Shown piece by piece: positions 1 through 64,000 of a stretch of DNA of 64,000 bases (positions are counted from its first letter, which is position 1; each line of letters opens with the position of its first letter). The stretch spans positions 10,074 through 74,073 of the forward strand of contig JBEHXE010000006.1 of the NCBI GenBank assembly GCA_048498855.1, in the 5' to 3' direction. The notes below the pieces were generated by a model. The model searched no databases. It saw nothing but the letters and a program-made list of their open reading frames with translations, and was not told where the DNA came from. The stretch is from Armatimonadota bacterium. Its GTDB lineage: Bacteria; Armatimonadota; Fimbriimonadia; Fimbriimonadales; Fimbriimonadaceae. The position numbers and the translations under genes were made by a program.

Positions 1-222
1 CTCGATTATAAGGTGAAGGGAGTCAAGTGGAGCGTCCGTCTTCGAGTGGAAATTGAAGATCGCGTCGGAATTCGGACGGCATTCGATAAGGATGTCGATC
101 CCGGCGATACGATCCCGATTCGCCAAATCGGTCATGGCGACAAAGCCACCTTCCGAATCTACTTCGACGACACGTTGAAGGATACAATTGAAGTTCTAGC
201 AGGAGTAAAGAACAAGAATTGA
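1..222 (+). CDS. 3' end of an unidentified CDS entering from the left edge
   Basis: Frame 1 is open from base 1 to the TGA at 220-222. The stop overlaps the TTG start of rpe (TTGA). No motif recognised. Confidence 0.35.
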   Translation, partial: LDYKVKGVKWSVRLRVEIEDRVGIRTAFDKDVDPGDTIPIRQIGHGDKATFRIYFDDTLKDTIEVLAGVKNKN

Positions 223-872
223 CATACGAACTCGCACCATCGATCCTTTCCTTTGACTTAACCAGCCTCTCGACCTCACTTCCGAAATTGATGGCGGCTG
301 GAGCTCACATCGTTCATCTGGATGTGATGGATGGGCAGTTCGTGCCGCCAATCAGCTTTGGCGACGTCATCGCCCATAATTTGCGAAATCATACGGATGC
401 ACCGATGGAAGCGCATTTGATGACGTTGACGCCGGAGCGGCATTTCGATGCTTTTATTAAAGCTGGATGCAAGCGCATTATTTTTCATGCCGAGGCAACC
501 GTGCATTCCCACCGGCTCATCCAAGACCTAAAATCGAGAGGGATCGAGGCGGGCATCGCGCTCAATCCTGGGACGCCAGCCGACGCCATTTTGCCGGTGC
601 TTGACGATGTCGATATGGTCTTGGCGATGACGGTGAATCCAGGCTGGGGTGGCCAGTCGTTTATCGAATCCGTTTTGCCAAAGATTCGCACGATCCGCGC
701 GGCGCGAGCCGATGTCGATATTCAGGTTGATGGCGGCATAGATCCTAAGACTTTGCCCCGCGTGATCGAGGCCGGCGCGAATGTCTTCGTCGTTGGAAGC
801 TATTTGCTTCGCACGCCCACTCTCGAAGAAGGTGTACGATCAATCTTAAGCGAATTCCCCTCAAATTCCTGA
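219..872 (+). CDS. rpe: ribulose-phosphate 3-epimerase
   Basis: Motifs APSILSFD, HLDVMDGQFVP, MTVNPGWGGQSF and VDGGI, with typical length (217 aa). TTG start. Confidence 0.9.
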   Translation: MTYELAPSILSFDLTSLSTSLPKLMAAGAHIVHLDVMDGQFVPPISFGDVIAHNLRNHTDAPMEAHLMTLTPERHFDAFIKAGCKRIIFHAEATVHSHRLIQDLKSRGIEAGIALNPGTPADAILPVLDDVDMVLAMTVNPGWGGQSFIESVLPKIRTIRAARADVDIQVDGGIDPKTLPRVIEAGANVFVVGSYLLRTPTLEEGVRSILSEFPSNS

Positions 873-898
873 CGAGCCTCTTTCTCGTTCTCGGTGTC

Positions 899-1159
899 TT
901 GCCCGCCTTTGTGTGGGCATGGATTCTTGGTCCAAAGCCCACAGAAAAGGCCCCGGCGGAAGTTAAACTTGAGTTCTTGAGCCGAGGGGCTGTGCTTGTG
1001 GGTTTTGCCCTCTTTTGCTTTATCTTGGCGTGCATCGGCTCGCTGCTGATTGTTCGTCGTGCGCGCGAAGAATATAACGAGGCCAGAACCGAAAATCTCA
1101 AAGAACTGATTGAAGGCACCCAAGAAGACATAAGGAATAAGCAGCATGCCGACGCATGA
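899..1159 (+). CDS. small membrane protein, hypothetical
   Basis: One hydrophobic span (GAVLVGFALFCFILACIGSLLIV) followed by a charged tail. TTG start. The 3' end overlaps the ribD start by 14 nt. Confidence 0.35.
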   Translation: MPAFVWAWILGPKPTEKAPAEVKLEFLSRGAVLVGFALFCFILACIGSLLIVRRAREEYNEARTENLKELIEGTQEDIRNKQHADA

Positions 1160-2171
1160 ACGCTTGATGCGCGAGGCAATCGAACTTGCACGCCGGGGAT
1201 ATCCATTCTATGCTCATGTTGGATGCGTGATTGTCAAGGACGATGAAATCGTGGGGCGAGGCTTTCACGACTATACCGGCGGACCCCACGCCGAAGTTGT
1301 TGCCCTTCGCGATGCCGGCGAAAAGGCGCGGGGTGCCACGGCCTATGTGACCCTCGAGCCATGCAATCATTTTGGCAAGACACCACCATGTACGGACGCG
1401 CTGTTGGAATATGGAATCAAGAAGGTTGTTTTGGCAGTCCGCGACCCCAACCCAAGAGCCGCCGGAGGGCTTGAAAAGCTGAGGCAAAAAGGGGTCGAGG
1501 TGATCGAAGGAGTCTGCACCGGCGAGGCAGCCGAAGCCAATCTCCAGTTTTTATTTGCATTTGCCCACCAGAGGCCGATGGTGACGGTTAAAGCCGGTGT
1601 GTCCCTTGACGGCAAGGTCGCGCTGTCGACAGGCGAGAGCAAATGGATTACGAATGAAAGTTCGCGACGCGACGCGATGGAACTCCGGGCTAAGATCGGC
1701 GCCGTCCTTGTCGGTCGTAAGACGGCCGAATTCGACCAGGCGCGACTAAACGTGCGGGGCATCGACGTCATCCACCAACCATTGAGGGTGGTCATTGATC
1801 CGAACGAGTCTCTCAGCCTTGATCTTCCAATTTTTGACGATTCGGCCCCGACACTGAGGGCAACCAAGTTTGAAAGTTTGTCGGATATTCTTCAACAAAT
1901 TCGGGCTGAAGGACGAACTGGCGTCCTGGTCGAAGGGGGGGCAACCACCATTGGGAGCTTTCTTCAAGAAGGGTTGGTCGATCAGATCGTCTTGTACGTC
2001 AGTCCTAAAGTCCTAGGCGTTGGTCCGAGTTGGTCAGGAGGATTTCAGGTTCAAAACTTGAGCCTCGCTCCTGAATTTGAACTTGCTCAAACACAAATCA
2101 TCGACGGAGACCTCAAATTGTTATTTCGCTCGCGGAACCTTGTTTCCTTCCTCGCGTCTTACTCAATGTAA
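1146..2171 (+). CDS. ribD: bifunctional riboflavin biosynthesis deaminase/reductase RibD
   Basis: Deaminase zinc motifs HAEVVAL and TLEPCNHFGKTPPC, then a reductase domain (VSLDGKVAL...ITNESSRRD...VEGGATT). Confidence 0.92.
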   Translation: MPTHERLMREAIELARRGYPFYAHVGCVIVKDDEIVGRGFHDYTGGPHAEVVALRDAGEKARGATAYVTLEPCNHFGKTPPCTDALLEYGIKKVVLAVRDPNPRAAGGLEKLRQKGVEVIEGVCTGEAAEANLQFLFAFAHQRPMVTVKAGVSLDGKVALSTGESKWITNESSRRDAMELRAKIGAVLVGRKTAEFDQARLNVRGIDVIHQPLRVVIDPNESLSLDLPIFDDSAPTLRATKFESLSDILQQIRAEGRTGVLVEGGATTIGSFLQEGLVDQIVLYVSPKVLGVGPSWSGGFQVQNLSLAPEFELAQTQIIDGDLKLLFRSRNLVSFLASYSM

Positions 2172-2208
2172 GCCGAAAGGTTTACCGACTGACAGCACTG
2201 AATAAGTC

Positions 2209-2230
2209 AAGTCACTTGCAAAAGTGGCTT
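2209..2230. terminator. hairpin between convergent ribD and pdxT
   Basis: AAGTCACTT-GCAA-AAGTGGCTT forms a 9-bp stem (one G-T pair) with a GNRA-type loop. No clear U-tract on either strand. Confidence 0.35.
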
Positions 2231-2288
2231 ATCTCCCTCCCCAAAGCCCCGCGCCGAGATCCCCCAAGCAGGCCGGGGCCTCTCTTCG

Positions 2289-2855
2289 TTAGAGAGTCAA
2301 AAACCAGCGATGCAATCGTACGTCGTCCGTGAGTTCGGGGTGAAAGCTCGTGCCGATGATTGAGCCTTGGCGTACGCCCACAATTCTGTCCTGGTATTCA
2401 CAAAGCTTTTCGACACTTGGCCCGATGCGGGTCACGATCGGTGCGCGAATGAAGACGCCCATGATCGGCTCGGGAAGCCCAACGACGCTAACCTCGTCTT
2501 CGAAGCTGTGAACCTGGGCTCCAAAAGCGTTCCTGCGGACCGTTATGTCGAGGAGATCGAGAGAATACTGGTTGCGGCCCTCGACTTCATGGGCGAGCAT
2601 GATCATCCCCATGCAGGTGCCCCAGAGCGGCATTCCTTCTTGCCCGGCTTTGATGAGGGCATCGCCCAATCCATACCGCTGCATGAGCAGTCCAACCGTA
2701 GTGCTTTCTCCACCGGGAAGAATTGCCCGCTCGACGGTAGCAAGTTCTTCGGGAGTCCGAACTTCTCGAACATCAAGACCTTCGGTACCAGTTGAGAGGA
2801 GTGCTTCCTTGTGCTTTTCGAAATCGCCTTGGATTGCGATGACGCCGACACGCAT
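2289..2855 (-). CDS. pdxT: pyridoxal 5'-phosphate synthase glutaminase subunit PdxT
   Basis: Motifs MRVGVIAIQGDF, GGESTT, WGTCMGMI and SFHPELT. The track ORF extends to 2894; I prefer the ATG at 2855 (MRVGV). Confidence 0.9.
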   Translation of the reverse strand: MRVGVIAIQGDFEKHKEALLSTGTEGLDVREVRTPEELATVERAILPGGESTTVGLLMQRYGLGDALIKAGQEGMPLWGTCMGMIMLAHEVEGRNQYSLDLLDITVRRNAFGAQVHSFEDEVSVVGLPEPIMGVFIRAPIVTRIGPSVEKLCEYQDRIVGVRQGSIIGTSFHPELTDDVRLHRWFLTL

Positions 2856-3004
2856 GGAATCAGGGTACCTTTTCCGACCCATCGCAAGGAGCAAGGCGCC
2901 GAAGACAGAACGCGATGGAGATTGCCTGCCGAACGCCCGCTCCTAAAGATATATTATAGTGAGTAAACGTTTTATCAATCCTAAAATGGGCATTTTGACC
3001 GAGC

Positions 3005-3044
3005 GACAAAAAAGGGCTGCACGCCTACAAGACGTGCAACCCTT
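3005..3044 (-). terminator. rho-independent terminator after the YHS-domain gene
   Basis: On the minus strand, GGGTTGCACG-loop-CGTGCAGCCC is followed by TTTTTTG. It lies 27 nt downstream of the stop at 3071. Confidence 0.6.
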
Positions 3045-3070
3045 GAAGAATCTGAATGGTCGGGAAGTGC

Positions 3071-3352
3071 TTAGCCCTTTTTCTTTTTGGCAGGAGTAGG
3101 CTTGGGAGCGGGCACACTCGGCGAATTCTTGTACTTTTCGGGCGACTTGTCGAAGGTCGGCTTGCAGGCTGCGCAGCAGAAATAGTATCGCTTGCCCTTG
3201 TAGTCAGAGAACAGCTTGGCCTTGGTTGCCTTGGCAATGTTGACCTTGTCGCCCTTCATGACGGCGCAAGTGATCTCCTTAGGAGCAGCTTTTTGAGCGA
3301 ATGCGGTCACCATTAATGCGGTGGTCGCCAGAGTCATTAAAACCTTTTTCAT
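3071..3352 (-). CDS. exported YHS/TRASH-type metal-binding domain protein
   Basis: Signal peptide MKKVLMTLATTALMVTAFA, then KGKRYYFCCAACKPTFDKSPEKY (YHS signature), then a Lys/Pro-rich tail. Confidence 0.7.
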   Translation of the reverse strand: MKKVLMTLATTALMVTAFAQKAAPKEITCAVMKGDKVNIAKATKAKLFSDYKGKRYYFCCAACKPTFDKSPEKYKNSPSVPAPKPTPAKKKKG

Positions 3353-3414
3353 GTCTCAGTCCTTGTGAGTGTTCGAAAACACGTTGATTCCAGTATATTC
3401 GTAATGCATCGCGA

Positions 3415-4152
3415 ATGTGCGCCATGAAGATACGCTTCTTACATACCAACGACTTTCACGGCAAACTCGACGAAGAGGTTTTGCCCCAACTGAGGTCATT
3501 GCGGAGCGATGCTGATTTTTATTTCGATTCGGGTGATGCGATCCAGGCAGGGAATTTGGCGATCCCTCGGACCGTCGACCCCGTCTGGGCTGCATTAGCC
3601 TCATTAGGATGCACGGCTTCGGTGATCGGCAACCGTGAGACGCATCCTCTTCGAAAAGTGTTTGAGAAGAAAATCGAGGGGCACATGCATCCCCTTTTGT
3701 GTGGGAATTTGACCGCAAAAGACGGTACCGCGTTTCTGCCCCGGACGCTAGTACTCAATCATGATGGAACAAAGATTGGGGTGGTGAGCACGATGGTAGC
3801 GATGGCGACGCCTCGCATGAAAACGGCAGGGGCATGGTTTGGGCTTTGGAGTGACCCTGTGCGGACGGTGATTGATCTGGCGCGGGAAATTCGCCCGACG
3901 GTCGACTTAGTGGTGGCTCTGACTCATATTGGGTTTAGCCAGGATCGATTGGTGGCCCAACAAAGCGGCGACATCGACATCATTTTTGGCGGACATTCGC
4001 ATACTGTTCTGGAATCGCCGGTGAAGGAAAACCATACTTGGATCGTACAGGGTGGATCGCACGCCCGCTTTGCTGGGGCGTACGAATGGGATGGTGAAAG
4101 CCTGACGGGTGGCCTGAAGTCGCTAAGGGCCTCAGGCGAGAAGGGAAATTAG
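3415..4152 (+). CDS. metallophosphoesterase (5'-nucleotidase N-terminal-domain type)
   Basis: Motifs FLHTNDFHG, GNRETH and IIFGGHSHT. The start may instead be the ATG at 3424 (MKIRF). Confidence 0.75.
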   Translation: MCAMKIRFLHTNDFHGKLDEEVLPQLRSLRSDADFYFDSGDAIQAGNLAIPRTVDPVWAALASLGCTASVIGNRETHPLRKVFEKKIEGHMHPLLCGNLTAKDGTAFLPRTLVLNHDGTKIGVVSTMVAMATPRMKTAGAWFGLWSDPVRTVIDLAREIRPTVDLVVALTHIGFSQDRLVAQQSGDIDIIFGGHSHTVLESPVKENHTWIVQGGSHARFAGAYEWDGESLTGGLKSLRASGEKGN

Positions 4153-5642
4153 CTATTTTCCGCGCTCGAGAATGGCGATGAATAGTTCGGTGGTTCCTTG
4201 GTGATCTGAACGTCGTGAGGATGGCTCTCGCGAAGTCCGGCCCCCGTAATCTTCATGAATTCGGCATGTTCGTGGAGGTCTCCCAACGATCCGGCCCCAA
4301 CGTAGCCAAAACCGCTTCGCATTCCACCGACCAACTGCGCCATGGTATCTTTCAGCAACCCCTTGAAGGGGACGCGTCCTTCGACGCCCTCAGGAACGAT
4401 GACTGCTCCCGATTCTTTGATCTGCATGTATCGGTCGCTCGAACCGGACTTCATGGCTCCGACCGAACCCATTCCGCGATAGACCTTATACGCTCGGTTG
4501 CGATAAATCTCGATTTCGCCCGGGCTCTCCTCGCATCCCGCGAACATATTGCCCATCATGACGGCATTTGCTCCGGCGGCGAGGCACTTCACGACGTCGC
4601 CGGACGACCGAATTCCGCCGTCGGCGATCGTGGGAATGCCAAGTTTTCGCGCTTCCTCGGCACAATCCCGAACGGCTGTAAATTGAGGAACGCCAACACC
4701 GGCGACTACACGAGTGGTACAGATCGAACCCGCACCGATACCGATTCGCAAAGCGTCAGCCCCAAGTTCATGGAGCGCTCGAACCCCGGCGGCCGTCGCC
4801 ACGTTTCCGGCGATAACTTTCAAGTCGGGCAGCTTTGATTTCAGCATCTTCAAACAATCCATGACACCCTTTGAGTGGCCGTGAGCCGCATCGATGACGA
4901 CGAAATCGACTCCCGCATCGTGCAGGGCTTTAGCCCGCTCGTAGGGCTCCCGTAGGGCGCCAATTGCCGCGCCGACCACCAACCGACCCTTGGCATCCTT
5001 GGTCGAATAAGGGTGCTGTTGCACTTTAAGAATGTCCTTGATCGTAATGAGCCCTTTGAGGAATCCGTTGGCATCGACGATCGGCAGTTTTTCGATTCGG
5101 TTTGTGGCGAGAATCTGTTGTGCCTGTTCAAGATTGGTTCCTTCGGGAGCCGTGACGAGATCGCTTGCCGTCATTCGGAGCTTAATGGCTTGCGTAAAGT
5201 CGGTTTCAAACCGGATGTCGCGGTTGGTGAGGATGCCAACCAGCTTGCCTTCGGCATCGACGATGGGAACGCCGGAAATGTGGTAGCGCTCCATCAGATT
5301 GATGGCATCTTGAAGGGTCTCTTCGGCAGTGAGCTTAAACGGCTTGGTGATGACTCCGCTTTCAGATCGTTTGACCCGGTCGACGGCGGCGGCTTGCTCA
5401 TCGATCGACATGGTTCGGTGGAGCACTCCGACGCCACCTTCACGAGCAATTGCAATGGCCAAACGTGCGTCCGTTACGGTGTCCATCGGGGCGGATATGA
5501 TCGGCACATTGAGCCGCACCCCGGGAAATAATTGGGAACTTAAGTCAACTTCGCTGGGCAGTACTTCAGTCTTGGCGGGAATCAAAAGAACGTCGTCAAA
5601 ACTAAGACCTTCGCGGTATGAAGCCATGTAAGAGTATGACAT
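4149..5642 (-). CDS. guaB: IMP dehydrogenase
   Basis: Motifs [11 protein letters not shown] and [11 protein letters not shown], a CBS pair, and [20 protein letters not shown]. The ATG at 5642 is preceded by GAGGA; the track ORF starts at a TTG at 5657. Confidence 0.95.
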
Positions 5643-5923
5643 ACCAAGGGTCCTCAATTCTCAATTTTGGGAAGTCGACGGTGAAAATTTGACCTGAATC
5701 GACGGATTCTTTTGTATAAGTTTGAGTCTAAATCAATATGAATTTGGCGATAGTGTACCGGCTTTTCGCCTCGGTCGCGATCATCGATTTCACTCGTCGA
5801 AATTCAGCCCAAGTTGTTTGCGCACGGTGACCAGGCCAGCGAGAAACGTGGGCAGTTGCGACGCTCTCAGTAAACGGTCTTGACGCGGGAACCGGGCTCC
5901 ACGGTGAACTGTTACCAACCACA

Positions 5924-6688
5924 ATGCGTGAGTTTGGGGCGTTCATTTGGAAGCAGGTTCAGGCGTCAGTGTTCGCTATTTATGTATTCGGGATGCTGGC
6001 AGTGTCGCACTGGCAGCATGTCTTGCCTCGCTACGACTTTATGCTGATATCCTGCTTGGCAATGCAGGTCTACATGGTTTGGAGTAAGCTCGAAACTAAG
6101 AAAGAGCTTGTCGCGGTGACGGCCTTCCACGCGATTGGTCTCATCCTTGAACTATATAAGGTGAATCGTGGCTCGTGGTCTTATCCCGAATTCGCCTACA
6201 CGAAAATCGCCAATGTCCCTCTGTATTCGGGATTCATGTATGCCAGCGTGGCCAGTTACGTTTTTCAGGCCTATCGGGTCTTTAATCTCGAATTCACTCG
6301 GATGCCAAAGAAGGCGTGGACGTTGTTTGGCGTGGCGCTGATCTACCTCAATTTCTTCACGGCCAAGACATTTGGCGATAACCGAGTTTGGATCATCCTA
6401 TCCCTCCTCGCACTATTTTTGCCAAGCCAGGCTCATTTCACGTGTCGCGACAAGCGTTTCAAGATGCCGCTTGCGCTTTCGTTTGGGCTCATTGGGTTTT
6501 TCGTTTGGGTTGGCGAGAATCTTTGTACCTACCTTGGGGCATGGCTTTACCCCCACCAGCTTGATGGTTGGGAGATGGTCGGAGCGACCAAAATCGTGAG
6601 TTGGTCGATGATGGTGATGGTGGCGTTTGCCTTGATTTGGAGCTGGAAAGAGGCGGGTGAACGCAAGCCCGTGTCGGCGCAAACCTAG
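5924..6688 (+). CDS. polytopic membrane protein, probably DUF817 family
   Basis: About 8 hydrophobic spans in 254 aa. The DUF817 assignment is from memory of the family pattern and has not been searched. Confidence 0.55.
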   Translation: MREFGAFIWKQVQASVFAIYVFGMLAVSHWQHVLPRYDFMLISCLAMQVYMVWSKLETKKELVAVTAFHAIGLILELYKVNRGSWSYPEFAYTKIANVPLYSGFMYASVASYVFQAYRVFNLEFTRMPKKAWTLFGVALIYLNFFTAKTFGDNRVWIILSLLALFLPSQAHFTCRDKRFKMPLALSFGLIGFFVWVGENLCTYLGAWLYPHQLDGWEMVGATKIVSWSMMVMVAFALIWSWKEAGERKPVSAQT

Positions 6689-6700
6689 AAATCCGGATCA

Positions 6701-6718
6701 AGCTAAATTATTTGAGCA
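6701..6718. promoter_or_regulatory. distal copy of the putative LacI-type operator
   Basis: AGCTAAATTATTTGAGCA matches the reverse complement of the proximal site (TGCTCAATTATTTGAGCA) at 16 of 18 positions. Confidence 0.4.
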
Positions 6719-6786
6719 AAAGCCTAGACGCTTCGGACTAGATGAGGCTCCAATTTAAGTTCAAAAAGAGCTTTTAAAAAAAGTTC

Positions 6787-6817
6787 TTGCTAAATTCTTA
6801 TGCATTCGTTATATAAT
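6787..6817 (+). promoter_or_regulatory. sigma70-like promoter of the LacI-family gene
   Basis: TTGCTA, 19 nt, then TATAAT (6812-6817), 24 nt upstream of the ATG. Confidence 0.45.
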
Positions 6818-6841
6818 GCTCAAATAATTGAGCATTGAGCA
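6817..6841. promoter_or_regulatory. proximal putative operator (palindrome plus extra half-site)
   Basis: TGCTCAA-ATAA-TTGAGCA has perfect 7-bp arms. It is followed immediately by a second TTGAGCA, which abuts the ATG at 6842. Confidence 0.45.
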
Positions 6842-7891
6842 ATGACGCTTAAACGAAACCAAAATCGAGCCACACTGCAATCCGTCGCCGACCGAGCGGG
6901 AGTCTCCGTAACGACGGCTTCGCTGGTGTTGAGCGGCAAGCACGAAGACCGTCGGATCTCGGAAAGCGCACAGGATCGCGTGTTGAAGGCCGCCGCCGAT
7001 CTCAACTATGCTCCGAATCTCTTAGTGCGATCACTCCGAAAGGGAAGATCGCATATCCTCGCCTTTTACAATGGCTTTTTGAATCGGGAACGAAGCGACC
7101 TTTACATGGATAAGCTTTCGACTTCGATTGAATTCGCGGGTGGGGCCCAAGGCTACGACGTTTTGGTACAGTGCAACTACCGACGGACACCTCAGGAAAG
7201 CTATCAATTCCTAAATGGCGGTATGGCCGACGGAGTTCTTCTGTTTGCGCCAAGCTCCAATGACCCTTTGGTACAGCTTCTGCGGCAAAGCGATCTGCCG
7301 GTGGTCCTGCTGAACGCCCGCGATCACGCTGGCGTGTTTCCGTCGGTGGCTGACGACAACGAAACGGGCCTGAAGATGCTGGCGGATACACTCGTCGATC
7401 TGGGGCATCGCCGAATCGCAGCTTTTCTCGACGTCCAAAACCGAAACCACGACTCCGAGTTACGCGGAAGGAATCTTCAGCGTCGACTTGAACAACGAGG
7501 CATTTCTGATCTGACGATCTTTAATGACGTTACGGACGACAATGTTGAACAGCAAATCCAAACGTTGTGGAACTCGGACCAACGGCCAACCGCCTTGTTT
7601 TGCTGGCATGACCGGCTGGCTTATCAGGTGCTTGATGCCTGCGACCGGTTAGGGATATTGGTCCCAACGGAGCTTTCGGTCATTGGTTACGATGGAATCC
7701 GATGGCCCTCACGTTCGCCACACGTGGCGGCATCGATCCAAATCAATTTGCAGACGCTTGCCGAGCAAGCCGTCGATACCCTGAATCTCTACATCAACGG
7801 CTACAACGGTCCGCTGCTTGAGCGAACGTTGCCCGTATCGCTCTCCCCCGGGACCACGCTTGGTCCCGCCAAGGATTTATCTCAAAGGTGA
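6842..7891 (+). CDS. LacI-family transcriptional regulator
   Basis: N-terminal HTH ATLQSVADRAGVSVTTASLVLSG...RVLKAAADLNYAPN, with a periplasmic-binding-fold C-terminal part. Confidence 0.9.
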   Translation: MTLKRNQNRATLQSVADRAGVSVTTASLVLSGKHEDRRISESAQDRVLKAAADLNYAPNLLVRSLRKGRSHILAFYNGFLNRERSDLYMDKLSTSIEFAGGAQGYDVLVQCNYRRTPQESYQFLNGGMADGVLLFAPSSNDPLVQLLRQSDLPVVLLNARDHAGVFPSVADDNETGLKMLADTLVDLGHRRIAAFLDVQNRNHDSELRGRNLQRRLEQRGISDLTIFNDVTDDNVEQQIQTLWNSDQRPTALFCWHDRLAYQVLDACDRLGILVPTELSVIGYDGIRWPSRSPHVAASIQINLQTLAEQAVDTLNLYINGYNGPLLERTLPVSLSPGTTLGPAKDLSQR

Positions 7892-7897
7892 GAAATT

Positions 7898-8698
7898 ATG
7901 AAACGATCAACCAACCAATCTAGTTCGCGAGGTTTCACCCTCATCGAACTCCTCGTCGTTATTGCGATCATTGCAATCTTGGCTGCGATCCTTTTCCCAG
8001 TGTTTGCTCAAGCGAAGATCGCGGCGAAAAAGGCCAGCGATTTGTCGAATGTAAAGCAGCTTTCTTTGGGCGTCGTCATGTATGGAACGGACGTGGATGA
8101 CACCTATCCATTCTGTTGGGGATGGGATTCCGACTGGAAGCCGTGGCATGTTCAAGTCGCTCCTTACATCAAGAATCGACAAATTTGGCTCTCGCCGGTT
8201 GATAACTGGGGACGTGGCAACACTTCGACAAACCCCGGCATGGACCCTCAAAATTGCGGAGCCGGTACGTATCCGGCCGTTGGTGTGACCTACTCGATGA
8301 ACTACACCTGGCCCGCGAGTGGTTGGGGTTGGTCGAGTTCAGATCAGCAAGAACAGATGTCGCCAACATCTTCGGCTGGCGGCGCCTCCCAAACTGCGGT
8401 TCCTCAGGTAGCTTCGACGATTCTGATCGCGCCTCGACCGAACTGGTATCACCAGTGGTGTCAAGGTTGGTCAACCGAGGTGTTCTTTAATTACGGCGAG
8501 TTTACGATGCAAGGCGGCGGCGCAAAGATGTTTGCCAACGGCACGAACTACGGTTTCTGTGACGGTCACGCAAAGTACTTTGCCCTTTCTCAAACCCTTG
8601 CGCCTCAGGGTGGACAGTCATCGATGGCCAAACCGTCCAATTGGCCATCCGGATCGGATTGGCCGTGGCCAGCCGGAATGTGGGACAAGAGACAGTAA
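7898..8698 (+). CDS. prepilin-type N-terminal cleavage/methylation domain protein (DUF1559-like pseudopilin)
   Basis: [26 protein letters not shown]-terminus. C-terminal [10 protein letters not shown] box typical of this expanded family. Confidence 0.8.
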
Positions 8699-8701
8699 TC
8701 C

Positions 8702-8971
8702 ATGAAGAAACATCTTATTCTCCTCATCGCAATCTCCACCGTCCTTGCCGGATGCGGGGCGGGCAACCTTGATCAGGGTCAAGTGAAATACACCCCAGGT
8801 GTTCCGCCTTGGCAAGAAAAAGACGGCTCCAAAAAGGGTCCTGGCGGAGCGCCCGGTGGCGGCGGACCAGGATCGGCTGCGCCCGAGAGCTTGGAAAATA
8901 CAACCCAAGCTCCTCCGGGTGGTGGTCCTCCGGGAATGACCGCGCCTGAACGCGGTATGGGTAAGCAGTAA
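8702..8971 (+). CDS. small Gly/Pro-rich lipoprotein
   Basis: Lipobox VLAGC after a signal peptide. The remainder is low-complexity and Gly/Pro-rich. It starts 3 nt after the pseudopilin gene. Confidence 0.6.
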   Translation: MKKHLILLIAISTVLAGCGAGNLDQGQVKYTPGVPPWQEKDGSKKGPGGAPGGGGPGSAAPESLENTTQAPPGGGPPGMTAPERGMGKQ

Positions 8972-8980
8972 GCAAAATCA

Positions 8981-9012
8981 AAATTGGGGATCGCATGGAC
9001 GATCCCCAATTT
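8981..9012. terminator. bidirectional rho-independent terminator
   Basis: AAATTGGGGATCG-CATGGA-CGATCCCCAATTT is a perfect 13-bp stem, A-rich on the 5' side and T-rich on the 3' side. It lies between convergent genes ending at 8971 and 9021. Confidence 0.7.
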
Positions 9013-9020
9013 CAATTAAT

Positions 9021-10004
9021 TTACCAAGCGTAATGCTCGGGTGCTGTCTTGAATGCGGGGAAGATTTCGTCGATCTTCTTATCGAGCTCCGAAGTGATTT
9101 CGATTTCAAGTGCCCGAAGGGAACCATCAAGTTGCTCGATGGTTCGCGGACCAATGATTGGGGCGGTGACGTAAGACTTTGAAAGTGTCCAAGCAAGGGC
9201 AACATCAGCGGGTTTTTCGCCGATCGACTCGCAAAGATCTTCCCACTTGGTCAATTGATCGCGATGCTTTTCGATGGCCGCCTTTGCATGGTCGCTGTGT
9301 CGGCGGGCTCCGTCATTGGTCTTGATGACCCCGCCGAGAATTCCACCGGCCAGCGGTGACCAAGGGATGATTCCGACGCCATAGGCTTCGCAGGCCGGAG
9401 CGACTTCGAGTTCGATGTCGCGTTGGAGCAGGGAATACTTGGATTGTTCGGTAACGAGGCCGAGGGTGTTGCGTCGAGCGGCGGCTTCGTTGGCTTGGGC
9501 GATATGCCAACCCGCGAAGTTCGACGAACCGATGTAGAGCACTTTGCCCTGAGTCTTGAGAATTTCGAACGCTTCCCAAATCTCTTCCCAAGGAGCCGCT
9601 CGGTAGATGTGGTGCATTTGATAGACGTCGATATAGTCTGTCTTGAGGCGAGTCAGCGAACCTTCACAAGCACGTCGGATGTGGAGCGCCGTGACGCGGT
9701 TGGTATTGGGCCAATCAAGCAATTCGTCCTTGCCCATATCGCCGTACAGTTTTGTGGCGATGACGACTCGTTCGCGTCGATTGCCACCTTGAGCAAACCA
9801 GTCGCCGATGATCTTTTCGGTAATGCCTTCGCCGCGTTCCCAGCCATAAACGTCGGCGGTGTCGAAGAAGTTGATGCGGTGCTCAAGCGCTCGATCCATG
9901 ATTGCAAAACTGTCCGCTGGCGACGTTTGCGGACCGAAATTCATGGTGCCGAGGCAAAGGCGAGACACTTGGAGGCCGGTACGGCCCAAGGAGGTGTACT
10001 TCAT
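9021..10004 (-). CDS. aldo/keto reductase
   Basis: MKYTSLGRTGLQVSRLCLGTMNFG...FFDTADVYG, with AKR length (327 aa). Confidence 0.9.
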   Translation of the reverse strand: MKYTSLGRTGLQVSRLCLGTMNFGPQTSPADSFAIMDRALEHRINFFDTADVYGWERGEGITEKIIGDWFAQGGNRRERVVIATKLYGDMGKDELLDWPNTNRVTALHIRRACEGSLTRLKTDYIDVYQMHHIYRAAPWEEIWEAFEILKTQGKVLYIGSSNFAGWHIAQANEAAARRNTLGLVTEQSKYSLLQRDIELEVAPACEAYGVGIIPWSPLAGGILGGVIKTNDGARRHSDHAKAAIEKHRDQLTKWEDLCESIGEKPADVALAWTLSKSYVTAPIIGPRTIEQLDGSLRALEIEITSELDKKIDEIFPAFKTAPEHYAW

Positions 10005-10049
10005 GAGTGTGTTCTACCCTTCTACGAGGGTTTGAAGGTCATGATCTCG

Positions 10050-12116
10050 TTAAGCCGCAACTTGACCGACAAATTCGACATCCGCCTTCGCCGAGATCTC
10101 GCTGTAGGCGAGAACGGCTAAATTCGGCAAATGCCGATCCAGGAATCGCCGCATGGCTAACCGGAGCTGGGCGCCGCACAAAAGCACAGGCTGGAAGCCC
10201 TGCATCGAAAGCCGATCATATTCAGTCTTGAGTTGCTGGACAAGCTTGCTTTGGGTTGCAGGATCGAGCACCATCGAGGTACCCGCCGACGTGAGACTGA
10301 CTCGCTCAGCCAACTCTCTTTCGAGAGGCGGATCGAGAGTGATACAACGAAGCTTGTCTTCGAAGTCGAGATATTGTCGCGTGACGGTGCGGGCAATCGC
10401 AGAGCGGACAATCTCGCCAAGCTGTTCGACATCCTTGGTTCGTCCGGCAAAGTCCGCCAATGTCTCGATGATCGTCACCATGTCGCGAATCGGAATTCGC
10501 TCTCGCAGGAGATGTTGGAGAACCTTCTGGACGTCAGACAGGCTAATCAAGTCGGGGATGATTTCGTTAACGGCGGCTTCGTTGGTCTTCTTGACCTCAT
10601 CAATGAGGGTTTGGACATCTTGGCGACTTAACAACTCGGGCGCGTGGCTCTTTACCAATTCGGAAAGGTGAGTCGAGATGACAGCGGACGCTTCAATAAC
10701 AGTGTATCCAGAACGTTCGGCGGTCTCACGCTGGTCGGGGTCGATCCACAGCGAATCCATCTTAAAGACGGGGTCGATGGTTTGGATGCCGGGTACCGAC
10801 TGAAGTGCATCGCCGCTGTTGACGGCCAAATATCGGTCGGCCATGATCTCGGCCCGCGCAACTTCTTCACCACGGACCTTGATGATATATTCGCTATTGG
10901 TCAGTTGAATTGAGTCGCGAATACGAACTGTAGGCATCACAAAGCCCAATTCGGTAGCAATCTGTCGTCGGGTAGACGCGATTCGCTCTGAGAGGTCTCC
11001 GCCGACTTTCGGGTCGGCCAACTTGGTGAGCCCATATCCAATTTCGATCTCGATTGGATCAACCTGTAGGAGAGGGAGAACCGCTTCGGGGCCACTGGGA
11101 ACCGGTGCAGGAGCCGCTTCTTGTTTCGGCTTTTCCGGTTGTGAATCAAAAATCTTTCCGAGGTTAGGATTCTTGCTCGCAAAACGGTATAGGCCGAACA
11201 TGATGCCTCCTGCGCCCATGAAAATCGTTGCGGGGAATCCAGGCACGAGACCAAAGAGGGAAATTGCGATTGAAGCGACGAGGAGAGCCTTGGTTTGTCC
11301 AAAGAACTGCGAGGCGACTTCGCCACCCATCGTGCGGTCTTGTCCGGCACGGGTAACGAGCAAACCGCTCGCCGAACTGATGAGCAGGGCGGGAAGCTGA
11401 GAGGTCAGACCCTCGCCAACACTTAGCAGTGCATAGGTTTTTAGGATAGTTAGCGGATCGCTTTGGCCTTTGAAAAAGCCCACGGCAAAGCCACCAATGA
11501 TGTTGATGATAATAATGAGGATCGAGGCAATGGCATCGCCTTTGACGAACTTCGAAGCGCCATCCATCGCACCATAAAAGTCAGCTTCTTGCTTGATCTT
11601 TTTACGACGGTCCTTGGCCATTTCTTCATCAATCAGGCCCGCCGCAAGGTCGGCATCGATGGCCATCTGTTTACCGGGCATTGCATCCAAAGTGAATCGT
11701 GCGACCACTTCGGAGACACGACCAGCACCATTCGTGATAACCACAAATTGAACAATGACGAGGATAAGGAACGCAACAAAGCCAACCACAAAGTCGCCGC
11801 CCATGACGAAGTTGCCAAAGGTTTCGATGACGTGTCCGGCGGTTCCGCTGCCAAGAATGAGCTTGGTGGCCGCAATACTGAGGGCAAGTCTGAAGAGCGT
11901 GGTGATGACCAGCAGCGACGGGAAAACCGAAAACTGAAGTGGATCGGAGACGTTAACCGAGGTCAAAAGGATCATGACGGATGAACTGATTGCCATCACG
12001 AGTCCAAGGTCAACCGCCCAGTGTGGAAGTGGCAGAATGAGCATCGAGACCACCAAAAGAAGGCCGATTCCCATGAGGACATCGGTGTGTTTAAGAATCT
12101 TGGCAAAGGTCTGCAT
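10050..12116 (-). CDS. flhA: type III export gate protein FlhA (FHIPEP family)
   Basis: Motifs FVVGFVAFLILVIVQFVVITNGAGRVSEVVARFTLDAMPGKQMAIDADL and GAMDGASKFVKGDAIA, plus a cytoplasmic C-terminal domain. The ATG at 12116 is preferred; the track ORF starts at a TTG at 12131. Confidence 0.88.
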   Translation of the reverse strand: MQTFAKILKHTDVLMGIGLLLVVSMLILPLPHWAVDLGLVMAISSSVMILLTSVNVSDPLQFSVFPSLLVITTLFRLALSIAATKLILGSGTAGHVIETFGNFVMGGDFVVGFVAFLILVIVQFVVITNGAGRVSEVVARFTLDAMPGKQMAIDADLAAGLIDEEMAKDRRKKIKQEADFYGAMDGASKFVKGDAIASILIIIINIIGGFAVGFFKGQSDPLTILKTYALLSVGEGLTSQLPALLISSASGLLVTRAGQDRTMGGEVASQFFGQTKALLVASIAISLFGLVPGFPATIFMGAGGIMFGLYRFASKNPNLGKIFDSQPEKPKQEAAPAPVPSGPEAVLPLLQVDPIEIEIGYGLTKLADPKVGGDLSERIASTRRQIATELGFVMPTVRIRDSIQLTNSEYIIKVRGEEVARAEIMADRYLAVNSGDALQSVPGIQTIDPVFKMDSLWIDPDQRETAERSGYTVIEASAVISTHLSELVKSHAPELLSRQDVQTLIDEVKKTNEAAVNEIIPDLISLSDVQKVLQHLLRERIPIRDMVTIIETLADFAGRTKDVEQLGEIVRSAIARTVTRQYLDFEDKLRCITLDPPLERELAERVSLTSAGTSMVLDPATQSKLVQQLKTEYDRLSMQGFQPVLLCGAQLRLAMRRFLDRHLPNLAVLAYSEISAKADVEFVGQVAA

Positions 12117-12255
12117 AGCCCGAAGACGCAAAGGGCGTCAATTGGAATATTCGGAGCCGAACCTCAAGGTCTTTAGGGTGAATCCAGTATTTCCCCAAGG
12201 TTAAAAAGAAATCGTTTTCCGAATTCAATTTGTACTTAGTTTTTGGGTCCAAGGT

Positions 12256-14838
12256 ATGGAACAAGCAAGAAGTGGGAGCACGGTTTGGAGATCAGGCTTC
12301 CGCGAGGGCATGAAACTACCTTGGCGAAAGCAGAATAAGCGCTTCACTTTTGGGAGCAAAGGGAGATCACGACTGTCGCAGCGCGATGCGACGGGACGTC
12401 AGGTCTTCAACATCGCGATATTCGTGCTTCTCGTTTCGTTTATTGGTGGGTGCATTTCAACCTATTTGATGTATCGAAAGTCACTTGACCAGGTTTTCGA
12501 TACCCGTGTCGAACACATCCGCAATGCCTCCGCTTATCTTGCACGCCAACTGGACGCCGATGCCCAAATCGTAGTGGCAAACAGTCCGAGCCCCAAGACG
12601 AAACCCTATCTCTCCACTCAAAAGATCTTCCAAAATTTTCTGCACAGCTATCCCAGTGCGCTTCGATCGCGGACACTTCGCCAGAAAAATAACACGATTT
12701 ACAATTTGGTTGACGTCAATCAAAAGACCAAATCTGCCCCGCTGAAGCCTGGAGAACCGATCAATAAGATCGTCAAAGACCCTGCGCCCGAACTTTTGAA
12801 ATGCTTCCGAAAAGGCGTGCCGATGGTCGAGCGAACCGTAAAGGTCGGAGTGGGCGGGATGTACGTTACGGGCTATCGTCCCCTCAAGGGCGACGATGGA
12901 AAAGTTAAGGCGGTTTTGGCCGTCGATATGCAATTTAATGGATTTCAGGCTGACAGCGATGCGCTTTTCGAGGCGCTTCAATACGGAATCTATGCGACCG
13001 GCGGCGTGTCGGTATTGCTCGCTATCTTTGCCGTCGGGATCATGTGGGCCTATCACCGCGATAATCTGACTCTGAGCGCGGCGATGGTCGAGCAGCAAAA
13101 GAAACTGACTCAGACCGAGGCCGACCTTGTCCAGGCGGTCAGTGCCAGTGAAGAAATCAGCGATTCGCTCATTCACACGCTCAATACGGCGGGATGCCTC
13201 GTCTGGTATGGCAAGGCATGGAAGGCCAATGGCCACCTTAAGTGGGAGGGCGACCTGAAATATGACCCTCATTTCGAATGGTTGGCAAATGATTTGGCCG
13301 ATGGAGCGAAGTTCGAAGATGCGTGGGATGCCCGCCGGAATCTCGAAGACCAACTCGTGTGGGAGAAACTTATCGGATTCGCGTTCGATGGACGCCTATC
13401 TTCGCTCACCACGGAATACCGGCTCTCGGACGACAACGAAGAAGAGCTTTGGTTTGAAGAGCAACTCGACTTCGACTATGAGCCAGATGGCAGCGTCCTC
13501 ATTCACGGGTTTGTTCGTGATGTTACAGAATCCAAGAGAAGGAATGATGAGATCCGTCGCTTGGCCTACTATGACACCGTCACTGGACTCATTAACCGAA
13601 CTCGAATCCATGATGTCATCAACGAATTTATCGAAAAGGGTCAGAACGTTGGGGTGATCGGAGTCGAAATTGGTAACTTCCGCAACGTGAACGAGTCGTG
13701 GGGAGCCGAAGTTGCGGACCGGTTGTTGCTCGAATTCGGAAACCAATTGAGCGAGGGCGTCGGCTCAAACGGCATCGTTGGACGGTTGGCGGGAGATGAC
13801 TTTGTCGTTATCGTCCCCGAAGAATCTTCTCTGTCGTGGCTCGTTGGAAAAGTCGATGAGATTTGCCAAAAGCAGACGATTATCGATGGGGTTGAAATCG
13901 CGAAGGTTTGCCGCTTGGGCTACGTGACCTCGGTTGATAGCGATAATGCGGCAATGCTGCTTCGTAAGGTAAACCTCTCACTCGAAAATGCTCGAAAGAA
14001 CTTGACGAACTACCCGGTTGCTTACAAGCCCGAGATGAGCTTTAAGGCGAAGATGCGAGTTGAACTGGAAACCGCGATGCGCCAGGCATTGATCGACCGC
14101 GAATTCTATCTCATGTTCCAGCCGATCTACTGCAATAAGACCAAGCGATTGGTTAAAGCCGAAGCGCTGTTGCGTTGGAATTCGAGTCGTTTTGGCCCGA
14201 TTTCGCCCGGAACCTTCATTCCGATCGCCGAAGAATCTGATTTCATCAACGACCTCGGAAACTTTGTCATTGACGAAGCCGCCCGGGCAATCAGCACTTT
14301 TGCTGAGCAGACGGGACAGACCTCGATCGTGATCAGCTTGAACATGTCACTACGGCAGCTTAAGAATCAATCGACTTTGAACGTCTTCCATTCGGCGCTC
14401 GATAAGTGGGGCATCAGTCAGAAGAATATGCTGATTGAGATTACGGAATCCTCGATCATGCATGACTCTGGCGAATGTGTGTCGATGTTGTCTCAGCTTC
14501 AAGAACGTGGCTTCTCGCTGGCGATCGACGACTTTGGCACTGGCTATTCATCGCTGGCGACCTTGGCGAGCCTACCGTTCAATTGCCTCAAGATCGATAA
14601 GCGATTTGTGGATGGCATCGGAGTGGACAAGAAGCAAGAAGAAGTGCTCGGGACCATCGTCCGCTTGGCACGTGCTCTGAATCTTCAGATCGTGGCTGAG
14701 GGTATCGAGAGCGAACCGCAGTATCAATATCTTGCCGAGCTTGGCGTGGAATATAGCCAAGGTTATTACTTCGCCCGGCCGCTTCCGTTTGAAGAACTTG
14801 TCAGTCGCGCCATCTCGGAAAACCCGAAGGCCGCTTAA
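12256..14838 (+). CDS. membrane sensor with PAS-like region, degenerate GGDEF domain and intact EAL domain (c-di-GMP phosphodiesterase)
   Basis: Two TM spans flank a periplasmic region. The GGDEF site reads RLAGDDF. EAL motifs are all present: EALLRW, EITES, DDFGTGYSSL, KIDKRF, EGIES and QGYYFARP. Confidence 0.9.
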   Translation: MEQARSGSTVWRSGFREGMKLPWRKQNKRFTFGSKGRSRLSQRDATGRQVFNIAIFVLLVSFIGGCISTYLMYRKSLDQVFDTRVEHIRNASAYLARQLDADAQIVVANSPSPKTKPYLSTQKIFQNFLHSYPSALRSRTLRQKNNTIYNLVDVNQKTKSAPLKPGEPINKIVKDPAPELLKCFRKGVPMVERTVKVGVGGMYVTGYRPLKGDDGKVKAVLAVDMQFNGFQADSDALFEALQYGIYATGGVSVLLAIFAVGIMWAYHRDNLTLSAAMVEQQKKLTQTEADLVQAVSASEEISDSLIHTLNTAGCLVWYGKAWKANGHLKWEGDLKYDPHFEWLANDLADGAKFEDAWDARRNLEDQLVWEKLIGFAFDGRLSSLTTEYRLSDDNEEELWFEEQLDFDYEPDGSVLIHGFVRDVTESKRRNDEIRRLAYYDTVTGLINRTRIHDVINEFIEKGQNVGVIGVEIGNFRNVNESWGAEVADRLLLEFGNQLSEGVGSNGIVGRLAGDDFVVIVPEESSLSWLVGKVDEICQKQTIIDGVEIAKVCRLGYVTSVDSDNAAMLLRKVNLSLENARKNLTNYPVAYKPEMSFKAKMRVELETAMRQALIDREFYLMFQPIYCNKTKRLVKAEALLRWNSSRFGPISPGTFIPIAEESDFINDLGNFVIDEAARAISTFAEQTGQTSIVISLNMSLRQLKNQSTLNVFHSALDKWGISQKNMLIEITESSIMHDSGECVSMLSQLQERGFSLAIDDFGTGYSSLATLASLPFNCLKIDKRFVDGIGVDKKQEEVLGTIVRLARALNLQIVAEGIESEPQYQYLAELGVEYSQGYYFARPLPFEELVSRAISENPKAA

Positions 14839-14862
14839 CATTCGGTATACTATCTGCTTCAC

Positions 14863-14938
14863 GCGCTCGTAGCTCAGTGGATAGAGCATCAGCTTGCGGA
14901 GCTGGGGGTCGGAGGTTCGAGTCCTCTCGAGCGCGCCA
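14863..14938 (+). tRNA. tRNA-Arg, anticodon GCG
   Basis: A 76-nt cloverleaf folded by hand: acceptor GCGCTCG/CGAGCGC, D-arm GCTC-AGTGGATA-GAGC (A20 present), anticodon arm TCAGC-TTGCGGA-GCTGG, T-arm GGAGG-TTCGAGT-CCTCT, and an encoded CCA. Confidence 0.85.
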
Positions 14939-15026
14939 AATTTCACTCGTCCATACCGGATACATAGGTAACAGATCGTTCCTAAAACGTTATTTTTTCC
15001 AAGGGCTGGAAGCCCTCGCCCCAAGT

Positions 15027-15079
15027 CCCTCTCCAATTTCGCCAACGGCAAATTGGGGAGGGTGGGTTTTGCCGTTGGC
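15027..15079. repeat. two interleaved palindromes (REP-like element)
   Basis: CCCTCTCCAATTT (15027-39) pairs with AAATTGGGGAGGG (15050-62). GCCAACGGCAAA (15041-52) pairs with TTTGCCGTTGGC (15068-79). The 5' arm of the second lies in the loop of the first. Confidence 0.5.
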
Positions 15080-15125
15080 AAAAGCCGGGAGGGGAAGTGG
15101 TCCGCGTCAACGGACACTTCAGAGC

Positions 15126-15587
15126 ATGTTCGAAACTTCCATAAATCCTTCCCGGAACCTACCCGGTACGGGTATAAAGTATGTATTGAAGACTTCTTCG
15201 CTCGATCCTGATCGATGGGGAACAATCGCAAGCACAATCTGTGCAATCCATTGCGCGATCACCGGAATCGCGGTTAGCGTTCTCTCCATCGTTGGATTTA
15301 CCTACCTCCAGTCTCCCATTCTGGAATGGGGGTTCTTGGGCTTTGCACTGCTTTTCGGAGGATGGGCCGCCGTAAGAGGATTTTCTCGGCACCGGTCTTG
15401 GACGCCCATCGCGATCTTCGTTGCTGGATTTGTACTTCTCGCCGGTTCTCATTTAGTTACCCAGCGACGTGCCGATGGTGTGCCCACCGGCCTTTCTGAG
15501 CTTTTTTCAGTTCTAGGCGGCGTTTGTTTGGTGGGCTTCCACTACATCAACCGCCTGCATATGAAATCCTGCGGGCCTACTTCTTAA
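15126..15587 (+). CDS. MerC-like membrane protein (putative metal transporter)
   Basis: Four TM spans with a CAIHCAI motif in TM1. The track ORF (14877-) runs through the tRNA, so I chose the ATG at 15126. Confidence 0.55.
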   Translation: MFETSINPSRNLPGTGIKYVLKTSSLDPDRWGTIASTICAIHCAITGIAVSVLSIVGFTYLQSPILEWGFLGFALLFGGWAAVRGFSRHRSWTPIAIFVAGFVLLAGSHLVTQRRADGVPTGLSELFSVLGGVCLVGFHYINRLHMKSCGPTS

Positions 15588-16530
15588 AGAGGTTCTTCAG
15601 AATAAAGAAGGCATTGGCCGGTCGCTCGGCAAGTCGGCGTGTGAAATAGGGATACCACTGATCGCCGTAGGGAACGTAGATACGCACGTTATAGCCCTCT
15701 TGGACAAGGCCCGTTTGGAGATCTCGTCGAATACCCAGCAGCATCTGGAATTCAAAAGATGATTTGTCGATTGAGTTCTCCTCGACGAACTTCTTGAGCT
15801 CAAGAATGATCTTTTCGTCTTGAGTCGCGATCGCGGGATAATGCCCCTTCAAAAGCAATCGCTTGGCTTGAGCAACGTACTGTTCATCGACTTTCGATTT
15901 TTCTTGATAGGCCACGGCCGCTGGTTCGAGGTAAGCGCCCTTCACCAGTCGAGTTCGAATTTGATGTTCGATCATATGGTCGACATCATCGTCGTTTCGG
16001 TGCAGATAGCTCTGGAGGACGGTTCCGGTATTGGGCAGGTCTTTGTGAACTCGCGTCACAATTTCAACCGTGCGAGCCGTATAGTCTGAAGCTTCCATGT
16101 CGATTCGGACGAAGTTGTTCAAGCTGACTGCACGTTCGACAACCCTTCGATAGTTCGCTTCCGCAAAATCGGAACCCTGATCGAGGCCACACTGGGTGAG
16201 CTTGATCGAGATGTTCATCGGCTCCTTGCCGTTTGGTTCACGCTTCCAATCTTGTACCTTTGTCGACAGATCGATTTGGTCAAGCATCTTTGAATACATC
16301 TCGCACGACGCCAAAGCTTCGGCCTCTGAGTGGGCGTTTTCCCCAAGATAGTCGAGGGTGATGCGTTGACCAAGGTTAAGAATCTTTTCCGTTTCTGAAA
16401 TGGCTTGATCAAGAGTGTCGCCCGCAATGAAGCGGCTGACGAGCGGACGGAAAAGGAACGACTTCTTAACCAGGGATTCAACGGGCTTGAGACTTGAGGT
16501 CTTCAGAACAAAATTTCGTGCAAGCGACAT
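15577..16530 (-). CDS. proline dehydrogenase (monofunctional)
   Basis: Motifs ITLDYLGE, VRIDMEASDYT, RLVKGAY and YVPYGDQWYPYFTRRLAERPAN. Confidence 0.88.
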   Translation of the reverse strand: MSLARNFVLKTSSLKPVESLVKKSFLFRPLVSRFIAGDTLDQAISETEKILNLGQRITLDYLGENAHSEAEALASCEMYSKMLDQIDLSTKVQDWKREPNGKEPMNISIKLTQCGLDQGSDFAEANYRRVVERAVSLNNFVRIDMEASDYTARTVEIVTRVHKDLPNTGTVLQSYLHRNDDDVDHMIEHQIRTRLVKGAYLEPAAVAYQEKSKVDEQYVAQAKRLLLKGHYPAIATQDEKIILELKKFVEENSIDKSSFEFQMLLGIRRDLQTGLVQEGYNVRIYVPYGDQWYPYFTRRLAERPANAFFILKNLFKK

Positions 16531-16585
16531 TGCGTACCATGCAGTTTACTTGTTCGGACCATTCCTTTGTTTACGAGTTCGCTGA

Positions 16586-17608
16586 TCAAACGATGGCGGT
16601 TTGCAGACCATCGAAAATTCGAATGAGGTCTTCGACCTTATTGGCTTGGTAAAGTTCAGATCGGATTTGGGCTGCACCCGGAATTCCCTTGATGTACATC
16701 GGCAGTTGGCCACGCAACGAGCGAATGGCTCGACCTTCGTTCAGTAAGAAATCAGGGTGGGTTTGAGCCTCTTCGAAGGAAGGAACCTCACACTCATATG
16801 CGACTTGAAGCCGGGCGTGAAGCAGCGCAGTGTCGATTCGTTCTTGCAGGGTTGGTTCGTCAGGCTCGGGGCGTCCTTCCATCGCGGCAGAGATTTTCGC
16901 CAATGCCCAAGGGTTGGAAATTGCCGCACGTCCGACCATGACTCCATCGCATCCCGTTTCGCGCATCATGGTCAGGGCGTCCTCAGGAGTTTTGACGTCG
17001 CCATTTCCGACCAGCGGTACCGAAACCGAGTCGCGAAGGCGCTTGATAAGATCCCAATCGGCTTGGCCATCAAAGCCTTGTTTCGCAAATCGCGCATGGA
17101 GGGTGAGCATTTGAGCCCCGGCATCCTGAAAGCGATGGGCCAAGTCAGGCGCGGCGAAAAGGGAATAATCCCATCCCGCGCGGACCTTGACCGACACGGG
17201 TACTTTGACCGCATTGACCACGGATCGGACGATTTTTTCGGCGGTATCCGGATCTTTCAACAGGGCGGCACCTGATCCAGTTTTGCAAACCTTTGGCACC
17301 CAGCAACCCATGTTGATGTCCACGATGTCGGCACCCATGTCTTCGGCGATGCGTGCCGTATCGGCCATGACATCTGGTTCAGCGCCAAATATCTGGATGG
17401 CGAGGGGCCGCTCGTCCGGATGAATCTGCATCTTCTTCAGCGTTTTTGTCGCCCCATAATGGATCGCCATCGCGCTGACAAACTCGGTAAACACCAATCC
17501 CGGGTTGCCGATACGCTTGGCAATCAAGCGCATCGGCAGAGAAGTCACATCCTCCATCGGAGCAAGGATGAGGGGCGGATCGATTTTAATATTGCCGACA
17601 GAAAACAC
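16586..17608 (-). CDS. dus: tRNA-dihydrouridine synthase
   Basis: Motifs LILAPMEDVT, DINMGCWVPKV, and HARFAKQGFDGQADW. Confidence 0.9.
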   Translation of the reverse strand: MFSVGNIKIDPPLILAPMEDVTSLPMRLIAKRIGNPGLVFTEFVSAMAIHYGATKTLKKMQIHPDERPLAIQIFGAEPDVMADTARIAEDMGADIVDINMGCWVPKVCKTGSGAALLKDPDTAEKIVRSVVNAVKVPVSVKVRAGWDYSLFAAPDLAHRFQDAGAQMLTLHARFAKQGFDGQADWDLIKRLRDSVSVPLVGNGDVKTPEDALTMMRETGCDGVMVGRAAISNPWALAKISAAMEGRPEPDEPTLQERIDTALLHARLQVAYECEVPSFEEAQTHPDFLLNEGRAIRSLRGQLPMYIKGIPGAAQIRSELYQANKVEDLIRIFDGLQTAIV

Positions 17609-17681
17609 GCTCTAATAGGATACTTGGACTATTCAAAAAGCTGGCAGGGATTACTAGGTTCCAAATGTACTAGGTTCGCTA

Positions 17682-17687
17682 TATAAT
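17682..17687 (+). promoter_or_regulatory. -10 box, leaderless configuration
   Basis: TATAAT lies 6 nt before the ATG at 17694, with no Shine-Dalgarno. Confidence 0.4.
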
Positions 17688-17693
17688 GGCGAT

Positions 17694-18491
17694 ATGCGTT
17701 TGCTTTTTGGGCTGGGAGCCGCCTTTGCTCCCCTCTGTGCGTTTGCTGTCGTGCCTGGGACTTCGACAGATACGAATACCACCGACTACAATTTTGTTGG
17801 AAGCTTAAACGGGGCCTCGGGCGTCCTCGTTGGGGCTGACTTGGTCCTCACGGCCAAGCACGTCGGTGCGGGAAATTTCACCTTGCCAGGCATCGGGACC
17901 TTCAATTACGTTGCTGGGTCGGCGGTGAGCGATCCTAATAGTGACTTGACGCTGTTCCGCATTGATACCGGTGGCATGACGCTCAATCATGCCGTTATTG
18001 ACGTCAGCGCCATGAATGCCGGCGACACGGTAACCATGGTTGGCTTTGGCAGTTCGGGCAAAGTGAATGGAGCAGGAACAGGTTATGACATCAATCTTGG
18101 TGGCGGTATCCGCCGCAAGGCCGATGGCATTTATGAGTTTTCCGACTACATTTACGACCCTGATAGCGGCTATCTTGCTGGTGAATCGCTCATCGCGCCG
18201 CTTCGGCAAAACGGTCAAGCCGCGCTGGCAGGTGGTGATTCGGGCGGAGGTTGGTTCCGCAATGGCTACCTAGTGGGTACGAATGCCTTCATTGGCACCT
18301 ATGGAAACGGTTCGAACTATATTTTCAGCAATAGCAGTACCGATTTCTTTGTATCCGGTGCGATTTCGCTCTCCGGCAATGTGCAGTTCTTGCGCAACAA
18401 CAACGTTTCGTTTGTTCCTGAACCTGCGACGATGATCGCTCTCGGGCTTGGCGTGGCCGCGCTGGCTCGCCGCCGCAAGAAGTCGGCTTAG
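17694..18491 (+). CDS. trypsin-like serine protease with PEP-CTERM anchor
   Basis: Signal peptide, LTAKHVG (His), SDLTLF (Asp) and GDSGGGWF (Ser). C-terminal VPEPATMIALGLGVAALARRRKKSA. Confidence 0.8.
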   Translation: MRLLFGLGAAFAPLCAFAVVPGTSTDTNTTDYNFVGSLNGASGVLVGADLVLTAKHVGAGNFTLPGIGTFNYVAGSAVSDPNSDLTLFRIDTGGMTLNHAVIDVSAMNAGDTVTMVGFGSSGKVNGAGTGYDINLGGGIRRKADGIYEFSDYIYDPDSGYLAGESLIAPLRQNGQAALAGGDSGGGWFRNGYLVGTNAFIGTYGNGSNYIFSNSSTDFFVSGAISLSGNVQFLRNNNVSFVPEPATMIALGLGVAALARRRKKSA

Positions 18492-19015
18492 GCCTTTCGT
18501 TGCTTGATGATCGCATCCATGATGAGGATCGTCAAGCAACCACCCACGATTCCCGCCATCGCGCCACCAAAGACGTCGGTCGGCCAGTGGACTCCACGAT
18601 AGATTCGGCTGATGCCAACTCCAAACGCCCACAAGAAACTGAGGACGGCAAATCCTGGCTTCTTGCGACGCATGAAGAGAATCGAAATCGCGGTTGCGAT
18701 TGCAAAAGCCGTGGCGGTGTGGCCAGATGGGAAGGAAGAGTGATAGATCGCTTCTTGAACGTGGGCGAACGTAAGATTGCTAGGACGGTCTCGAGGGATG
18801 CGAGACTTCATCGTCTGGGCAATGACCGTTCCGCCCATGATCGCTGAGATTGCGATGGCAGCGCCGAAAGGCCGCGTTTCCTTTTTGAAAAGGAGAAGGA
18901 TGGCTACGAGGGCTGCCGCCGCGCCAAGCCCGGAATAACTTAGAATTTCGAACAGAATATCACAGGCGGGATTCCGCCATCCTAAGTTAATTGCGCGGAA
19001 GATTTGGACATCCAT
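18488..19015 (-). CDS. PAP2-family phosphatase
   Basis: Motifs KSRIPRDRP, PSGH and SRIYRGVHWPTD, with multiple TM spans. Confidence 0.85.
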   Translation of the reverse strand: MDVQIFRAINLGWRNPACDILFEILSYSGLGAAAALVAILLLFKKETRPFGAAIAISAIMGGTVIAQTMKSRIPRDRPSNLTFAHVQEAIYHSSFPSGHTATAFAIATAISILFMRRKKPGFAVLSFLWAFGVGISRIYRGVHWPTDVFGGAMAGIVGGCLTILIMDAIIKQRKA

Positions 19016-19018
19016 CGT

Positions 19019-19798
19019 TTAGCGTTCGAGCAGCGGCAACAGTTCGGTCAGGTCTGAGAGGATCAAGTCGGGATGAGGGGCTCCGTCCGGCATTTCCTCG
19101 GGTTTGCCAGTGCGAGAGCTTGGCGGAACGTCCGAATCCCGTCGGATCCAGGCTGACACCCAGCCATATTCAATGGCAGGAACAATGTCGTGTCCAAAAG
19201 AGTTTCCGACCATGAGAATTTCTTCGGGCTGGCAATCGATGGCGTTGGCAGCTCGATCAAAAACAGACTTGTGCGGTTTACCAACACGCATTTCGCCTTC
19301 GATAAAGATGTTATCGAAGTAGTGGCGAATCTTAAGCGTATCGACTTCTTGATTCTGGATGTCGGCTGGGCCGTTTGTGATCAGGCCAAGAGGGAATTTG
19401 CCCTGGAAAGCATTCAGTACGGTGACGGCATCATCGAACAATTTGAGATTCCGGTTCCGCTCAACCATGTAGGCGTAGCTAAGACTTTTGGCCAACTCGG
19501 AGTCGTCGACGCCGATCGAGAGCAGTGTGAGCTGCATCTGATGGGTCCGGGTGACAGTTCCCGATGTGAGATATTCCTGGAACAAAGGAGCTTGATCTTT
19601 GAGCTGAGGGCTGAACGATCGGAAGGCTTCTCCCCATGCCGTTACCATTTCTTCTGGGGTCTTACCCTCGATCGGGTGTTGAGAAAAAGCGGATTTGAGT
19701 CCAGCTTTGCTCGCGTTCCAATAACCACACAGCGTATCGTCAAGATCGAAATAGATGCCCTTGACCTTCGAAAACCGCTCCTTAATCTGCGAATCCAC
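19019..19798 (-). CDS. HAD-superfamily hydrolase
   Basis: Motifs IYFDLDDTL, GLITNG, and VGNSFGHDI. The track ORF starts at 19870 and overlaps ygfZ by 64 nt. A GTG at 19798 puts the start about 14 codons before the DxD motif. Confidence 0.75.
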   Translation of the reverse strand: MDSQIKERFSKVKGIYFDLDDTLCGYWNASKAGLKSAFSQHPIEGKTPEEMVTAWGEAFRSFSPQLKDQAPLFQEYLTSGTVTRTHQMQLTLLSIGVDDSELAKSLSYAYMVERNRNLKLFDDAVTVLNAFQGKFPLGLITNGPADIQNQEVDTLKIRHYFDNIFIEGEMRVGKPHKSVFDRAANAIDCQPEEILMVGNSFGHDIVPAIEYGWVSAWIRRDSDVPPSSRTGKPEEMPDGAPHPDLILSDLTELLPLLER

Positions 19799-19806
19799 TT
19801 TCTTTA

Positions 19807-20613
19807 TTATGGCTTGTAAGGTTCGAGTACCGGAGTTGTTCCATTTTTGACGAACGCCCCAACCAGCCAATCCTGCTCGGGATGGATTTCGGAACGCGTT
19901 ACGGTGCCGACCTTGTTACCATCAGCGTCAATCACATCGCTTCCTGGCTCTAACTCTTCTTCAGAATGGAAAACGCTCCACGTTTTGTTGGTGTGTCCCC
20001 GGCTGTGAATGCGGTGATTGACCTCTTGACCGGTGTAGCATCCCTTGGTATAGCTCATGGTATGCAACTCGAATTTTGGGCCCATCTCGGCGGGAAAATT
20101 CGAGTCCGTCATGTCGAGCCCCCACAATGGGATCCCCGCTTCAAGAGAGGCGAGTTTCAGGACTCCAGCATCGAAAATGGTTCCTGAGTGCGTTTCGGTC
20201 GTATCCACACCTGGCCAAAGCGTTCGTTTGGCTGGCAAACCCGTCTCGACAAAGAGAGCGTGAAAGAGTGGGGCTTCAATTACTTGGGCAACGCAATCCT
20301 CGAGAATCACCATTTGTTCGACCCGCGCCAAAATGGCCGGAACGCAAACGGTTGGAACGATCATCCAGCCTTTATTGTCAACCAAGTGGAGATCACCGGG
20401 AGCGAGGATTTGGCCAGTGGGCTTGCACATACAAAACGAGATTGGAACTCCCGTTTTAAGATTTCGAATATCGTTCGAGATTTGTCCCTGCAGCCATTCT
20501 TGCCATTCGGTCCCACTGAATTCGACAATAGAGTAGTCCGAAAGGCGGAACACACCTCCCTCGTGACGGAGAACTTCGTAATCGGAGGATATCTGGTCCA
20601 TTTCCCACCGCAT
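19807..20613 (-). CDS. ygfZ: YgfZ/CAF17-type folate-binding protein (GcvT fold)
   Basis: YTKGCYTGQEV signature near the C-terminal third, with aminomethyltransferase-like length. Confidence 0.75.
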   Translation of the reverse strand: MRWEMDQISSDYEVLRHEGGVFRLSDYSIVEFSGTEWQEWLQGQISNDIRNLKTGVPISFCMCKPTGQILAPGDLHLVDNKGWMIVPTVCVPAILARVEQMVILEDCVAQVIEAPLFHALFVETGLPAKRTLWPGVDTTETHSGTIFDAGVLKLASLEAGIPLWGLDMTDSNFPAEMGPKFELHTMSYTKGCYTGQEVNHRIHSRGHTNKTWSVFHSEEELEPGSDVIDADGNKVGTVTRSEIHPEQDWLVGAFVKNGTTPVLEPYKP

Positions 20614-20645
20614 TCTACGTCTGAAATGGAAAGAGCGTTAATCGA

Positions 20646-21452
20646 TTGATGGTAAATCCTTGGCTAATTGGTGGGCTTGCCGCTCTCTTTGGGATTGGCG
20701 CGGCGACCGTTCGTAACTTTGAACATGCAGCGGCGAGGGATCTTGCTTCGAAACTGGATGGCGATCGTAAGGTCGTCAAGCTGGATGTCACATATCCAGG
20801 CATCTTGAGCCCTGGACTCGGTGAAGTGGGTACGGCCACGATCCATGCTTCTCATTTCCGCTGTGAAGGGTTGCCGCTGTTTACGGAGCCAAAACGCAGC
20901 CATAAAGGTTCGATCGAATGGCTGAAGCTGGACCTTCAAGATTTCTATTTACGCGACTTGCGATGTGAGCGCTTCTCGGCTGCCATTCCGAAATGCCGAT
21001 TTGACTTCGCTTTGGCTGCTTCGAAGCGAAAAATACGACTTAGTAAGAGTGGATTGGGCGAAGGAAGTGTGCAAATCAAAGTTCAAGACTTAGCCCCCTA
21101 CATCCTCAAAAAGTACGCCGAAATCAAACGCGTCTCGGTAACGGTTGATGGGAATTGGGTGAGAGTGCAGGGCTACGGTCAGTTCTTAGTATTGAATGCT
21201 ACTTTTGATGTGAAAGCCCATATTGGCACGAACGGCGGACAGTTATTACTCACCGATTGCATTGTTCGGATCGATGACAAAGTGCCGGACGCAGATAGCG
21301 AGAAAGCTCTAATCGACACCTTGAATCCCGTCATTGACTTTGCCAAGGACCTCGATCTATATGATGCTGTTGATGCCCAAAAGGTGTGGATCGAGGGAGA
21401 TTCGATTTTTGTTACGGGAAAAGTGAAGATTCCAGATTCGCCAGAGGGTTAG
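20646..21452 (+). CDS. membrane-anchored hypothetical protein (possibly DUF2993/LmeA-like)
   Basis: N-terminal TM span, then a beta-rich repeated region. The family guess is unverified. The ATG at 20649 may be the true start. Confidence 0.5.
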   Translation: MMVNPWLIGGLAALFGIGAATVRNFEHAAARDLASKLDGDRKVVKLDVTYPGILSPGLGEVGTATIHASHFRCEGLPLFTEPKRSHKGSIEWLKLDLQDFYLRDLRCERFSAAIPKCRFDFALAASKRKIRLSKSGLGEGSVQIKVQDLAPYILKKYAEIKRVSVTVDGNWVRVQGYGQFLVLNATFDVKAHIGTNGGQLLLTDCIVRIDDKVPDADSEKALIDTLNPVIDFAKDLDLYDAVDAQKVWIEGDSIFVTGKVKIPDSPEG

Positions 21453-21862
21453 TCGATTTCGAGAGACCCAAAACGTTTCTCGGTCGAATCTGCGTTGGCC
21501 GACAGCAAGGCAAATGCTTTTTCGATTCGCTGACGTTCTCGATCGGCGATCGACTTCTTCGCGGGTTGCGCGATTTCAAATTCCGATACATGACTTAGTA
21601 GTAAGTCATACTGAGACCGTATCTGACCAAAAGTCGCTTTGTTCGGAACCCCGAGAATGATTTCCGCCTCGTCTAGGCTCATGACGGTTATTTGAGTTTT
21701 GAACTCTTGCTCTTCGGCTTTCTTGAGGGCAACCCCTTGTTCGAGCGCTTGATCAAGCTCTTGCACGGCTTTCTCTTCGGCGGTCGGACCTCCGAAAATT
21801 GCCTCTTGGGCCTTATTCGCATAAGCCCTTCCTAGATTTATAACTCGATCAATTTCGGACAT
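21449..21862 (-). CDS. hypothetical protein with J-domain-like segment lacking HPD
   Basis: LDEAEIILGVPNKATFGQIRSQYDLLL resembles J-domain helix II, but there is no HPD tripeptide. Confidence 0.45.
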   Translation of the reverse strand: MSEIDRVINLGRAYANKAQEAIFGGPTAEEKAVQELDQALEQGVALKKAEEQEFKTQITVMSLDEAEIILGVPNKATFGQIRSQYDLLLSHVSEFEIAQPAKKSIADRERQRIEKAFALLSANADSTEKRFGSLEID

Positions 21863-21882
21863 GAATACCTCTCTATGTTACT

Positions 21883-22527
21883 CTACGAACGCAAGACTTC
21901 CTGGGCTTCGACGACGCTAGACTGAATCGTTTCAAGCGCACCGAGCGACGACCGCAAATCGTCGGCTCGCGCCGTCGCGTCAAGCGAGGCATTTGAAACC
22001 GCGAGTTTGGTTTTGAGTTCACTCAACGAGGCCTTGGTCACTTCGATTTCATTCTCAATTTTCGTGATGATTTCCTTTGCCTTTTTGTACTCTTGAAACT
22101 CTCCGGTTTTTGCCTCCATCACTTTAGCGTAGGCTAATTTTTCTTGGGTGGATTCGGCGGTCTCATGTAACTCTCGCATTCGTTCAATTTCGCCTTCGAC
22201 ATTGATGTGCCATTCAAGGGCTTTTCTAAGCTGATCACGAGTTTGAAGGGCGCGCACGACGCGATCGTGGGCCTCCTGAACCTCCTGGCGAACGGTCCCG
22301 CCCATCGCTCTAACCGCCGGGTCCTGTGATTTTTCGATAACGTCCTCAATCGATCTCTTAAGCGAGCGAATCGGTCGATAAAGCATTTGAGAGTCGAATG
22401 ACAAGGAAGGGAATTCATCTGATTGGTTCGTTTGCCGAACTTTCTTGGTTGAGCCGATGAACGCAATGAAGGCCCCCACTGCCACGATGAGGATGATAAC
22501 CAAGGACATCAAAATCAGAGAGGACAC
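21883..22527 (-). CDS. membrane-anchored coiled-coil protein, hypothetical
   Basis: N-terminal TM span (LILMSLVIILIVAVGAFIAFIG), then E/K/Q-rich helical sequence. Confidence 0.55.
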   Translation of the reverse strand: MSSLILMSLVIILIVAVGAFIAFIGSTKKVRQTNQSDEFPSLSFDSQMLYRPIRSLKRSIEDVIEKSQDPAVRAMGGTVRQEVQEAHDRVVRALQTRDQLRKALEWHINVEGEIERMRELHETAESTQEKLAYAKVMEAKTGEFQEYKKAKEIITKIENEIEVTKASLSELKTKLAVSNASLDATARADDLRSSLGALETIQSSVVEAQEVLRS

Positions 22528-22549
22528 GATGTTAGTTTACGGTGGTCGG

Positions 22550-23422
22550 TTAGAATCGGAAGCGAAGAAAAACGGAAAAGTCTCGAAAGTTACGATCGGC
22601 AAGGCGATATTGCCCCTCAATGGAAACCCCTTTGGCAGCTGTGTAAGTACAGCCAAGGCGAGTAAATGTTGGGTTTTCACCAAAAACTTTTGAGACGCCG
22701 ACAAGTGCAGAGTGACGATGTCCTAGATCATAACTAACTTGGAAATCTCCCGCTTCTTTGTCTTTCGAGAGACCTTCGGGTTGCCGAAGAACGATAGCTT
22801 CTGTTCGGTAAGCGAACTTTCCTGATCGGCGATTGATGTCAACGCCATAGGCTTGCTTCCACCCATTCCCGATTCCTTCGGGTTGTTGAAGCGATTGGGT
22901 AAGGGCCATCGCCGAGCTATTGATTCCCCAGTGGCGTCCCAGCGCAAAACTAAAGCCTACCCCTCGTCCACCAAGCCGCCCAACGACTCCGTATTGACGT
23001 CCCATTCCTCCATCTGCGATTGCAATTGAAAGCGGCATTCCCCCGAGCAGCAAATTGGAATCAAGTCGAGCCGACTGAACGGATTGACGGAAAAAGCCTC
23101 CGCCGCCAAAGGGGACGTACTGCTTGCCCAGTCGCCACGAACCCGGGTCTTCGATATAGTATTCGTCAAAAGGGTCATCGTCCGGATCGTTCTTGATCGT
23201 CTGAACCCGCTCGGCCAGCACTACACGGAGCCCGATCGGAAGTCTCGCTTGAAGGGAGACGGTCGAATGCCTTCCGAGAGGAGTGTAGGACTTAGCACCA
23301 AGCGAAAACTCCTTCGACGAGGTCATGCCGAGGCTGACATCGCCTTTTATACGAACGTCTGGAGCTTGCCCATGCGCACCTGCGGCAAAGAAGCTGAGGA
23401 TTGCTAGGCAAGTTTTTCTCAC
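22550..23422 (-). CDS. outer-membrane beta-barrel protein, hypothetical
   Basis: Signal peptide ...FFAAGAHG-Q, alternating-hydrophobicity strands, and a C-terminal ...FLRFRF. The GTG start overlaps the hisS stop (GTGA). Confidence 0.6.
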   Translation of the reverse strand: MRKTCLAILSFFAAGAHGQAPDVRIKGDVSLGMTSSKEFSLGAKSYTPLGRHSTVSLQARLPIGLRVVLAERVQTIKNDPDDDPFDEYYIEDPGSWRLGKQYVPFGGGGFFRQSVQSARLDSNLLLGGMPLSIAIADGGMGRQYGVVGRLGGRGVGFSFALGRHWGINSSAMALTQSLQQPEGIGNGWKQAYGVDINRRSGKFAYRTEAIVLRQPEGLSKDKEAGDFQVSYDLGHRHSALVGVSKVFGENPTFTRLGCTYTAAKGVSIEGQYRLADRNFRDFSVFLRFRF

Positions 23423-24660
23423 AATAAATCTAATACGTTCTCAAGAGGGATTTGGGTTTGCTCCCCCGACTCCATATTTTTGAGCGTGATGGTTTTTTGC
23501 GCGAGTTCATCGTCACCGACGATGCCACAAAATCGAGCTCCCGATGAGTCTGCTTGTCTCATTTGTGACTTCATACTTCGACTGTCAAGGTCAAGCAGAA
23601 CCGTTTTACCGCCTGTTCGAAGTTCGCGGGCGAGCCCCCGGACGGCGCTGCCTGAGGCCTCGGAAGCCCTCACTAGGAAGATGTCAGGTTTTGACGCTGG
23701 GGCTTTGACTTCCTTGGCTTCAAGGGCTAATATCACGCGCTCGACCCCGATGCCGTAACCCACGCAGGGCGTCGCTGGTCCCCCGATTTCCTTGACGAGA
23801 TTGTCATAACGACCACCGCCAAAAATGGAAAGCCCTGGAAGGTACTGAGAAACAAATTCAAAAACAGTTTCGGTGTAGTAGTCCAAACCGCGAACGGTGC
23901 CCGGAGACACCACGAATGGAACTCCCGCTTCGGTTAGGAGCGATTGAACCGCTTCGAATCGGGCTTGAGAGTCAGGCTCCAAAAATTCAAGGATCGAACG
24001 CAATCCTTCAAGAGCTTTTTGTTGGTCTGGGTCCTTAGAATCCAGCATGCCCAAAGGATTTTTTTCAATTCTGTCGCGAACTTCGGTCGCGGCATCCTTG
24101 AGATAGGCGGACGTGTAGTCGAGAATATGTTCGGAGAACTTAGTTCGACACTCAGATCGACCAATCGAATTCACGAGAATTGGTTCGTTTTCCAAACCAA
24201 CTGCGCAAAGAAACCTGTAAGCAAGTTCGAGTACTTCGACGTCGGCTTCAGGACTATTCGCCCCTAAGAGTTCGGCTCCAAACTGGTGAAGTTCGCGCAG
24301 TCGCCCTTTCTGGTTTCGATTATATCGGTAGCACGCGGTGAGGTAGTAGAGTCGTGTGTGAGTCCCTTGAGGGCAAAGATTGTGCTCGACGACAGCACGC
24401 ATTGCGGGCGCAGTCCCTTCAGGTTTGAGAGCGACATCACGTCCGCCCTTGTCCTTAAATTCGTACATTTCCTTGGAAACGATATCGCTTTGTTCGCCAG
24501 CGGTTCGCTTAAACAGAGCAACGTCTTCGAAGACAGGAGTGCGAATTTCGCCGTATCCGTAATGATGGGCAAGCTCACGATAGGTCGTCTCGAGCCATTG
24601 CCAAGTGGTCGCTTGGATTGGCAAAACGTCTTCGGTCCCACGGGGAGCTTGAATTCGCAT
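23419..24660 (-). CDS. hisS: histidine--tRNA ligase
   Basis: MRIQAPRGTEDVLP, class II motifs (RYNRNQKGRLRELHQFG, GGGRYD), and an anticodon-binding C-terminus. Confidence 0.95.
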   Translation of the reverse strand: MRIQAPRGTEDVLPIQATTWQWLETTYRELAHHYGYGEIRTPVFEDVALFKRTAGEQSDIVSKEMYEFKDKGGRDVALKPEGTAPAMRAVVEHNLCPQGTHTRLYYLTACYRYNRNQKGRLRELHQFGAELLGANSPEADVEVLELAYRFLCAVGLENEPILVNSIGRSECRTKFSEHILDYTSAYLKDAATEVRDRIEKNPLGMLDSKDPDQQKALEGLRSILEFLEPDSQARFEAVQSLLTEAGVPFVVSPGTVRGLDYYTETVFEFVSQYLPGLSIFGGGRYDNLVKEIGGPATPCVGYGIGVERVILALEAKEVKAPASKPDIFLVRASEASGSAVRGLARELRTGGKTVLLDLDSRSMKSQMRQADSSGARFCGIVGDDELAQKTITLKNMESGEQTQIPLENVLDLL

Positions 24661-24684
24661 AGAGTTCTATTGTGACACTGAACG

Positions 24685-25191
24685 CTACTTCATTTTTGGA
24701 CCAACTGCACCGATGAGGCGCAGCAAGGAATAGATCGCTACTATGATTGGTAGCACCGCCCCAAGTCTGGCTTCGTTTTTGGTTGACATCAACATGAGGG
24801 CGACATTGCTTGCCTCTAATAGGAGGACCAAGAAAAAAGGAAACTTTCTTGCATTCCAGATGCCACGAACGAAAAGAAAAAGGATCGGCAGTAGCCCAAC
24901 AAAGACTATGGACAAACCAATTCCTTTGACCTGATCCAGCGATCTAAGATTCTGTGCAATTTCTGGATCCGTAAGCTGTTTGAGGATCGATTCTCGAATT
25001 TGAAGAGCGAAGTCCACCGAAAAAGCCATGCCAACGAGTAGGCCAAGACTTCCTAGCAATAAAAGCGACTTGAGCAAATAGATGATCGCGATGAGAGCAT
25101 CCGCCCAGAAAGGACCAGAGGATCGACGTGGTGAAGAAGCTCGCCGTTTCTTAGTCGCCTTCTTTTTCGCCACATAGAAGATACGAAGCAA
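24685..25191 (-). CDS. membrane protein, hypothetical
   Basis: Basic N-terminus (KKKATKKRRASSPRR), then four hydrophobic spans. First gene of the minus-strand run 25191-21449. Confidence 0.5.
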   Translation of the reverse strand: MLRIFYVAKKKATKKRRASSPRRSSGPFWADALIAIIYLLKSLLLLGSLGLLVGMAFSVDFALQIRESILKQLTDPEIAQNLRSLDQVKGIGLSIVFVGLLPILFLFVRGIWNARKFPFFLVLLLEASNVALMLMSTKNEARLGAVLPIIVAIYSLLRLIGAVGPKMK

Positions 25192-25260
25192 AAGCGATTT
25201 TCGAAGCGTTTGTCATTCATTTCTTCTTTGGTGCGTCATATAGTCCAAGGAAAGGGAATC

Positions 25261-26757
25261 ATGTTGGGGTTATTGGTATTTTCAGGGTTAGTGCGTGGAC
25301 AAGACATTCGGGCTCAGATGCATCGAATTGATTCGGTAAAGGCCACCGCGCCCGATAAAGACTTAGCCTTTTTAAGTCAAGTAACGAAAGGTGCGACGGT
25401 GGTCGGGCTTGGCGAGGCAACCCACGGAACGAGCGAATTCTGCACGATGAAGCATCGAATTTTTCGATATTTGGTCGAGCACGAAGGCTTTACCGTCTTT
25501 GGACTCGAAGCAAGTATGCCAGATTGCCTTGCGATGGACGACTTCGTGACGACTGGGAAGGGAGATCCTGCCCAAGCGGTCAAGAATCAGGGCTTCTGGA
25601 CTTGGTCGACCCAGGAGGTTCTCGACTTAATTAAGTGGATGCGCGCCTACAACCTCGATCCTAAGCATGGCTCAAAGTTGCACGTGGTCGGGTTCGATAT
25701 GCAGAGTCAGGTGAGCGGCACCCTCTACTTTGAGCGCAAAGAAAAAGAGTTGACGGGAGATACGGATTCTGCTTTTTGGGAATCTGTGAGCTATGACCCG
25801 CTTACGCCAGATCTTCGGACCGCCACAACGACAAAGATGGATGAATTGATCGAGAAGATCGAAAAGCAATTAGGAAGCGAAGAGGCCCGACGGGCCCGAT
25901 TTGTCAAACGTGTCTATTTCCAGTCTGAGAGAAATACGTGGACCGCCCGATTGAGGATGCTTCAATCGGCGGTCTTGCCGACGATGCAAGAAACTTTTGC
26001 CGATTCTCAAAAGATCATCGATGATCTTAAACTTCAGTCAAGTGACGCTTACGACGGACTTAAGTTTTTGGACGAACATAAGAATAAGCTTGTCGATCCC
26101 AAGCCAGAAGAAAAGTCGGCGCTCATCGCAAACCTCTCAAAGTGGTCAATGGCTATTCGGAATATTAGTAGTAAAGACAAATCTGTAGTCGAGAGACTTG
26201 GCCGTCAGGCGTCTCTCCTTGACTTCATCGGATTCGCACTCGCAGACCCTTCGGAGAAGGGAACCACATTCTTTGAGTCGAATTCTTTCCGAGATCGTTG
26301 TATGGCCGAGAATTTGGTCGAAGTGTCGAAATCTCTCTTTCCCAGTCAAAAGGTATTTGCATGGGCTCACAATGGTCACATCATGCGGTCAGTTATGCCG
26401 AACGTTGCCCAATCGATGGGAAAGTTTCTCGATCAATCGTTGGGAAGTCGATATTGCCCCATCGGCTTTGTCTTCGGGTCAGGTTCATTTCAAGCAATCA
26501 ATGCGAACCGTAAGCTCACGGTGCACGAGGTCAAGCAGCCGGAAAAAGACTCTTTTGACGAGCAATTATCGAAAATGGGACAATCGGCATTCTTCATTTC
26601 CACTAACCTATTGAAAGAGAAGGTGAATTCTCGATCGATTGGAGCACTATACGATCCGAAGTTTGCGGATCGGTACGTCATGAGTTATTCTCCCGCCGAA
26701 GCCTTTTCTGGTCTGATCTTCATTTCACAAACGACGCCGACTCACTTATTGCCATAA
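25261..26757 (+). CDS. erythromycin esterase-family protein
   Basis: VVGLGEATHGTSEF...FTVFGLEASMPD signature. The ATG at 25261 is preceded by AAGGAAAGGG; the track ORF begins at a TTG at 25210. Confidence 0.8.
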   Translation: MLGLLVFSGLVRGQDIRAQMHRIDSVKATAPDKDLAFLSQVTKGATVVGLGEATHGTSEFCTMKHRIFRYLVEHEGFTVFGLEASMPDCLAMDDFVTTGKGDPAQAVKNQGFWTWSTQEVLDLIKWMRAYNLDPKHGSKLHVVGFDMQSQVSGTLYFERKEKELTGDTDSAFWESVSYDPLTPDLRTATTTKMDELIEKIEKQLGSEEARRARFVKRVYFQSERNTWTARLRMLQSAVLPTMQETFADSQKIIDDLKLQSSDAYDGLKFLDEHKNKLVDPKPEEKSALIANLSKWSMAIRNISSKDKSVVERLGRQASLLDFIGFALADPSEKGTTFFESNSFRDRCMAENLVEVSKSLFPSQKVFAWAHNGHIMRSVMPNVAQSMGKFLDQSLGSRYCPIGFVFGSGSFQAINANRKLTVHEVKQPEKDSFDEQLSKMGQSAFFISTNLLKEKVNSRSIGALYDPKFADRYVMSYSPAEAFSGLIFISQTTPTHLLP

Positions 26758-26822
26758 CCTGGTTAAGTTCGTGAAATCTTTCGGCTCAATTTCGAGTAAA
26801 ACGGTTTCGATTTAGTCGCGCG

Positions 26823-26970
26823 ATGTTCCTGCCTTATCGAAACCAAAACCCTCCCGAATCGTTTCCTTACGGCACGATTGGTCTCATGATCGCAAACGTC
26901 GTGACCTACTGCCTCACGACACAATACGGGTTGGTAATCAAGAGGAGCGTCGTCCTTCATGGCGGAATGA
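26823..26970 (+). pseudogene. 5' remnant of a rhomboid-family protease gene
   Basis: MFLPYRNQNPPESFPYGTIGLMIANVVTYCLTTQYGLV resembles the conserved rhomboid N-terminus and TM1. The catalytic core (GxSG, His) is absent downstream in every frame I read. Confidence 0.35.
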
Positions 26971-27179
26971 GCATTTCCCCCCCCTTAACTGTGTTTCATG
27001 ACTTTGCCCAGGCCAAGCAGTGGTACTTGTACATCAAGCAACGTTTCCCAATGAGTCCAATTACGAGCCAGATAGATGCTCGAATCAATTTGCTTTCAAA
27101 GGCCGCTCCTAAAAGCTGAACATTATTAATTTGAACTTATCATTCGCGGATTTTTGTCCTGCACGCGATAGCGCATTAG

Positions 27180-27185
27180 TACAAT
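27180..27185 (+). promoter_or_regulatory. -10 box, leaderless configuration
   Basis: TACAAT lies 7 nt before the ATG at 27193, with no Shine-Dalgarno. Confidence 0.4.
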
Positions 27186-27192
27186 ATCGGGC

Positions 27193-28170
27193 ATGCAGTA
27201 TCGAGAACTCGGCACGACCGGAGTGAAAGTTTCTGAAGTCAGTTTGGGATGTTGGACCATGGGTGGTCTTAACTGGGTGAACGGAAATCCAAACGGTTGG
27301 GCGAATGTGGATGAAGATGAGATCACGGCCGCGATCAAGAAAGGCATTGACGCCGGTGTGAATCACTTTGATAACGCAGATGTGTATGGCAACGGCAAAG
27401 CCGAACGGATGTTGCGGCGCGTTCTTGATCGTCTCGGCGTGAAGTCCGAAGACTATGTCATTGCCACGAAAGTGGGGCACTTCCCTGGTACGGCGGAACA
27501 TGCTTACGAGGCGCTGCATATTCGTCATCAATGCGAACAGTCGCTTAAGAACCTTGGGCGCGACTATATTGATGTTTACTACTTCCATCATGGATCTTTT
27601 GGTGAGTCAGATTTCTATCTCGATGATGCCGTCGAAATGATGAATCGCCTCGTGGAAGAAGGGAAGGTCCGTGTGAAAGGCCAGTCTGCCTACAGTTCGG
27701 ATGACTTTGAGCGTGTCACGCCAAAAGTACAGCCATCGGTTCTTCAAAGTTGGGCGCACGCGATGGACGACCAATTTGTCCGCCCAGGCTCGCGGGTAAG
27801 CGAGCTGATGAAGGCGCACAACATGACGTTCGTAGCGTTTAGTCCCCTGGCCCAGGGCCTCTTGTTGGACAAATTCGATCCTGATAACCCTCCGCAATTT
27901 GATGAAGGCGATCATCGGCGCGGCAGCAAGAACTTTGGCTCCGAGCGACTACATGCCCTGAAGCCGAAGATGGCAACCCTTAAGGAGCGCTTCGGCGATT
28001 CAATCGAAGACTTAAGCGCGATCGCCCAGCGTTATATTCTCAACATGCCAAACGTGGCTTGCACCATCCCGGGATTCCGAAACGAACGTCAGGTCGCATG
28101 TAATTTATCGGCGGTTGGACGGGATCTGAGCGAAGCCGATATGGATTTCATTCGCGAAACGTTGGCCTAA
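27193..28170 (+). CDS. aldo/keto reductase
   Basis: MQYRELGTTGVKVSEVSLGCWTMGG...HFDNADVYGNG. Confidence 0.9.
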   Translation: MQYRELGTTGVKVSEVSLGCWTMGGLNWVNGNPNGWANVDEDEITAAIKKGIDAGVNHFDNADVYGNGKAERMLRRVLDRLGVKSEDYVIATKVGHFPGTAEHAYEALHIRHQCEQSLKNLGRDYIDVYYFHHGSFGESDFYLDDAVEMMNRLVEEGKVRVKGQSAYSSDDFERVTPKVQPSVLQSWAHAMDDQFVRPGSRVSELMKAHNMTFVAFSPLAQGLLLDKFDPDNPPQFDEGDHRRGSKNFGSERLHALKPKMATLKERFGDSIEDLSAIAQRYILNMPNVACTIPGFRNERQVACNLSAVGRDLSEADMDFIRETLA

Positions 28171-29192
28171 CCAAAGAACCGAGTGAGGCTGCGACTGAGG
28201 GCATCCGCCGTGAAATTCACGAGCGGAATGCTTCCGTCGTAATCCATTCGGGTTGGACCGACAATTGCAACGACGCCAACCTCGTTAGCGCCAATGTAAT
28301 ATCCTTTGCGCACGACACTAAACCGGTGCATCTGTTCCGCTCGATTTTCTTTGCCAATCGTGACGACATCCGTATTCGGCGAGACTGCTTCATAAAGAAC
28401 ATCGGTCTCATCAAGTTGCCGAAAGAGTTCAGATAACGCGGTGGCATCGCGCTGGAATTCTGGCTTGGAAAACAGAAATTCTTCGCCCTCGGTGATGAGT
28501 TTGCCACGGGTGAGCTGTTTCGCTATCGACCTCAGTTGAGCCCACACGAGGTTGAGAAGCTTTTCGATAATCGGTCCTTCAACGGCGAGTGGCTTGGTCC
28601 TCGTCATGGACTTGAGGTCTTTTCCAACAATCTGCAGACGCAGGGCTTCATTTGTCGCCCCAATGTCCTCAAGGGTCAAGTTTTTAGGACATTCAATCAT
28701 GCGATTTTCGATATGCCCATTGCTCAGTGCCACAACGAGGAGCGCTTGGGTTGGACCAAGACCCGAAAGAATCGCAGTGCGAACCGTAACGTTTGAGTCC
28801 TTAGTAGTTGTTGCTACTCCGAGTTGATTCGTGGCTCGACTCAAAACCTTTACTGTATCTCGCAGCAGATCCTGGAGAGCCTCTGTGTCTTGGGTGGCAT
28901 CTTTGACGGCCTTCTGCTGTCCTTCCGCAATGGCTTGCTCGACGATCAGGCGATCGACATAAAAGCGGTAACCGATATCGCTGGGAATGCGTCCAGCGGA
29001 GGTGTGGGGTTGTTCGAGAAATCCGAGTTCCGACATCTCAGCGAGTTCGTTGCGAACGGTCGCGGATTTAACGCCCAGGTCGTATTTTTGCACAAGCATT
29101 TCGGATGCGACCGGTTCTGCCCCCGTCACATATTCGATGACGATGGCACGCAAAAGCCTTTGCTTTCTCGGATCGAGTTCGTGCATGGACAT
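28167..29192 (-). CDS. hrcA: heat-inducible transcription repressor HrcA
   Basis: RKQRLLRAIVIEYVTGAEPVASEMLV...SATVRNELAEMSELGFLEQPHTSAGRIPSDIGYRFYVD. Confidence 0.9.
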   Translation of the reverse strand: MSMHELDPRKQRLLRAIVIEYVTGAEPVASEMLVQKYDLGVKSATVRNELAEMSELGFLEQPHTSAGRIPSDIGYRFYVDRLIVEQAIAEGQQKAVKDATQDTEALQDLLRDTVKVLSRATNQLGVATTTKDSNVTVRTAILSGLGPTQALLVVALSNGHIENRMIECPKNLTLEDIGATNEALRLQIVGKDLKSMTRTKPLAVEGPIIEKLLNLVWAQLRSIAKQLTRGKLITEGEEFLFSKPEFQRDATALSELFRQLDETDVLYEAVSPNTDVVTIGKENRAEQMHRFSVVRKGYYIGANEVGVVAIVGPTRMDYDGSIPLVNFTADALSRSLTRFFG

Positions 29193-29426
29193 TTCTATTG
29201 TACGTTTTTACAAAGACAAATGATCCGCTCGACATTTTGCCTCGTCGCAAACCTCATGCGGGTAATCAAAAGGTTTTTGGTTGATAGCCATGCCGATCTG
29301 TTGTGATCTGAAATCTAAATTCATTGGTTTTGGAATAGGCAATTTGCCCCGGATCATCAAGGTTAGGATTTCAGTATTTTTACTGGGTCTTAAGCCTTCA
29401 GCCCTTCCTACGATGGGGTAACTCAT

Positions 29427-29432
29427 TATAAT
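29427..29432 (+). promoter_or_regulatory. -10 box, leaderless configuration
   Basis: TATAAT lies 7 nt before the ATG at 29440. Confidence 0.4.
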
Positions 29433-29439
29433 AGTGGTG

Positions 29440-30096
29440 ATGAAGCTGGTTTTTCTAGGTGCATTTGCTTTGATGGGCGCCATGAGTCAGGCACAAGTTG
29501 CCGACGTTGCTTCCGATTTTGGGACGGGGGCAACGAACCCAAACGGTAATTGGAGCTATGGCTACTTTGCCACCTCGCTGTCCGATCCACTGACCCTTTA
29601 CACGATTCAATCGGTTACGTCAAACGACATTGTTTGGTCGGCGCCACAATCGGCAGGTCAACTTGGAACCCCGGCCGCTTGGCTGCACACCGGGCCTCCG
29701 GCAAACGGAATCAACACGGGCGAATTTGGTCTTCACCCAGGGCCGACTGAGATTTCTGTGGCTCGCTTTACCGTGCCCACCGGTTGGGGCGGTGTTGCCG
29801 ACGTAACGGGATCGTTTGGTCAAGGTGACATTGGTGCCGTTCGAGGACACGTTCTCTTGAATGGCGTCAGCTTGTTCGACCAATCGATGAGCACGACGAC
29901 TCCGTTCTCAATGCTGGGAATAACCCTCAATGCAGGAGACACGCTCGATTTCGCTGTGGACAATTTCGACGGTTACACGTTTGATTCAACTCCGCTCGAT
30001 GCTCACATTCAGTTCAATCCGGTACCAGAACCGGCATCCATTGCCTTTTTGGGCATGGGCGCGGTCGCACTGCTGAGACGCCGTCGCCGAGCCTAG
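29440..30096 (+). CDS. PEP-CTERM sorting-domain protein
   Basis: Signal peptide MKLVFLGAFALMGAMSQA. C-terminal VPEPASIAFLGMGAVALLRRRRRA. The track ORF starts at a GTG at 29434. Confidence 0.75.
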   Translation: MKLVFLGAFALMGAMSQAQVADVASDFGTGATNPNGNWSYGYFATSLSDPLTLYTIQSVTSNDIVWSAPQSAGQLGTPAAWLHTGPPANGINTGEFGLHPGPTEISVARFTVPTGWGGVADVTGSFGQGDIGAVRGHVLLNGVSLFDQSMSTTTPFSMLGITLNAGDTLDFAVDNFDGYTFDSTPLDAHIQFNPVPEPASIAFLGMGAVALLRRRRRA

Positions 30097-30120
30097 GTTG
30101 CTCAGGTTGGTTTAAGATGA

Positions 30121-30154
30121 GGCCCGTTGGCTGCGAAGTTCGCGACCAGCGGGC
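30121..30154. terminator. hairpin between convergent genes
   Basis: GGCCCGTTGG-14 nt-CCAGCGGGCC is a 10-bp stem with one G-T pair. The U-tract is weak. Confidence 0.5.
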
Positions 30155-30169
30155 CTCAGTTCTTGACGA

Positions 30170-31030
30170 TTAACTTCCGAAAGAGCCGTCGCCAATCATC
30201 GCCAGCGTTTCGCGAATGTCCTCGGCGGTATTCATGACGAATGATCGGTACTGGAGAATGGGCTCACCGAGTGGCTTTGCTGAACAGAACAAGAAGCGAG
30301 CTCCGTTCACACCCGCCGTTACCTCCACCTGGTCGCCCGACGAGAACACGATGATCTTGGGTTCTGTTGCAATGTGTCCTCCTGACGTGGCCGAGCCGCG
30401 CACGACATAGAGGAAGGCTTCTTCTTCGTTGCCCGTTGGAATCGCGACCGATGCTCCAGCTTCCAAAGTTATATCGAGCACCGTTGGATGGACCGCGATG
30501 TTTTGGAAGATTCCTTCGGTACCTTGAAAAGAACCCGCGACCACACGCACGGTTCCACCATTGATGGCGACTTCGGGAACCCTCTCGCTTGGCCCATTCA
30601 CATATCCTGCAGGAACGCGCTTCTGGTCTCGTGGAAGACTAAACCAAAGCTGAAGCATCTCGGCTCCATCGTCACCGGCCTTCATCATTTCTTCGTGCCA
30701 GATTCCGTTGCCGGCGGTCATCCACTGCGTACCACCTGGGCCGACGATGCCTTCGTTGCCGAGTGAATCCTTATGCCCGACTTCGCCTTTCAACACGTAG
30801 CTGAGGGTCTCGATGCCTCGATGAGGATGACGATGAAAACCTACTACGTCGGACGCCGCTTCGATCGACGCATGATCAAGCAGGATGAATGGGTCGAGAA
30901 TGGCCATTCGGTCGCCACCGATGACGCGGTTGATGGTCACGCCTTGGGCTTCGTTGACGGAGGTTGGAGTGTAAGAAAATGCGGCTAATCGAGAACTCAT
31001 GTGGATAGTGTACGTCCCGAGAGCAGTCAA
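30170..31030 (-). CDS. pirin-family protein
   Basis: Motifs GFHRHPHRGIETLSYVL and QWMTAGNGIWHEE, with a bicupin length (286 aa). Confidence 0.9.
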   Translation of the reverse strand: MTALGTYTIHMSSRLAAFSYTPTSVNEAQGVTINRVIGGDRMAILDPFILLDHASIEAASDVVGFHRHPHRGIETLSYVLKGEVGHKDSLGNEGIVGPGGTQWMTAGNGIWHEEMMKAGDDGAEMLQLWFSLPRDQKRVPAGYVNGPSERVPEVAINGGTVRVVAGSFQGTEGIFQNIAVHPTVLDITLEAGASVAIPTGNEEEAFLYVVRGSATSGGHIATEPKIIVFSSGDQVEVTAGVNGARFLFCSAKPLGEPILQYRSFVMNTAEDIRETLAMIGDGSFGS

Positions 31031-31057
31031 GAATGTATGGACGGATACGGTTGTGAG

Positions 31058-33151
31058 CTACTTTATACTTGCGATGCGTTTGTCGACATCCTCGAGAAAC
31101 TGCTGAAGGTCACGAATAAGGTCGGGTTCGTCGAACTTCTTGATCTTCTCGATTATGGCAAGGACTTTTTGCCTCAATTCAAAGAGGCTTAGGAAGGGAA
31201 CGTATTCCTTAATTCTCCTTTGCAAATCAGCTCTAAGGTCTTTGAATCGGAAAGTGGGGCCTACATTCATGTCGTTCGGTCCACAAACGTCGAAGGCGAA
31301 CCAGTGACTGGGCGAAAGGTGGCAGCGGAGCGTGTATCGGACCCGATGGCTGAACTTGAATAGGCTTGCTTCATCGGCATACTTTCTCCCAGTGCCACAG
31401 ATTCCAAAAGAGTACTGATATTCCTCAAGCCGCCCAGGAATTGGATATCCCGACAGCCATTGGTGCGGCTCCTCACTGTCTGTGAAGTAAGCCACATCAT
31501 CTGATTTGTTCTCGAGGCTTATCCCTGTTCCATCGAGGATCCCATTGGGTAGCTCGAACGTCGCATCCATTTTGCCAAGAACTGATTTCGCTTCACCAGC
31601 AACCCAAATCTCGGATGGCTTACCGAAAACCACGCCCGCGGCGAGCCTCAATTGGGTTGGGGTCAGTTGAGAATAAGGAATGATTTGACCCTTCATTAGT
31701 CGCTCAAATTGATCATCAGAAAGAGATGCAAAGAGTTTTGCGAAGAGGTTGTTGCTGTTTGCGTCTGCTTCCGAACCGTAGACCGTCTGGATGACTTGAT
31801 TGGCCAAACTGGCACCACCAGTGATTGCCAATCCAGAATAGAGTCTGGGGTCGAACTCCCGGTCAAATAACACGTTGTTGTTAAACCATGAGAGCGTTTT
31901 TCGGTCCGCTGAGTTTCTCTGTTCGATATCGACAATCGGCGTCTTAATTACGGTCCAAGTTTTATCGGATGTAACTCGGCTGTTCTCAAATTTAAACTCG
32001 AATTCGAATCCTTGTGGCGATTCAACTTTGTCGGAATCAGCGAGGCAAGCGACCACCGAAGTTCGCGTTTGGTGTGCCAATTGAGCCAAGAGTTCTTGAT
32101 TTCCTGGTCTTAGAAAATCGTTCACCTGGGTTTGGGTGTAAAAAATTCGGGCTTGGTTGGAAAGTGGGTTCTGGGCCCAAAAGGCTTGGGTCTCCTTCGT
32201 GGGCTCGGGCACGTTCAGGCCCTTAAAAACACTGTGTTGATCGTTGCCCTCACTTTCTTGTTCATCTAGTCGAGCACCTGATTGAAGGGAAATGGCTTTT
32301 TTCCCCTCGGCGGTAAAGACGTCGAATTGAAACTCAATCCAGTCTTCGTAAGTCCTGCAAACTGAGAGTAATGCCACTCTTGGTTCATGTCGGAAAGGCT
32401 GTTTGGACGCAAAAGAATCATTGATTTGTTCGTCCACTTGTGGCTCATCCAGAAAGGGAAGTTCGATCACCTTGCCGTTATCGTCTTTCCATTCAATTTT
32501 CCCAAGCGTTTCAGCCCAGAGGTTTTGTTCCTCGATCATTTTGGGTAACAATCTGGATTGAAGAGGGCTCTGTGAGTTTGTCGGCTGAGAAGAATAGACA
32601 ATCCGTTCATAGGGCAGCAGCTGAGCCACGGCCCGGAGATCTACTGAACGGATGGCTCTGTGAAAAGCACGAACGATTGGGTCGCTTTGTTTGTCTTTTT
32701 CTTCTTCTTTAGGAACCTGCCCCAGATTTCGCTTGAGGCGGTATCCGATCGTCGTGATCGATTCTTTGGAGAATTGCTGGTCGAGATGATCAGTCTCTGC
32801 AGTTCGCCATTTAGCAAGATTCTTAACTCGTTGGTCGACAAGAACGGATTGGAACTTGGTGAGGAACTCTTTTGACCTCGTGAGGGTCAATGAACCATCT
32901 GAGTTTGTTCTCCAATCGGCATTGGTTGCTTGGGCAATTCGAGTGAGGATGTCCCGAATCGATTGGTTTGTGATATCGATGAAGATCACTTCATCGCCAA
33001 CGGATCCGACGGTACTTAGGCGAGCGCCGGTTTGTTTGGCAAGGCTATCGATCGCTCGGCTGGCGGAACTGACTGGGACTTGAATGGTCACCCGACGTGA
33101 TAGGTCGTCGGTTTGCGTGAGTCCCCAAAATGCCACCAATGCTGCGGTCAT
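31058..33151 (-). CDS. large secreted hypothetical protein, paralogue of 52269-54410
   Basis: Hydrophobic N-terminus, then an STN-like module (AIDSLAKQTGARL...IRDILTRIAQATNADW). Blocks shared with the 713-aa ORF include VVACLADS/VIACLPDS, LSDDQFERL..GQIIPYSQLTPTQ, and RYTLRC/RLTLKC. Confidence 0.7.
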   Translation of the reverse strand: MTAALVAFWGLTQTDDLSRRVTIQVPVSSASRAIDSLAKQTGARLSTVGSVGDEVIFIDITNQSIRDILTRIAQATNADWRTNSDGSLTLTRSKEFLTKFQSVLVDQRVKNLAKWRTAETDHLDQQFSKESITTIGYRLKRNLGQVPKEEEKDKQSDPIVRAFHRAIRSVDLRAVAQLLPYERIVYSSQPTNSQSPLQSRLLPKMIEEQNLWAETLGKIEWKDDNGKVIELPFLDEPQVDEQINDSFASKQPFRHEPRVALLSVCRTYEDWIEFQFDVFTAEGKKAISLQSGARLDEQESEGNDQHSVFKGLNVPEPTKETQAFWAQNPLSNQARIFYTQTQVNDFLRPGNQELLAQLAHQTRTSVVACLADSDKVESPQGFEFEFKFENSRVTSDKTWTVIKTPIVDIEQRNSADRKTLSWFNNNVLFDREFDPRLYSGLAITGGASLANQVIQTVYGSEADANSNNLFAKLFASLSDDQFERLMKGQIIPYSQLTPTQLRLAAGVVFGKPSEIWVAGEAKSVLGKMDATFELPNGILDGTGISLENKSDDVAYFTDSEEPHQWLSGYPIPGRLEEYQYSFGICGTGRKYADEASLFKFSHRVRYTLRCHLSPSHWFAFDVCGPNDMNVGPTFRFKDLRADLQRRIKEYVPFLSLFELRQKVLAIIEKIKKFDEPDLIRDLQQFLEDVDKRIASIK

Positions 33152-33180
33152 GAGATAGTGGCATTATAACGTGTTTATTT

Positions 33181-33282
33181 CTGGCCATGACCCCCATTCC
33201 TAACCCTTCCCCCTAAATGCTCGGCCAGGATTTTCCTCACTGGAATTCGGAAATCGGTGCGCCTCGCAGTTAATGGGAAGGG
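33181..33282. repeat. pyrimidine-tract/purine-tract palindromic element
   Basis: CTGGCC (33181) pairs with GGCCAG (33223). CCCTTCCC (33204) pairs with GGGAAGGG (33275). It lies between aroG and the 697-aa gene. Confidence 0.35.
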
Positions 33283-33292
33283 AAAAGATGTC

Positions 33293-34330
33293 TTACTTAA
33301 CCGCGCGGGCCAACTGCTCCAGCAACTCGACCGTGTCATCAAATCCGATACACGCATCCGTCACGCTTTGACCGTAGACCATCTCTGGTGAGATGTCTTG
33401 TCGCCCCTCTACGAGGTGGCTTTCGATCATGACGCCCATAATTCCGTGGTCGGCCGTCGCTAACTGTGAACATATTGAATCGAGTACGACCCGTTGATTG
33501 CGATGATCCTTATTGCTATTGCCGTGGCTACAATCGATCATGACTTTGCCCGGAAGCCCATTTTTTTCGAGCATCTTCATCGCACCCTGAACATCTTCGG
33601 CTGAATAATTCGGGCCAGTTTGGGTGCCGCCACGGAGGATGACGTGGCAGTCTTCGTTGCCGCGGGTTTTGAAAAGGGAAGACACGCCTTGCTTGGTGAT
33701 GGAAGGGAACCAGTGCGACTGACTGGCTGCCAAAACGGCTTCGACGGCGCGCTGAACATTGCCTTCGGTCGTGTTTTTAAATCCGACAGGCATCGACAGT
33801 CCGCTCGCGAGTTCACGGTGAACCTGGCTTTCAGTCGTGCGGGCGCCGATGGCGACCCACGACGTGATGTCAGCGATGTGCTGAGGAATCTGCAAATCCA
33901 AGAATTCCGATGCCGTAGGCAAGCCAAGATCGTTAATGTCGAGGAGCAAACGACGGGCGGCTCGCAAGCCTTTGTTGATATGGTAGGTCTCATCAAGGTC
34001 GGGATCGTTGATGAATCCTTTCCAGCCAACCGTTGTGCGGGGCTTTTCGAAATAGGCGCGAACGGCGACGATCAATTTGTCGTTGAGCTGTTCGGCGATG
34101 GGTGCGAGTCGAGAGGCATACTCGAACGCACTGGCCGGGTCATGGATGCTGCACGGGCCGACGACCACCACGATTCGGGGGTCCTTGCCATGAAGAACAT
34201 TGGCTATTTCGGCGCGAGCTTTATCCACAACCTCAGAGACGCGATCTGAAACCGGGTGCTCCTCATGGAGGATCGCCGGGGGGATCATTGGCCGTGATTC
34301 GGTTATTCGTAAGTCGTCCGTCAGTCGCAT
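33293..34330 (-). CDS. aroG: 3-deoxy-7-phosphoheptulonate synthase, class I
   Basis: Motifs DPRIVVVVGPCSIHD, KPRTTVGWKG, and IDCSHGNS. The ATG at 34330 (MRLTDDLRI) is preferred over the track start at 34459. Confidence 0.9.
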   Translation of the reverse strand: MRLTDDLRITESRPMIPPAILHEEHPVSDRVSEVVDKARAEIANVLHGKDPRIVVVVGPCSIHDPASAFEYASRLAPIAEQLNDKLIVAVRAYFEKPRTTVGWKGFINDPDLDETYHINKGLRAARRLLLDINDLGLPTASEFLDLQIPQHIADITSWVAIGARTTESQVHRELASGLSMPVGFKNTTEGNVQRAVEAVLAASQSHWFPSITKQGVSSLFKTRGNEDCHVILRGGTQTGPNYSAEDVQGAMKMLEKNGLPGKVMIDCSHGNSNKDHRNQRVVLDSICSQLATADHGIMGVMIESHLVEGRQDISPEMVYGQSVTDACIGFDDTVELLEQLARAVK

Positions 34331-34515
34331 ATGGAATCTCAAGCGGACGCCTTTGTTCGCTCCCCCAAGTATATCTAGTTCGCGGGAACCTATCGCTCGG
34401 TAAGGCTGCCAGGGTGTGACGAATAACCTGTGGAAAACGATGCACAAAAAATGTGACAAATGATTTGCAAAAAATCCTCTACTTGTCTATGGCTTGTGGT
34501 GGCATAATGATTGAG

Positions 34516-34531
34516 CCCCTATATCTAGTGG
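34516..34531. promoter_or_regulatory. NrdR-box candidate
   Basis: CCCCTATATCTAGTGG (reverse complement CCACTAGATATAGGGG) fits the acaCwAtATaTwGtgt consensus at about 12-13 of 16 positions. It sits between a CATAAT box (34503-08) and the nrdR ATG. Confidence 0.5.
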
Positions 34532-34547
34532 TTGAGAGACTTGAGCC

Positions 34548-35045
34548 ATGCGCTGTCCTTTTTGCGGAAATGATGATCTAAAAGTACTGGATTCACGTCC
34601 AGGAGCCGATGGTGAGTCGATTCGACGTAGAAGAGAATGTGCCAAATGCACCAAGCGATTTACCACCTGGGAGCGATTCGAACGAGTCCGCCTTTTCGTT
34701 ATCAAACGCGACGGAAGCCGGTGTGAGTTCAATCGAGACAAAGTCTTTGATTCCATGCGGTTAGCCTGTCGAAAACGACCGGTTTCTGTTGAGCAAATTC
34801 GCCAGGCCGCCAGCCGGATCGAAGAAGAATTGTTTCAAAAATTTGACGACGAAGTGAGCTCGAAAGAGGTCGGCAGCCACGTCATGCGTGAGCTTTCGAC
34901 CATCGACACCGTCGCCTATGTCCGTTTTGCTTCGGTCTATCGCGAGTTCGAGACCGTTGCCGACTTTGCCGAAATGGTCGAGCGCGTCCAGAGGGAGGAA
35001 GCGTTGTCGCCATTTAAGCATTTACAAAAAGAACTTATATCTTAG
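34548..35045 (+). CDS. nrdR: transcriptional repressor NrdR
   Basis: MRCPFCGNDDLKVLDSR zinc ribbon plus an ATP-cone. Confidence 0.95.
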   Translation: MRCPFCGNDDLKVLDSRPGADGESIRRRRECAKCTKRFTTWERFERVRLFVIKRDGSRCEFNRDKVFDSMRLACRKRPVSVEQIRQAASRIEEELFQKFDDEVSSKEVGSHVMRELSTIDTVAYVRFASVYREFETVADFAEMVERVQREEALSPFKHLQKELIS

Positions 35046-35066
35046 GAGACCTCAGGAAGAGACATC

Positions 35067-38000
35067 ATGAAAATTCGACGCTACTTTACGCAATCAGGGA
35101 AGAACCCTTACGCTGGAATCGACTTCGAGCCGCGCAAGAGTGAAATCCGCAATCCGGACGGTTCGACCGTTTTCCTTATGGAGAACGTGATGGTTCCATC
35201 ACAATGGAGCCAAGTCGCCACCGACATTCTTGCGCAAAAATACTTCCGAAAGGCCGGAATCACACCAGGGAAGGTGAACGGCGTCGAATACAGCCCGATG
35301 AACGAGGAGTTCATCACCCCCGGCGAATCTCGCGAAACCGACTCGCGACAAGTCTTCCACCGACTCGCCGGATGTTGGCGACACTGGGGCGAAGAGTACG
35401 GCTACTTCGACACGAAAGAAGATGCCCAATCGTTTTACGACGAGCTTGTCTACATGCTTGCTAAGCAGGTCTCCGCGCCAAACTCGCCGCAGTGGTTCAA
35501 TACCGGTCTCCACTTCGCCTACAGCATCACGGGTTCGGCTCAAGGTCATTATTACGTCGATCCTAAGACGACTCAACTTTCCCTCTCAAAGAACGCTTAT
35601 GAGCGCCCCCAACCCCACGCCTGCTTCATCCTCAGCGTCAAGGATGATCTGGTCAACGAGGGCGGCATCATGGACCTGTGGACTCGCGAAGCGCGAATCT
35701 TCAAGTACGGTTCGGGTGTCGGCACCAACTTCTCACAGATTCGGGGCGAAAACGAAAAGCTGAGCGGCGGCGGAAAGTCGAGCGGTCTCATGAGCTTCCT
35801 TCGGGTTGGCGATCGATCTGCCGGAGCGATCAAATCGGGCGGTACGACTCGCCGTGCGGCCAAGATGGTGTGCCTTGATATCGACCATCCAGATATTGAA
35901 GAGTTCATCAACTGGAAAGTCAAGGAAGAGCAAAAGGTCGCTTCGCTCGTGACCGGTTCGAAGCTCAACCAACGTCACATCAACGCCATCATGAAGGCGG
36001 CCTTCATGGATGGAAAGGTCAATGCCAACCCGCGAAACAACCGCGCTCTTTGGAACGCCATCGCCGAAGCAAAACTCGACGAAATCCCAACCAACTACAT
36101 TCAACGTGCAATCCAATTTGCCGAGCAGGGATACACCAGCATCGAATTCCCAACCTTCGATACTGGTTACGAATCCGAGGCTTATCTGACGGTTTCTGGT
36201 CAAAACTCAAACAATTCCATTCGTGTGAGTAACGAATTTTTCCAGGCGGTTGAGAACAACGAAGAGTGGGGTCTGAAGGCCCGAACGAGTGGAAAGGTTC
36301 TCAAGACGCTCTCGGCTCGCGGACTGTGGGATGACCTCTGCCAAGCCGCATGGAACTGCGCCGACCCCGGTCTGCAATACGATTCGACGATTAACGAATG
36401 GCACACCTGTCCGGCGCACGGCCGCATCAATGCCAGCAATCCGTGTTCGGAATACATGTTCCTCGATGACACGGCCTGTAACCTTGCCTCGATCAACCTC
36501 GCGTCGCTTTATAACCAAGAAACCGGCGAATTCGATCTCGAAGGCTATGTCCACGCGATCAATGTTTGGACAACCGTTCTCGAAATCTCGGTGCTCATGG
36601 CTCAATTCCCAAGCAAGGAGATTGCCCAACTCAGCTATGATTTCCGCACGCTCGGGCTTGGCTATGCAAATCTCGGCGCACTGCTGATGCAGATGGGCAT
36701 TCCGTACGACAGCAAGGACGGCTTTGCCATCGCTGGCGCGCTCACCTCGATTCTTGGCGGCGAAAGCTACGCGACCAGCGCTGAAATGGCCAAGCAGCAC
36801 GGGCCTTTCCCCAAGTTCCACCCGAACCGGGATCATATGCTCCGCGTTATTCGCAACCATCGCCGGGCGGCTTACAATGCGCCCGATTCGGATTACGAAG
36901 AACTGGCCATCAAGCCAGTCGGCATCGACCAGGAGGTTTGCCCGTCGAACCTGTTGAAGGCTGCTCATAAGGCGTGGGATCGTGCGCTGGAGATCGGCGA
37001 ACGAAACGGTTTCCGCAATGCCCAGGTGACGGTTCTTGCGCCCACCGGCACCATCGGGCTCATCATGGACTGCGATACGACCGGTATCGAGCCTGACTTT
37101 GCTCTCGTCAAGTTCAAGAAGCTCTCGGGTGGTGGCTACTTTAAGATCATCAACCAGAGCATTCCACCTGCCCTCAAGAAGCTCGGCTACTCGCAAGAGC
37201 AGATCGAAGACATCGTCGGCTATGCGACGGGCTACAAGACGCTTAAGACGGCTCCGCACATCAACCACGAATCGCTCAAGGCATTCGGGTTTACCGATGC
37301 AGTTCTGACGCAAATCGAAGCTGGTCTTGAGTCGGCGTTTGAACTCAAGTTCGTTTTCAATAAGTTTAATATTGGTGAGGAATTCTGCAAGAAAACGCTC
37401 GGCTTTAGCGATGATCAGTTGAATGATTGGTCGTTCAACATGCTCGAATCGCTCGGCTTTACCAAGGATCAAATCGAAGAGGCCAACGAATATGTTTGTG
37501 GCTCGATGACGGTCGAAGGCGCTCCGCACCTGAAGGATGAGCACCTACCAATCTTTGACTGTGCGAACAAGTGCGGCAAGAAAGGGAAGCGGTTCATTTC
37601 CGCCGAGGGCCACATCCGCATGATGGCGGCAGCTCAGCCGTTCCTTTCGGGGGCTATCTCCAAGACGATCAACCTCCCGGCCGAAGCCTCGGTTCAGGAA
37701 GTCCACGATGCGTATTGGCTTTCGTGGCAACTCGGCCTTAAGGCCAACGCCCTCTATCGCGACGGTTCGAAACTGAGCCAACCACTCAACTCGTCCACTA
37801 GCGACTCGGCTGCGGCGATTCTTGAGGCGACTCTTGACCTCGAAATGGGAATCGAAGATGCCCCCGCGGCAGCGGCCTATACCTCTCTGGCGAGAGAGGT
37901 CGGTGAGCCTGCGAACCGGGAGAGTCGAACAGAAGCCGAACTCTCGCAACACGACCAGATCGAGCGAATCGCCACCAAGCTCGTCTACCGTTACATCAGC

Positions 38001-39011
38001 AAGCGACGACTGATGCCGGGCCGCCGCCGAGGCTACACCCAAAAGGCGCGAGTGGGTGGCCACAAGGTCTACCTGCGAACAGGCGAATTTGAGGACGGAA
38101 CCCTCGGCGAGATCTTCGTGGATATGCACCGCGAAGGCGCCGCGTTCCGCTCGTTGATGAACTGCTTTGCGATTGCCGTGTCGCTCGGTCTGCAATACGG
38201 TGTCCCGCTCGAAGAGTTCGTCGAAGCGTTCGTCTTCACGCGATTCGAGCCAAACGGAATGGTCAGCGGTCACGACAACATCAAGATGTCGACCTCGGTC
38301 ATCGACTACATTTTCCGCGAACTCGCGATGAGCTATCTCGGACGCAATGACCTGGTTCAGGTCAAGCCCGAAGACCTCCGCAACGACACCGTCGGTAAGC
38401 CGGTCGATTACCCTGACTTCGACGAAGAAGAAGAGGTTGCCGAGTTGGATGACGAAGAAAACGTGCCAGGCTTTGCCTCAAATGATCACACGTCACGCGG
38501 ATTTGGCGCGAGTCGAGAACAGAGCCCGCTCCCTTTTGATGGCGCGCCGGAAGCCCTCGGTTCTCCGGCGGAATCCCTTGCTCGCAATCAGAAGGGCATT
38601 CCCGCGCAGTACGAAGAACGCGTGGTGAGCGGTCATGGCGCGAATGGCGTCGGCCTGTTCGAAGTCTCAGACAACACCCCTACCATCGTGAAGCGGGCGT
38701 ACTTGGCCGGTGAGGCCACGGATGTCTCCCTCGCTGGTCGAGGGAGCGGTGAGCAAAGCGAACCGGAGGGAGTGGCGAAGTCAGATTCGCAAGTGAGTGC
38801 CAAACAAAGCCCCTCCCCCGAAGGTCGGAGGGGTGAAACCCGCCCGGTCACGCCGAAGTCCGCTCTGTCCGAAGTGTCGGAGAAGATCCGCATGGCGCGA
38901 TTGCAAGGCTACGAAGGCGACCCGTGTACGAATTGCGGTGCGTTTACGCTGGTAAGAAACGGCGTGTGTCTTAAGTGCCAGAGTTGCGGAGAGACTAGTG
39001 GATGTAGTTAA
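35067..39011 (+). CDS. nrdJ: adenosylcobalamin-dependent (class II) ribonucleotide reductase
   Basis: Motifs [35 protein letters not shown], and ISKTINLP. A long acidic/Ser-Pro linker is followed by a terminal CTNCG...CLKCQSCG zinc-finger tail. No intein signature seen. Confidence 0.95.
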
Positions 39012-39021
39012 ATGTAGTTAA
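39002..39021. repeat. perfect 10-bp tandem duplication across the nrdJ stop
   Basis: ATGTAGTTAA occurs twice in tandem. The first copy contains the nrdJ TAA (39009-11). Confidence 0.8.
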
Positions 39022-39023
39022 TC

Positions 39024-40403
39024 TTGGCAGACTTTACCGCAGACCTAAATAAGATCGATGACGACCTGATGGAGAGGGCGTCATCGGTCGTTTATAGACA
39101 AGGGTGGCAGTCTCAAAGCGGTGTTATGCCCTATGGCGAGGCGATAGCCGTGCTAAAGAATATTATTGGAGAACTCAGAGACTATTCTGAAACCGAGACT
39201 CGCGATTCCATTCCAGTTATGGCGAGACAAACCATCAAGGCGTCGCTCGCCAACATTTATAATTCTCTTTACAATATTGAGAATGGAAATCAACATGTTC
39301 AGCAGTTGACTGAAGAGGTTGGACGGCTCCATCTAACCATTTGGCAGGGAGGTTTCCGGTATCGCGGCAAAAAAGTAGTAGGCTATGAAGCAAAGTATGC
39401 GCAAATCTCAAAGCTTGCAAAAGAAATCGAAGAAATCCAAGAAGGCAAGCATACAGCGGAAGAACAACTTGAAGAAGTTTCTAGGCTGAAGTCTGAGCTG
39501 GAAGTAATTGCCGCTGAAATACGTACGATTAAGTCTGGGATTGATGTCAAAAACTTGGAGCTTGCCAATCACTATGAAGAAGCCGAGAGTAGTCGTGACA
39601 ACATCCAGGATCAAGTGGCGAAGATCGGATCGTTAGTTAACGAAGCAACAGAGTCGGCAAGCGAAGCAGAAGCTAAAGCGCAATCCGCGACGACAAACGA
39701 GAAGCGCTTACAAGACTTTATAAAGCGTGTTGATTCCAGTGAAAAAAGACTCAGCGAGACGATAGAGAAATCTAACACAGGATTCTTAGAACTTTCAAAA
39801 TCTGTTCAGGAATTTAAAGATGACCAGACGACTGACCTCGAACAATTTATTGAGCGACTCAAAGCAATTGAGATCGACATAAACCAAAAGCTGAGCAAAG
39901 CAACAGGGGTAACGTTATTTCATTCCTTCGATCAAAGAAGTAAGAGAACATACGCTCATTGGATTTGGTTAGTGCTTGGACTTGGAATTTTTGCTGCCAC
40001 GGTCTACGTAATTCTAGGTGCAGTCAATGGCTTGAAAGGAAGTCCCGATGCGGCGTTCCTAATCAAACTGAGTTTGAGTCTTCCTGCCATTTTGATCATT
40101 GGATTCGCTCTCCAGCAATATAGTAAAGAACGTAGACTCAAAGAAGAGTACGCCTTCAAGTCAGCCATTTCGCTCTCGCTGGACCCATATCGAAAGCTTG
40201 TCGAGGAGGCAGTTGACGTATTGACGCCGGAGGAACGAGTCAGATTCGCAGACTTCCTCATTACTAGTATCTCTATAATTTTCGAATCTCCGACAGAAAA
40301 GGTATTCGGTGAAAAACGAGTGCGATATGCTGGTGACACCAAGATAATTTCTGGCTTTCTAGAAAATGTTAAGAAAGCATCTGACATAGTTAAACCACAT
40401 TGA
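39024..40403 (+). CDS. coiled-coil protein with C-terminal two-TM module, hypothetical
   Basis: 459-aa ORF that is clearly more AT-rich than nrdJ. The central part is E/K/Q-rich and helical. TM spans are WIWLVLGLGIFAATVYVILGAV and LIKLSLSLPAILIIGFAL. TTG start, with an alternative ATG at 39069. Confidence 0.65.
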   Translation: MADFTADLNKIDDDLMERASSVVYRQGWQSQSGVMPYGEAIAVLKNIIGELRDYSETETRDSIPVMARQTIKASLANIYNSLYNIENGNQHVQQLTEEVGRLHLTIWQGGFRYRGKKVVGYEAKYAQISKLAKEIEEIQEGKHTAEEQLEEVSRLKSELEVIAAEIRTIKSGIDVKNLELANHYEEAESSRDNIQDQVAKIGSLVNEATESASEAEAKAQSATTNEKRLQDFIKRVDSSEKRLSETIEKSNTGFLELSKSVQEFKDDQTTDLEQFIERLKAIEIDINQKLSKATGVTLFHSFDQRSKRTYAHWIWLVLGLGIFAATVYVILGAVNGLKGSPDAAFLIKLSLSLPAILIIGFALQQYSKERRLKEEYAFKSAISLSLDPYRKLVEEAVDVLTPEERVRFADFLITSISIIFESPTEKVFGEKRVRYAGDTKIISGFLENVKKASDIVKPH

Positions 40404-40408
40404 CTCTC

Positions 40409-40615
40409 GGCCAGCCACTTCGTGGGCCTGGTCAAACTAGTCGTGCCACTGGTTCCGACGTCTTCACGCCACCGCTTGCGCGGGACGTTGCAGAGACAAC
40501 GCTTGCGTGATGGGAGAAACCAGTGTTCATATTTGCGCTTCGCTTAGGGTCGCTGTTCAATTCGAATGTGATAGATCAGTGCAAGCCACCGCTCCGTGGA
40601 CTAATACAATTAACG
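40409..40615 (+). repeat. repeat A copy 1 with leader motif
   Basis: Leader GGCCAGCCACTTCGTGGGC... (40409-40), then A (40441-40615). This copy carries a 32-bp insertion (40470-40501) in the hairpin loop. Confidence 0.85.
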
Positions 40616-40711
40616 GCTAGCCACTGCGTGGGCGGGGCTAAACCTCCGAATAGTCGTGGCACTGGTTCCGACGTCTTCACGCTTGCATGATGGGAGAAAC
40701 CAGTGTTCTTA
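40616..40711 (+). repeat. repeat A copy 2 (5' hairpin module only) with leader motif
   Basis: Leader GCTAGCCACTGCGTGGGCGGGGCTAAACCTCCGAATAG, then A positions 1-58 (40654-40711). Similarity ends after CAGTGTTCTTA. Confidence 0.85.
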
Positions 40712-40827
40712 GATACGCAGCTAAGCACGAGTAATGACTGCGCTTGTTTGTCGTATATTTTGCCTAGATAAAGGTCCCCTGAAGTTAAACTTGAAGTCAT
40801 TGGCGCATACCATGCGCCTTGGTGGTA

Positions 40828-41127
40828 ATGGAAAGGCAAAAGAGAGTCATTGTTTGTGTTATTCTAATCCTTCATACCTTGTGCGGTCTCTGTTCCTGCG
40901 CGATACTCATTCAACTGGCAGTATCCACAGAAGTTATTTCGAGTCGCTCGCCTATTGTTTTTTCCTACCTGTTCTGCTCTCCTCTTGTCTTCTTGGGCCA
41001 ATGGGTTCCCGAAGGAAGCAAGTCGAGCGAATCTTCACTCCTAAAGATATCTGGTTTCAGTAATAAGGTGGCAGTAGCCGATACTTGCGTTCTAATTTTA
41101 GTCGCTTGGTTGCTTTTTCTGAAGTGA
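40828..41127 (+). CDS. possible small Cys-rich membrane protein
   Basis: MERQKR followed by three hydrophobic spans, within the AT-rich unique segment between A2 and A3. No RBS and no homology recognised. A competing ORF (40734-41063) lies in another frame. Confidence 0.25.
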   Translation: MERQKRVIVCVILILHTLCGLCSCAILIQLAVSTEVISSRSPIVFSYLFCSPLVFLGQWVPEGSKSSESSLLKISGFSNKVAVADTCVLILVAWLLFLK

Positions 41128-41137
41128 TCGAAATGGT

Positions 41138-41336
41138 GAGCCACTTCGTGGGCGGCTAGCCACTGCGTGGGCGGGGCTAAACCTCCGAATAGTCGTGGCA
41201 CTGGTTCCGACGCCTTCACGCTTACGTGATGGGAGAAACCAGTGTTCTTATTCACGCTTCGCTTAGGGGCGCTGTTCAATTCGAATGTGATAGATCAGTG
41301 CAAGCCGCCGCTCCGTGGACTAAGACAATTAACGAA
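41138..41336 (+). repeat. repeat A copy 3 with doubled leader motif
   Basis: GAGCCACTTCGTGGGC plus the 39-bp leader (41154-92), then full-length A (41193-41336). Confidence 0.85.
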
Positions 41337-41631
41337 CTTCATTACCACGGCTTCGCCCTTCGCTAAGTTAATACGCCCACTTCGGGGCTAAAGAGGTGAC
41401 GTCTTCTGGGAGTATTGGGCGTCTCGCCCAATTCCTAGTTGGTAATGTCTCTTAATTGGGGTCGCTCCGCTTCTTGGACTGGGGCAATGTCGCCTTTCTT
41501 CCAGGGCCTTCGCTTCGCTCCAAGCCTGGCGAGGCTTTGGGGCTAAAAAGGATTGAGCCCAGTGTGGAGTGCGTGGATTTATCCGCGCTTTGTCCTGCGA
41601 GATTTATCTCGCTGCCCTAAGAAACACTGGC
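41337..41631 (+). repeat. repeat B copy 1
   Basis: 295 bp, near-identical to 41827-42132. Contains several strong hairpins. Confidence 0.85.
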
Positions 41632-41666
41632 TCGCCACATCATTACAGGGTTAGCTTCTGATCTAA

Positions 41667-41826
41667 TCGTGGCACTGGTTCCGACGTCTTCACGCTTGCG
41701 TGATGAAAGAAACCAGTGTTCTTATTCGCGCTTCGCTTAGGGTCGCTGTTCGGTCCAAACGCGAAAGATCAACCCAAGCCACCGCTCCGTGGACTAAGAC
41801 TGTTGTGGACTAAGACTGTTAACGAA
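41667..41826 (+). repeat. repeat A copy 4
   Basis: Same ends as A1 and A3, but the central roughly 25 nt are replaced (CGGTCCAAACGCGAAAGATCAACCC). Also has an internal 16-bp tandem duplication (41789-41820). Confidence 0.85.
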
Positions 41827-42132
41827 TTTCATTACCTGGGCTTCGCCCTTCGCTAAGTTAATACGCCCACTTCGGGGCTAAAGAGGTGACGTCTTCTGGG
41901 AGTATTGGGCGTCTCGCCCAATTCCTAGTTGGTAATGTCTCTTAATTGGGGTCGCTCCGCTCCTTGGACTGGGGCAATGTCGCCTTTCTTCCAGGGCCTT
42001 CGCTTCGCTCCAACCCTGGCTAGGCTATCTCGCCCCGTTGGGGCAAAAGAGGATCGAGCCCAGTGTGGAGTGCGTGGATTTATCCGCGCTTTGTTCGGCG
42101 AGATTTATCTCGCTGCCCTAAGAAACACTGGC
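41827..42132 (+). repeat. repeat B copy 2
   Basis: 306 bp, about 95% identical to B1 by eye, plus an 11-bp insertion. Confidence 0.85.
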
Positions 42133-42246
42133 CCGAGGGGAGATATTTTGTGTGGCATGCTAAATCCCGCCGAAGTGCAATGAGCGAATCGGGACTAAGA
42201 ACGAGCTGGGGTTTGAGTATGGGAGCCAGTACTACCGCGCGGGTCG

Positions 42247-42343
42247 CGTGCGCTCCTCGGACTTGGGATGATGAACATGACGTTCCAGGGCCTTCGCTTT
42301 GCTCCAACCCTGGCTAGGCTACTCTCGCCAAGTTGGGGCTAAG
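42247..42343 (+). repeat. partial, diverged repeat B copy 3
   Basis: GCTCCTCGGACTTGGG...TTCCAGGGCCTTCGCTTTGCTCCAACCCTGGCTAGGCT aligns to the middle of B. Confidence 0.6.
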
Positions 42344-42393
42344 GGGCTAAGGGAGCGAAGAGTTGGGTTAACCGCTGCGTAGAGTGCGTCGTT

Positions 42394-42450
42394 CGTGTGG
42401 CACTGCCAGCAACCCTTTCTGCTTATGGAATGGTAGTTAGCAGTGTTTCC
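42394..42450 (+). repeat. diverged copy of the repeat A hairpin
   Basis: GTGTGGCACTGCCAGC...GCAGTGTTTCC. The stem CACTGC/GCAGTG replaces CACTGG/CCAGTG. Confidence 0.5.
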
Positions 42451-42562
42451 CTTGGTGCTATCGCTTTTTGCCGTTCCGCTCTTCCGGTTCAAGAAGGCCA
42501 ACGCCGAGATAGAATGGCAAAGCTCTCGGTTAATGAAATAAGAAAGCAGCGCCAAGGTCTCC

Positions 42563-42568
42563 TATAAT
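42563..42568 (+). promoter_or_regulatory. -10 box, leaderless configuration
   Basis: TATAAT lies 6 nt before the GTG at 42575. Confidence 0.35.
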
Positions 42569-42574
42569 GCAATC

Positions 42575-43093
42575 GTGACTGCTCGACAACCCTTGGCAAA
42601 GATTCCAATCAATCGATGCATTGCCTTGTTGATCTCGGGTCTGTGGTACGTCACCGCAATTCCCTCTGAAGCGGTCCACGCCGCTGTTTTTGTCGTGCTG
42701 CGTCGGCCCTTTGACATGGCAGGAGCATTGGTGTACGGCCATTCTACGGTTCAGGAAGCAAAAGACATGTTTCCCGCCAACGACTATTCAACCGAGTATC
42801 TTGGTCCTTTGGCGTTTATTGGACTGACGGTGGTCGTCCTTCTGAGTCTTTGGCTCTTACTACGGTCGCAAATGCGTTGGATGAGAAGTCGATTTTTGCT
42901 CACTCTGTTGAGAACGGGCGGGCTTGGGTTCGCAATCGCGATCCTGGTCACGTGCGCAAAATTGGAGATTGAATTAGGGCCGCCGCGCGTCGCCCAGTGG
43001 TTCATACTCACGCTTTTTCTGTTGCCGTTGTGGAGCCGTCGAAAGGTGGACGATAGCTCCGTACCCACCTCCCAAATGGCCTCGTTGCATTGA
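42575..43093 (+). CDS. membrane protein, hypothetical
   Basis: 172 aa with about four hydrophobic spans. Flanked on both sides by A/B repeat fragments. Confidence 0.5.
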   Translation: MTARQPLAKIPINRCIALLISGLWYVTAIPSEAVHAAVFVVLRRPFDMAGALVYGHSTVQEAKDMFPANDYSTEYLGPLAFIGLTVVVLLSLWLLLRSQMRWMRSRFLLTLLRTGGLGFAIAILVTCAKLEIELGPPRVAQWFILTLFLLPLWSRRKVDDSSVPTSQMASLH

Positions 43094-43126
43094 ATGAATC
43101 GCTTGAGTTCTCCAAGGCCTAGTAAA

Positions 43127-43168
43127 AACGCCCGCTTCGGGGCCCAAAGAGGGCTTGACGTCGGCGGG
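43127..43168 (+). repeat. fragment related to the 5' part of repeat B
   Basis: AACGCCCGCTTCGGGGCCCAAAGAGGGCTTGACGTCGGCGGGG compared with B ATACGCCCACTTCGGGGCTAAAGAGGTGACGTCTTCTGGG. Confidence 0.5.
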
Positions 43169-43211
43169 GAACAAGCCGAAGGTGAACTAGGGAGCCATTT
43201 CGGACTTCCCC

Positions 43212-43248
43212 GATGACCAAGTCAAAGGGGGAAACACTGTTCTACGCG
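43212..43248 (+). repeat. fragment related to the 3' arm of the repeat A hairpin
   Basis: GATGACC...GGGGGAAACACTGTTCTACGCG compared with A GATGGGAGAAACCAGTGTTCTTATTCGCG. Confidence 0.4.
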
Positions 43249-43258
43249 GCCAAATTTA

Positions 43259-43855
43259 CTAGAGATTGCTCAGTGGCCGAGCTTTGGGCTTGCCACAGCA
43301 CTTGACATACTGCTTCTGACTACCACATGGGCATCGCTCCCAGTTCCGAACGTCTCTCGACAAGATTCGCTGAGACATGGCTTCCATCTTCTTAATTTCT
43401 TCTTCGGGAATCGCGTCATCAGACCCGTACTGAATGCGGAGTCGATCGCGCCATTCACCCATCTTAAACATCACCCTTGCAAAGAGGCTATCGGAGAGGG
43501 CCATGCGCTTGCTCGCCACCGGACCGCCATCCTTCCAGATGCCCGCTTCTTCCAGGAACATGATCTGCGGATTTTCGTCTTCGCGCGGTGTGATGTCGAC
43601 CAATTCGCCGCTTGGCGACTTCCAAATCGCGACTGCTTCACCTTCGACGATGACGCCTTCTTGATACCAAATCGCCCAACCTTCGAGCGTCTCGCCACCA
43701 TCGGCCTTCACCTTTGCGTCAACGTTTGCCTTCCAATCGTTGACCTTCATCCCTTCTTCCGGCTTAATATCGACGATGACCGAGGTCGAATTCGGATTCA
43801 ACCGACGGCAGAAATCCTGAACAATCTCCTCTTGAACTTTGCTCATGCGAATCAT
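43259..43855 (-). CDS. SEC-C motif domain protein
   Basis: C-terminal CPCGSQKQYVKCCGKP zinc-binding SEC-C motif. The N-terminal roughly 170 aa are unassigned. Confidence 0.75.
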   Translation of the reverse strand: MIRMSKVQEEIVQDFCRRLNPNSTSVIVDIKPEEGMKVNDWKANVDAKVKADGGETLEGWAIWYQEGVIVEGEAVAIWKSPSGELVDITPREDENPQIMFLEEAGIWKDGGPVASKRMALSDSLFARVMFKMGEWRDRLRIQYGSDDAIPEEEIKKMEAMSQRILSRDVRNWERCPCGSQKQYVKCCGKPKARPLSNL

Positions 43856-44054
43856 GATGACAGATGTACCAAGAAAGGTTCAAAATTCTGTAGCCTTACT
43901 CAAGTCGAATGATTTGTTATGCGACTTGAGAAGGAGATGATCTCCGGGAGCATAGGTATCTCGCCTGTGTCATTTTGAGCTGAGGGAAGAAAGGTAATAA
44001 GTATTCGATCTGCCCGGAATACAAAAGTTTGTTGAAGTGTTATAACGATATTGA

Positions 44055-44489
44055 GTGACTAAGCGAACCGAAATTCAGAAATCGGCAGACCCGCTCCTGT
44101 TGGGAGTGGGAATGGTCGCGGCGGAATTTCTCAGGATTGCATTTGTCGGACGTACCTTTACCTATGTGATCGTCTCGCAATGTTGTCATCTCGCGGCGTT
44201 CTTGTTCGGAGTCACTCTCTTTCGCAGAACTTGGATTCGCGAGTGTTGGAGTGGGACCCGAACCTGGGCTGGTCTCTGGCTAACGTTTTCAGGCCTTTCA
44301 GGAATCTTCTTGACCCTTAGTTTGGCTTTCGCAAACTATGGTCCTCCGACTCGTGATGGCTACGCGATGATCATCACAATTGCTTATGGAGATCAATTTT
44401 TCTGGTTCTTTGGCGGAATCATTTTGACGATTCTGGGCATCGCCCTGATCGGCCGATCGCTTTATTTACGCACCTCAACACGCCTTTAG
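44055..44489 (+). CDS. membrane protein, hypothetical
   Basis: Four hydrophobic spans. GTG start 8 nt after TATAAC. Confidence 0.5.
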   Translation: MTKRTEIQKSADPLLLGVGMVAAEFLRIAFVGRTFTYVIVSQCCHLAAFLFGVTLFRRTWIRECWSGTRTWAGLWLTFSGLSGIFLTLSLAFANYGPPTRDGYAMIITIAYGDQFFWFFGGIILTILGIALIGRSLYLRTSTRL

Positions 44490-44500
44490 CGAACCTATGC

Positions 44501-44506
44501 TAGAAT
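44501..44506 (+). promoter_or_regulatory. -10 box, leaderless configuration
   Basis: TAGAAT lies 7 nt before the ATG at 44514. Confidence 0.4.
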
Positions 44507-44513
44507 TTCGGCA

Positions 44514-45107
44514 ATGCAAGTGACGGTGCCGGCTCAATTCGAAGACGAATATTGGTCAAATGATTTAGACCGGCGCGAGCACCTGTCCAAGATTGCGGCG
44601 ATCATGGCCGGCAACCGGACGCCTTTGCCCGACCAAGTCGAATTCTTGATCAAAAATGGTTGGTCGAGAGAGTTCTCCGAATGGGTTGTCGAAAAAGCTG
44701 AGCGTGCCGGAACTTATTTCTCGCTGCATTCGAAGGTTGGTGGAAAGGAGTACGACGAGTCGGTTCGCAACTACGAGATTTGGCGCGCGAGAAAGGCGTT
44801 CATGATGAGAAATGCCTGGATTAGTTTTGGGGTAATTATTCTGCTTGTCTTGATCCAATTTAGCAAAATTGCGAACGTGCCGCCATTTCTATTTACTGTC
44901 GCCATCCTTTGTTTGGGCGGTTCGTTGAGTGCCGCCAAAGGAACAGATGCAACTGGGAAGTTTGTCCCGCTCGCATTCTTGTTTCAAAGTGATCAAAACA
45001 CCATGTCGCCGCCTCAAAAGCCAGCGGATTATGATAAGCGAGTCGCTTGGGAGAAGCAATTACAACGCGAACTCGCTGAGCGGGCGAGCCAGCAAGCTGG
45101 AGTCTAG
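44514..45107 (+). CDS. membrane protein, hypothetical
   Basis: Soluble N-terminal roughly 95 aa, two TM spans, and a charged tail. Confidence 0.55.
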   Translation: MQVTVPAQFEDEYWSNDLDRREHLSKIAAIMAGNRTPLPDQVEFLIKNGWSREFSEWVVEKAERAGTYFSLHSKVGGKEYDESVRNYEIWRARKAFMMRNAWISFGVIILLVLIQFSKIANVPPFLFTVAILCLGGSLSAAKGTDATGKFVPLAFLFQSDQNTMSPPQKPADYDKRVAWEKQLQRELAERASQQAGV

Positions 45108-45147
45108 AACTGAGCGGTCGCGCTTGGCTTGTCCAAGAACCCTACAC

Positions 45148-45525
45148 TTACCTACCTTCCGATGAGAAGTATAGGTATTTAAAGGACCCTAGTTCCACAA
45201 TACCAACCCTCTCACCTTTGAGAAATGGTAGGAATCGGTTTCGGTACTGAAATTCTGACTCTCCCACAATGCTTGATCTGGCCATTCGAACATAGCCAGC
45301 CGAGACGAGAACTTGCTCGATTTTGACCTCATCGGAGTTCACAAAAAAATACTTAGGAGCGAATCGCCCCGAATCATCGACGGGACAGAACATGCCTTCT
45401 TCTCGAAGATGGATCCCAGCTTTAAGAATGATGTCCTTTGCCCTCGGGCGTCGGTTGAGACCCACTCCGAGGCATATCACCGCAAGCGCTACGGCAAAAA
45501 GTATAAGTCGATTCACTCTCATCAT
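45148..45525 (-). CDS. signal-anchored hypothetical protein
   Basis: N-terminal LILFAVALAVICLGVGL. No family recognised. Confidence 0.5.
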   Translation of the reverse strand: MMRVNRLILFAVALAVICLGVGLNRRPRAKDIILKAGIHLREEGMFCPVDDSGRFAPKYFFVNSDEVKIEQVLVSAGYVRMARSSIVGESEFQYRNRFLPFLKGERVGIVELGSFKYLYFSSEGR

Positions 45526-45629
45526 CTCATCCTTCTCAGTTTGCAGACTCGGCGCATCGTAGTTTAGCCTGACAAAGAAACGGACCGTACCAAATGGTAC
45601 AGCCCGTTTCGAATCGAGTCGAGATCGAC

Positions 45630-46268
45630 TTACTTTCGCTTGCGTCGCCGCAGAAGCGCGAGTGCGCCAAAGCCGAGAGCGGCCATCGAAGCCGGTTCTG
45701 GTACCGGATTCGACATCGTGTAATTCACATTGTCGAAGCCAACCCAGTCGAAGAAGTCGCCCGAGGTAATCACGAACTTGTTGATTCCCGTAAGTCCGGT
45801 CAGGCTGAGCGTCGTCTGTCCCGTTGTCGAGGCAATGGCGCTGCTGGCGACCGTGTTATCCGACGCGATCGCAAAGAGTCGAGTCGAGGAAGAAGTCGAA
45901 ATACCCGCAAAAGCCACCGAGATGTCGCTGACATTGCCGGTGAACAACAGCGTGACCGCCGCGTCGCCATCTTCGTTCAACCAGCCGTTGAACGATCGAA
46001 CGATGTTGCCGCTCACAGTTCCAGCCGGAGAACCAAGTCCACCAACATCCGAACCCGTCGAACTCACAATCGTGAGGTCGGTAGTCGTCGCGAAATTTCC
46101 GCTTGGAGCGGTAATGCCAGTCGCACCACCGATTCCCGAAGAGAACGTCACGTCGGAAAACTGATTCGAAAGAGTGGTTCCAGTCGAAAGACTCTCAAAA
46201 TCGATGAGAGTCGCAAATGAACTGCTTGTTAACGCTACCGCTGCGGTAGCGAGGAGTGCCCTATTCAT
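45630..46268 (-). CDS. PEP-CTERM sorting-domain protein
   Basis: Signal peptide MNRALLATAAVALTSSSFA, a Ser/Thr/Gly-rich body, and C-terminal VPEPASMAALGFGALALLRRRKRK. The track ORF starts at 46298. Confidence 0.8.
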   Translation of the reverse strand: MNRALLATAAVALTSSSFATLIDFESLSTGTTLSNQFSDVTFSSGIGGATGITAPSGNFATTTDLTIVSSTGSDVGGLGSPAGTVSGNIVRSFNGWLNEDGDAAVTLLFTGNVSDISVAFAGISTSSSTRLFAIASDNTVASSAIASTTGQTTLSLTGLTGINKFVITSGDFFDWVGFDNVNYTMSNPVPEPASMAALGFGALALLRRRKRK

Positions 46269-46617
46269 AAATACCCTAGTTCCAAGCATGAGCCACATCG
46301 CTCATACACTGGTGTTCATATCTTAACAAAAGCCTTTCACCTATTCAAGCTAATAGGACCGGTAAATATACTGAATTCTAACTACATGCTTATGGTGAGT
46401 GGTCAGAAATTGAACCTAAGTCATATAGAATTCTAATATGTTAAATCAAATAGTGACATAAGTACTTAATGCTAAAAGATTTTGGGTTGCTTGCTTTTAA
46501 CTTTTGGGATAGTCGGCGTCGCTATTGCGAATTTGACTGGGCAAAATGACCTATTCATTGTTTGCGACGATCGACTTAAGCCTTCCGCACGTGGGCAAAC
46601 GACGAGAATAAAGCGGC

Positions 46618-46623
46618 TAGACT
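46618..46623 (+). promoter_or_regulatory. -10 box, leaderless configuration
   Basis: TAGACT lies 6 nt before the ATG at 46630. Confidence 0.35.
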
Positions 46624-46629
46624 CCCTTC

Positions 46630-47112
46630 ATGACAACTTTGATCGAGGTTTGGGATGAGGCGCACCGCGAATTTGCGATTGCGTTTGAGGGATTGACCGA
46701 TGAGGATTTGTGGAGGCGCCCTCATCCAAAATTGCTAAGCCTTGGCGAATTGGCGGCTCACGTGGCCTATTGGCAAGCAGTTTGGATTACCGGCGGCGGC
46801 AACCATCGCCCGGAACTTGACCAGTTGCCGATCCAGAGTGTTCTGATTGATCACGGATTTCGCTATTACACCGGCACGGTCGATCATCCCTACTCGGTCG
46901 CCCTCGGAGTCACTGAGATTCTCGATGAAGTGATGCGAGTTCACGAAGCAGCCAAGGCATTCGTCGCTGAAAAAGGAAAAGATGAAGCGTATCCCGGTCA
47001 ATGGGGCACTTGGGGCAACGTCGTCCAATACCAAGGTTTTCACGTGGCTTACCATACTGGCCAAGCCTATTCGGCTCGGCACCTGATGGGGCACGAAACC
47101 GAAGATAACTAA
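46630..47112 (+). CDS. DinB-family protein
   Basis: Four-helix His-triad pattern (ELAAHVAYW ... FHVAYHTGQ), 160 aa. Confidence 0.75.
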   Translation: MTTLIEVWDEAHREFAIAFEGLTDEDLWRRPHPKLLSLGELAAHVAYWQAVWITGGGNHRPELDQLPIQSVLIDHGFRYYTGTVDHPYSVALGVTEILDEVMRVHEAAKAFVAEKGKDEAYPGQWGTWGNVVQYQGFHVAYHTGQAYSARHLMGHETEDN

Positions 47113-47133
47113 AGGTAGCATGGACCAGACGCC

Positions 47134-49164
47134 ATGATCCCCGCTGCAATCCTTGCCTCGCAAACCATGAAACCGCTCCGCTGGGAGGTCGTTGCTCCGG
47201 GAGTTTGGCGATGCCAAATCGGGAGAGTCGACCGCACTACCCTTACGAAGACATCCGAAGCAAAGCCGAAGCTCGACCCACTCAAGCAGATGCCCCTGGC
47301 CGAGGCTCCGTTCGATCTCAACGAGATTCGCGCATGGATTTCGTCAAGCTATGCCAGTGTTCAACTTCCACTAACGACCGACGAAAAGGTTTTTGGGCTG
47401 GGAATGCAGATGTCGGGGGCGAATCGTCGGGGCGAGGTTTTCCATCTCCAGGTCGATCACTATGAGAAGGGACACGACCGACTGCATGTGCCGACGCCGC
47501 TCTACATCAGTGACCGCGGTTACGCGGTTTTCTTCAATACGATTCGCCCGATCAACGTCTACGTTGGAGTGGGAAATCGCCTTGATGACCCCAAGCACCC
47601 CATGTTCCGCGATCGCAACACCGATCCGAAATGGGACGCGCAACCAGATAGCAGCGCCGTCGAAGCGAGTGTTCAGGGGGCGGGTCTCGAAGTCCTCGTC
47701 TTTGCCGGGCCAACATCGATGGATGCGTTACGGCGTTATAACCTTTATTCCGGTGGCGGAGCCATGCCGCCGATGTGGGCGCTTGGATTTTGGCACCGGC
47801 TACGGTCGTTAGCAACTGCAAAAGACGTTGATTCCGAAGTTCAAAGCTTCGAAGAGAAGCATTTCCCGCTCGATGTGATCGGACTGGAACCAGGTTGGCA
47901 ATCAAGATCTTATCCCGGCTCAATGGAGTGGAGCACGGAACGATTTCCTGACCCCGCAGGCTTTGTGCAAGGACTCAGGAGTAAAGGGATTCACGTCAAT
48001 CTTTGGGAGAATCCTTACGTTGCGCCCGATTCGAATCTTTACAATGCGTTGGCTCCGAGGTTTGGATCCCATACGGTTTGGTTAGGAGCCGCGCCCGACA
48101 TCGCCGATCCTAAAGCCGCCGAGATACTGCGAAAATTCCACCAACAAAACCACACATCAATTGGGGTTTCGGGATACAAAATCGACGAAGTCGATGGTTT
48201 TGACGTGTGGCTTTGGCCCGACCACGCCCAATTTCCGAGCGGTTTAGACGGATTGCCGATGCGGCAGATTTATGGAGTGTTGTGGCAACGCGAACTCGAC
48301 CGCCTCTTCCATCAAGACAATCAACGAACATTTGGACTCGTTCGTGGCTCGAACGGAGCCGCGAGCCGTTTCCCGTTCGCGCTCTACAGCGATACCTATG
48401 ACCACCAGCAATACCTGACCGCACTCACCACGAGCCCTCTTGCGGGCGTTTTGTGGTGCGCGGAGATTCGCAGTGCGAATAGTTCGGAAGAATGGGCGCG
48501 ACGGATGCAGTCGGCGGTCTTGTCGCCGATCGCCCAACTCAATGCCTGGGACAGCGGCAAGAAGCCTTGGAGCTTCCCAGAGGTAGACGATGTCGTGCGG
48601 GATGCCATGCAACTCCGCCAAACCTTGATCCCTTACCTCTACACGACCTTTGCGCAGTATTGCCTCGAAGGGACGCCTCCGATTCGCCCGATGTGCCTGG
48701 TAGATGGGGGGCTCGAAACCGACCAATACCTCTTAGGCGACAATTTATTGGCTGCCCCGGTAGCGGCCGGTCAGAAAAGCCGAAGTGTCCGGTTGCCTGC
48801 CGGCGAGTGGTACGACTATCGCTCGGGAGCTTATGTCGGAAGCCATCAGACGATCCGGATTTCGCCAAAACTGGATGAAATTCCGCTTTATGTTCGTGGT
48901 GGCTCAGCAATCCCAACGTATCATGGCCAATTGCATGTCGCGGCCTATTCGTCGAGCGAGCTGTATCACTTGCGTTGCTATGGCAAGGGGCCTTGGCGGG
49001 CCGCGGTCTATGATGACGATCGGTTGACGTACGCTTTCGAAAAAGGGAATTACGGGCTATTCGACGTCACCATCGATGGTCAAGCCGCCACCGCGACGCA
49101 TCGCGCCGGAAAATGGACAACACTCCCCGGTGCCTTGCAGATCGACCTCATGACGAAGGAGTGA
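47134..49164 (+). CDS. glycoside hydrolase family 31
   Basis: PLDVIGLEPGWQ...FPDP...GIHVNLWENPYV...GVSGYKIDEVDG catalytic-region pattern, 676 aa. Confidence 0.8.
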   Translation: MIPAAILASQTMKPLRWEVVAPGVWRCQIGRVDRTTLTKTSEAKPKLDPLKQMPLAEAPFDLNEIRAWISSSYASVQLPLTTDEKVFGLGMQMSGANRRGEVFHLQVDHYEKGHDRLHVPTPLYISDRGYAVFFNTIRPINVYVGVGNRLDDPKHPMFRDRNTDPKWDAQPDSSAVEASVQGAGLEVLVFAGPTSMDALRRYNLYSGGGAMPPMWALGFWHRLRSLATAKDVDSEVQSFEEKHFPLDVIGLEPGWQSRSYPGSMEWSTERFPDPAGFVQGLRSKGIHVNLWENPYVAPDSNLYNALAPRFGSHTVWLGAAPDIADPKAAEILRKFHQQNHTSIGVSGYKIDEVDGFDVWLWPDHAQFPSGLDGLPMRQIYGVLWQRELDRLFHQDNQRTFGLVRGSNGAASRFPFALYSDTYDHQQYLTALTTSPLAGVLWCAEIRSANSSEEWARRMQSAVLSPIAQLNAWDSGKKPWSFPEVDDVVRDAMQLRQTLIPYLYTTFAQYCLEGTPPIRPMCLVDGGLETDQYLLGDNLLAAPVAAGQKSRSVRLPAGEWYDYRSGAYVGSHQTIRISPKLDEIPLYVRGGSAIPTYHGQLHVAAYSSSELYHLRCYGKGPWRAAVYDDDRLTYAFEKGNYGLFDVTIDGQAATATHRAGKWTTLPGALQIDLMTKE

Positions 49165-49418
49165 TGTCTACGCATGAGTCAGATGTCGTCGAACTAAAAG
49201 GATGTATCGGATTTGGTTTTGCCACTTTGGGAGTCGTCCTCGTGTTATGTTCCGGAATCTTATCGTTCGGGGACAGAGGACCAACCAATCGAAAACTTGA
49301 GCCCAAGATGGTTGAGGATTTTCAGCACCACGATATGTTCATGTCCTCTATTCTTGGAGTTGGGCTAGTGACGTTTGCGATTGGAACGATTATGCTTTCA
49401 AAGCGATTTCGCCAGTGA
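49164..49418 (+). CDS. small two-TM membrane protein
   Basis: The ATG overlaps the GH31 stop (TGATG). Two hydrophobic spans. Confidence 0.45.
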   Translation: MSTHESDVVELKGCIGFGFATLGVVLVLCSGILSFGDRGPTNRKLEPKMVEDFQHHDMFMSSILGVGLVTFAIGTIMLSKRFRQ

Positions 49419-49433
49419 GAGAAGACGGGCATA

Positions 49434-49805
49434 TCAAAGGTGAAGGTCAGGTTTAAAATAGAAAAAAGTTGGAGTGCCTTTGACATTCACTTGGCTTGAA
49501 AATCGAATGTATTCTCGATAGTTTCCAAGTGTGCGGCGAGGTTGGCTTTTAAAGAATACGGCGTTAGCGTCCTCGAACCCCCGCCCTTCTTGGATCGAAT
49601 ATCCCTCGGCGACGAGAAGGTTCCAAAAACGGCCTAATTCGTCGCTCGGCAAACGATAGACTCCTGCTTGCTGGCTATCTACTCCAAGGAATTTAAAAGA
49701 ATAGGCGCCGCGTCGAATTTTCGACGGAAGCGACTCAGGCAAACTCGTCCATCCAAGGATTGCGCTGCACAAAAGAGCTCCCATCACCAGATCTCGTCCT
49801 TTCAT
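49434..49805 (-). CDS. secreted hypothetical protein
   Basis: An internal ATG gives the signal peptide MKGRDLVMGALLCSAILGW. The track ORF extends to 49898. Confidence 0.4.
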   Translation of the reverse strand: MKGRDLVMGALLCSAILGWTSLPESLPSKIRRGAYSFKFLGVDSQQAGVYRLPSDELGRFWNLLVAEGYSIQEGRGFEDANAVFFKSQPRRTLGNYREYIRFSSQVNVKGTPTFFYFKPDLHL

Positions 49806-49896
49806 GACATTTAACAGTAAGTTACGCCAACTTTCGACCTGATCGAGCCCTTGAGGCAAACAATCCGTTCTGTTGGTTCCGTAGAAAGGGAACACC

Positions 49897-50343
49897 ATGA
49901 GAGATTCGAATCTGTTACGTCGCTGGCAATCGGCAGCGCCATATTTTCAAAGTGCGTTACGAATTTTCGCCGGACTTCTCTTGGTTGCGACCGGTAGCGT
50001 GATCCTCTTTGGGTTTCCGGTTAAGCCTCCATCTGCGGGACCCGTCCCTGATCTGATTCGAATGCAGACTCAACTTGGTGGAATTTTGCAAACATTTGGC
50101 GGTCTGCTTTTCGCCCTTGGTCTTTTTACGCGCCCAGTTGCATTCGTCCTGTCGGGAATGATGGCGGTCGCTTATTTCCAGTTCCATTTTAAGGCCGAAT
50201 GGCCAGCCGGCATCATGCCCAATCTGAATAATGGAATGCCGTCTGGGGTGCTCTGCTTTGTGTTTCTTTTCTTTTCTGCTGCGGGCGGAGGCAAGTGGAG
50301 TCTTGATGCTGCCCGGGAAAATTCACAGATCGGCGTGCGTTAA
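49897..50343 (+). CDS. DoxX-family membrane protein
   Basis: LRIFAGLLLVATG...FGGLLFALGLFTRPVAFVLSGMMAVAYF pattern, with four TM spans. Confidence 0.8.
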   Translation: MRDSNLLRRWQSAAPYFQSALRIFAGLLLVATGSVILFGFPVKPPSAGPVPDLIRMQTQLGGILQTFGGLLFALGLFTRPVAFVLSGMMAVAYFQFHFKAEWPAGIMPNLNNGMPSGVLCFVFLFFSAAGGGKWSLDAARENSQIGVR

Positions 50344-50484
50344 GGAATCCCTCAGGCGTCAGAAATGTTGAAGGAAATGGTGAACCGGGACCCGAAAATG
50401 TCCGTATCATCAAATAAGAGAGAAATGCTTAAGTTCAGTGGGAAAGGTCTCAACAGTAGTCAGTATCGGGCAGGTTTGTATTAA

Positions 50485-50754
50485 ATGAGTGATCGAGGAC
50501 GGCAGGGCCGGCAACGCGTCATTGGCTTCAAACATGGCGGCGTTCAAGTTGACACCGGCAACGACGAAATTTTCATCAATGGTCGTTGGTTCCACATCTC
50601 CGAAATTCGTGCCTGTGAGAAATCAAGTGAAGGCTACAACATCTTGTTTCTAGACCCCAAACTCGAGAAATTCCGCTGGAAGGCGATGTTTAGCTCGAAG
50701 CAAGAGAAGATGGGCGAAATGCTTCGGTTGCTCTGGTCCCATCGCCAAGCATAG
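50485..50754 (+). CDS. hypothetical protein
   Basis: An 89-aa ORF with no competing frame and no recognisable motif. Confidence 0.3.
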   Translation: MSDRGRQGRQRVIGFKHGGVQVDTGNDEIFINGRWFHISEIRACEKSSEGYNILFLDPKLEKFRWKAMFSSKQEKMGEMLRLLWSHRQA

Positions 50755-51000
50755 AATGGACTTATAGTGGGGGTGTCATTGCGCTAAGTGGCTCGCAGGC
50801 TGCCTCAGCCCCAATGGATTCCAACCAATTTTAGAATTTCCCAGACGCGGGTTGATGCTAAAGAAGTTTCTAGTAAAACGCCACGGCCCCATCGAGTAAT
50901 ACGATGACCCACCCATTTCTAGCCCGTGCCAAATATCCGATTGAACCGGACGATATCCCAAGATAAGTCCAAGTTTGAAGTGACGATTTATAAGATGACT

Positions 51001-51240
51001 CTAACCCTTGAGAGTGTATGAGAGCGCACCAGACGGGCATCGATCGACTTGAGCAACAATCTCATCCTTCGTCGCGCCCTCAACGTCAATCCATGGATGC
51101 TGGGCCAGATTAAAAACCTGGCCCAAGCCACGGACGCAGTTCCCGCAGTGAACGCATTTCGCGCTATCCCAATGAACGATCAATCCTTCCGACTCATAGT
51201 CGCGTTTCACGTGCCGATCCACGACCCTATTGTATGCCAA
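51001..51240 (-). CDS. YjdI-type divergent 4Fe-4S mono-cluster protein
   Basis: CVHCGNCVRGL...HPWIDVEG...DRCPSGALSY. Confidence 0.7.
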   Translation of the reverse strand: MAYNRVVDRHVKRDYESEGLIVHWDSAKCVHCGNCVRGLGQVFNLAQHPWIDVEGATKDEIVAQVDRCPSGALSYTLKG

Positions 51241-51242
51241 AA

Positions 51243-51872
51243 CTACTTCGCAGCTTTGGCGGCGGCGACGATCTCTTCGCCTTTCATGCGAACTTTATAA
51301 TCTGGATTCGAGTGCGAGAAGACGATTTTCCCTTTTGCATCAATGATGAAAACGGACGGAACGGGCAAAATGTGATGCTTCTCGCCAGACCGCTTTTCGA
51401 GATCGATGCTGTACTTATTTTTGTATGTGTCAAACGTCGAGTCGTCAAGGCGAAAGGCGACGCCAAACTTCTTCAACGATTCCGCGCTTGTGTCTGAAAA
51501 GAGTTTGTAAGTCAGCTTGTGCTGATCAACGGTTTTTGCGATTTCTTCAGGACGATCAGGGCTGATACCGACGATTTGGTAACCCATGCCGCGGAGGTCA
51601 CCTTCGACCTTTGCGAGTTCGGCAAGATGCATATTACAAAACGGGCACCATCCTCCACGGTAGAAAATCAACACCGTGGGCTTCTTGTTCAGAACGGCTC
51701 GAAGACTGGTCTTTTCGCCTTTGACCGTTCGAAGGTCGGCGTTGGGAGCTTTGGCACCAGCTTCAAGGGGTTTGGCTTTGGCTGGGTCCAGAGCGACTCC
51801 GGTCTGAAACGCCATGGCGGCAGCCGATAGAACGAGCGCTCCGGTTGCAAGGAGCAACGAGGGGGACTTCAT
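51243..51872 (-). CDS. peroxiredoxin-like (AhpC/TSA/redoxin) protein, exported
   Basis: Signal peptide, then VLIFYRGGWCPFCNMHLAEL. Confidence 0.85.
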   Translation of the reverse strand: MKSPSLLLATGALVLSAAAMAFQTGVALDPAKAKPLEAGAKAPNADLRTVKGEKTSLRAVLNKKPTVLIFYRGGWCPFCNMHLAELAKVEGDLRGMGYQIVGISPDRPEEIAKTVDQHKLTYKLFSDTSAESLKKFGVAFRLDDSTFDTYKNKYSIDLEKRSGEKHHILPVPSVFIIDAKGKIVFSHSNPDYKVRMKGEEIVAAAKAAK

Positions 51873-51939
51873 GAGACTTACTATGCGCGGCGGTATTCAA
51901 GAGTTCCAAATTTTTGTTAGGTAGAGTAAGCCATTCGGA

Positions 51940-52212
51940 ATGTCAAATAGAGGGAATCCATATGTTAAGGCGTCCGTGGGCAAGTCGGCCGCTTCGGCGG
52001 CACTGATATTCCTTGGAATACTTGTGATGTGTTGTTGTGGCGGAATGTCCCAGTACGGTGACTACATTGGTCCGCCCGAAGAGCTTGCCGCATACCAAAC
52101 GGGGATGAAACTAAGACTCGCGATCTGCGTCGTGACGGGACTCGTAATCATTGGTTTAGGGATTTGGCAGGGCAAGAAAGGAAAGTCACAGCCGCCTCAA
52201 GATCCTGATTAG
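51940..52212 (+). CDS. small two-TM membrane protein
   Basis: Two hydrophobic spans with a CCGG motif between them. Confidence 0.45.
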   Translation: MSNRGNPYVKASVGKSAASAALIFLGILVMCCCGGMSQYGDYIGPPEELAAYQTGMKLRLAICVVTGLVIIGLGIWQGKKGKSQPPQDPD

Positions 52213-52268
52213 CAATCGACCTCGGCCTCGAAACTGAAATTCTGTTGTTATAATGCAGTGCAGGGGTT

Positions 52269-54410
52269 ATGGCAGGTTTCGTTCTTGCGGCATTGTTAGG
52301 GTTTCAAACGGCTCGGTTTGCGAATCCAATTGACTTTGATTTTGAGGTCGGCGCGACCGAATTTGCCGTGGAATCTTTAGGGAAAACCACCGGTATTCCG
52401 ATGCGGGTAGTGGGTCCGGCCAGCAAAGAGACCGTTTTTCTTCATGTCGAAAACCGTCCCATTCGAGAGGTCATGGATGAGTTGGCCAAGGCGATTGTCG
52501 CTGAATGGAGCCTGAGTTCTGATGGCTATTGGACACTCCAGCGTACGGCAAAGCAAGAGTCCGACGCTTATGCCGCCAGGTTTGCCAAAGACGTCGAGCA
52601 AGCTGAGCAGTGGAAAAAGAATGTTCTGAAGCATCTCGACCAACCTTTCGATTCAAAAAGCCTCGATAAAATGGTCAAGGAGTACCGCCAGCTCGACTAC
52701 GACTTAGAAATGGCGCAACGCAAAGACGAAAACATAAACAAGCGCGATGCCGAGCGTCTCGGTACCCTCCAAGAGCAAGGCCCGGGAAAACGCTTATTTG
52801 CTCGCTGTATCAAAGACCTCGATGTTCGACAGATTGCCAAGGCGATGCGGGAAGGACATATGGTTTTTTCGACCGACCCGAACGCCAGTCAGCTGCCATT
52901 TCCCACGGATATCCGACCAGCCCTCAAACTTGCCTACGACGAGCAGTTGACGTGGGGCGATATGTTGGTGCGCAATCCAGCGCGTCCTCTTCCACCCAAG
53001 GAGGATGACTACGATTCGACCGAGCCTCCTGAGGCTGAACGGGACCCATGGGACCGGGCAAGGATGCAGTCATGGGAGCGGCTACTGCCTTACCGTCAGG
53101 TACCGACTCATGCAATCTTAAAAGTTAGCGATGGATATTGGTCGGTCACTGCTTGGTCAGATGATGGCGTTCCTATTCTTGAGTCGTTTGAAGAGAGTTT
53201 CGCTACCTATGACCGCCTTGAAGATGAATACAAATTTTTATTGTCGTTCGACGAGGACGCGACAAAGCCGTTGGAAGTGAAACCCTCGTCTGAGTGGCAA
53301 GCACTTTATGAACTCACGCGAATCGACCGAAAAAATCAGGAGGAACCCGAATTTAAGACTCCTCTTTCGAAGGCCGAAGCCCGCCGGATTCTGCAGCCAT
53401 ACTTCGTTGATCCCGTCCATAACGATCCGCTAAAGATTGGGAATCAAGAGATCCTCTTGGAACTCGTGAAAAAAGAGCGAAGAAGCGTCATTGCTTGTCT
53501 CCCCGACTCGATGCTTCAAACACGGATTCAAAATCGCCCAGTGAGTCGGCTCTTATCAAATACTCAGGACGATCTGAGCAATTACGATGATATTCAAACT
53601 ACGATTTCAGACCAATGGGTTTCAATTACTCCAAGTTTTCCGCTATCCGATTGGAATCAGAAAATGGATCGGAATGCGGCTCGGATGTTTGGTCAAGAAT
53701 ACCGATCGACGGGCAATGTCTCGCTGGCAACCTATTTGAAGGCAAGTATTGGTCGAAAAGTCGAAAATGCCGAAATTCAACCTCCGTACTTCTTAAACCT
53801 GCAGTTTTCGAAGAATGTCGCCTGGAGTATTCCGCAAAGGGCAAATTTCCGTTATTTGCTTCTGAGTTTGAATGACGACCAGTTATTGCGACTCAAGCAA
53901 GGACAAGTCATCCGATATTCTCAACTGACACCCGAGCAATTTGACCTTATTCAACCATTGATCCTTGGTTCGCACGTTCGGATGTATGTCTACAACGAGC
54001 CGACCACCAATTTTGCCGCGATCGACCCGACCATGGAAATGCCAAGAGGTGTAGTAAATAGTGGGGGAATTGCGCTCGAAATGGCTGAAGATGAGTTCTG
54101 TGGAGTTCACAAGGAGGGAGAATTAGGTGAAGATGACCTTACGCTTCTTCGACTCGACCAGCGGAAGGAATTTTATGTGTCGAGGGAATTCCGATGTTTC
54201 GCTGGGGGATTTATCGACATTCCGCAGACGTCCTTCCTCGATTTTCGCAAACAAAACCGGCTCACTCTCAAGTGTTACACCGCGCCAGACCGATATGTCA
54301 GCGACGACTTTGTCGAAGCGATGCCCGAGGGTGGCAAGCGTTATCCCTACTCGGAATTGAGCCCAAAAATGATTGAACGAATCAATCAGGCAAAGAACTT
54401 TCTCTGGTAG
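52269..54410 (+). CDS. large secreted hypothetical protein, paralogue of 31058-33151
   Basis: Same architecture and shared blocks as the 697-aa ORF (STN-like N-terminal module, LNDDQLLRLKQGQVIRYSQLTPEQ, RLTLKC). Confidence 0.7.
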   Translation: MAGFVLAALLGFQTARFANPIDFDFEVGATEFAVESLGKTTGIPMRVVGPASKETVFLHVENRPIREVMDELAKAIVAEWSLSSDGYWTLQRTAKQESDAYAARFAKDVEQAEQWKKNVLKHLDQPFDSKSLDKMVKEYRQLDYDLEMAQRKDENINKRDAERLGTLQEQGPGKRLFARCIKDLDVRQIAKAMREGHMVFSTDPNASQLPFPTDIRPALKLAYDEQLTWGDMLVRNPARPLPPKEDDYDSTEPPEAERDPWDRARMQSWERLLPYRQVPTHAILKVSDGYWSVTAWSDDGVPILESFEESFATYDRLEDEYKFLLSFDEDATKPLEVKPSSEWQALYELTRIDRKNQEEPEFKTPLSKAEARRILQPYFVDPVHNDPLKIGNQEILLELVKKERRSVIACLPDSMLQTRIQNRPVSRLLSNTQDDLSNYDDIQTTISDQWVSITPSFPLSDWNQKMDRNAARMFGQEYRSTGNVSLATYLKASIGRKVENAEIQPPYFLNLQFSKNVAWSIPQRANFRYLLLSLNDDQLLRLKQGQVIRYSQLTPEQFDLIQPLILGSHVRMYVYNEPTTNFAAIDPTMEMPRGVVNSGGIALEMAEDEFCGVHKEGELGEDDLTLLRLDQRKEFYVSREFRCFAGGFIDIPQTSFLDFRKQNRLTLKCYTAPDRYVSDDFVEAMPEGGKRYPYSELSPKMIERINQAKNFLW

Positions 54411-54488
54411 CGACCAAAAGGGATGGAGCCTTATTTTTCCCAAATGTTTCGCGAACTTCCGCACAAATCCGCGTCTTAATAAACAAAC

Positions 54489-55082
54489 ATGTTGCTTCCC
54501 ATTGCATTAATGAATATTCAGCTTCAGGCCAAGCTTGATCCTGCCTACATGATCCAAGCCCTCTATCCGGCTGGATCATTGAGGAAAGACCCAACCGAGG
54601 CGGGTGGGCACTCCGAATCGAGCAACATGCCCAAACTGATGACATCAAAGACTCGGCTTCAAAGCAACCTTGGCGTGCAGCTTAAGGCTACGAAGGCGGG
54701 AATTTCGATCCATATTTACAATGCCTCGTCCGAAGACGCATGGCTGCGTGCGATGGATGGCAACATGATCGCTTGGCTCGAAGCTCAAGAAGGCAACGAG
54801 TGGAAACCGATCGAATATTTGCCGTTCGTCGACTGTGGAAACAGTTTCCACCGAGTCGTCTTGCCACCCAACTACGAGTGGCTCTTCCATCGTTTAATGC
54901 CAAAAGGGGACTGGCAAACCCAGGTTCGTTTCGTCATTCTCGAAAACGACAAGAAGATCACCTCTCCTTCGATCCTGATGAGCATCCCAGAAACCAGAAT
55001 TCGTCTGAATCCGGCCCAAAATACTCAGTACAAGATCGAAATGAATGGATATCCCGTTCTGGTTCCTCGCCAGCGCGGTTAG
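54489..55082 (+). CDS. hypothetical protein
   Basis: 197-aa ORF in a clean frame, with no motif recognised. Confidence 0.5.
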   Translation: MLLPIALMNIQLQAKLDPAYMIQALYPAGSLRKDPTEAGGHSESSNMPKLMTSKTRLQSNLGVQLKATKAGISIHIYNASSEDAWLRAMDGNMIAWLEAQEGNEWKPIEYLPFVDCGNSFHRVVLPPNYEWLFHRLMPKGDWQTQVRFVILENDKKITSPSILMSIPETRIRLNPAQNTQYKIEMNGYPVLVPRQRG

Positions 55083-55546
55083 AGTTGAGCTGGCACTTTG
55101 ATCTTATTGGTCGCAAGCCGAAAGGCGATCACGAATGCCAGTCCGATCAAGAGAAACACACCCCCTGCTATTAAAGGGCTTCGTTCGGTCTGGTCTTCAG
55201 ATTGGACGACGGTATTGGCGACGCTAAATTGACTTCGAACTATCCCGTCCGACCCGTGTCGAATCCCGTCCGACCCGTGTCGAATCCCGGCCGAATCCCG
55301 CCCCGGCTTTATCGAAACCTCTTCTTGTCGGAGCCGCTGTGAAGTCGGATTGCCATATCGATCGAGGACGGTAGGATCCTGCCCGACCGGTGCGGTCGTT
55401 CCGTTGAATGTCATCTCCTGAGTGACTTGGGCCTCGGTCTGTTCGGGGCGTTTGATGTGCCATTCGCTGGCGCGGTTGATATCCTGTCCCAGACCGATGC
55501 TAGCCAACATCGATCCGACGATAAGCATTCCAAGTTTAAAGCGCAT
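55079..55546 (-). CDS. signal peptide plus C-terminal TM protein with heptapeptide repeat
   Basis: MRFKLGMLIVGSMLASIGLG, a GIRHGSD repeat (two copies), and a C-terminal TM span. Its start overlaps the stop of the 617-aa gene by 11 nt. Confidence 0.55.
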   Translation of the reverse strand: MRFKLGMLIVGSMLASIGLGQDINRASEWHIKRPEQTEAQVTQEMTFNGTTAPVGQDPTVLDRYGNPTSQRLRQEEVSIKPGRDSAGIRHGSDGIRHGSDGIVRSQFSVANTVVQSEDQTERSPLIAGGVFLLIGLAFVIAFRLATNKIKVPAQL

Positions 55547-57389
55547 ATTTCACTCCTTTGCTTTGCCACGTTCCGTAAACCAGCACTGGGCTGCGGGGCA
55601 GCTTGATGTCGATCAATGGCTTCTGGGTCGAGGATCGCTCCTTAATCCGAGGATCGTAATTTCGATAAGAAGGCCCGCTGAAATGGGAGTGAGCGCTGTC
55701 TTTGCAGACCACGGTGCCGTTGAAAATCACGCCATTCCCTCCCTTACCGAGTTCGCCTCCGCTTACATTATTGGTGTAAACGATCGCGTCAACCATGTTC
55801 ACATCCTCGGCGATCTTATTCAAAGCCGAGTCACCCAAGACGCTCTTATACTTCTTGGTTCCTGTATAGTCCGTTTCGTTTGCGTCGAATGCAGGAATCG
55901 TATTTCCGGCGTCATCGAGTCGCGACTTGGTGAACGGCGGCGTCATGTATTGCAGGGTTTGATTATTGAATTCCGACGGATTTCCAAAGATCACCGAGCC
56001 GCGAGCCGCGAGGCCAAGCACGTCGGCTTTCTCGTTTTGGTTGTCGATCACCGAAGGGGAGTCGCCGCGAAAATCGGGCTTGTTTGTGTATCGAATCGAA
56101 CCCACAACATGGACATTTCGTCCGGTATAGATCGTGCCTTGTCCGGCAATGTAGCCTTTGATGACCGCGTCTTGTGAAATGGTCACCGGTCCATGAATTT
56201 TGATCGGATAGGTTGCCGTTCCGATCAAGGTGGCCGAACCTGTGATGGTTCCGTTTGTCGTCAGGCGCTTATAGCCTTTTGACGAAGAGTCATAGACGTC
56301 AATCCATGCCCCCTGATTGTAATACGGGTTCGATGTTCCGTCGCCGAAAGTCTGCTTATCGTCAACGTAAGTCGAACTTAAGGTTTGATATTCGCTGATG
56401 TCGTTGAGATCAGGCATCACCGTTTCTTGTGAGGCTTGGGAGTCGAGTTGATTGGTGACGGCCTTATCGCTCGTACTTTGAAGCGTCCAGCCGCGAGAAC
56501 CATTCTTATCCTTAAGGATGGCCCCATCGACTTCTCCTGACACAACATTTGCGTCCGAGTCGAAAATGATGTCCTTCCAAAGCTGATACTGAGCGCTATT
56601 TCGGGCTCCATGTTTGCTGGCATTGTAGGCTTGCCGCCAACGAGCCTCGTTATCTTCGTCTCCTCCCGAAGCCTTTTGTTTCGATTCGTAGGATGAGGAC
56701 GACCACTTGACAGGAATTCCCGAAATTACACCCTCGGTATCCGACGAAAGTTTGTCATTCGGGGTTGCGACGAGCGATCCATTGTTCGTGAATGTTCCGC
56801 TCAACATCGTGTGGTTGCCGTTTGACTTGATGTCCCCATTGATGATCAGCGATTGCGGCGTAAAGCCAGTAGCATAGCCATAGTTATTCGTGAACTTAAC
56901 ATAGTCGAAGACTTCGCTTCGCTTGAGCTTGAACTCAACTTTGACGTCCACAATCTTGACCGCTTCCGTGGATTCCATTGCTCCGTTTCCGTTTGAGTCG
57001 ATCCAACCCAGCGATCGAACGGTGACTTGGCGAGTGTAACTGTCGGATCCCGGCTGGGTACATGAAACGACTGCCGCCGTAAAATTTCCCACTCCCGGAA
57101 TCGACCCCGAAACCGACCCTTTTGGAGCGCCGATACTCGCCCCGGCACATGTTTTGTCCAACTCGGAGAACGATTGCGTCGTTTTGAAGTTTTGCCAAAA
57201 CCCTACGAGGCAAGTTTGGGCTCCCGCATCGCAGAGGTGCGACATGGTGGTGTCTTGGCTGCGGCGTCGGGCATCCCGCAGTTCCTTTGTCGATGAATCA
57301 ACGTAACTCATTGCGCCGAGGGCGATCAAGGAGGCGAGCATCATCGTGATGAGATAGGCGCTTCCGCGTTTGTTTCTCATTCGCTTCAT
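55536..57389 (-). CDS. large PilX-like minor pilin / pilus-tip protein
   Basis: PilX-N-like hydrophobic N-terminus (RGSAYLITMMLASLIALGAM), then a Ser/Thr/Asn/Gly-rich beta-type body. Translationally coupled to two pseudopilin genes. Confidence 0.65.
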   Translation of the reverse strand: MKRMRNKRGSAYLITMMLASLIALGAMSYVDSSTKELRDARRRSQDTTMSHLCDAGAQTCLVGFWQNFKTTQSFSELDKTCAGASIGAPKGSVSGSIPGVGNFTAAVVSCTQPGSDSYTRQVTVRSLGWIDSNGNGAMESTEAVKIVDVKVEFKLKRSEVFDYVKFTNNYGYATGFTPQSLIINGDIKSNGNHTMLSGTFTNNGSLVATPNDKLSSDTEGVISGIPVKWSSSSYESKQKASGGDEDNEARWRQAYNASKHGARNSAQYQLWKDIIFDSDANVVSGEVDGAILKDKNGSRGWTLQSTSDKAVTNQLDSQASQETVMPDLNDISEYQTLSSTYVDDKQTFGDGTSNPYYNQGAWIDVYDSSSKGYKRLTTNGTITGSATLIGTATYPIKIHGPVTISQDAVIKGYIAGQGTIYTGRNVHVVGSIRYTNKPDFRGDSPSVIDNQNEKADVLGLAARGSVIFGNPSEFNNQTLQYMTPPFTKSRLDDAGNTIPAFDANETDYTGTKKYKSVLGDSALNKIAEDVNMVDAIVYTNNVSGGELGKGGNGVIFNGTVVCKDSAHSHFSGPSYRNYDPRIKERSSTQKPLIDIKLPRSPVLVYGTWQSKGVKYAL

Positions 57390-57940
57390 TAGCTTTTCCT
57401 CCTTGGAATGTTGCGTAAATAGACTGTTTCAGATGCGCACGACGATTGTCGATGGCTGCCTTGACCGTCCTTTTCGGTTGCGATAGTGATCGCAACGCTT
57501 CGGGTCATGGCGTTCCCATCGCCCTCAAAGGGTACGAATGCTTGATTGGTTGCGGGATCCTTAAGCAAGACATTTGTTGCCAGGGTTCGTGAGGTCCCGT
57601 TAATGATTTGAGTTAAGGAACCAGCCGAAACGAGAAATGAACGGGCAACTCCGTCGGATTCTGCTGGGCTTAAATAATTGCCGCTACCGTCCTTCCTTGG
57701 CAATTCATAGCTGACGGATAGTCCGTCATTGGCGACATTGACGGTGATCGCCTCTTGAAGCTCTTTGGCAACTTTTTTGACGGCAACTTGAGTTGCGGCC
57801 ATCGAGTCGATATCGCCACGACCCTTGGCCCAGGTTCCCATGCCCGAAAAGTAGAGCAGCGTCGCAACACCGATCGCGCCGACCGAGATTGCCGAAGCGA
57901 CGAGAGCCTCCACGAGGGTAAATCCGCGACGACGTTTCAC
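57389..57940 (-). CDS. prepilin-type N-terminal cleavage/methylation domain protein (PilW-like)
   Basis: RRGFTLVEALVASAISVGAIGV. Confidence 0.8.
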   Translation of the reverse strand: MKRRRGFTLVEALVASAISVGAIGVATLLYFSGMGTWAKGRGDIDSMAATQVAVKKVAKELQEAITVNVANDGLSVSYELPRKDGSGNYLSPAESDGVARSFLVSAGSLTQIINGTSRTLATNVLLKDPATNQAFVPFEGDGNAMTRSVAITIATEKDGQGSHRQSSCASETVYLRNIPRRKS

Positions 57941-58380
57941 AGGCGCGCCACCACCGTACCGATGTCATAGGTTCGCTTATTCGAGCGTTCGTTCCATTCA
58001 ACGTGAATCGTGACCCGTTTGGTATCGAGGGTCAGGTCCTCGACACGCACTGTCGCTGATCCATTCGGAAGCTTTTGGCCAATCGTGTCGCCAGCGCCAA
58101 AGACGACCGCGTTACAAGAATAAGTATCCTTGCCACTAGTCGGTTTGTCGCTATCGATGATGCCCGCCGACTCCATGTCGGTAGCGTTCACCTTCGAAAA
58201 GTCGAGGTATTGAATGTCCTCGATTTCCTTTGCCGCGAAATTCACTGCAAAGTTTGTATATTTCGCTTTTGTTTTGCTCGCCGTACTAGCTGGCATCGCC
58301 GCAATGACGATGGCCGCCGCACAGCCCACAAACATGATCGAAAACATCGTCTCGATCAGCGTAAAGCCGTTCTTATGCAC
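57937..58380 (-). CDS. prepilin-type N-terminal cleavage/methylation domain protein (PilV-like)
   Basis: KNGFTLIETMFSIMFVGCAAAIV. Confidence 0.8.
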   Translation of the reverse strand: MHKNGFTLIETMFSIMFVGCAAAIVIAAMPASTASKTKAKYTNFAVNFAAKEIEDIQYLDFSKVNATDMESAGIIDSDKPTSGKDTYSCNAVVFGAGDTIGQKLPNGSATVRVEDLTLDTKRVTIHVEWNERSNKRTYDIGTVVARL

Positions 58381-58485
58381 CTGCCTAGTTGTCCCCTGCC
58401 TGGTTCTTCCCGCCTCAGCGTAGGGATATACCTGGGTACTTTGCGAGGTTTGGAAGCTCAGCTATGCGGCGAGGCTTTTCATTTC

Positions 58486-58989
58486 TTAGTCTTTGCCTGG
58501 CTTGCGAATGGCATTGACCGAATAGTTCAAATATTCGCTGCCCAGGGCTTCGCCGCGCTGATGGACGGCAATTCCTATGCACTTGCCTTTTGCAATATCA
58601 AATCCGATTCCACGCTTGACATCGTCCCACACAGCAACACGTTGTTCATCGAAGATCACGCGCTTCAGTTGAGGGTAAGCGCGGTGAATCGTGGTCCATG
58701 AACTTCCGACATGGATGCCACTGGATAGTTTAAAAGCGGGTGAATTGACGTGAATGATCCGGGTCGTAATCGTATCTTCAGGCGTTCTGGTTGAGTAGAT
58801 CGCAAGAATTTTGTCGCCCTTCTTCCAAGCGGACCAATAGTGTCCCATCGCCGCGTCGCTCAACTCAGGATCGGATGGACCAAAACGCTTAAGGACTGCG
58901 TCGATGCTTTCGCCGATTTTGGCTTGGCCAATAGATAATCCCGGCACGATCTTAGTTGTAGAAGCGAGGAGAAAAATAGTCGCAAGCAT
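58486..58989 (-). CDS. secreted hypothetical protein
   Basis: Hydrophobic N-terminus, 167 aa, no motif recognised. Confidence 0.5.
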   Translation of the reverse strand: MLATIFLLASTTKIVPGLSIGQAKIGESIDAVLKRFGPSDPELSDAAMGHYWSAWKKGDKILAIYSTRTPEDTITTRIIHVNSPAFKLSSGIHVGSSWTTIHRAYPQLKRVIFDEQRVAVWDDVKRGIGFDIAKGKCIGIAVHQRGEALGSEYLNYSVNAIRKPGKD

Positions 58990-59084
58990 GGGTGACTCTC
59001 AAATTCTGACGTTTGGCACCGCACAAAGAAACCAGAACTCAGTTCTTTGATAACCGTTTTATAATTAGAAAAGAAGGTAGCTAC

Positions 59085-60197
59085 ATGAAGGGATTGATGA
59101 TCGGTGTCCTGTGTTTTGTCGCTTCGGCTTCGTTTGCTCAGCAAGCGAAGGAAATAGAGTTAGGAGCTGCCAAAGCCATCGATGTTCAAGCGTCGGAAGT
59201 CACTTGGCATCCGAACGGCCTTGCTTTTCTCTACAACCGTGAGACTGACGAAGGGCGGTCTTTGGGAACCTATTGTCTTGACAAGAAAGAAGGAAAGACT
59301 TTGCTTCCTCTCGATAAAGACGAGACCTACGATGTGTATTGGCTGGCAAATTCCAATTCCGCGATTGTCGTTTTGTCGGTCAAGGCGACGGGAACTCAGC
59401 AACCTTCGACCAGGATTCGAATGGTACTCGTGGATGCGACCCTGCAGACCGTAAAGCCGCTTTTTAACGAAACGTTCGAAGACAAAACGCTTCCCTCGGT
59501 CGATGTGGATCAGTCGCCTTCCCTTCGCCATGCCATCGTGACATTGAGGAATAAATCCGGCGTTCGCCATATGGTTCTCTGCGTGGGAGATGCGCGCCTT
59601 GTGGATTCTCCCGATTTAGATCGGGCCGAAAAGGAAGGACTCAGCGGTCCTTCTTGGTCGCTTGACGGGACGGCGATTTTCTCGAATTCTGGTGGCAGAA
59701 ATTTGAGCGGGAGTAAAGTCGTCCTCAGTGGCATCCAAGTTGCCGGAAGCAGCGGAGGAGATGGAGCTACCGGACAATCGAAGGAAGAAGAGCGCCAAAT
59801 TACCTTAGATGTTGTTGAGGTGAAAGGCCTGCTCGTGTCAGATGCCGCTACCGGCAAAAACCTTCGATTTAAGATCATGCCGGCAACTCCCGCGACTGGC
59901 TCCAACGTTTTTGAGCTTATGCCAAGCAACGCGGTTCTTCGACCTGTTCGATTTCGGGGTCCCTGGCAACCCGTTAGTGTGGGGCGTGAGCCATTGATCC
60001 CTCGAAATCAGCCGATCGTGCTCCAGTTCGATCGCTCAAACGCACAGGATAATAGTGTTTGGATCAAGCGAGGTACCGAAGCGGGAACCCCAGCAAAGTT
60101 CTTGGGAGTCCACGTTTCTCAGACCTGGCTTTCGCCAAATCAGAATGCGGTTGCCTATCTGATCGATGGCGCTCTCTTTGTCCGCACCATTAAATGA
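59085..60197 (+). CDS. secreted hypothetical protein
   Basis: The ATG at 59085 follows GAAGG and gives the signal peptide MKGLMIGVLCFVASASFA. The track ORF starts at 59013. Confidence 0.6.
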   Translation: MKGLMIGVLCFVASASFAQQAKEIELGAAKAIDVQASEVTWHPNGLAFLYNRETDEGRSLGTYCLDKKEGKTLLPLDKDETYDVYWLANSNSAIVVLSVKATGTQQPSTRIRMVLVDATLQTVKPLFNETFEDKTLPSVDVDQSPSLRHAIVTLRNKSGVRHMVLCVGDARLVDSPDLDRAEKEGLSGPSWSLDGTAIFSNSGGRNLSGSKVVLSGIQVAGSSGGDGATGQSKEEERQITLDVVEVKGLLVSDAATGKNLRFKIMPATPATGSNVFELMPSNAVLRPVRFRGPWQPVSVGREPLIPRNQPIVLQFDRSNAQDNSVWIKRGTEAGTPAKFLGVHVSQTWLSPNQNAVAYLIDGALFVRTIK

Positions 60198-60261
60198 GTA
60201 TTTAGAACTTTTGTACTGTTACCTCGTTTAACCAGGGAGTTATAATGCGAGATAGGTAGCC

Positions 60262-61728
60262 ATGGCACTCACAGTTCGGGATAAAGTCGCCCACCTGTAC
60301 CGCCGATTCTCATTCGGTGGAACCCTACAAGAGATCGAGGAGGGAACTTCGGCTGGCGTTGAAGCCACGATCAAACGGTTGATCGACTATGAAACGGTTT
60401 CGTCAAATTTTCCCATTCACCCTTTCGAATATGCCTGGAATGAGGGCGACAAGGAGGCCGAACCGGGAACCTATCGTTATCGATTGTGGTGGGCATTGGC
60501 GATGGCCGCGACGAATCGCCCCTTGCAAGAGAAACTAGCCCTCTTTTGGCATTCCCATTTTGCGGTCAGCGAGAAGAAAGTCGAAAACGGTCCTATGATG
60601 CTGGACTACATCCAGGTCCTCCGGAATGGCGCTCACGGAAACTTTTCTGACCTATTAAAAAATATCGCCAAGCTTCCGGCGATGATGAAGTATCTCGACA
60701 TGGAGCGCGCCTTTCGTGGGCATCCAAACGAGAACTTTGCCCGTGAGGTCATGGAACTCTTCACGATGGGCATCGGAAACTATTCCGAACAAGACGTGAA
60801 GGAAGTCTCCCGCGCCCTCACCGGCTGGGGCATGTTGGATACCTATTGGGAAAGTGGCAAAACCAACACCGAGCGGCTGATGGTGATGTACCGAGAAAGG
60901 CGCCCGGCTTCGACATTTTGTTTGATGCCACCGATGCGAGACAGCGATCCCAAAACGATCCTCGGCCAAACAAAGGATTTTTCGGGTGACGAAGTGCTTG
61001 AACTCCTTGCCAGCCGTCCGGAGACCGCCCGCTTCATTTGTCATAAGTTGTGGGAGTTCTTTGCGTACGAAGACCCTGAGGAATCTGTGATCAAGACGCT
61101 GGCCAACTCATTCTTGAAAAACAAGGGCAATATCAAGCAAGTGCTCCTGACCATGGCTCACATGCCCGAGTTTTATGGCGCCAAATGCTATCTGAAGAAC
61201 TTTAAGAGCCCGGCTGACTACATCGTCGGATCGGTGCGACAAATGCACCTAGGCGAAGAACTTATGAAAATGCGGCCAACGGATGCAACACCGCTGACCC
61301 CAATCAATCGAATGATCCTCGATCAGTCGGTGACCATCGCTTATTTTATGGATCGGGCCGGTCTTGAGCTGTGCTTTCCCGAAGATGTCAGCGGCTGGAA
61401 GTGGGGAAGTAACTGGATCAATTCTTCCACGATGACCGCACGAATGCACTACAACGGCATGATGATCTGGGACAAAAAAGGCCCTTGGGTGGCTTCAAAA
61501 ACGACCCAAGCCATCATGGCGGCTGGTAACCCCACGACCCCCGAAGAAGCAGCCGACCGTTTTAAGATGATGTTCGATCTGCACCTCAGCGACAAAGCCA
61601 ATGAAATGCTGCTTGCCGTTTTCCAAAAGCATGGCGCTAAGGTGTACGAAAACCTGAATAACTGGTCGGGAGTGCTCTACAACAACCTGAAATTATTGAG
61701 CGCATGCCCGGAGATGCACATCTGCTAG
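60262..61728 (+). CDS. DUF1800-family protein
   Basis: LALFWHSHFAVS...NENFAREVMELFTMGIGNYSEQDVKEVSRALTGWG. Confidence 0.8.
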   Translation: MALTVRDKVAHLYRRFSFGGTLQEIEEGTSAGVEATIKRLIDYETVSSNFPIHPFEYAWNEGDKEAEPGTYRYRLWWALAMAATNRPLQEKLALFWHSHFAVSEKKVENGPMMLDYIQVLRNGAHGNFSDLLKNIAKLPAMMKYLDMERAFRGHPNENFAREVMELFTMGIGNYSEQDVKEVSRALTGWGMLDTYWESGKTNTERLMVMYRERRPASTFCLMPPMRDSDPKTILGQTKDFSGDEVLELLASRPETARFICHKLWEFFAYEDPEESVIKTLANSFLKNKGNIKQVLLTMAHMPEFYGAKCYLKNFKSPADYIVGSVRQMHLGEELMKMRPTDATPLTPINRMILDQSVTIAYFMDRAGLELCFPEDVSGWKWGSNWINSSTMTARMHYNGMMIWDKKGPWVASKTTQAIMAAGNPTTPEEAADRFKMMFDLHLSDKANEMLLAVFQKHGAKVYENLNNWSGVLYNNLKLLSACPEMHIC

Positions 61729-61755
61729 AGTCCGAGAAAGTACAATAGGGCCTTA

Positions 61756-62880
61756 ATGAGTCCGCTAAGAGTCGGCATCGTGGGTGCCGGAAATATCAGT
61801 GCGATTTACTGTGAGAACCTGTCCAAGTTTCCTTCCACCGAGTTGGTTGCAATCTCGGACCTCGATACCGCTCGCGCCCAATCGCAGGCCGAGAAGTTCG
61901 ACATCGAGGCTCGATCGGTGGACGCTTTGCTTGAATCGTCCGACATCGATCTTGTGTTGAACATCACGATTCCCAAGGCTCACGGTGAGGTAGCTTTACG
62001 CGCCCTCGAATCCGGTAAGCATGTTTACAACGAAAAGCCGTTAGCGATCGCTCGCGAAGACGGGCAAAAAATGCTTTCGGTTGCGGCTGAAATGGGACTT
62101 CGCGTCGGATGCGCACCTGACACGTTTCTTGGAGCAGCTCACCAACGGGTTCGACAATTGCTTGACGAGGGAGTTATTGGCGTTCCGGTTGCGGTTCACG
62201 GCTATATGACCTCGCGCGGTGTGGAATCGTGGCACCCTAATCCAGAGTTCTTCTATAAGCCGGGTGCCGGACCAATGCTCGACATGGGGCCCTATTATCT
62301 GACGGCTTTTGTCAACATGTTTGGTGCCATCGAGCGACTCGCCTCGATGACGCGAACGACTTTTCCTGAGCGCACGATCACGTCGGAACCGCATCGTGGC
62401 GAAGTCATTAAAGTCGAAACGCCCACCACATTCGTAACTGCACTTCAGTTTGCGAATGGTGTCGTTGGCCAACTCACGACCTCGTTTGATACGCACAGCT
62501 TCCCGGGCCAGCCGAACATCGTGGTCTACGGTTCGGAAGGCACGATGGTCGTTCCTGATCCGAACTCCTTTAACGGTTGGAATGAGCCATCTTCGAAGAT
62601 CATCGTTCGACGCGGTAGCGGGGACGAAGAGATTTTCATTTCGGATTTGCCATTTAAGGCCAATTCAAGAGGCCTCGGCATCTTGGATATTGCCCATGCG
62701 ATCCAAGAAGGGCGGGATCATCGAGCTAGCGGGGCACTGGCGTTCCACGTTCTGGATACGATGCTTGCTTCGATTGAGTCGTCCGAAGAAAGCAAATTTA
62801 TTGTCCCTTCAACTCAGCCAGACCGTCCCGCGCTGATCGGGGAAGACGAATTCCCTGAAGAACGCGACCTGATGGGCTAA
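61756..62880 (+). CDS. Gfo/Idh/MocA-family oxidoreductase
   Basis: Rossmann motif LRVGIVGAGNIS, with EKP in HVYNEKPLA. Confidence 0.9.
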   Translation: MSPLRVGIVGAGNISAIYCENLSKFPSTELVAISDLDTARAQSQAEKFDIEARSVDALLESSDIDLVLNITIPKAHGEVALRALESGKHVYNEKPLAIAREDGQKMLSVAAEMGLRVGCAPDTFLGAAHQRVRQLLDEGVIGVPVAVHGYMTSRGVESWHPNPEFFYKPGAGPMLDMGPYYLTAFVNMFGAIERLASMTRTTFPERTITSEPHRGEVIKVETPTTFVTALQFANGVVGQLTTSFDTHSFPGQPNIVVYGSEGTMVVPDPNSFNGWNEPSSKIIVRRGSGDEEIFISDLPFKANSRGLGILDIAHAIQEGRDHRASGALAFHVLDTMLASIESSEESKFIVPSTQPDRPALIGEDEFPEERDLMG

Positions 62881-62894
62881 GGTTGATTCATTTT

Positions 62895-62915
62895 GCGAGG
62901 GCTTCTCGCCCTCGC
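62895..62915 (+). terminator. hairpin after the oxidoreductase gene
   Basis: GCGAGGGC-TTCTC-GCCCTCGC is a perfect 8-bp stem. No U-tract follows. Confidence 0.35.
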
Positions 62916-62926
62916 GCTATAAAGCA

Positions 62927-63355
62927 ATGTCTGATTACTTAACGACGGTTGATTGGAAAGGGGGAATGGTTTTCGAATCGCTTCCTCCGAGTGGAAACCC
63001 GATCCGAATGGATGCCTGGGAAGAGGACGGGGGCGAACAGTCGGGTCCGACGCCCGTAGAAACGCTCCTCAGTGCCATTGCCGGGTGCTCGGCAATGGAT
63101 GTGATCATGATTCTGAAAAAGAAGAAGCAGGTCGTGACCTCTTATCGAGTCGAGATCGACGGCGAACGAGGACCACGAGGAGTCTATCCACGCCCCTTTC
63201 TCTCGATCACGCTCCGTCATATCGTCAAGGGCGAGAATATCGATCCTGCCGCCGTCGCGCGGGCCGTCGAGCTAAGCGATACGAAGTATTGCACGGTCAT
63301 TACCACACTTCGCGCGGCTCCCGAAGTCACTTCGGAATGGACGATCGAAGCGTAA
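62927..63355 (+). CDS. OsmC-family protein
   Basis: GCSAMDVIMILKK and DTKYCTVITTL motifs, 142 aa. Confidence 0.85.
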   Translation: MSDYLTTVDWKGGMVFESLPPSGNPIRMDAWEEDGGEQSGPTPVETLLSAIAGCSAMDVIMILKKKKQVVTSYRVEIDGERGPRGVYPRPFLSITLRHIVKGENIDPAAVARAVELSDTKYCTVITTLRAAPEVTSEWTIEA

Positions 63356-63480
63356 ATTCTGTGCGCATCAAAAAAACAGATTCTTAACGAACTTGTAAGT
63401 CACGGTTGTGTCGGCGCACTTGGCGGGATAGCCCTCATTTGAGGTTGGTTATGGGTACGATGGCCATTATCCTGGTCATT

Positions 63481-63831
63481 CTAAGAGAAGGAAAAAAGCG
63501 GTATCGCTACAAGGTAACCCAATCCGGCTATCGCGGCAATGCACAGCGTGGCTTTTTCAATGTTGAGAATTTTGAAGCTGAGAAAGATTCGAACCGGAAA
63601 AGTTACTCCATATACCGCGATGAAGTAAGTAAGAAAATATGTCATCAGCTCCATAAGGTCTCTGGGAATTGCACCTCCAGTTATGACCATCAAACCGACC
63701 ACGGTGGCTCCCCCAATAATCGCTAAAACAAGTCGGCGCTCAAAAACCGTCGGAGCGTATCGAATCCCCGCATACCTCGACGGCAGCAGAAAAAAGTACA
63801 TGATCAGAACAACGGCGATTGCGAGTCCCAC
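63481..63831 (-). CDS. membrane protein, hypothetical
   Basis: Four hydrophobic spans in 116 aa. Confidence 0.5.
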   Translation of the reverse strand: MGLAIAVVLIMYFFLLPSRYAGIRYAPTVFERRLVLAIIGGATVVGLMVITGGAIPRDLMELMTYFLTYFIAVYGVTFPVRIFLSFKILNIEKATLCIAAIAGLGYLVAIPLFSFS

Positions 63832-63900
63832 AGCGAGTTAAAGGGATTGTAACACCATTCCACTTCAGAATCGCAAAGCGCCAAAAAGGTAGAATCTTAC

Positions 63901-64000
63901 GTGCCCACCAACGTTTTTCCTGGACCTCAGTCTGCCTCGATGTTGGCCGAACTCGGCAAATACGTCATCGCCGAGCCATATCCGTTCGCGGTCGATCTCG
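63901..64000 (+). CDS. 5' end of a CDS running off the right edge (possibly a class III aminotransferase)
   Basis: VPTNVFPGPQSASMLAELGKYVIAEPYPFAVDL resembles aminotransferase N-termini (PGPxS...L). GTG start 5 nt after TAGAAT. Only 33 codons are visible. Confidence 0.3.
   Translation, partial: MPTNVFPGPQSASMLAELGKYVIAEPYPFAVDL

Follow-up and report, generated by a model that had tools for sequence, protein, structure and literature searches.

The window analysed here is a stretch of 64 kb of an Armatimonadota bacterium, and the locus of interest lies in it between two convergent genes, a 459-aa gene and a SEC-C gene. Starting 6 nt past the stop codon of the 459-aa gene, the DNA between positions 40,407 and 42,451 is made up of same-orientation copies of two modules, A and B, which are absent from the rest of the 64 kb. 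Gapped self-BLAST and a repeat search of the window agree that the array of same-orientation repeats put forward in the original prediction is real: repeats in the array are exclusively direct and lie within 40408–42342, and no inverted copies of the modules were found in the window. Modules A and B contain stop codons in all six frames and are non-coding. The interval had been described as ORF-poor, which holds for the modules but not for the whole of it, as a putative orphan ORF of 172 aa with hydrophobic stretches (42575–43093, + strand) is located outside the repeats. The sole database match of this ORF is itself, and neither Pfam nor PADLOC gave a match. A unique spacer of about 420 bp (40712–41134), located between the second and third repeat units, matches no repeat; it contains overlapping ORFs (102–109 aa), that of 109 aa without Pfam or PADLOC match and that of 102 aa without Pfam match. 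As anticipated, no Rfam-type RNA could be recognized. When the array was compared with Rfam, no family reached its gathering threshold (the best permissive E was 0.75, far under threshold), and the only Rfam match in the window is a tRNA-Arg at 14863.

Analysis of the copies shows that the short leader previously described upstream of module A and the 5′ hairpin of module A are a single unit of about 100 nt. Within it, a constant leader of 25–30 nt (GGCKAGCCACTNCGTGGGCGGGG) is separated from a long hairpin by a short, variable spacer. The hairpin has an invariant GTGG at its 5′ foot, conserved unpaired CCGAC and GGGAGAA, and a variable distal insert; hairpins measure 45–115 nt, and units including the leader 95–125 nt. 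The former division into a module A of about 150 bp and a module B of about 300 bp therefore departs from the biological units.

To locate units in the window, a leader weight matrix made from non-window copies and a covariance model (R2) trained on six non-window units only were used. The weight matrix identified leader cores at 40409, 40615, 41135 and 41154, all of them on the + strand and scoring 24.7–35.7 bits; nothing else in the window reached 10 bits on either strand. The R2 scan of the 64 kb yielded five units, one of them marginal, and no others. All five are on the + strand in head-to-tail arrangement, in the interval separating the 459-aa gene from the SEC-C gene. As a model obtained from foreign copies recovers them, the window copies are members of the family. 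By both models they form one cluster, and none is present in the other 61 kb.

Unit 1 (40407–40531; R2 58.3 bits, E 1e-10) has its leader core at 40409–40438 (26.9 bits) and its hairpin at 40443–40527, with an insertion of about 30 nt at about 40470–40498. Unit 2 (40613–40711; 61.0 bits, E 2.5e-11; leader 35.7 bits) is complete. Its hairpin had been listed as a truncated module A, but leader and hairpin together (about 99 nt) are the basic unit of the family; the tail of this copy resembles copy tails in metagenome contigs L111 and L090. Unit 2 shares 96% identity with unit 3 (41152–41250; 62.5 bits, E 1.2e-11; leader 35.7 bits), which is adjoined by a solo leader core (41135–41153, + strand, 24.7 bits with the weight matrix) not included in the original list. 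Such a doubled leader is also found in contig L115 (5239–5290, 90% identity). Unit 4 (41627–41724; 32.5 bits, E 7.4e-5) has a good hairpin and a degenerate or replaced leader. A possible decayed unit 5 (42364–42451; 19.9 bits, E 0.053, marginal) keeps the long hairpin, its outer stem being CACTGC/GCAGTG versus CACTGG/CCAGTG in the other copies. Hence, the module A copies originally placed at 40441–40615, 40654–40711, 41193–41336 and 41667–41826 were recovered, that at 42394–42450 is marginal, and that at 43212–43248 is not supported by R2. The leader proposed to precede module A was likewise found as the four cores mentioned, but copy A4 has no recognizable one.

Compensatory changes have preserved the hairpin. 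When 11 hairpin copies were aligned (A5), GTGG proved invariant directly 5′ of the stem in all 11, 94.4% of the cells are paired and six pairs are changed on both sides. The observed values were reached in none of 500 shuffles, and shifted registers drop to 35–51% paired. Both in this alignment and in that of a second motif described below (A6), the + strand has G-U pairs at positions that would become A-C mismatches if the other strand were folded.

Scanning metagenomes with the consensus of the leader revealed copies of the family in contigs L089, L090, L092, L096, L108 and L111; in the last five, GTGTGGCACTGGYTCCGAC...GGGAGAARCCAGTG, corresponding to the module A hairpin, comes after the leader. 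Genes for REP-associated tyrosine transposases (RAYT) were found on contigs that bear the family and also among the closest relatives. Every RAYT protein tested passes the Pfam Y1_Tnp cutoff. On the NCBIfam model REP_Tyr_transpos, whose cutoff is 80 bits, scores are 80.0–85.5 bits for five proteins out of seven and 79.8 and 71 for the other two, while with the IS200 model (cutoff 55 bits) all seven are far under, at 24–36 bits. Inverted units bracket the RAYT gene in L092 (2802+ / 3615−) and L108 (299+ / 1121−), as well as in L114, L115, L116, L118 and L015; in L121, the RAYT gene is followed by an inverted unit scoring 98.3 bits. The unit family is thus associated in inverted orientation with RAYT genes, and is dispersed across related Armatimonadota genomes. 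Units occur in relatives as clusters too. In the closest relative (MAG GCA_025360125.1) they are present on three contigs, L015 (three loci), L120 and L121; the MAG to which L015 belongs encodes three RAYT paralogues of about 50–60% identity, each with its own hairpin type. The leader is common to at least three hairpin types. In L006, L007 and L015, with NrdJ identities of 81–83%, units are located 1–2 kb downstream of nrdJ, past one variable gene, which points to a site common to the relatives. Several of the relatives' contigs end at or near units. In the 64-kb window, tblastn detected neither a RAYT gene nor a remnant of it.

The remainder of the array consists of the module A tail and of module B. 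Copies of the tail are located on the + strand at 40532–40612 (94% identity to 41218–41334), 41251–41336 and 41725–41826, the last one with a heavily substituted middle and an internal 16-bp tandem duplication (41789–41820). Module B is a hairpin-rich sequence of about 300 nt, and the predicted fold of its + strand is better than those of shuffled sequences (z = −3.55). Copy B1 (41337–41634), co-duplicated with unit 3, lacks 11 nt found in B2 and B3. B1 and B2 (41827–42135), both on the + strand, had been estimated to be about 95% identical; global identity is 92.6% with the 11-bp indel included, and 94–96% in ungapped blocks. The predicted partial copy proved real as well: positions 42241–42342 (+ strand) hold an older copy that covers the middle part of module B and is 78–82% identical to B1 and B2 (self-BLAST E values from 1e-9 to 1e-17). 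NCBI contig JBEHYV010000009.1 ends within B1, at window position 41447. The tandem formed by A3-B1 and A4-B2 also stands, with 85.7% identity across 510 columns; a block of about 490 bp has been duplicated. No homologue of the A tail was found in relatives, nor of most of module B in any relative searched, and both most probably represent flanking DNA that was duplicated together with the unit. The double-hairpin motif at the 3′ end of B1 (41554–41628; model R1, 81.6 bits) and in B2 (42055–42129; 77.9 bits), both on the + strand, is different in this respect. It consists of GGAGTGC, a 7-bp stem, a TTTGnnC spacer, a 6-bp stem and TGC; in alignment A6, 98.7% of the cells are paired and both sides have changed in 7 of 13 pairs. 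This covarying double hairpin is present in three Armatimonadota genomes, in L012 directly 3′ of the nrdJ stop codon, and is a member of a second, low-copy dispersed family of the lineage. A further B fragment, predicted at 43127–43168, does match the first hairpin of B at 20 of 23 positions. Nevertheless, this short hairpin (43121–43168, − strand) is located just after the SEC-C gene and is followed by TTTTT on the minus strand, and may merely be the terminator of that gene; a terminator scan made no call there.

Repetitive extragenic palindromes (REPs) are selfish, non-autonomous bacterial repeats. REP and REPIN sequences and their RAYT (TnpA-REP) transposases are known from E. coli, Pseudomonas and Stenotrophomonas (PMC3116915, PMC3337134, PMC3733652, PMC6006769). 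REPs have a hairpin with a conserved GT[AG]G at its 5′ foot (PMC3733652, PMC6006769), are extragenic and typically located downstream of genes, and form clusters that are reiterated in tandem with flanking DNA (PMC3733652); a RAYT gene between inverted REPs has been described as a REPtron (PMC6006769). The family described here shares these features. It is an extragenic hairpin repeat in which GTGG corresponds to the GT[AG]G tag, a Y1 transposase gene lies between inverted copies in relatives, and a genome can encode several RAYT paralogues with their own hairpin types. The array is a tandemly reiterated cluster that includes flanking DNA, and it is located downstream of a gene, between convergent genes, as relatives' units are downstream of nrdJ. 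The original prediction that a mobile or functional unit had been amplified, with older copies decaying alongside, is thereby supported. Its view that the modules lie outside the known classes of mobile repeats found no support, because leader and A hairpin form an element with a structure-conserved hairpin, an invariant 5′ GTGG, inverted copies around RAYT genes and dispersal in relatives, that is, a REP-type element. A MITE or IS remnant had been considered the contrary outcome, and what was found comes near to it: a non-autonomous repeat tied to a transposase of the IS200 superfamily (Y1). The modules are not a classical MITE: no terminal inverted repeats bound them, and no target duplication is common to the sequences upstream of independent copies.

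Several features depart from those of described REPs, and some of them count against this assignment. The unit is about 100 nt long and thus outside the 20–40 bp of classical REPs. The window copies are all head-to-tail, without inverted doublets, whereas described families favor inverted dimers (PMC3733652). A constant 25–30-nt leader, shared by hairpins of different types, precedes a hairpin that has conserved internal-loop bases and distal inserts of 10–70 nt. The 64-kb window contains no RAYT gene. It also has no units outside the array, and the cluster could accordingly be a relic; the A tail and most of B, interpreted here as flanking DNA, lack homologues in the relatives. The host phylum is absent among those covered in PMC3733652, and our literature search found no link between Armatimonadota and REPs. 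Enterobacterial BIMEs (bacterial interspersed mosaic elements) are also mosaic clusters of REP hairpins and other short conserved motifs, of which the leader could be the counterpart; BIMEs alternate in orientation, while the units in the window are all on the + strand, without inverted repeats, and interleaved with an unrelated module of about 300 nt. RAYT genes of subclass 2.6 have "atypical secondary structures" on their flanks, and TIRYT/TIRtron elements have been described as well (PMC6006769, PMC3733652). Here too, the flanks of the Y1 transposase gene exceed canonical REPs in length and complexity and have more copies in the genome, but they are GTGG-tagged hairpins instead of the long terminal inverted repeats of TIRYT/TIRtron elements.

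The modules might alternatively be genes for structured small RNAs, or one long structured RNA, acting at the level of RNA. The tandem copies would then resemble multi-copy sRNA loci, and the link to RAYT would be secondary. The compensatory changes in the stems, the G-U pairs on the + strand and the folding of module B would be in accordance with this, as would the position of the double-hairpin motif directly past the nrdJ stop in L012 and a faint likeness of the minus strand of the B motif to the sRNA Yfr1 (unpaired ACUCC adjoining a hairpin). We nonetheless consider it improbable. Recognition of single-stranded DNA by a Y1 transposase would be expected to produce conserved hairpins and strand asymmetry just as well, and units occurring in both orientations with respect to neighboring genes, and symmetrically around the transposase gene, fit DNA elements. 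Furthermore, Rfam gave no match, module A folds no better than shuffled sequences, and within the array there is no promoter-like site on the + strand and the T tails of terminator-like sites are weak. A cassette array of the integron or att-site type, with module A providing attC/att sites between short cassettes, is very hard to sustain. Same-orientation structured repeats do occur 200–800 bp apart with unrelated sequence between them, and the adjoining low-GC gene has homologues in restriction-modification islands. However, integrase or tyrosine-recombinase domains are absent from the neighboring ORFs scanned, the units end in AATTAACG or TGTTAACG and by inspection have no RYYYAAC/GTTRRRY core sites, the presumed cassettes (the 420-bp spacer, module B and the 172-aa ORF) are non-coding or orphan, and the same units bracket RAYT genes elsewhere.

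A further reading is that the units are ends, or PATE-type MITE derivatives, of an autonomous IS200/IS605 element, and not REPs of a domesticated RAYT. By analogy, both systems would share Y1/HUH chemistry on subterminal single-stranded DNA hairpins, and non-autonomous hairpin elements mobilized in trans. The protein encoded alongside the units is a member of the Y1_Tnp superfamily, contig ends at or near units are what multi-copy insertion sequences produce, and the L015 MAG has three paralogues. IS200/IS605 elements have left and right ends that differ and are in direct orientation. The flanks observed here are, by contrast, inverted copies of one unit type. The seven proteins fail the IS200 model and score 71–85 bits with the REP-transposase model, no TnpB-like gene appears in the precomputed Pfam lists of neighboring genes, and paralogues of about 50–60% identity with a hairpin each suggest distinct RAYT/REP pairs rather than copies of one IS. 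This origin is therefore quite improbable.

Hence, the array is very probably a REP-type cluster enlarged by local tandem duplication, its units being non-autonomous repeats associated with, and presumably copied by, a RAYT that would be encoded elsewhere in the genome. The kind of element is known; the family is a new, unusually long composite in an Armatimonadota bacterium. The RAYT, a Y1/HUH transposase acting on single-stranded DNA, would recognize the folded top strand and its GTGG tag when these are exposed as single strands in the lagging-strand template. All eight 8-kb bins show positive GC skew (z = 4.4), so the hairpin-bearing + strand probably serves as that template. The transposase would then cleave and rejoin the unit, seeding new copies beside old ones; mobility of the unit and cleavage by RAYT are assumed here from work with E. 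coli and Pseudomonas. Unequal recombination or replication slippage between units may have doubled the block of about 490 bp made up of unit, A tail and module B, and older copies would have decayed in place. If there is read-through from the 459-aa gene, the hairpins could act as 3′-end stabilizers or terminators, as proposed for other REPs.

It is also conceivable, if rather unlikely, that the unit represents a new composite class associated with Y1 transposases, in which the leader is separate, and that module B is at the same time an independent structured RNA or 3′-end element. Hairpins of at least three types, every one paired with a RAYT paralogue of its own, share one invariant leader. 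This suggests that the leader is a separate functional module, for instance a common site of cleavage or joining, a site for a host factor, or an element acting as RNA. In a composite class of this kind, the hairpin would supply transposase specificity and tolerate cargo-like distal inserts. As module B folds better than shuffled sequence, there is room for a function of its own, and it could be more than passenger DNA.

With the REP cluster as the most probable reading, an apparent mystery is resolved: the 2-kb hairpin array located by a defense-island-type gene would be neither an RNA gene family nor a defense component. A REP/RAYT system is documented in Armatimonadota, a poorly studied phylum represented mostly by MAGs. 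The repeats break short-read assemblies, with contig ends inside module B and, in relatives, at units, which matters for the annotation of such MAGs. A long unit with a leader common to several RAYT-specific hairpin types could help to reveal how RAYTs recognize their targets.

The array sits between convergent genes. Upstream of it, on the plus strand, lie nrdR, the class II ribonucleotide reductase gene nrdJ (35067-39011) and a low-GC gene for a 459-aa coiled-coil/membrane protein (39024-40403); downstream, on the minus strand, is a gene for a SEC-C-motif protein (43259-43855). The nrdJ product is long (1314 aa); it contains a TSCPD domain at about residues 990-1088, and its barrel domain is matched in two stretches. 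A repeat finder and a sensitive gapped self-BLAST of the window bore out the original prediction of two modules, A and B, repeated in the same orientation: direct repeats occupy 40408-42342, and these searches detected neither inverted copies nor copies elsewhere in the 64-kb window. The largest units form the anticipated tandem of about 490 bp (41153-41634 against 41629-42135), being 85.7% identical over 510 columns. The two complete copies of module B, estimated by eye to be about 95% identical apart from an 11-bp indel, are indeed closely similar (92.6% identity counting the indel), and a third, partial B was found at 42241-42342 (self-BLAST, E down to 1e-17). For a further B fragment proposed at 43127-43168, a 20/23 match was obtained; the fragment may simply be the terminator of the SEC-C gene on the opposite strand.

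The copies differ by many substitutions and one indel, so that the tandem cannot be an artefact of assembly. Contig JBEHYV010000009.1 (GCA_048497995.1) is 100% identical to the window from 29150 to 41447, and ends within the first copy of module B (41447). Short-read assemblies typically break off at repeats, and family repeats fragment MAG assemblies. Contigs of relatives (L006, L090, L096 and L121; L numbers designate other genome or metagenome contigs) likewise terminate at or near family units. On a smaller scale, the tail of the fourth A copy contains a perfect 16-bp tandem duplication (41789-41820, GTGGACTAAGACTGTT twice), a small slippage event inside the array. A short tandem repeat at 55242-55300 (21 nt, 2.5 copies, ATCCCGTCCGACCCGTGTCGA) is unrelated to the array.

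We then considered whether relatives carry the same sequences. Synteny based on NrdJ places the source organism in the Armatimonadota, as a Fimbriimonadales-like bacterium. The closest relatives by NrdJ identity are found on L006, L015 and L021 (83%) and L007 (81%). An exact 23-mer of the A hairpin gave no match in 596 Gb of species-representative genomes and none in the metagenome collection; highly similar copies of the family are not widespread. The leader preceding that hairpin occurs twice in tandem on L006, directly after a gene downstream of nrdJ, and once on L015 in an unrelated intergenic region. When metagenomes were scanned with the leader consensus, 28 loci came up, most of them unrelated high-GC coding matches; the leader is present on six contigs from two samples (L089, L090, L092, L096, L108 and L111). 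On every one of these but L089, GTGTGGCACTGGYTCCGAC comes next after the leader, then a variable insert and GGGAGAARCCAGTG; together these correspond to the 5′ hairpin of module A. The metagenome copies of leader plus hairpin lie in both orientations, frequently at contig ends, and identical elements have different flanks, as on L090 and L096, which have an element in common and differ in upstream sequence. A third element is often located 3′ of the leader (L006 14780-14815; L090 ~30-60; L096 ~40-70 and 1290-1330; L092 ~95-125), with the consensus GATGCTGTRWTGTCA(TGTC)AAGKGGTTAT and a TTGACA-like box on the opposite strand. Several contigs stop just past it, so that it may mark the border of a further multi-copy element.

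When 11 compact hairpins were aligned, all proved to have GTGG at the 5′ foot, which fits the GT[AG]G tag of repetitive extragenic palindromes (REPs). Paired positions account for 94.4% of the alignment cells, and six pairs have changed on both sides; none of 500 shuffles matched the observed pairing values, and register-shifted controls were 35-51% paired. The unpaired motifs CCGAC and GGGAGAA are kept, while the distal part ranges from 10 to ~70 nt. The G-U (G-T) pairs lie on the GTGG-tagged strand. The whole window shows positive GC skew (z = 4.4), and hence the tagged, hairpin-bearing strand is probably the lagging-strand template, on which Y1 transposases are known to act (PMC6006769).

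On contig L092 lies the gene for a 172-aa protein in which PDHVHIMV forms an HUH motif and YIHMNPVR a catalytic-tyrosine motif. This protein passes Pfam Y1_Tnp and matches the NCBIfam model "REP-associated tyrosine transposase" (RAYT) with an E value of 1.8e-22. Homologues are encoded on L108, L096, L015 and L111, and a protein database search returned 467 relatives at E <= 1e-20, one of them with the source name "REP element-mobilizing transposase RayT" and several labelled Armatimonadota. The curated REP-transposase cutoff was reached by five of the seven proteins tested; all seven are far from reaching the IS200 cutoff. Inverted leader-plus-hairpin units adjoin the RAYT gene on eight contigs (L092, L108, L114, L115, L116, L118, L015 and L121), on both sides in seven of them; L121 begins 52 nt before the gene and only its downstream unit is visible. 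A RAYT gene with inverted units beside it is the arrangement described for REP/RAYT systems as the REPtron (PMC6006769; PMC3733652). One MAG (GCA_025360125.1) carries three RAYT paralogues, ~50-60% identical (L015 4092-4598; L120 4001-4534; L121 53-568), each with its own hairpin type and all with a common leader motif. Also on L015 (15396-15860), inverted hairpins of a second type, 93% complementary, bracket a minus-strand ORF of ~100 aa (~15483-15790) in a REPtron-like arrangement, the gene not being a RAYT.

The window copies were then compared with models built exclusively from sequences outside the window. A leader weight matrix derived from 42 such copies scores four array sites at 24.7-35.7 bits, and no other window site reaches 10 bits. 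A covariance model trained on six units from outside the window recovered five plus-strand units, at 40407-40531 (58.3 bits), 40613-40711 (61.0 bits), 41152-41250 (62.5 bits), 41627-41724 (32.5 bits) and, marginally, 42364-42451 (19.9 bits), and no further match in the window. It follows that leader and hairpin together, about 100 nt long, make up the basic unit. Accordingly, the second A copy, originally regarded as truncated, is a complete unit (40613-40711); the degenerate fifth copy (42394-42450) stands as a marginal one, and a sixth (43212-43248) finds no support in this search. Taken together, the array is a REP cluster of a new long-form, leader-bearing Armatimonadota REP family, and the 64-kb window itself contains no RAYT gene.

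Several other readings were weighed. The modules had originally not been matched to tRNA, tmRNA, RNase P or SRP RNA, and Rfam likewise gave no relevant match in the array at gathering thresholds, and the best E in permissive mode was 0.75. A tRNA/tmRNA scan found none within the array. On the minus strand, 41548-41588 and 42047-42089 weakly resemble the cyanobacterial sRNA Yfr1 (a hairpin, then unpaired ACUCCAC), at E ~1 and 19.5-19.7 bits, below the gathering score of 38; the likeness, which coincides with the conserved GGAGTGC of a double-hairpin motif in module B, is probably due to chance. A coding function was rejected, as both modules carry stop codons in every one of the six frames, and short ORFs common to the first, third and fourth A copies show non-conservative changes. 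A RAYT pseudogene within the array was likewise discarded, tblastn matches being at chance level only. Phage collections, plasmid collections and viral contigs yielded no match to the array. Further leader-like cores in the A tail (the remainder of module A) and in B (e.g., AGCCGCCGCTCCGTGGAC and CGCCCACTTCGGGGC) are suggestive by eye; they score below 8 bits on the weight matrix and are not claimed.

A role linked to the adjacent genes was also considered. The neighbouring ORFs scanned gave no integrase, transposase or defence-system matches; all they yielded were weak coiled-coil matches in the 459-aa protein and weak E2 matches at the C terminus of the SEC-C protein. The 459-aa protein has two predicted membrane helices and is encoded in a patch with a GC content of 0.42-0.45. 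In other organisms, homologues with 47-50% identity to it belong to restriction-modification or defence operons, one with UvrD, a ResIII helicase, a methyltransferase and an OLD nuclease, the other with type I HsdS/M/R; the gene may be an uncharacterised defence-island gene. As no repeats follow these homologues, the array is not its functional partner. Inside the interval originally assigned to the array, an orphan ORF of 172 aa with hydrophobic segments (42575-43093) matches only itself among 5.8 billion proteins. It represents a small membrane protein specific to the lineage if genuine, and otherwise a false call in decayed repeat DNA.

No sequence homologous to the A tail (~80 nt) or to most of module B was found outside the window. 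The last 75 nt of B form a double hairpin (GGAGTGC, a 7-bp stem, a spacer, a 6-bp stem and TGC) that recurs on L015, where two copies in inverted orientation separate the pirin gene from the DAHP-synthase gene. It is also present once on L120 from the same MAG, and once on the more distant L012, directly after the nrdJ stop. The stems differ wholly in sequence, yet they are 98.7% paired, both partners having changed in 7 of 13 pairs; two of the copies came from a search that required hairpins, so that their pairing is in part a consequence of the search. A covariance model of the motif found no further copies in 590 kb. The double hairpin is a genuine second family, of low copy number, and could be another REP-like element or a 3′-end RNA element. 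We infer that module B and the A tail are flanking DNA co-amplified with a REP unit, as reported for large REP clusters (PMC3733652).

In the window, as on L006, L007 and L015, nrdJ is followed by one variable gene and then, 1-2 kb downstream of nrdJ, by family units. This site probably held such elements before the four lineages split. The decayed fifth unit and the partial third B, next to the younger duplication of ~490 bp, fit a long residence at the site, during which occasional local amplification, including that duplication, would have added copies while older ones decayed. REPs are a known kind of element; what is new is the long-form, leader-bearing Armatimonadota family. More interesting is what remains: a leader common to RAYT-specific hairpins, and the well-folding module B.
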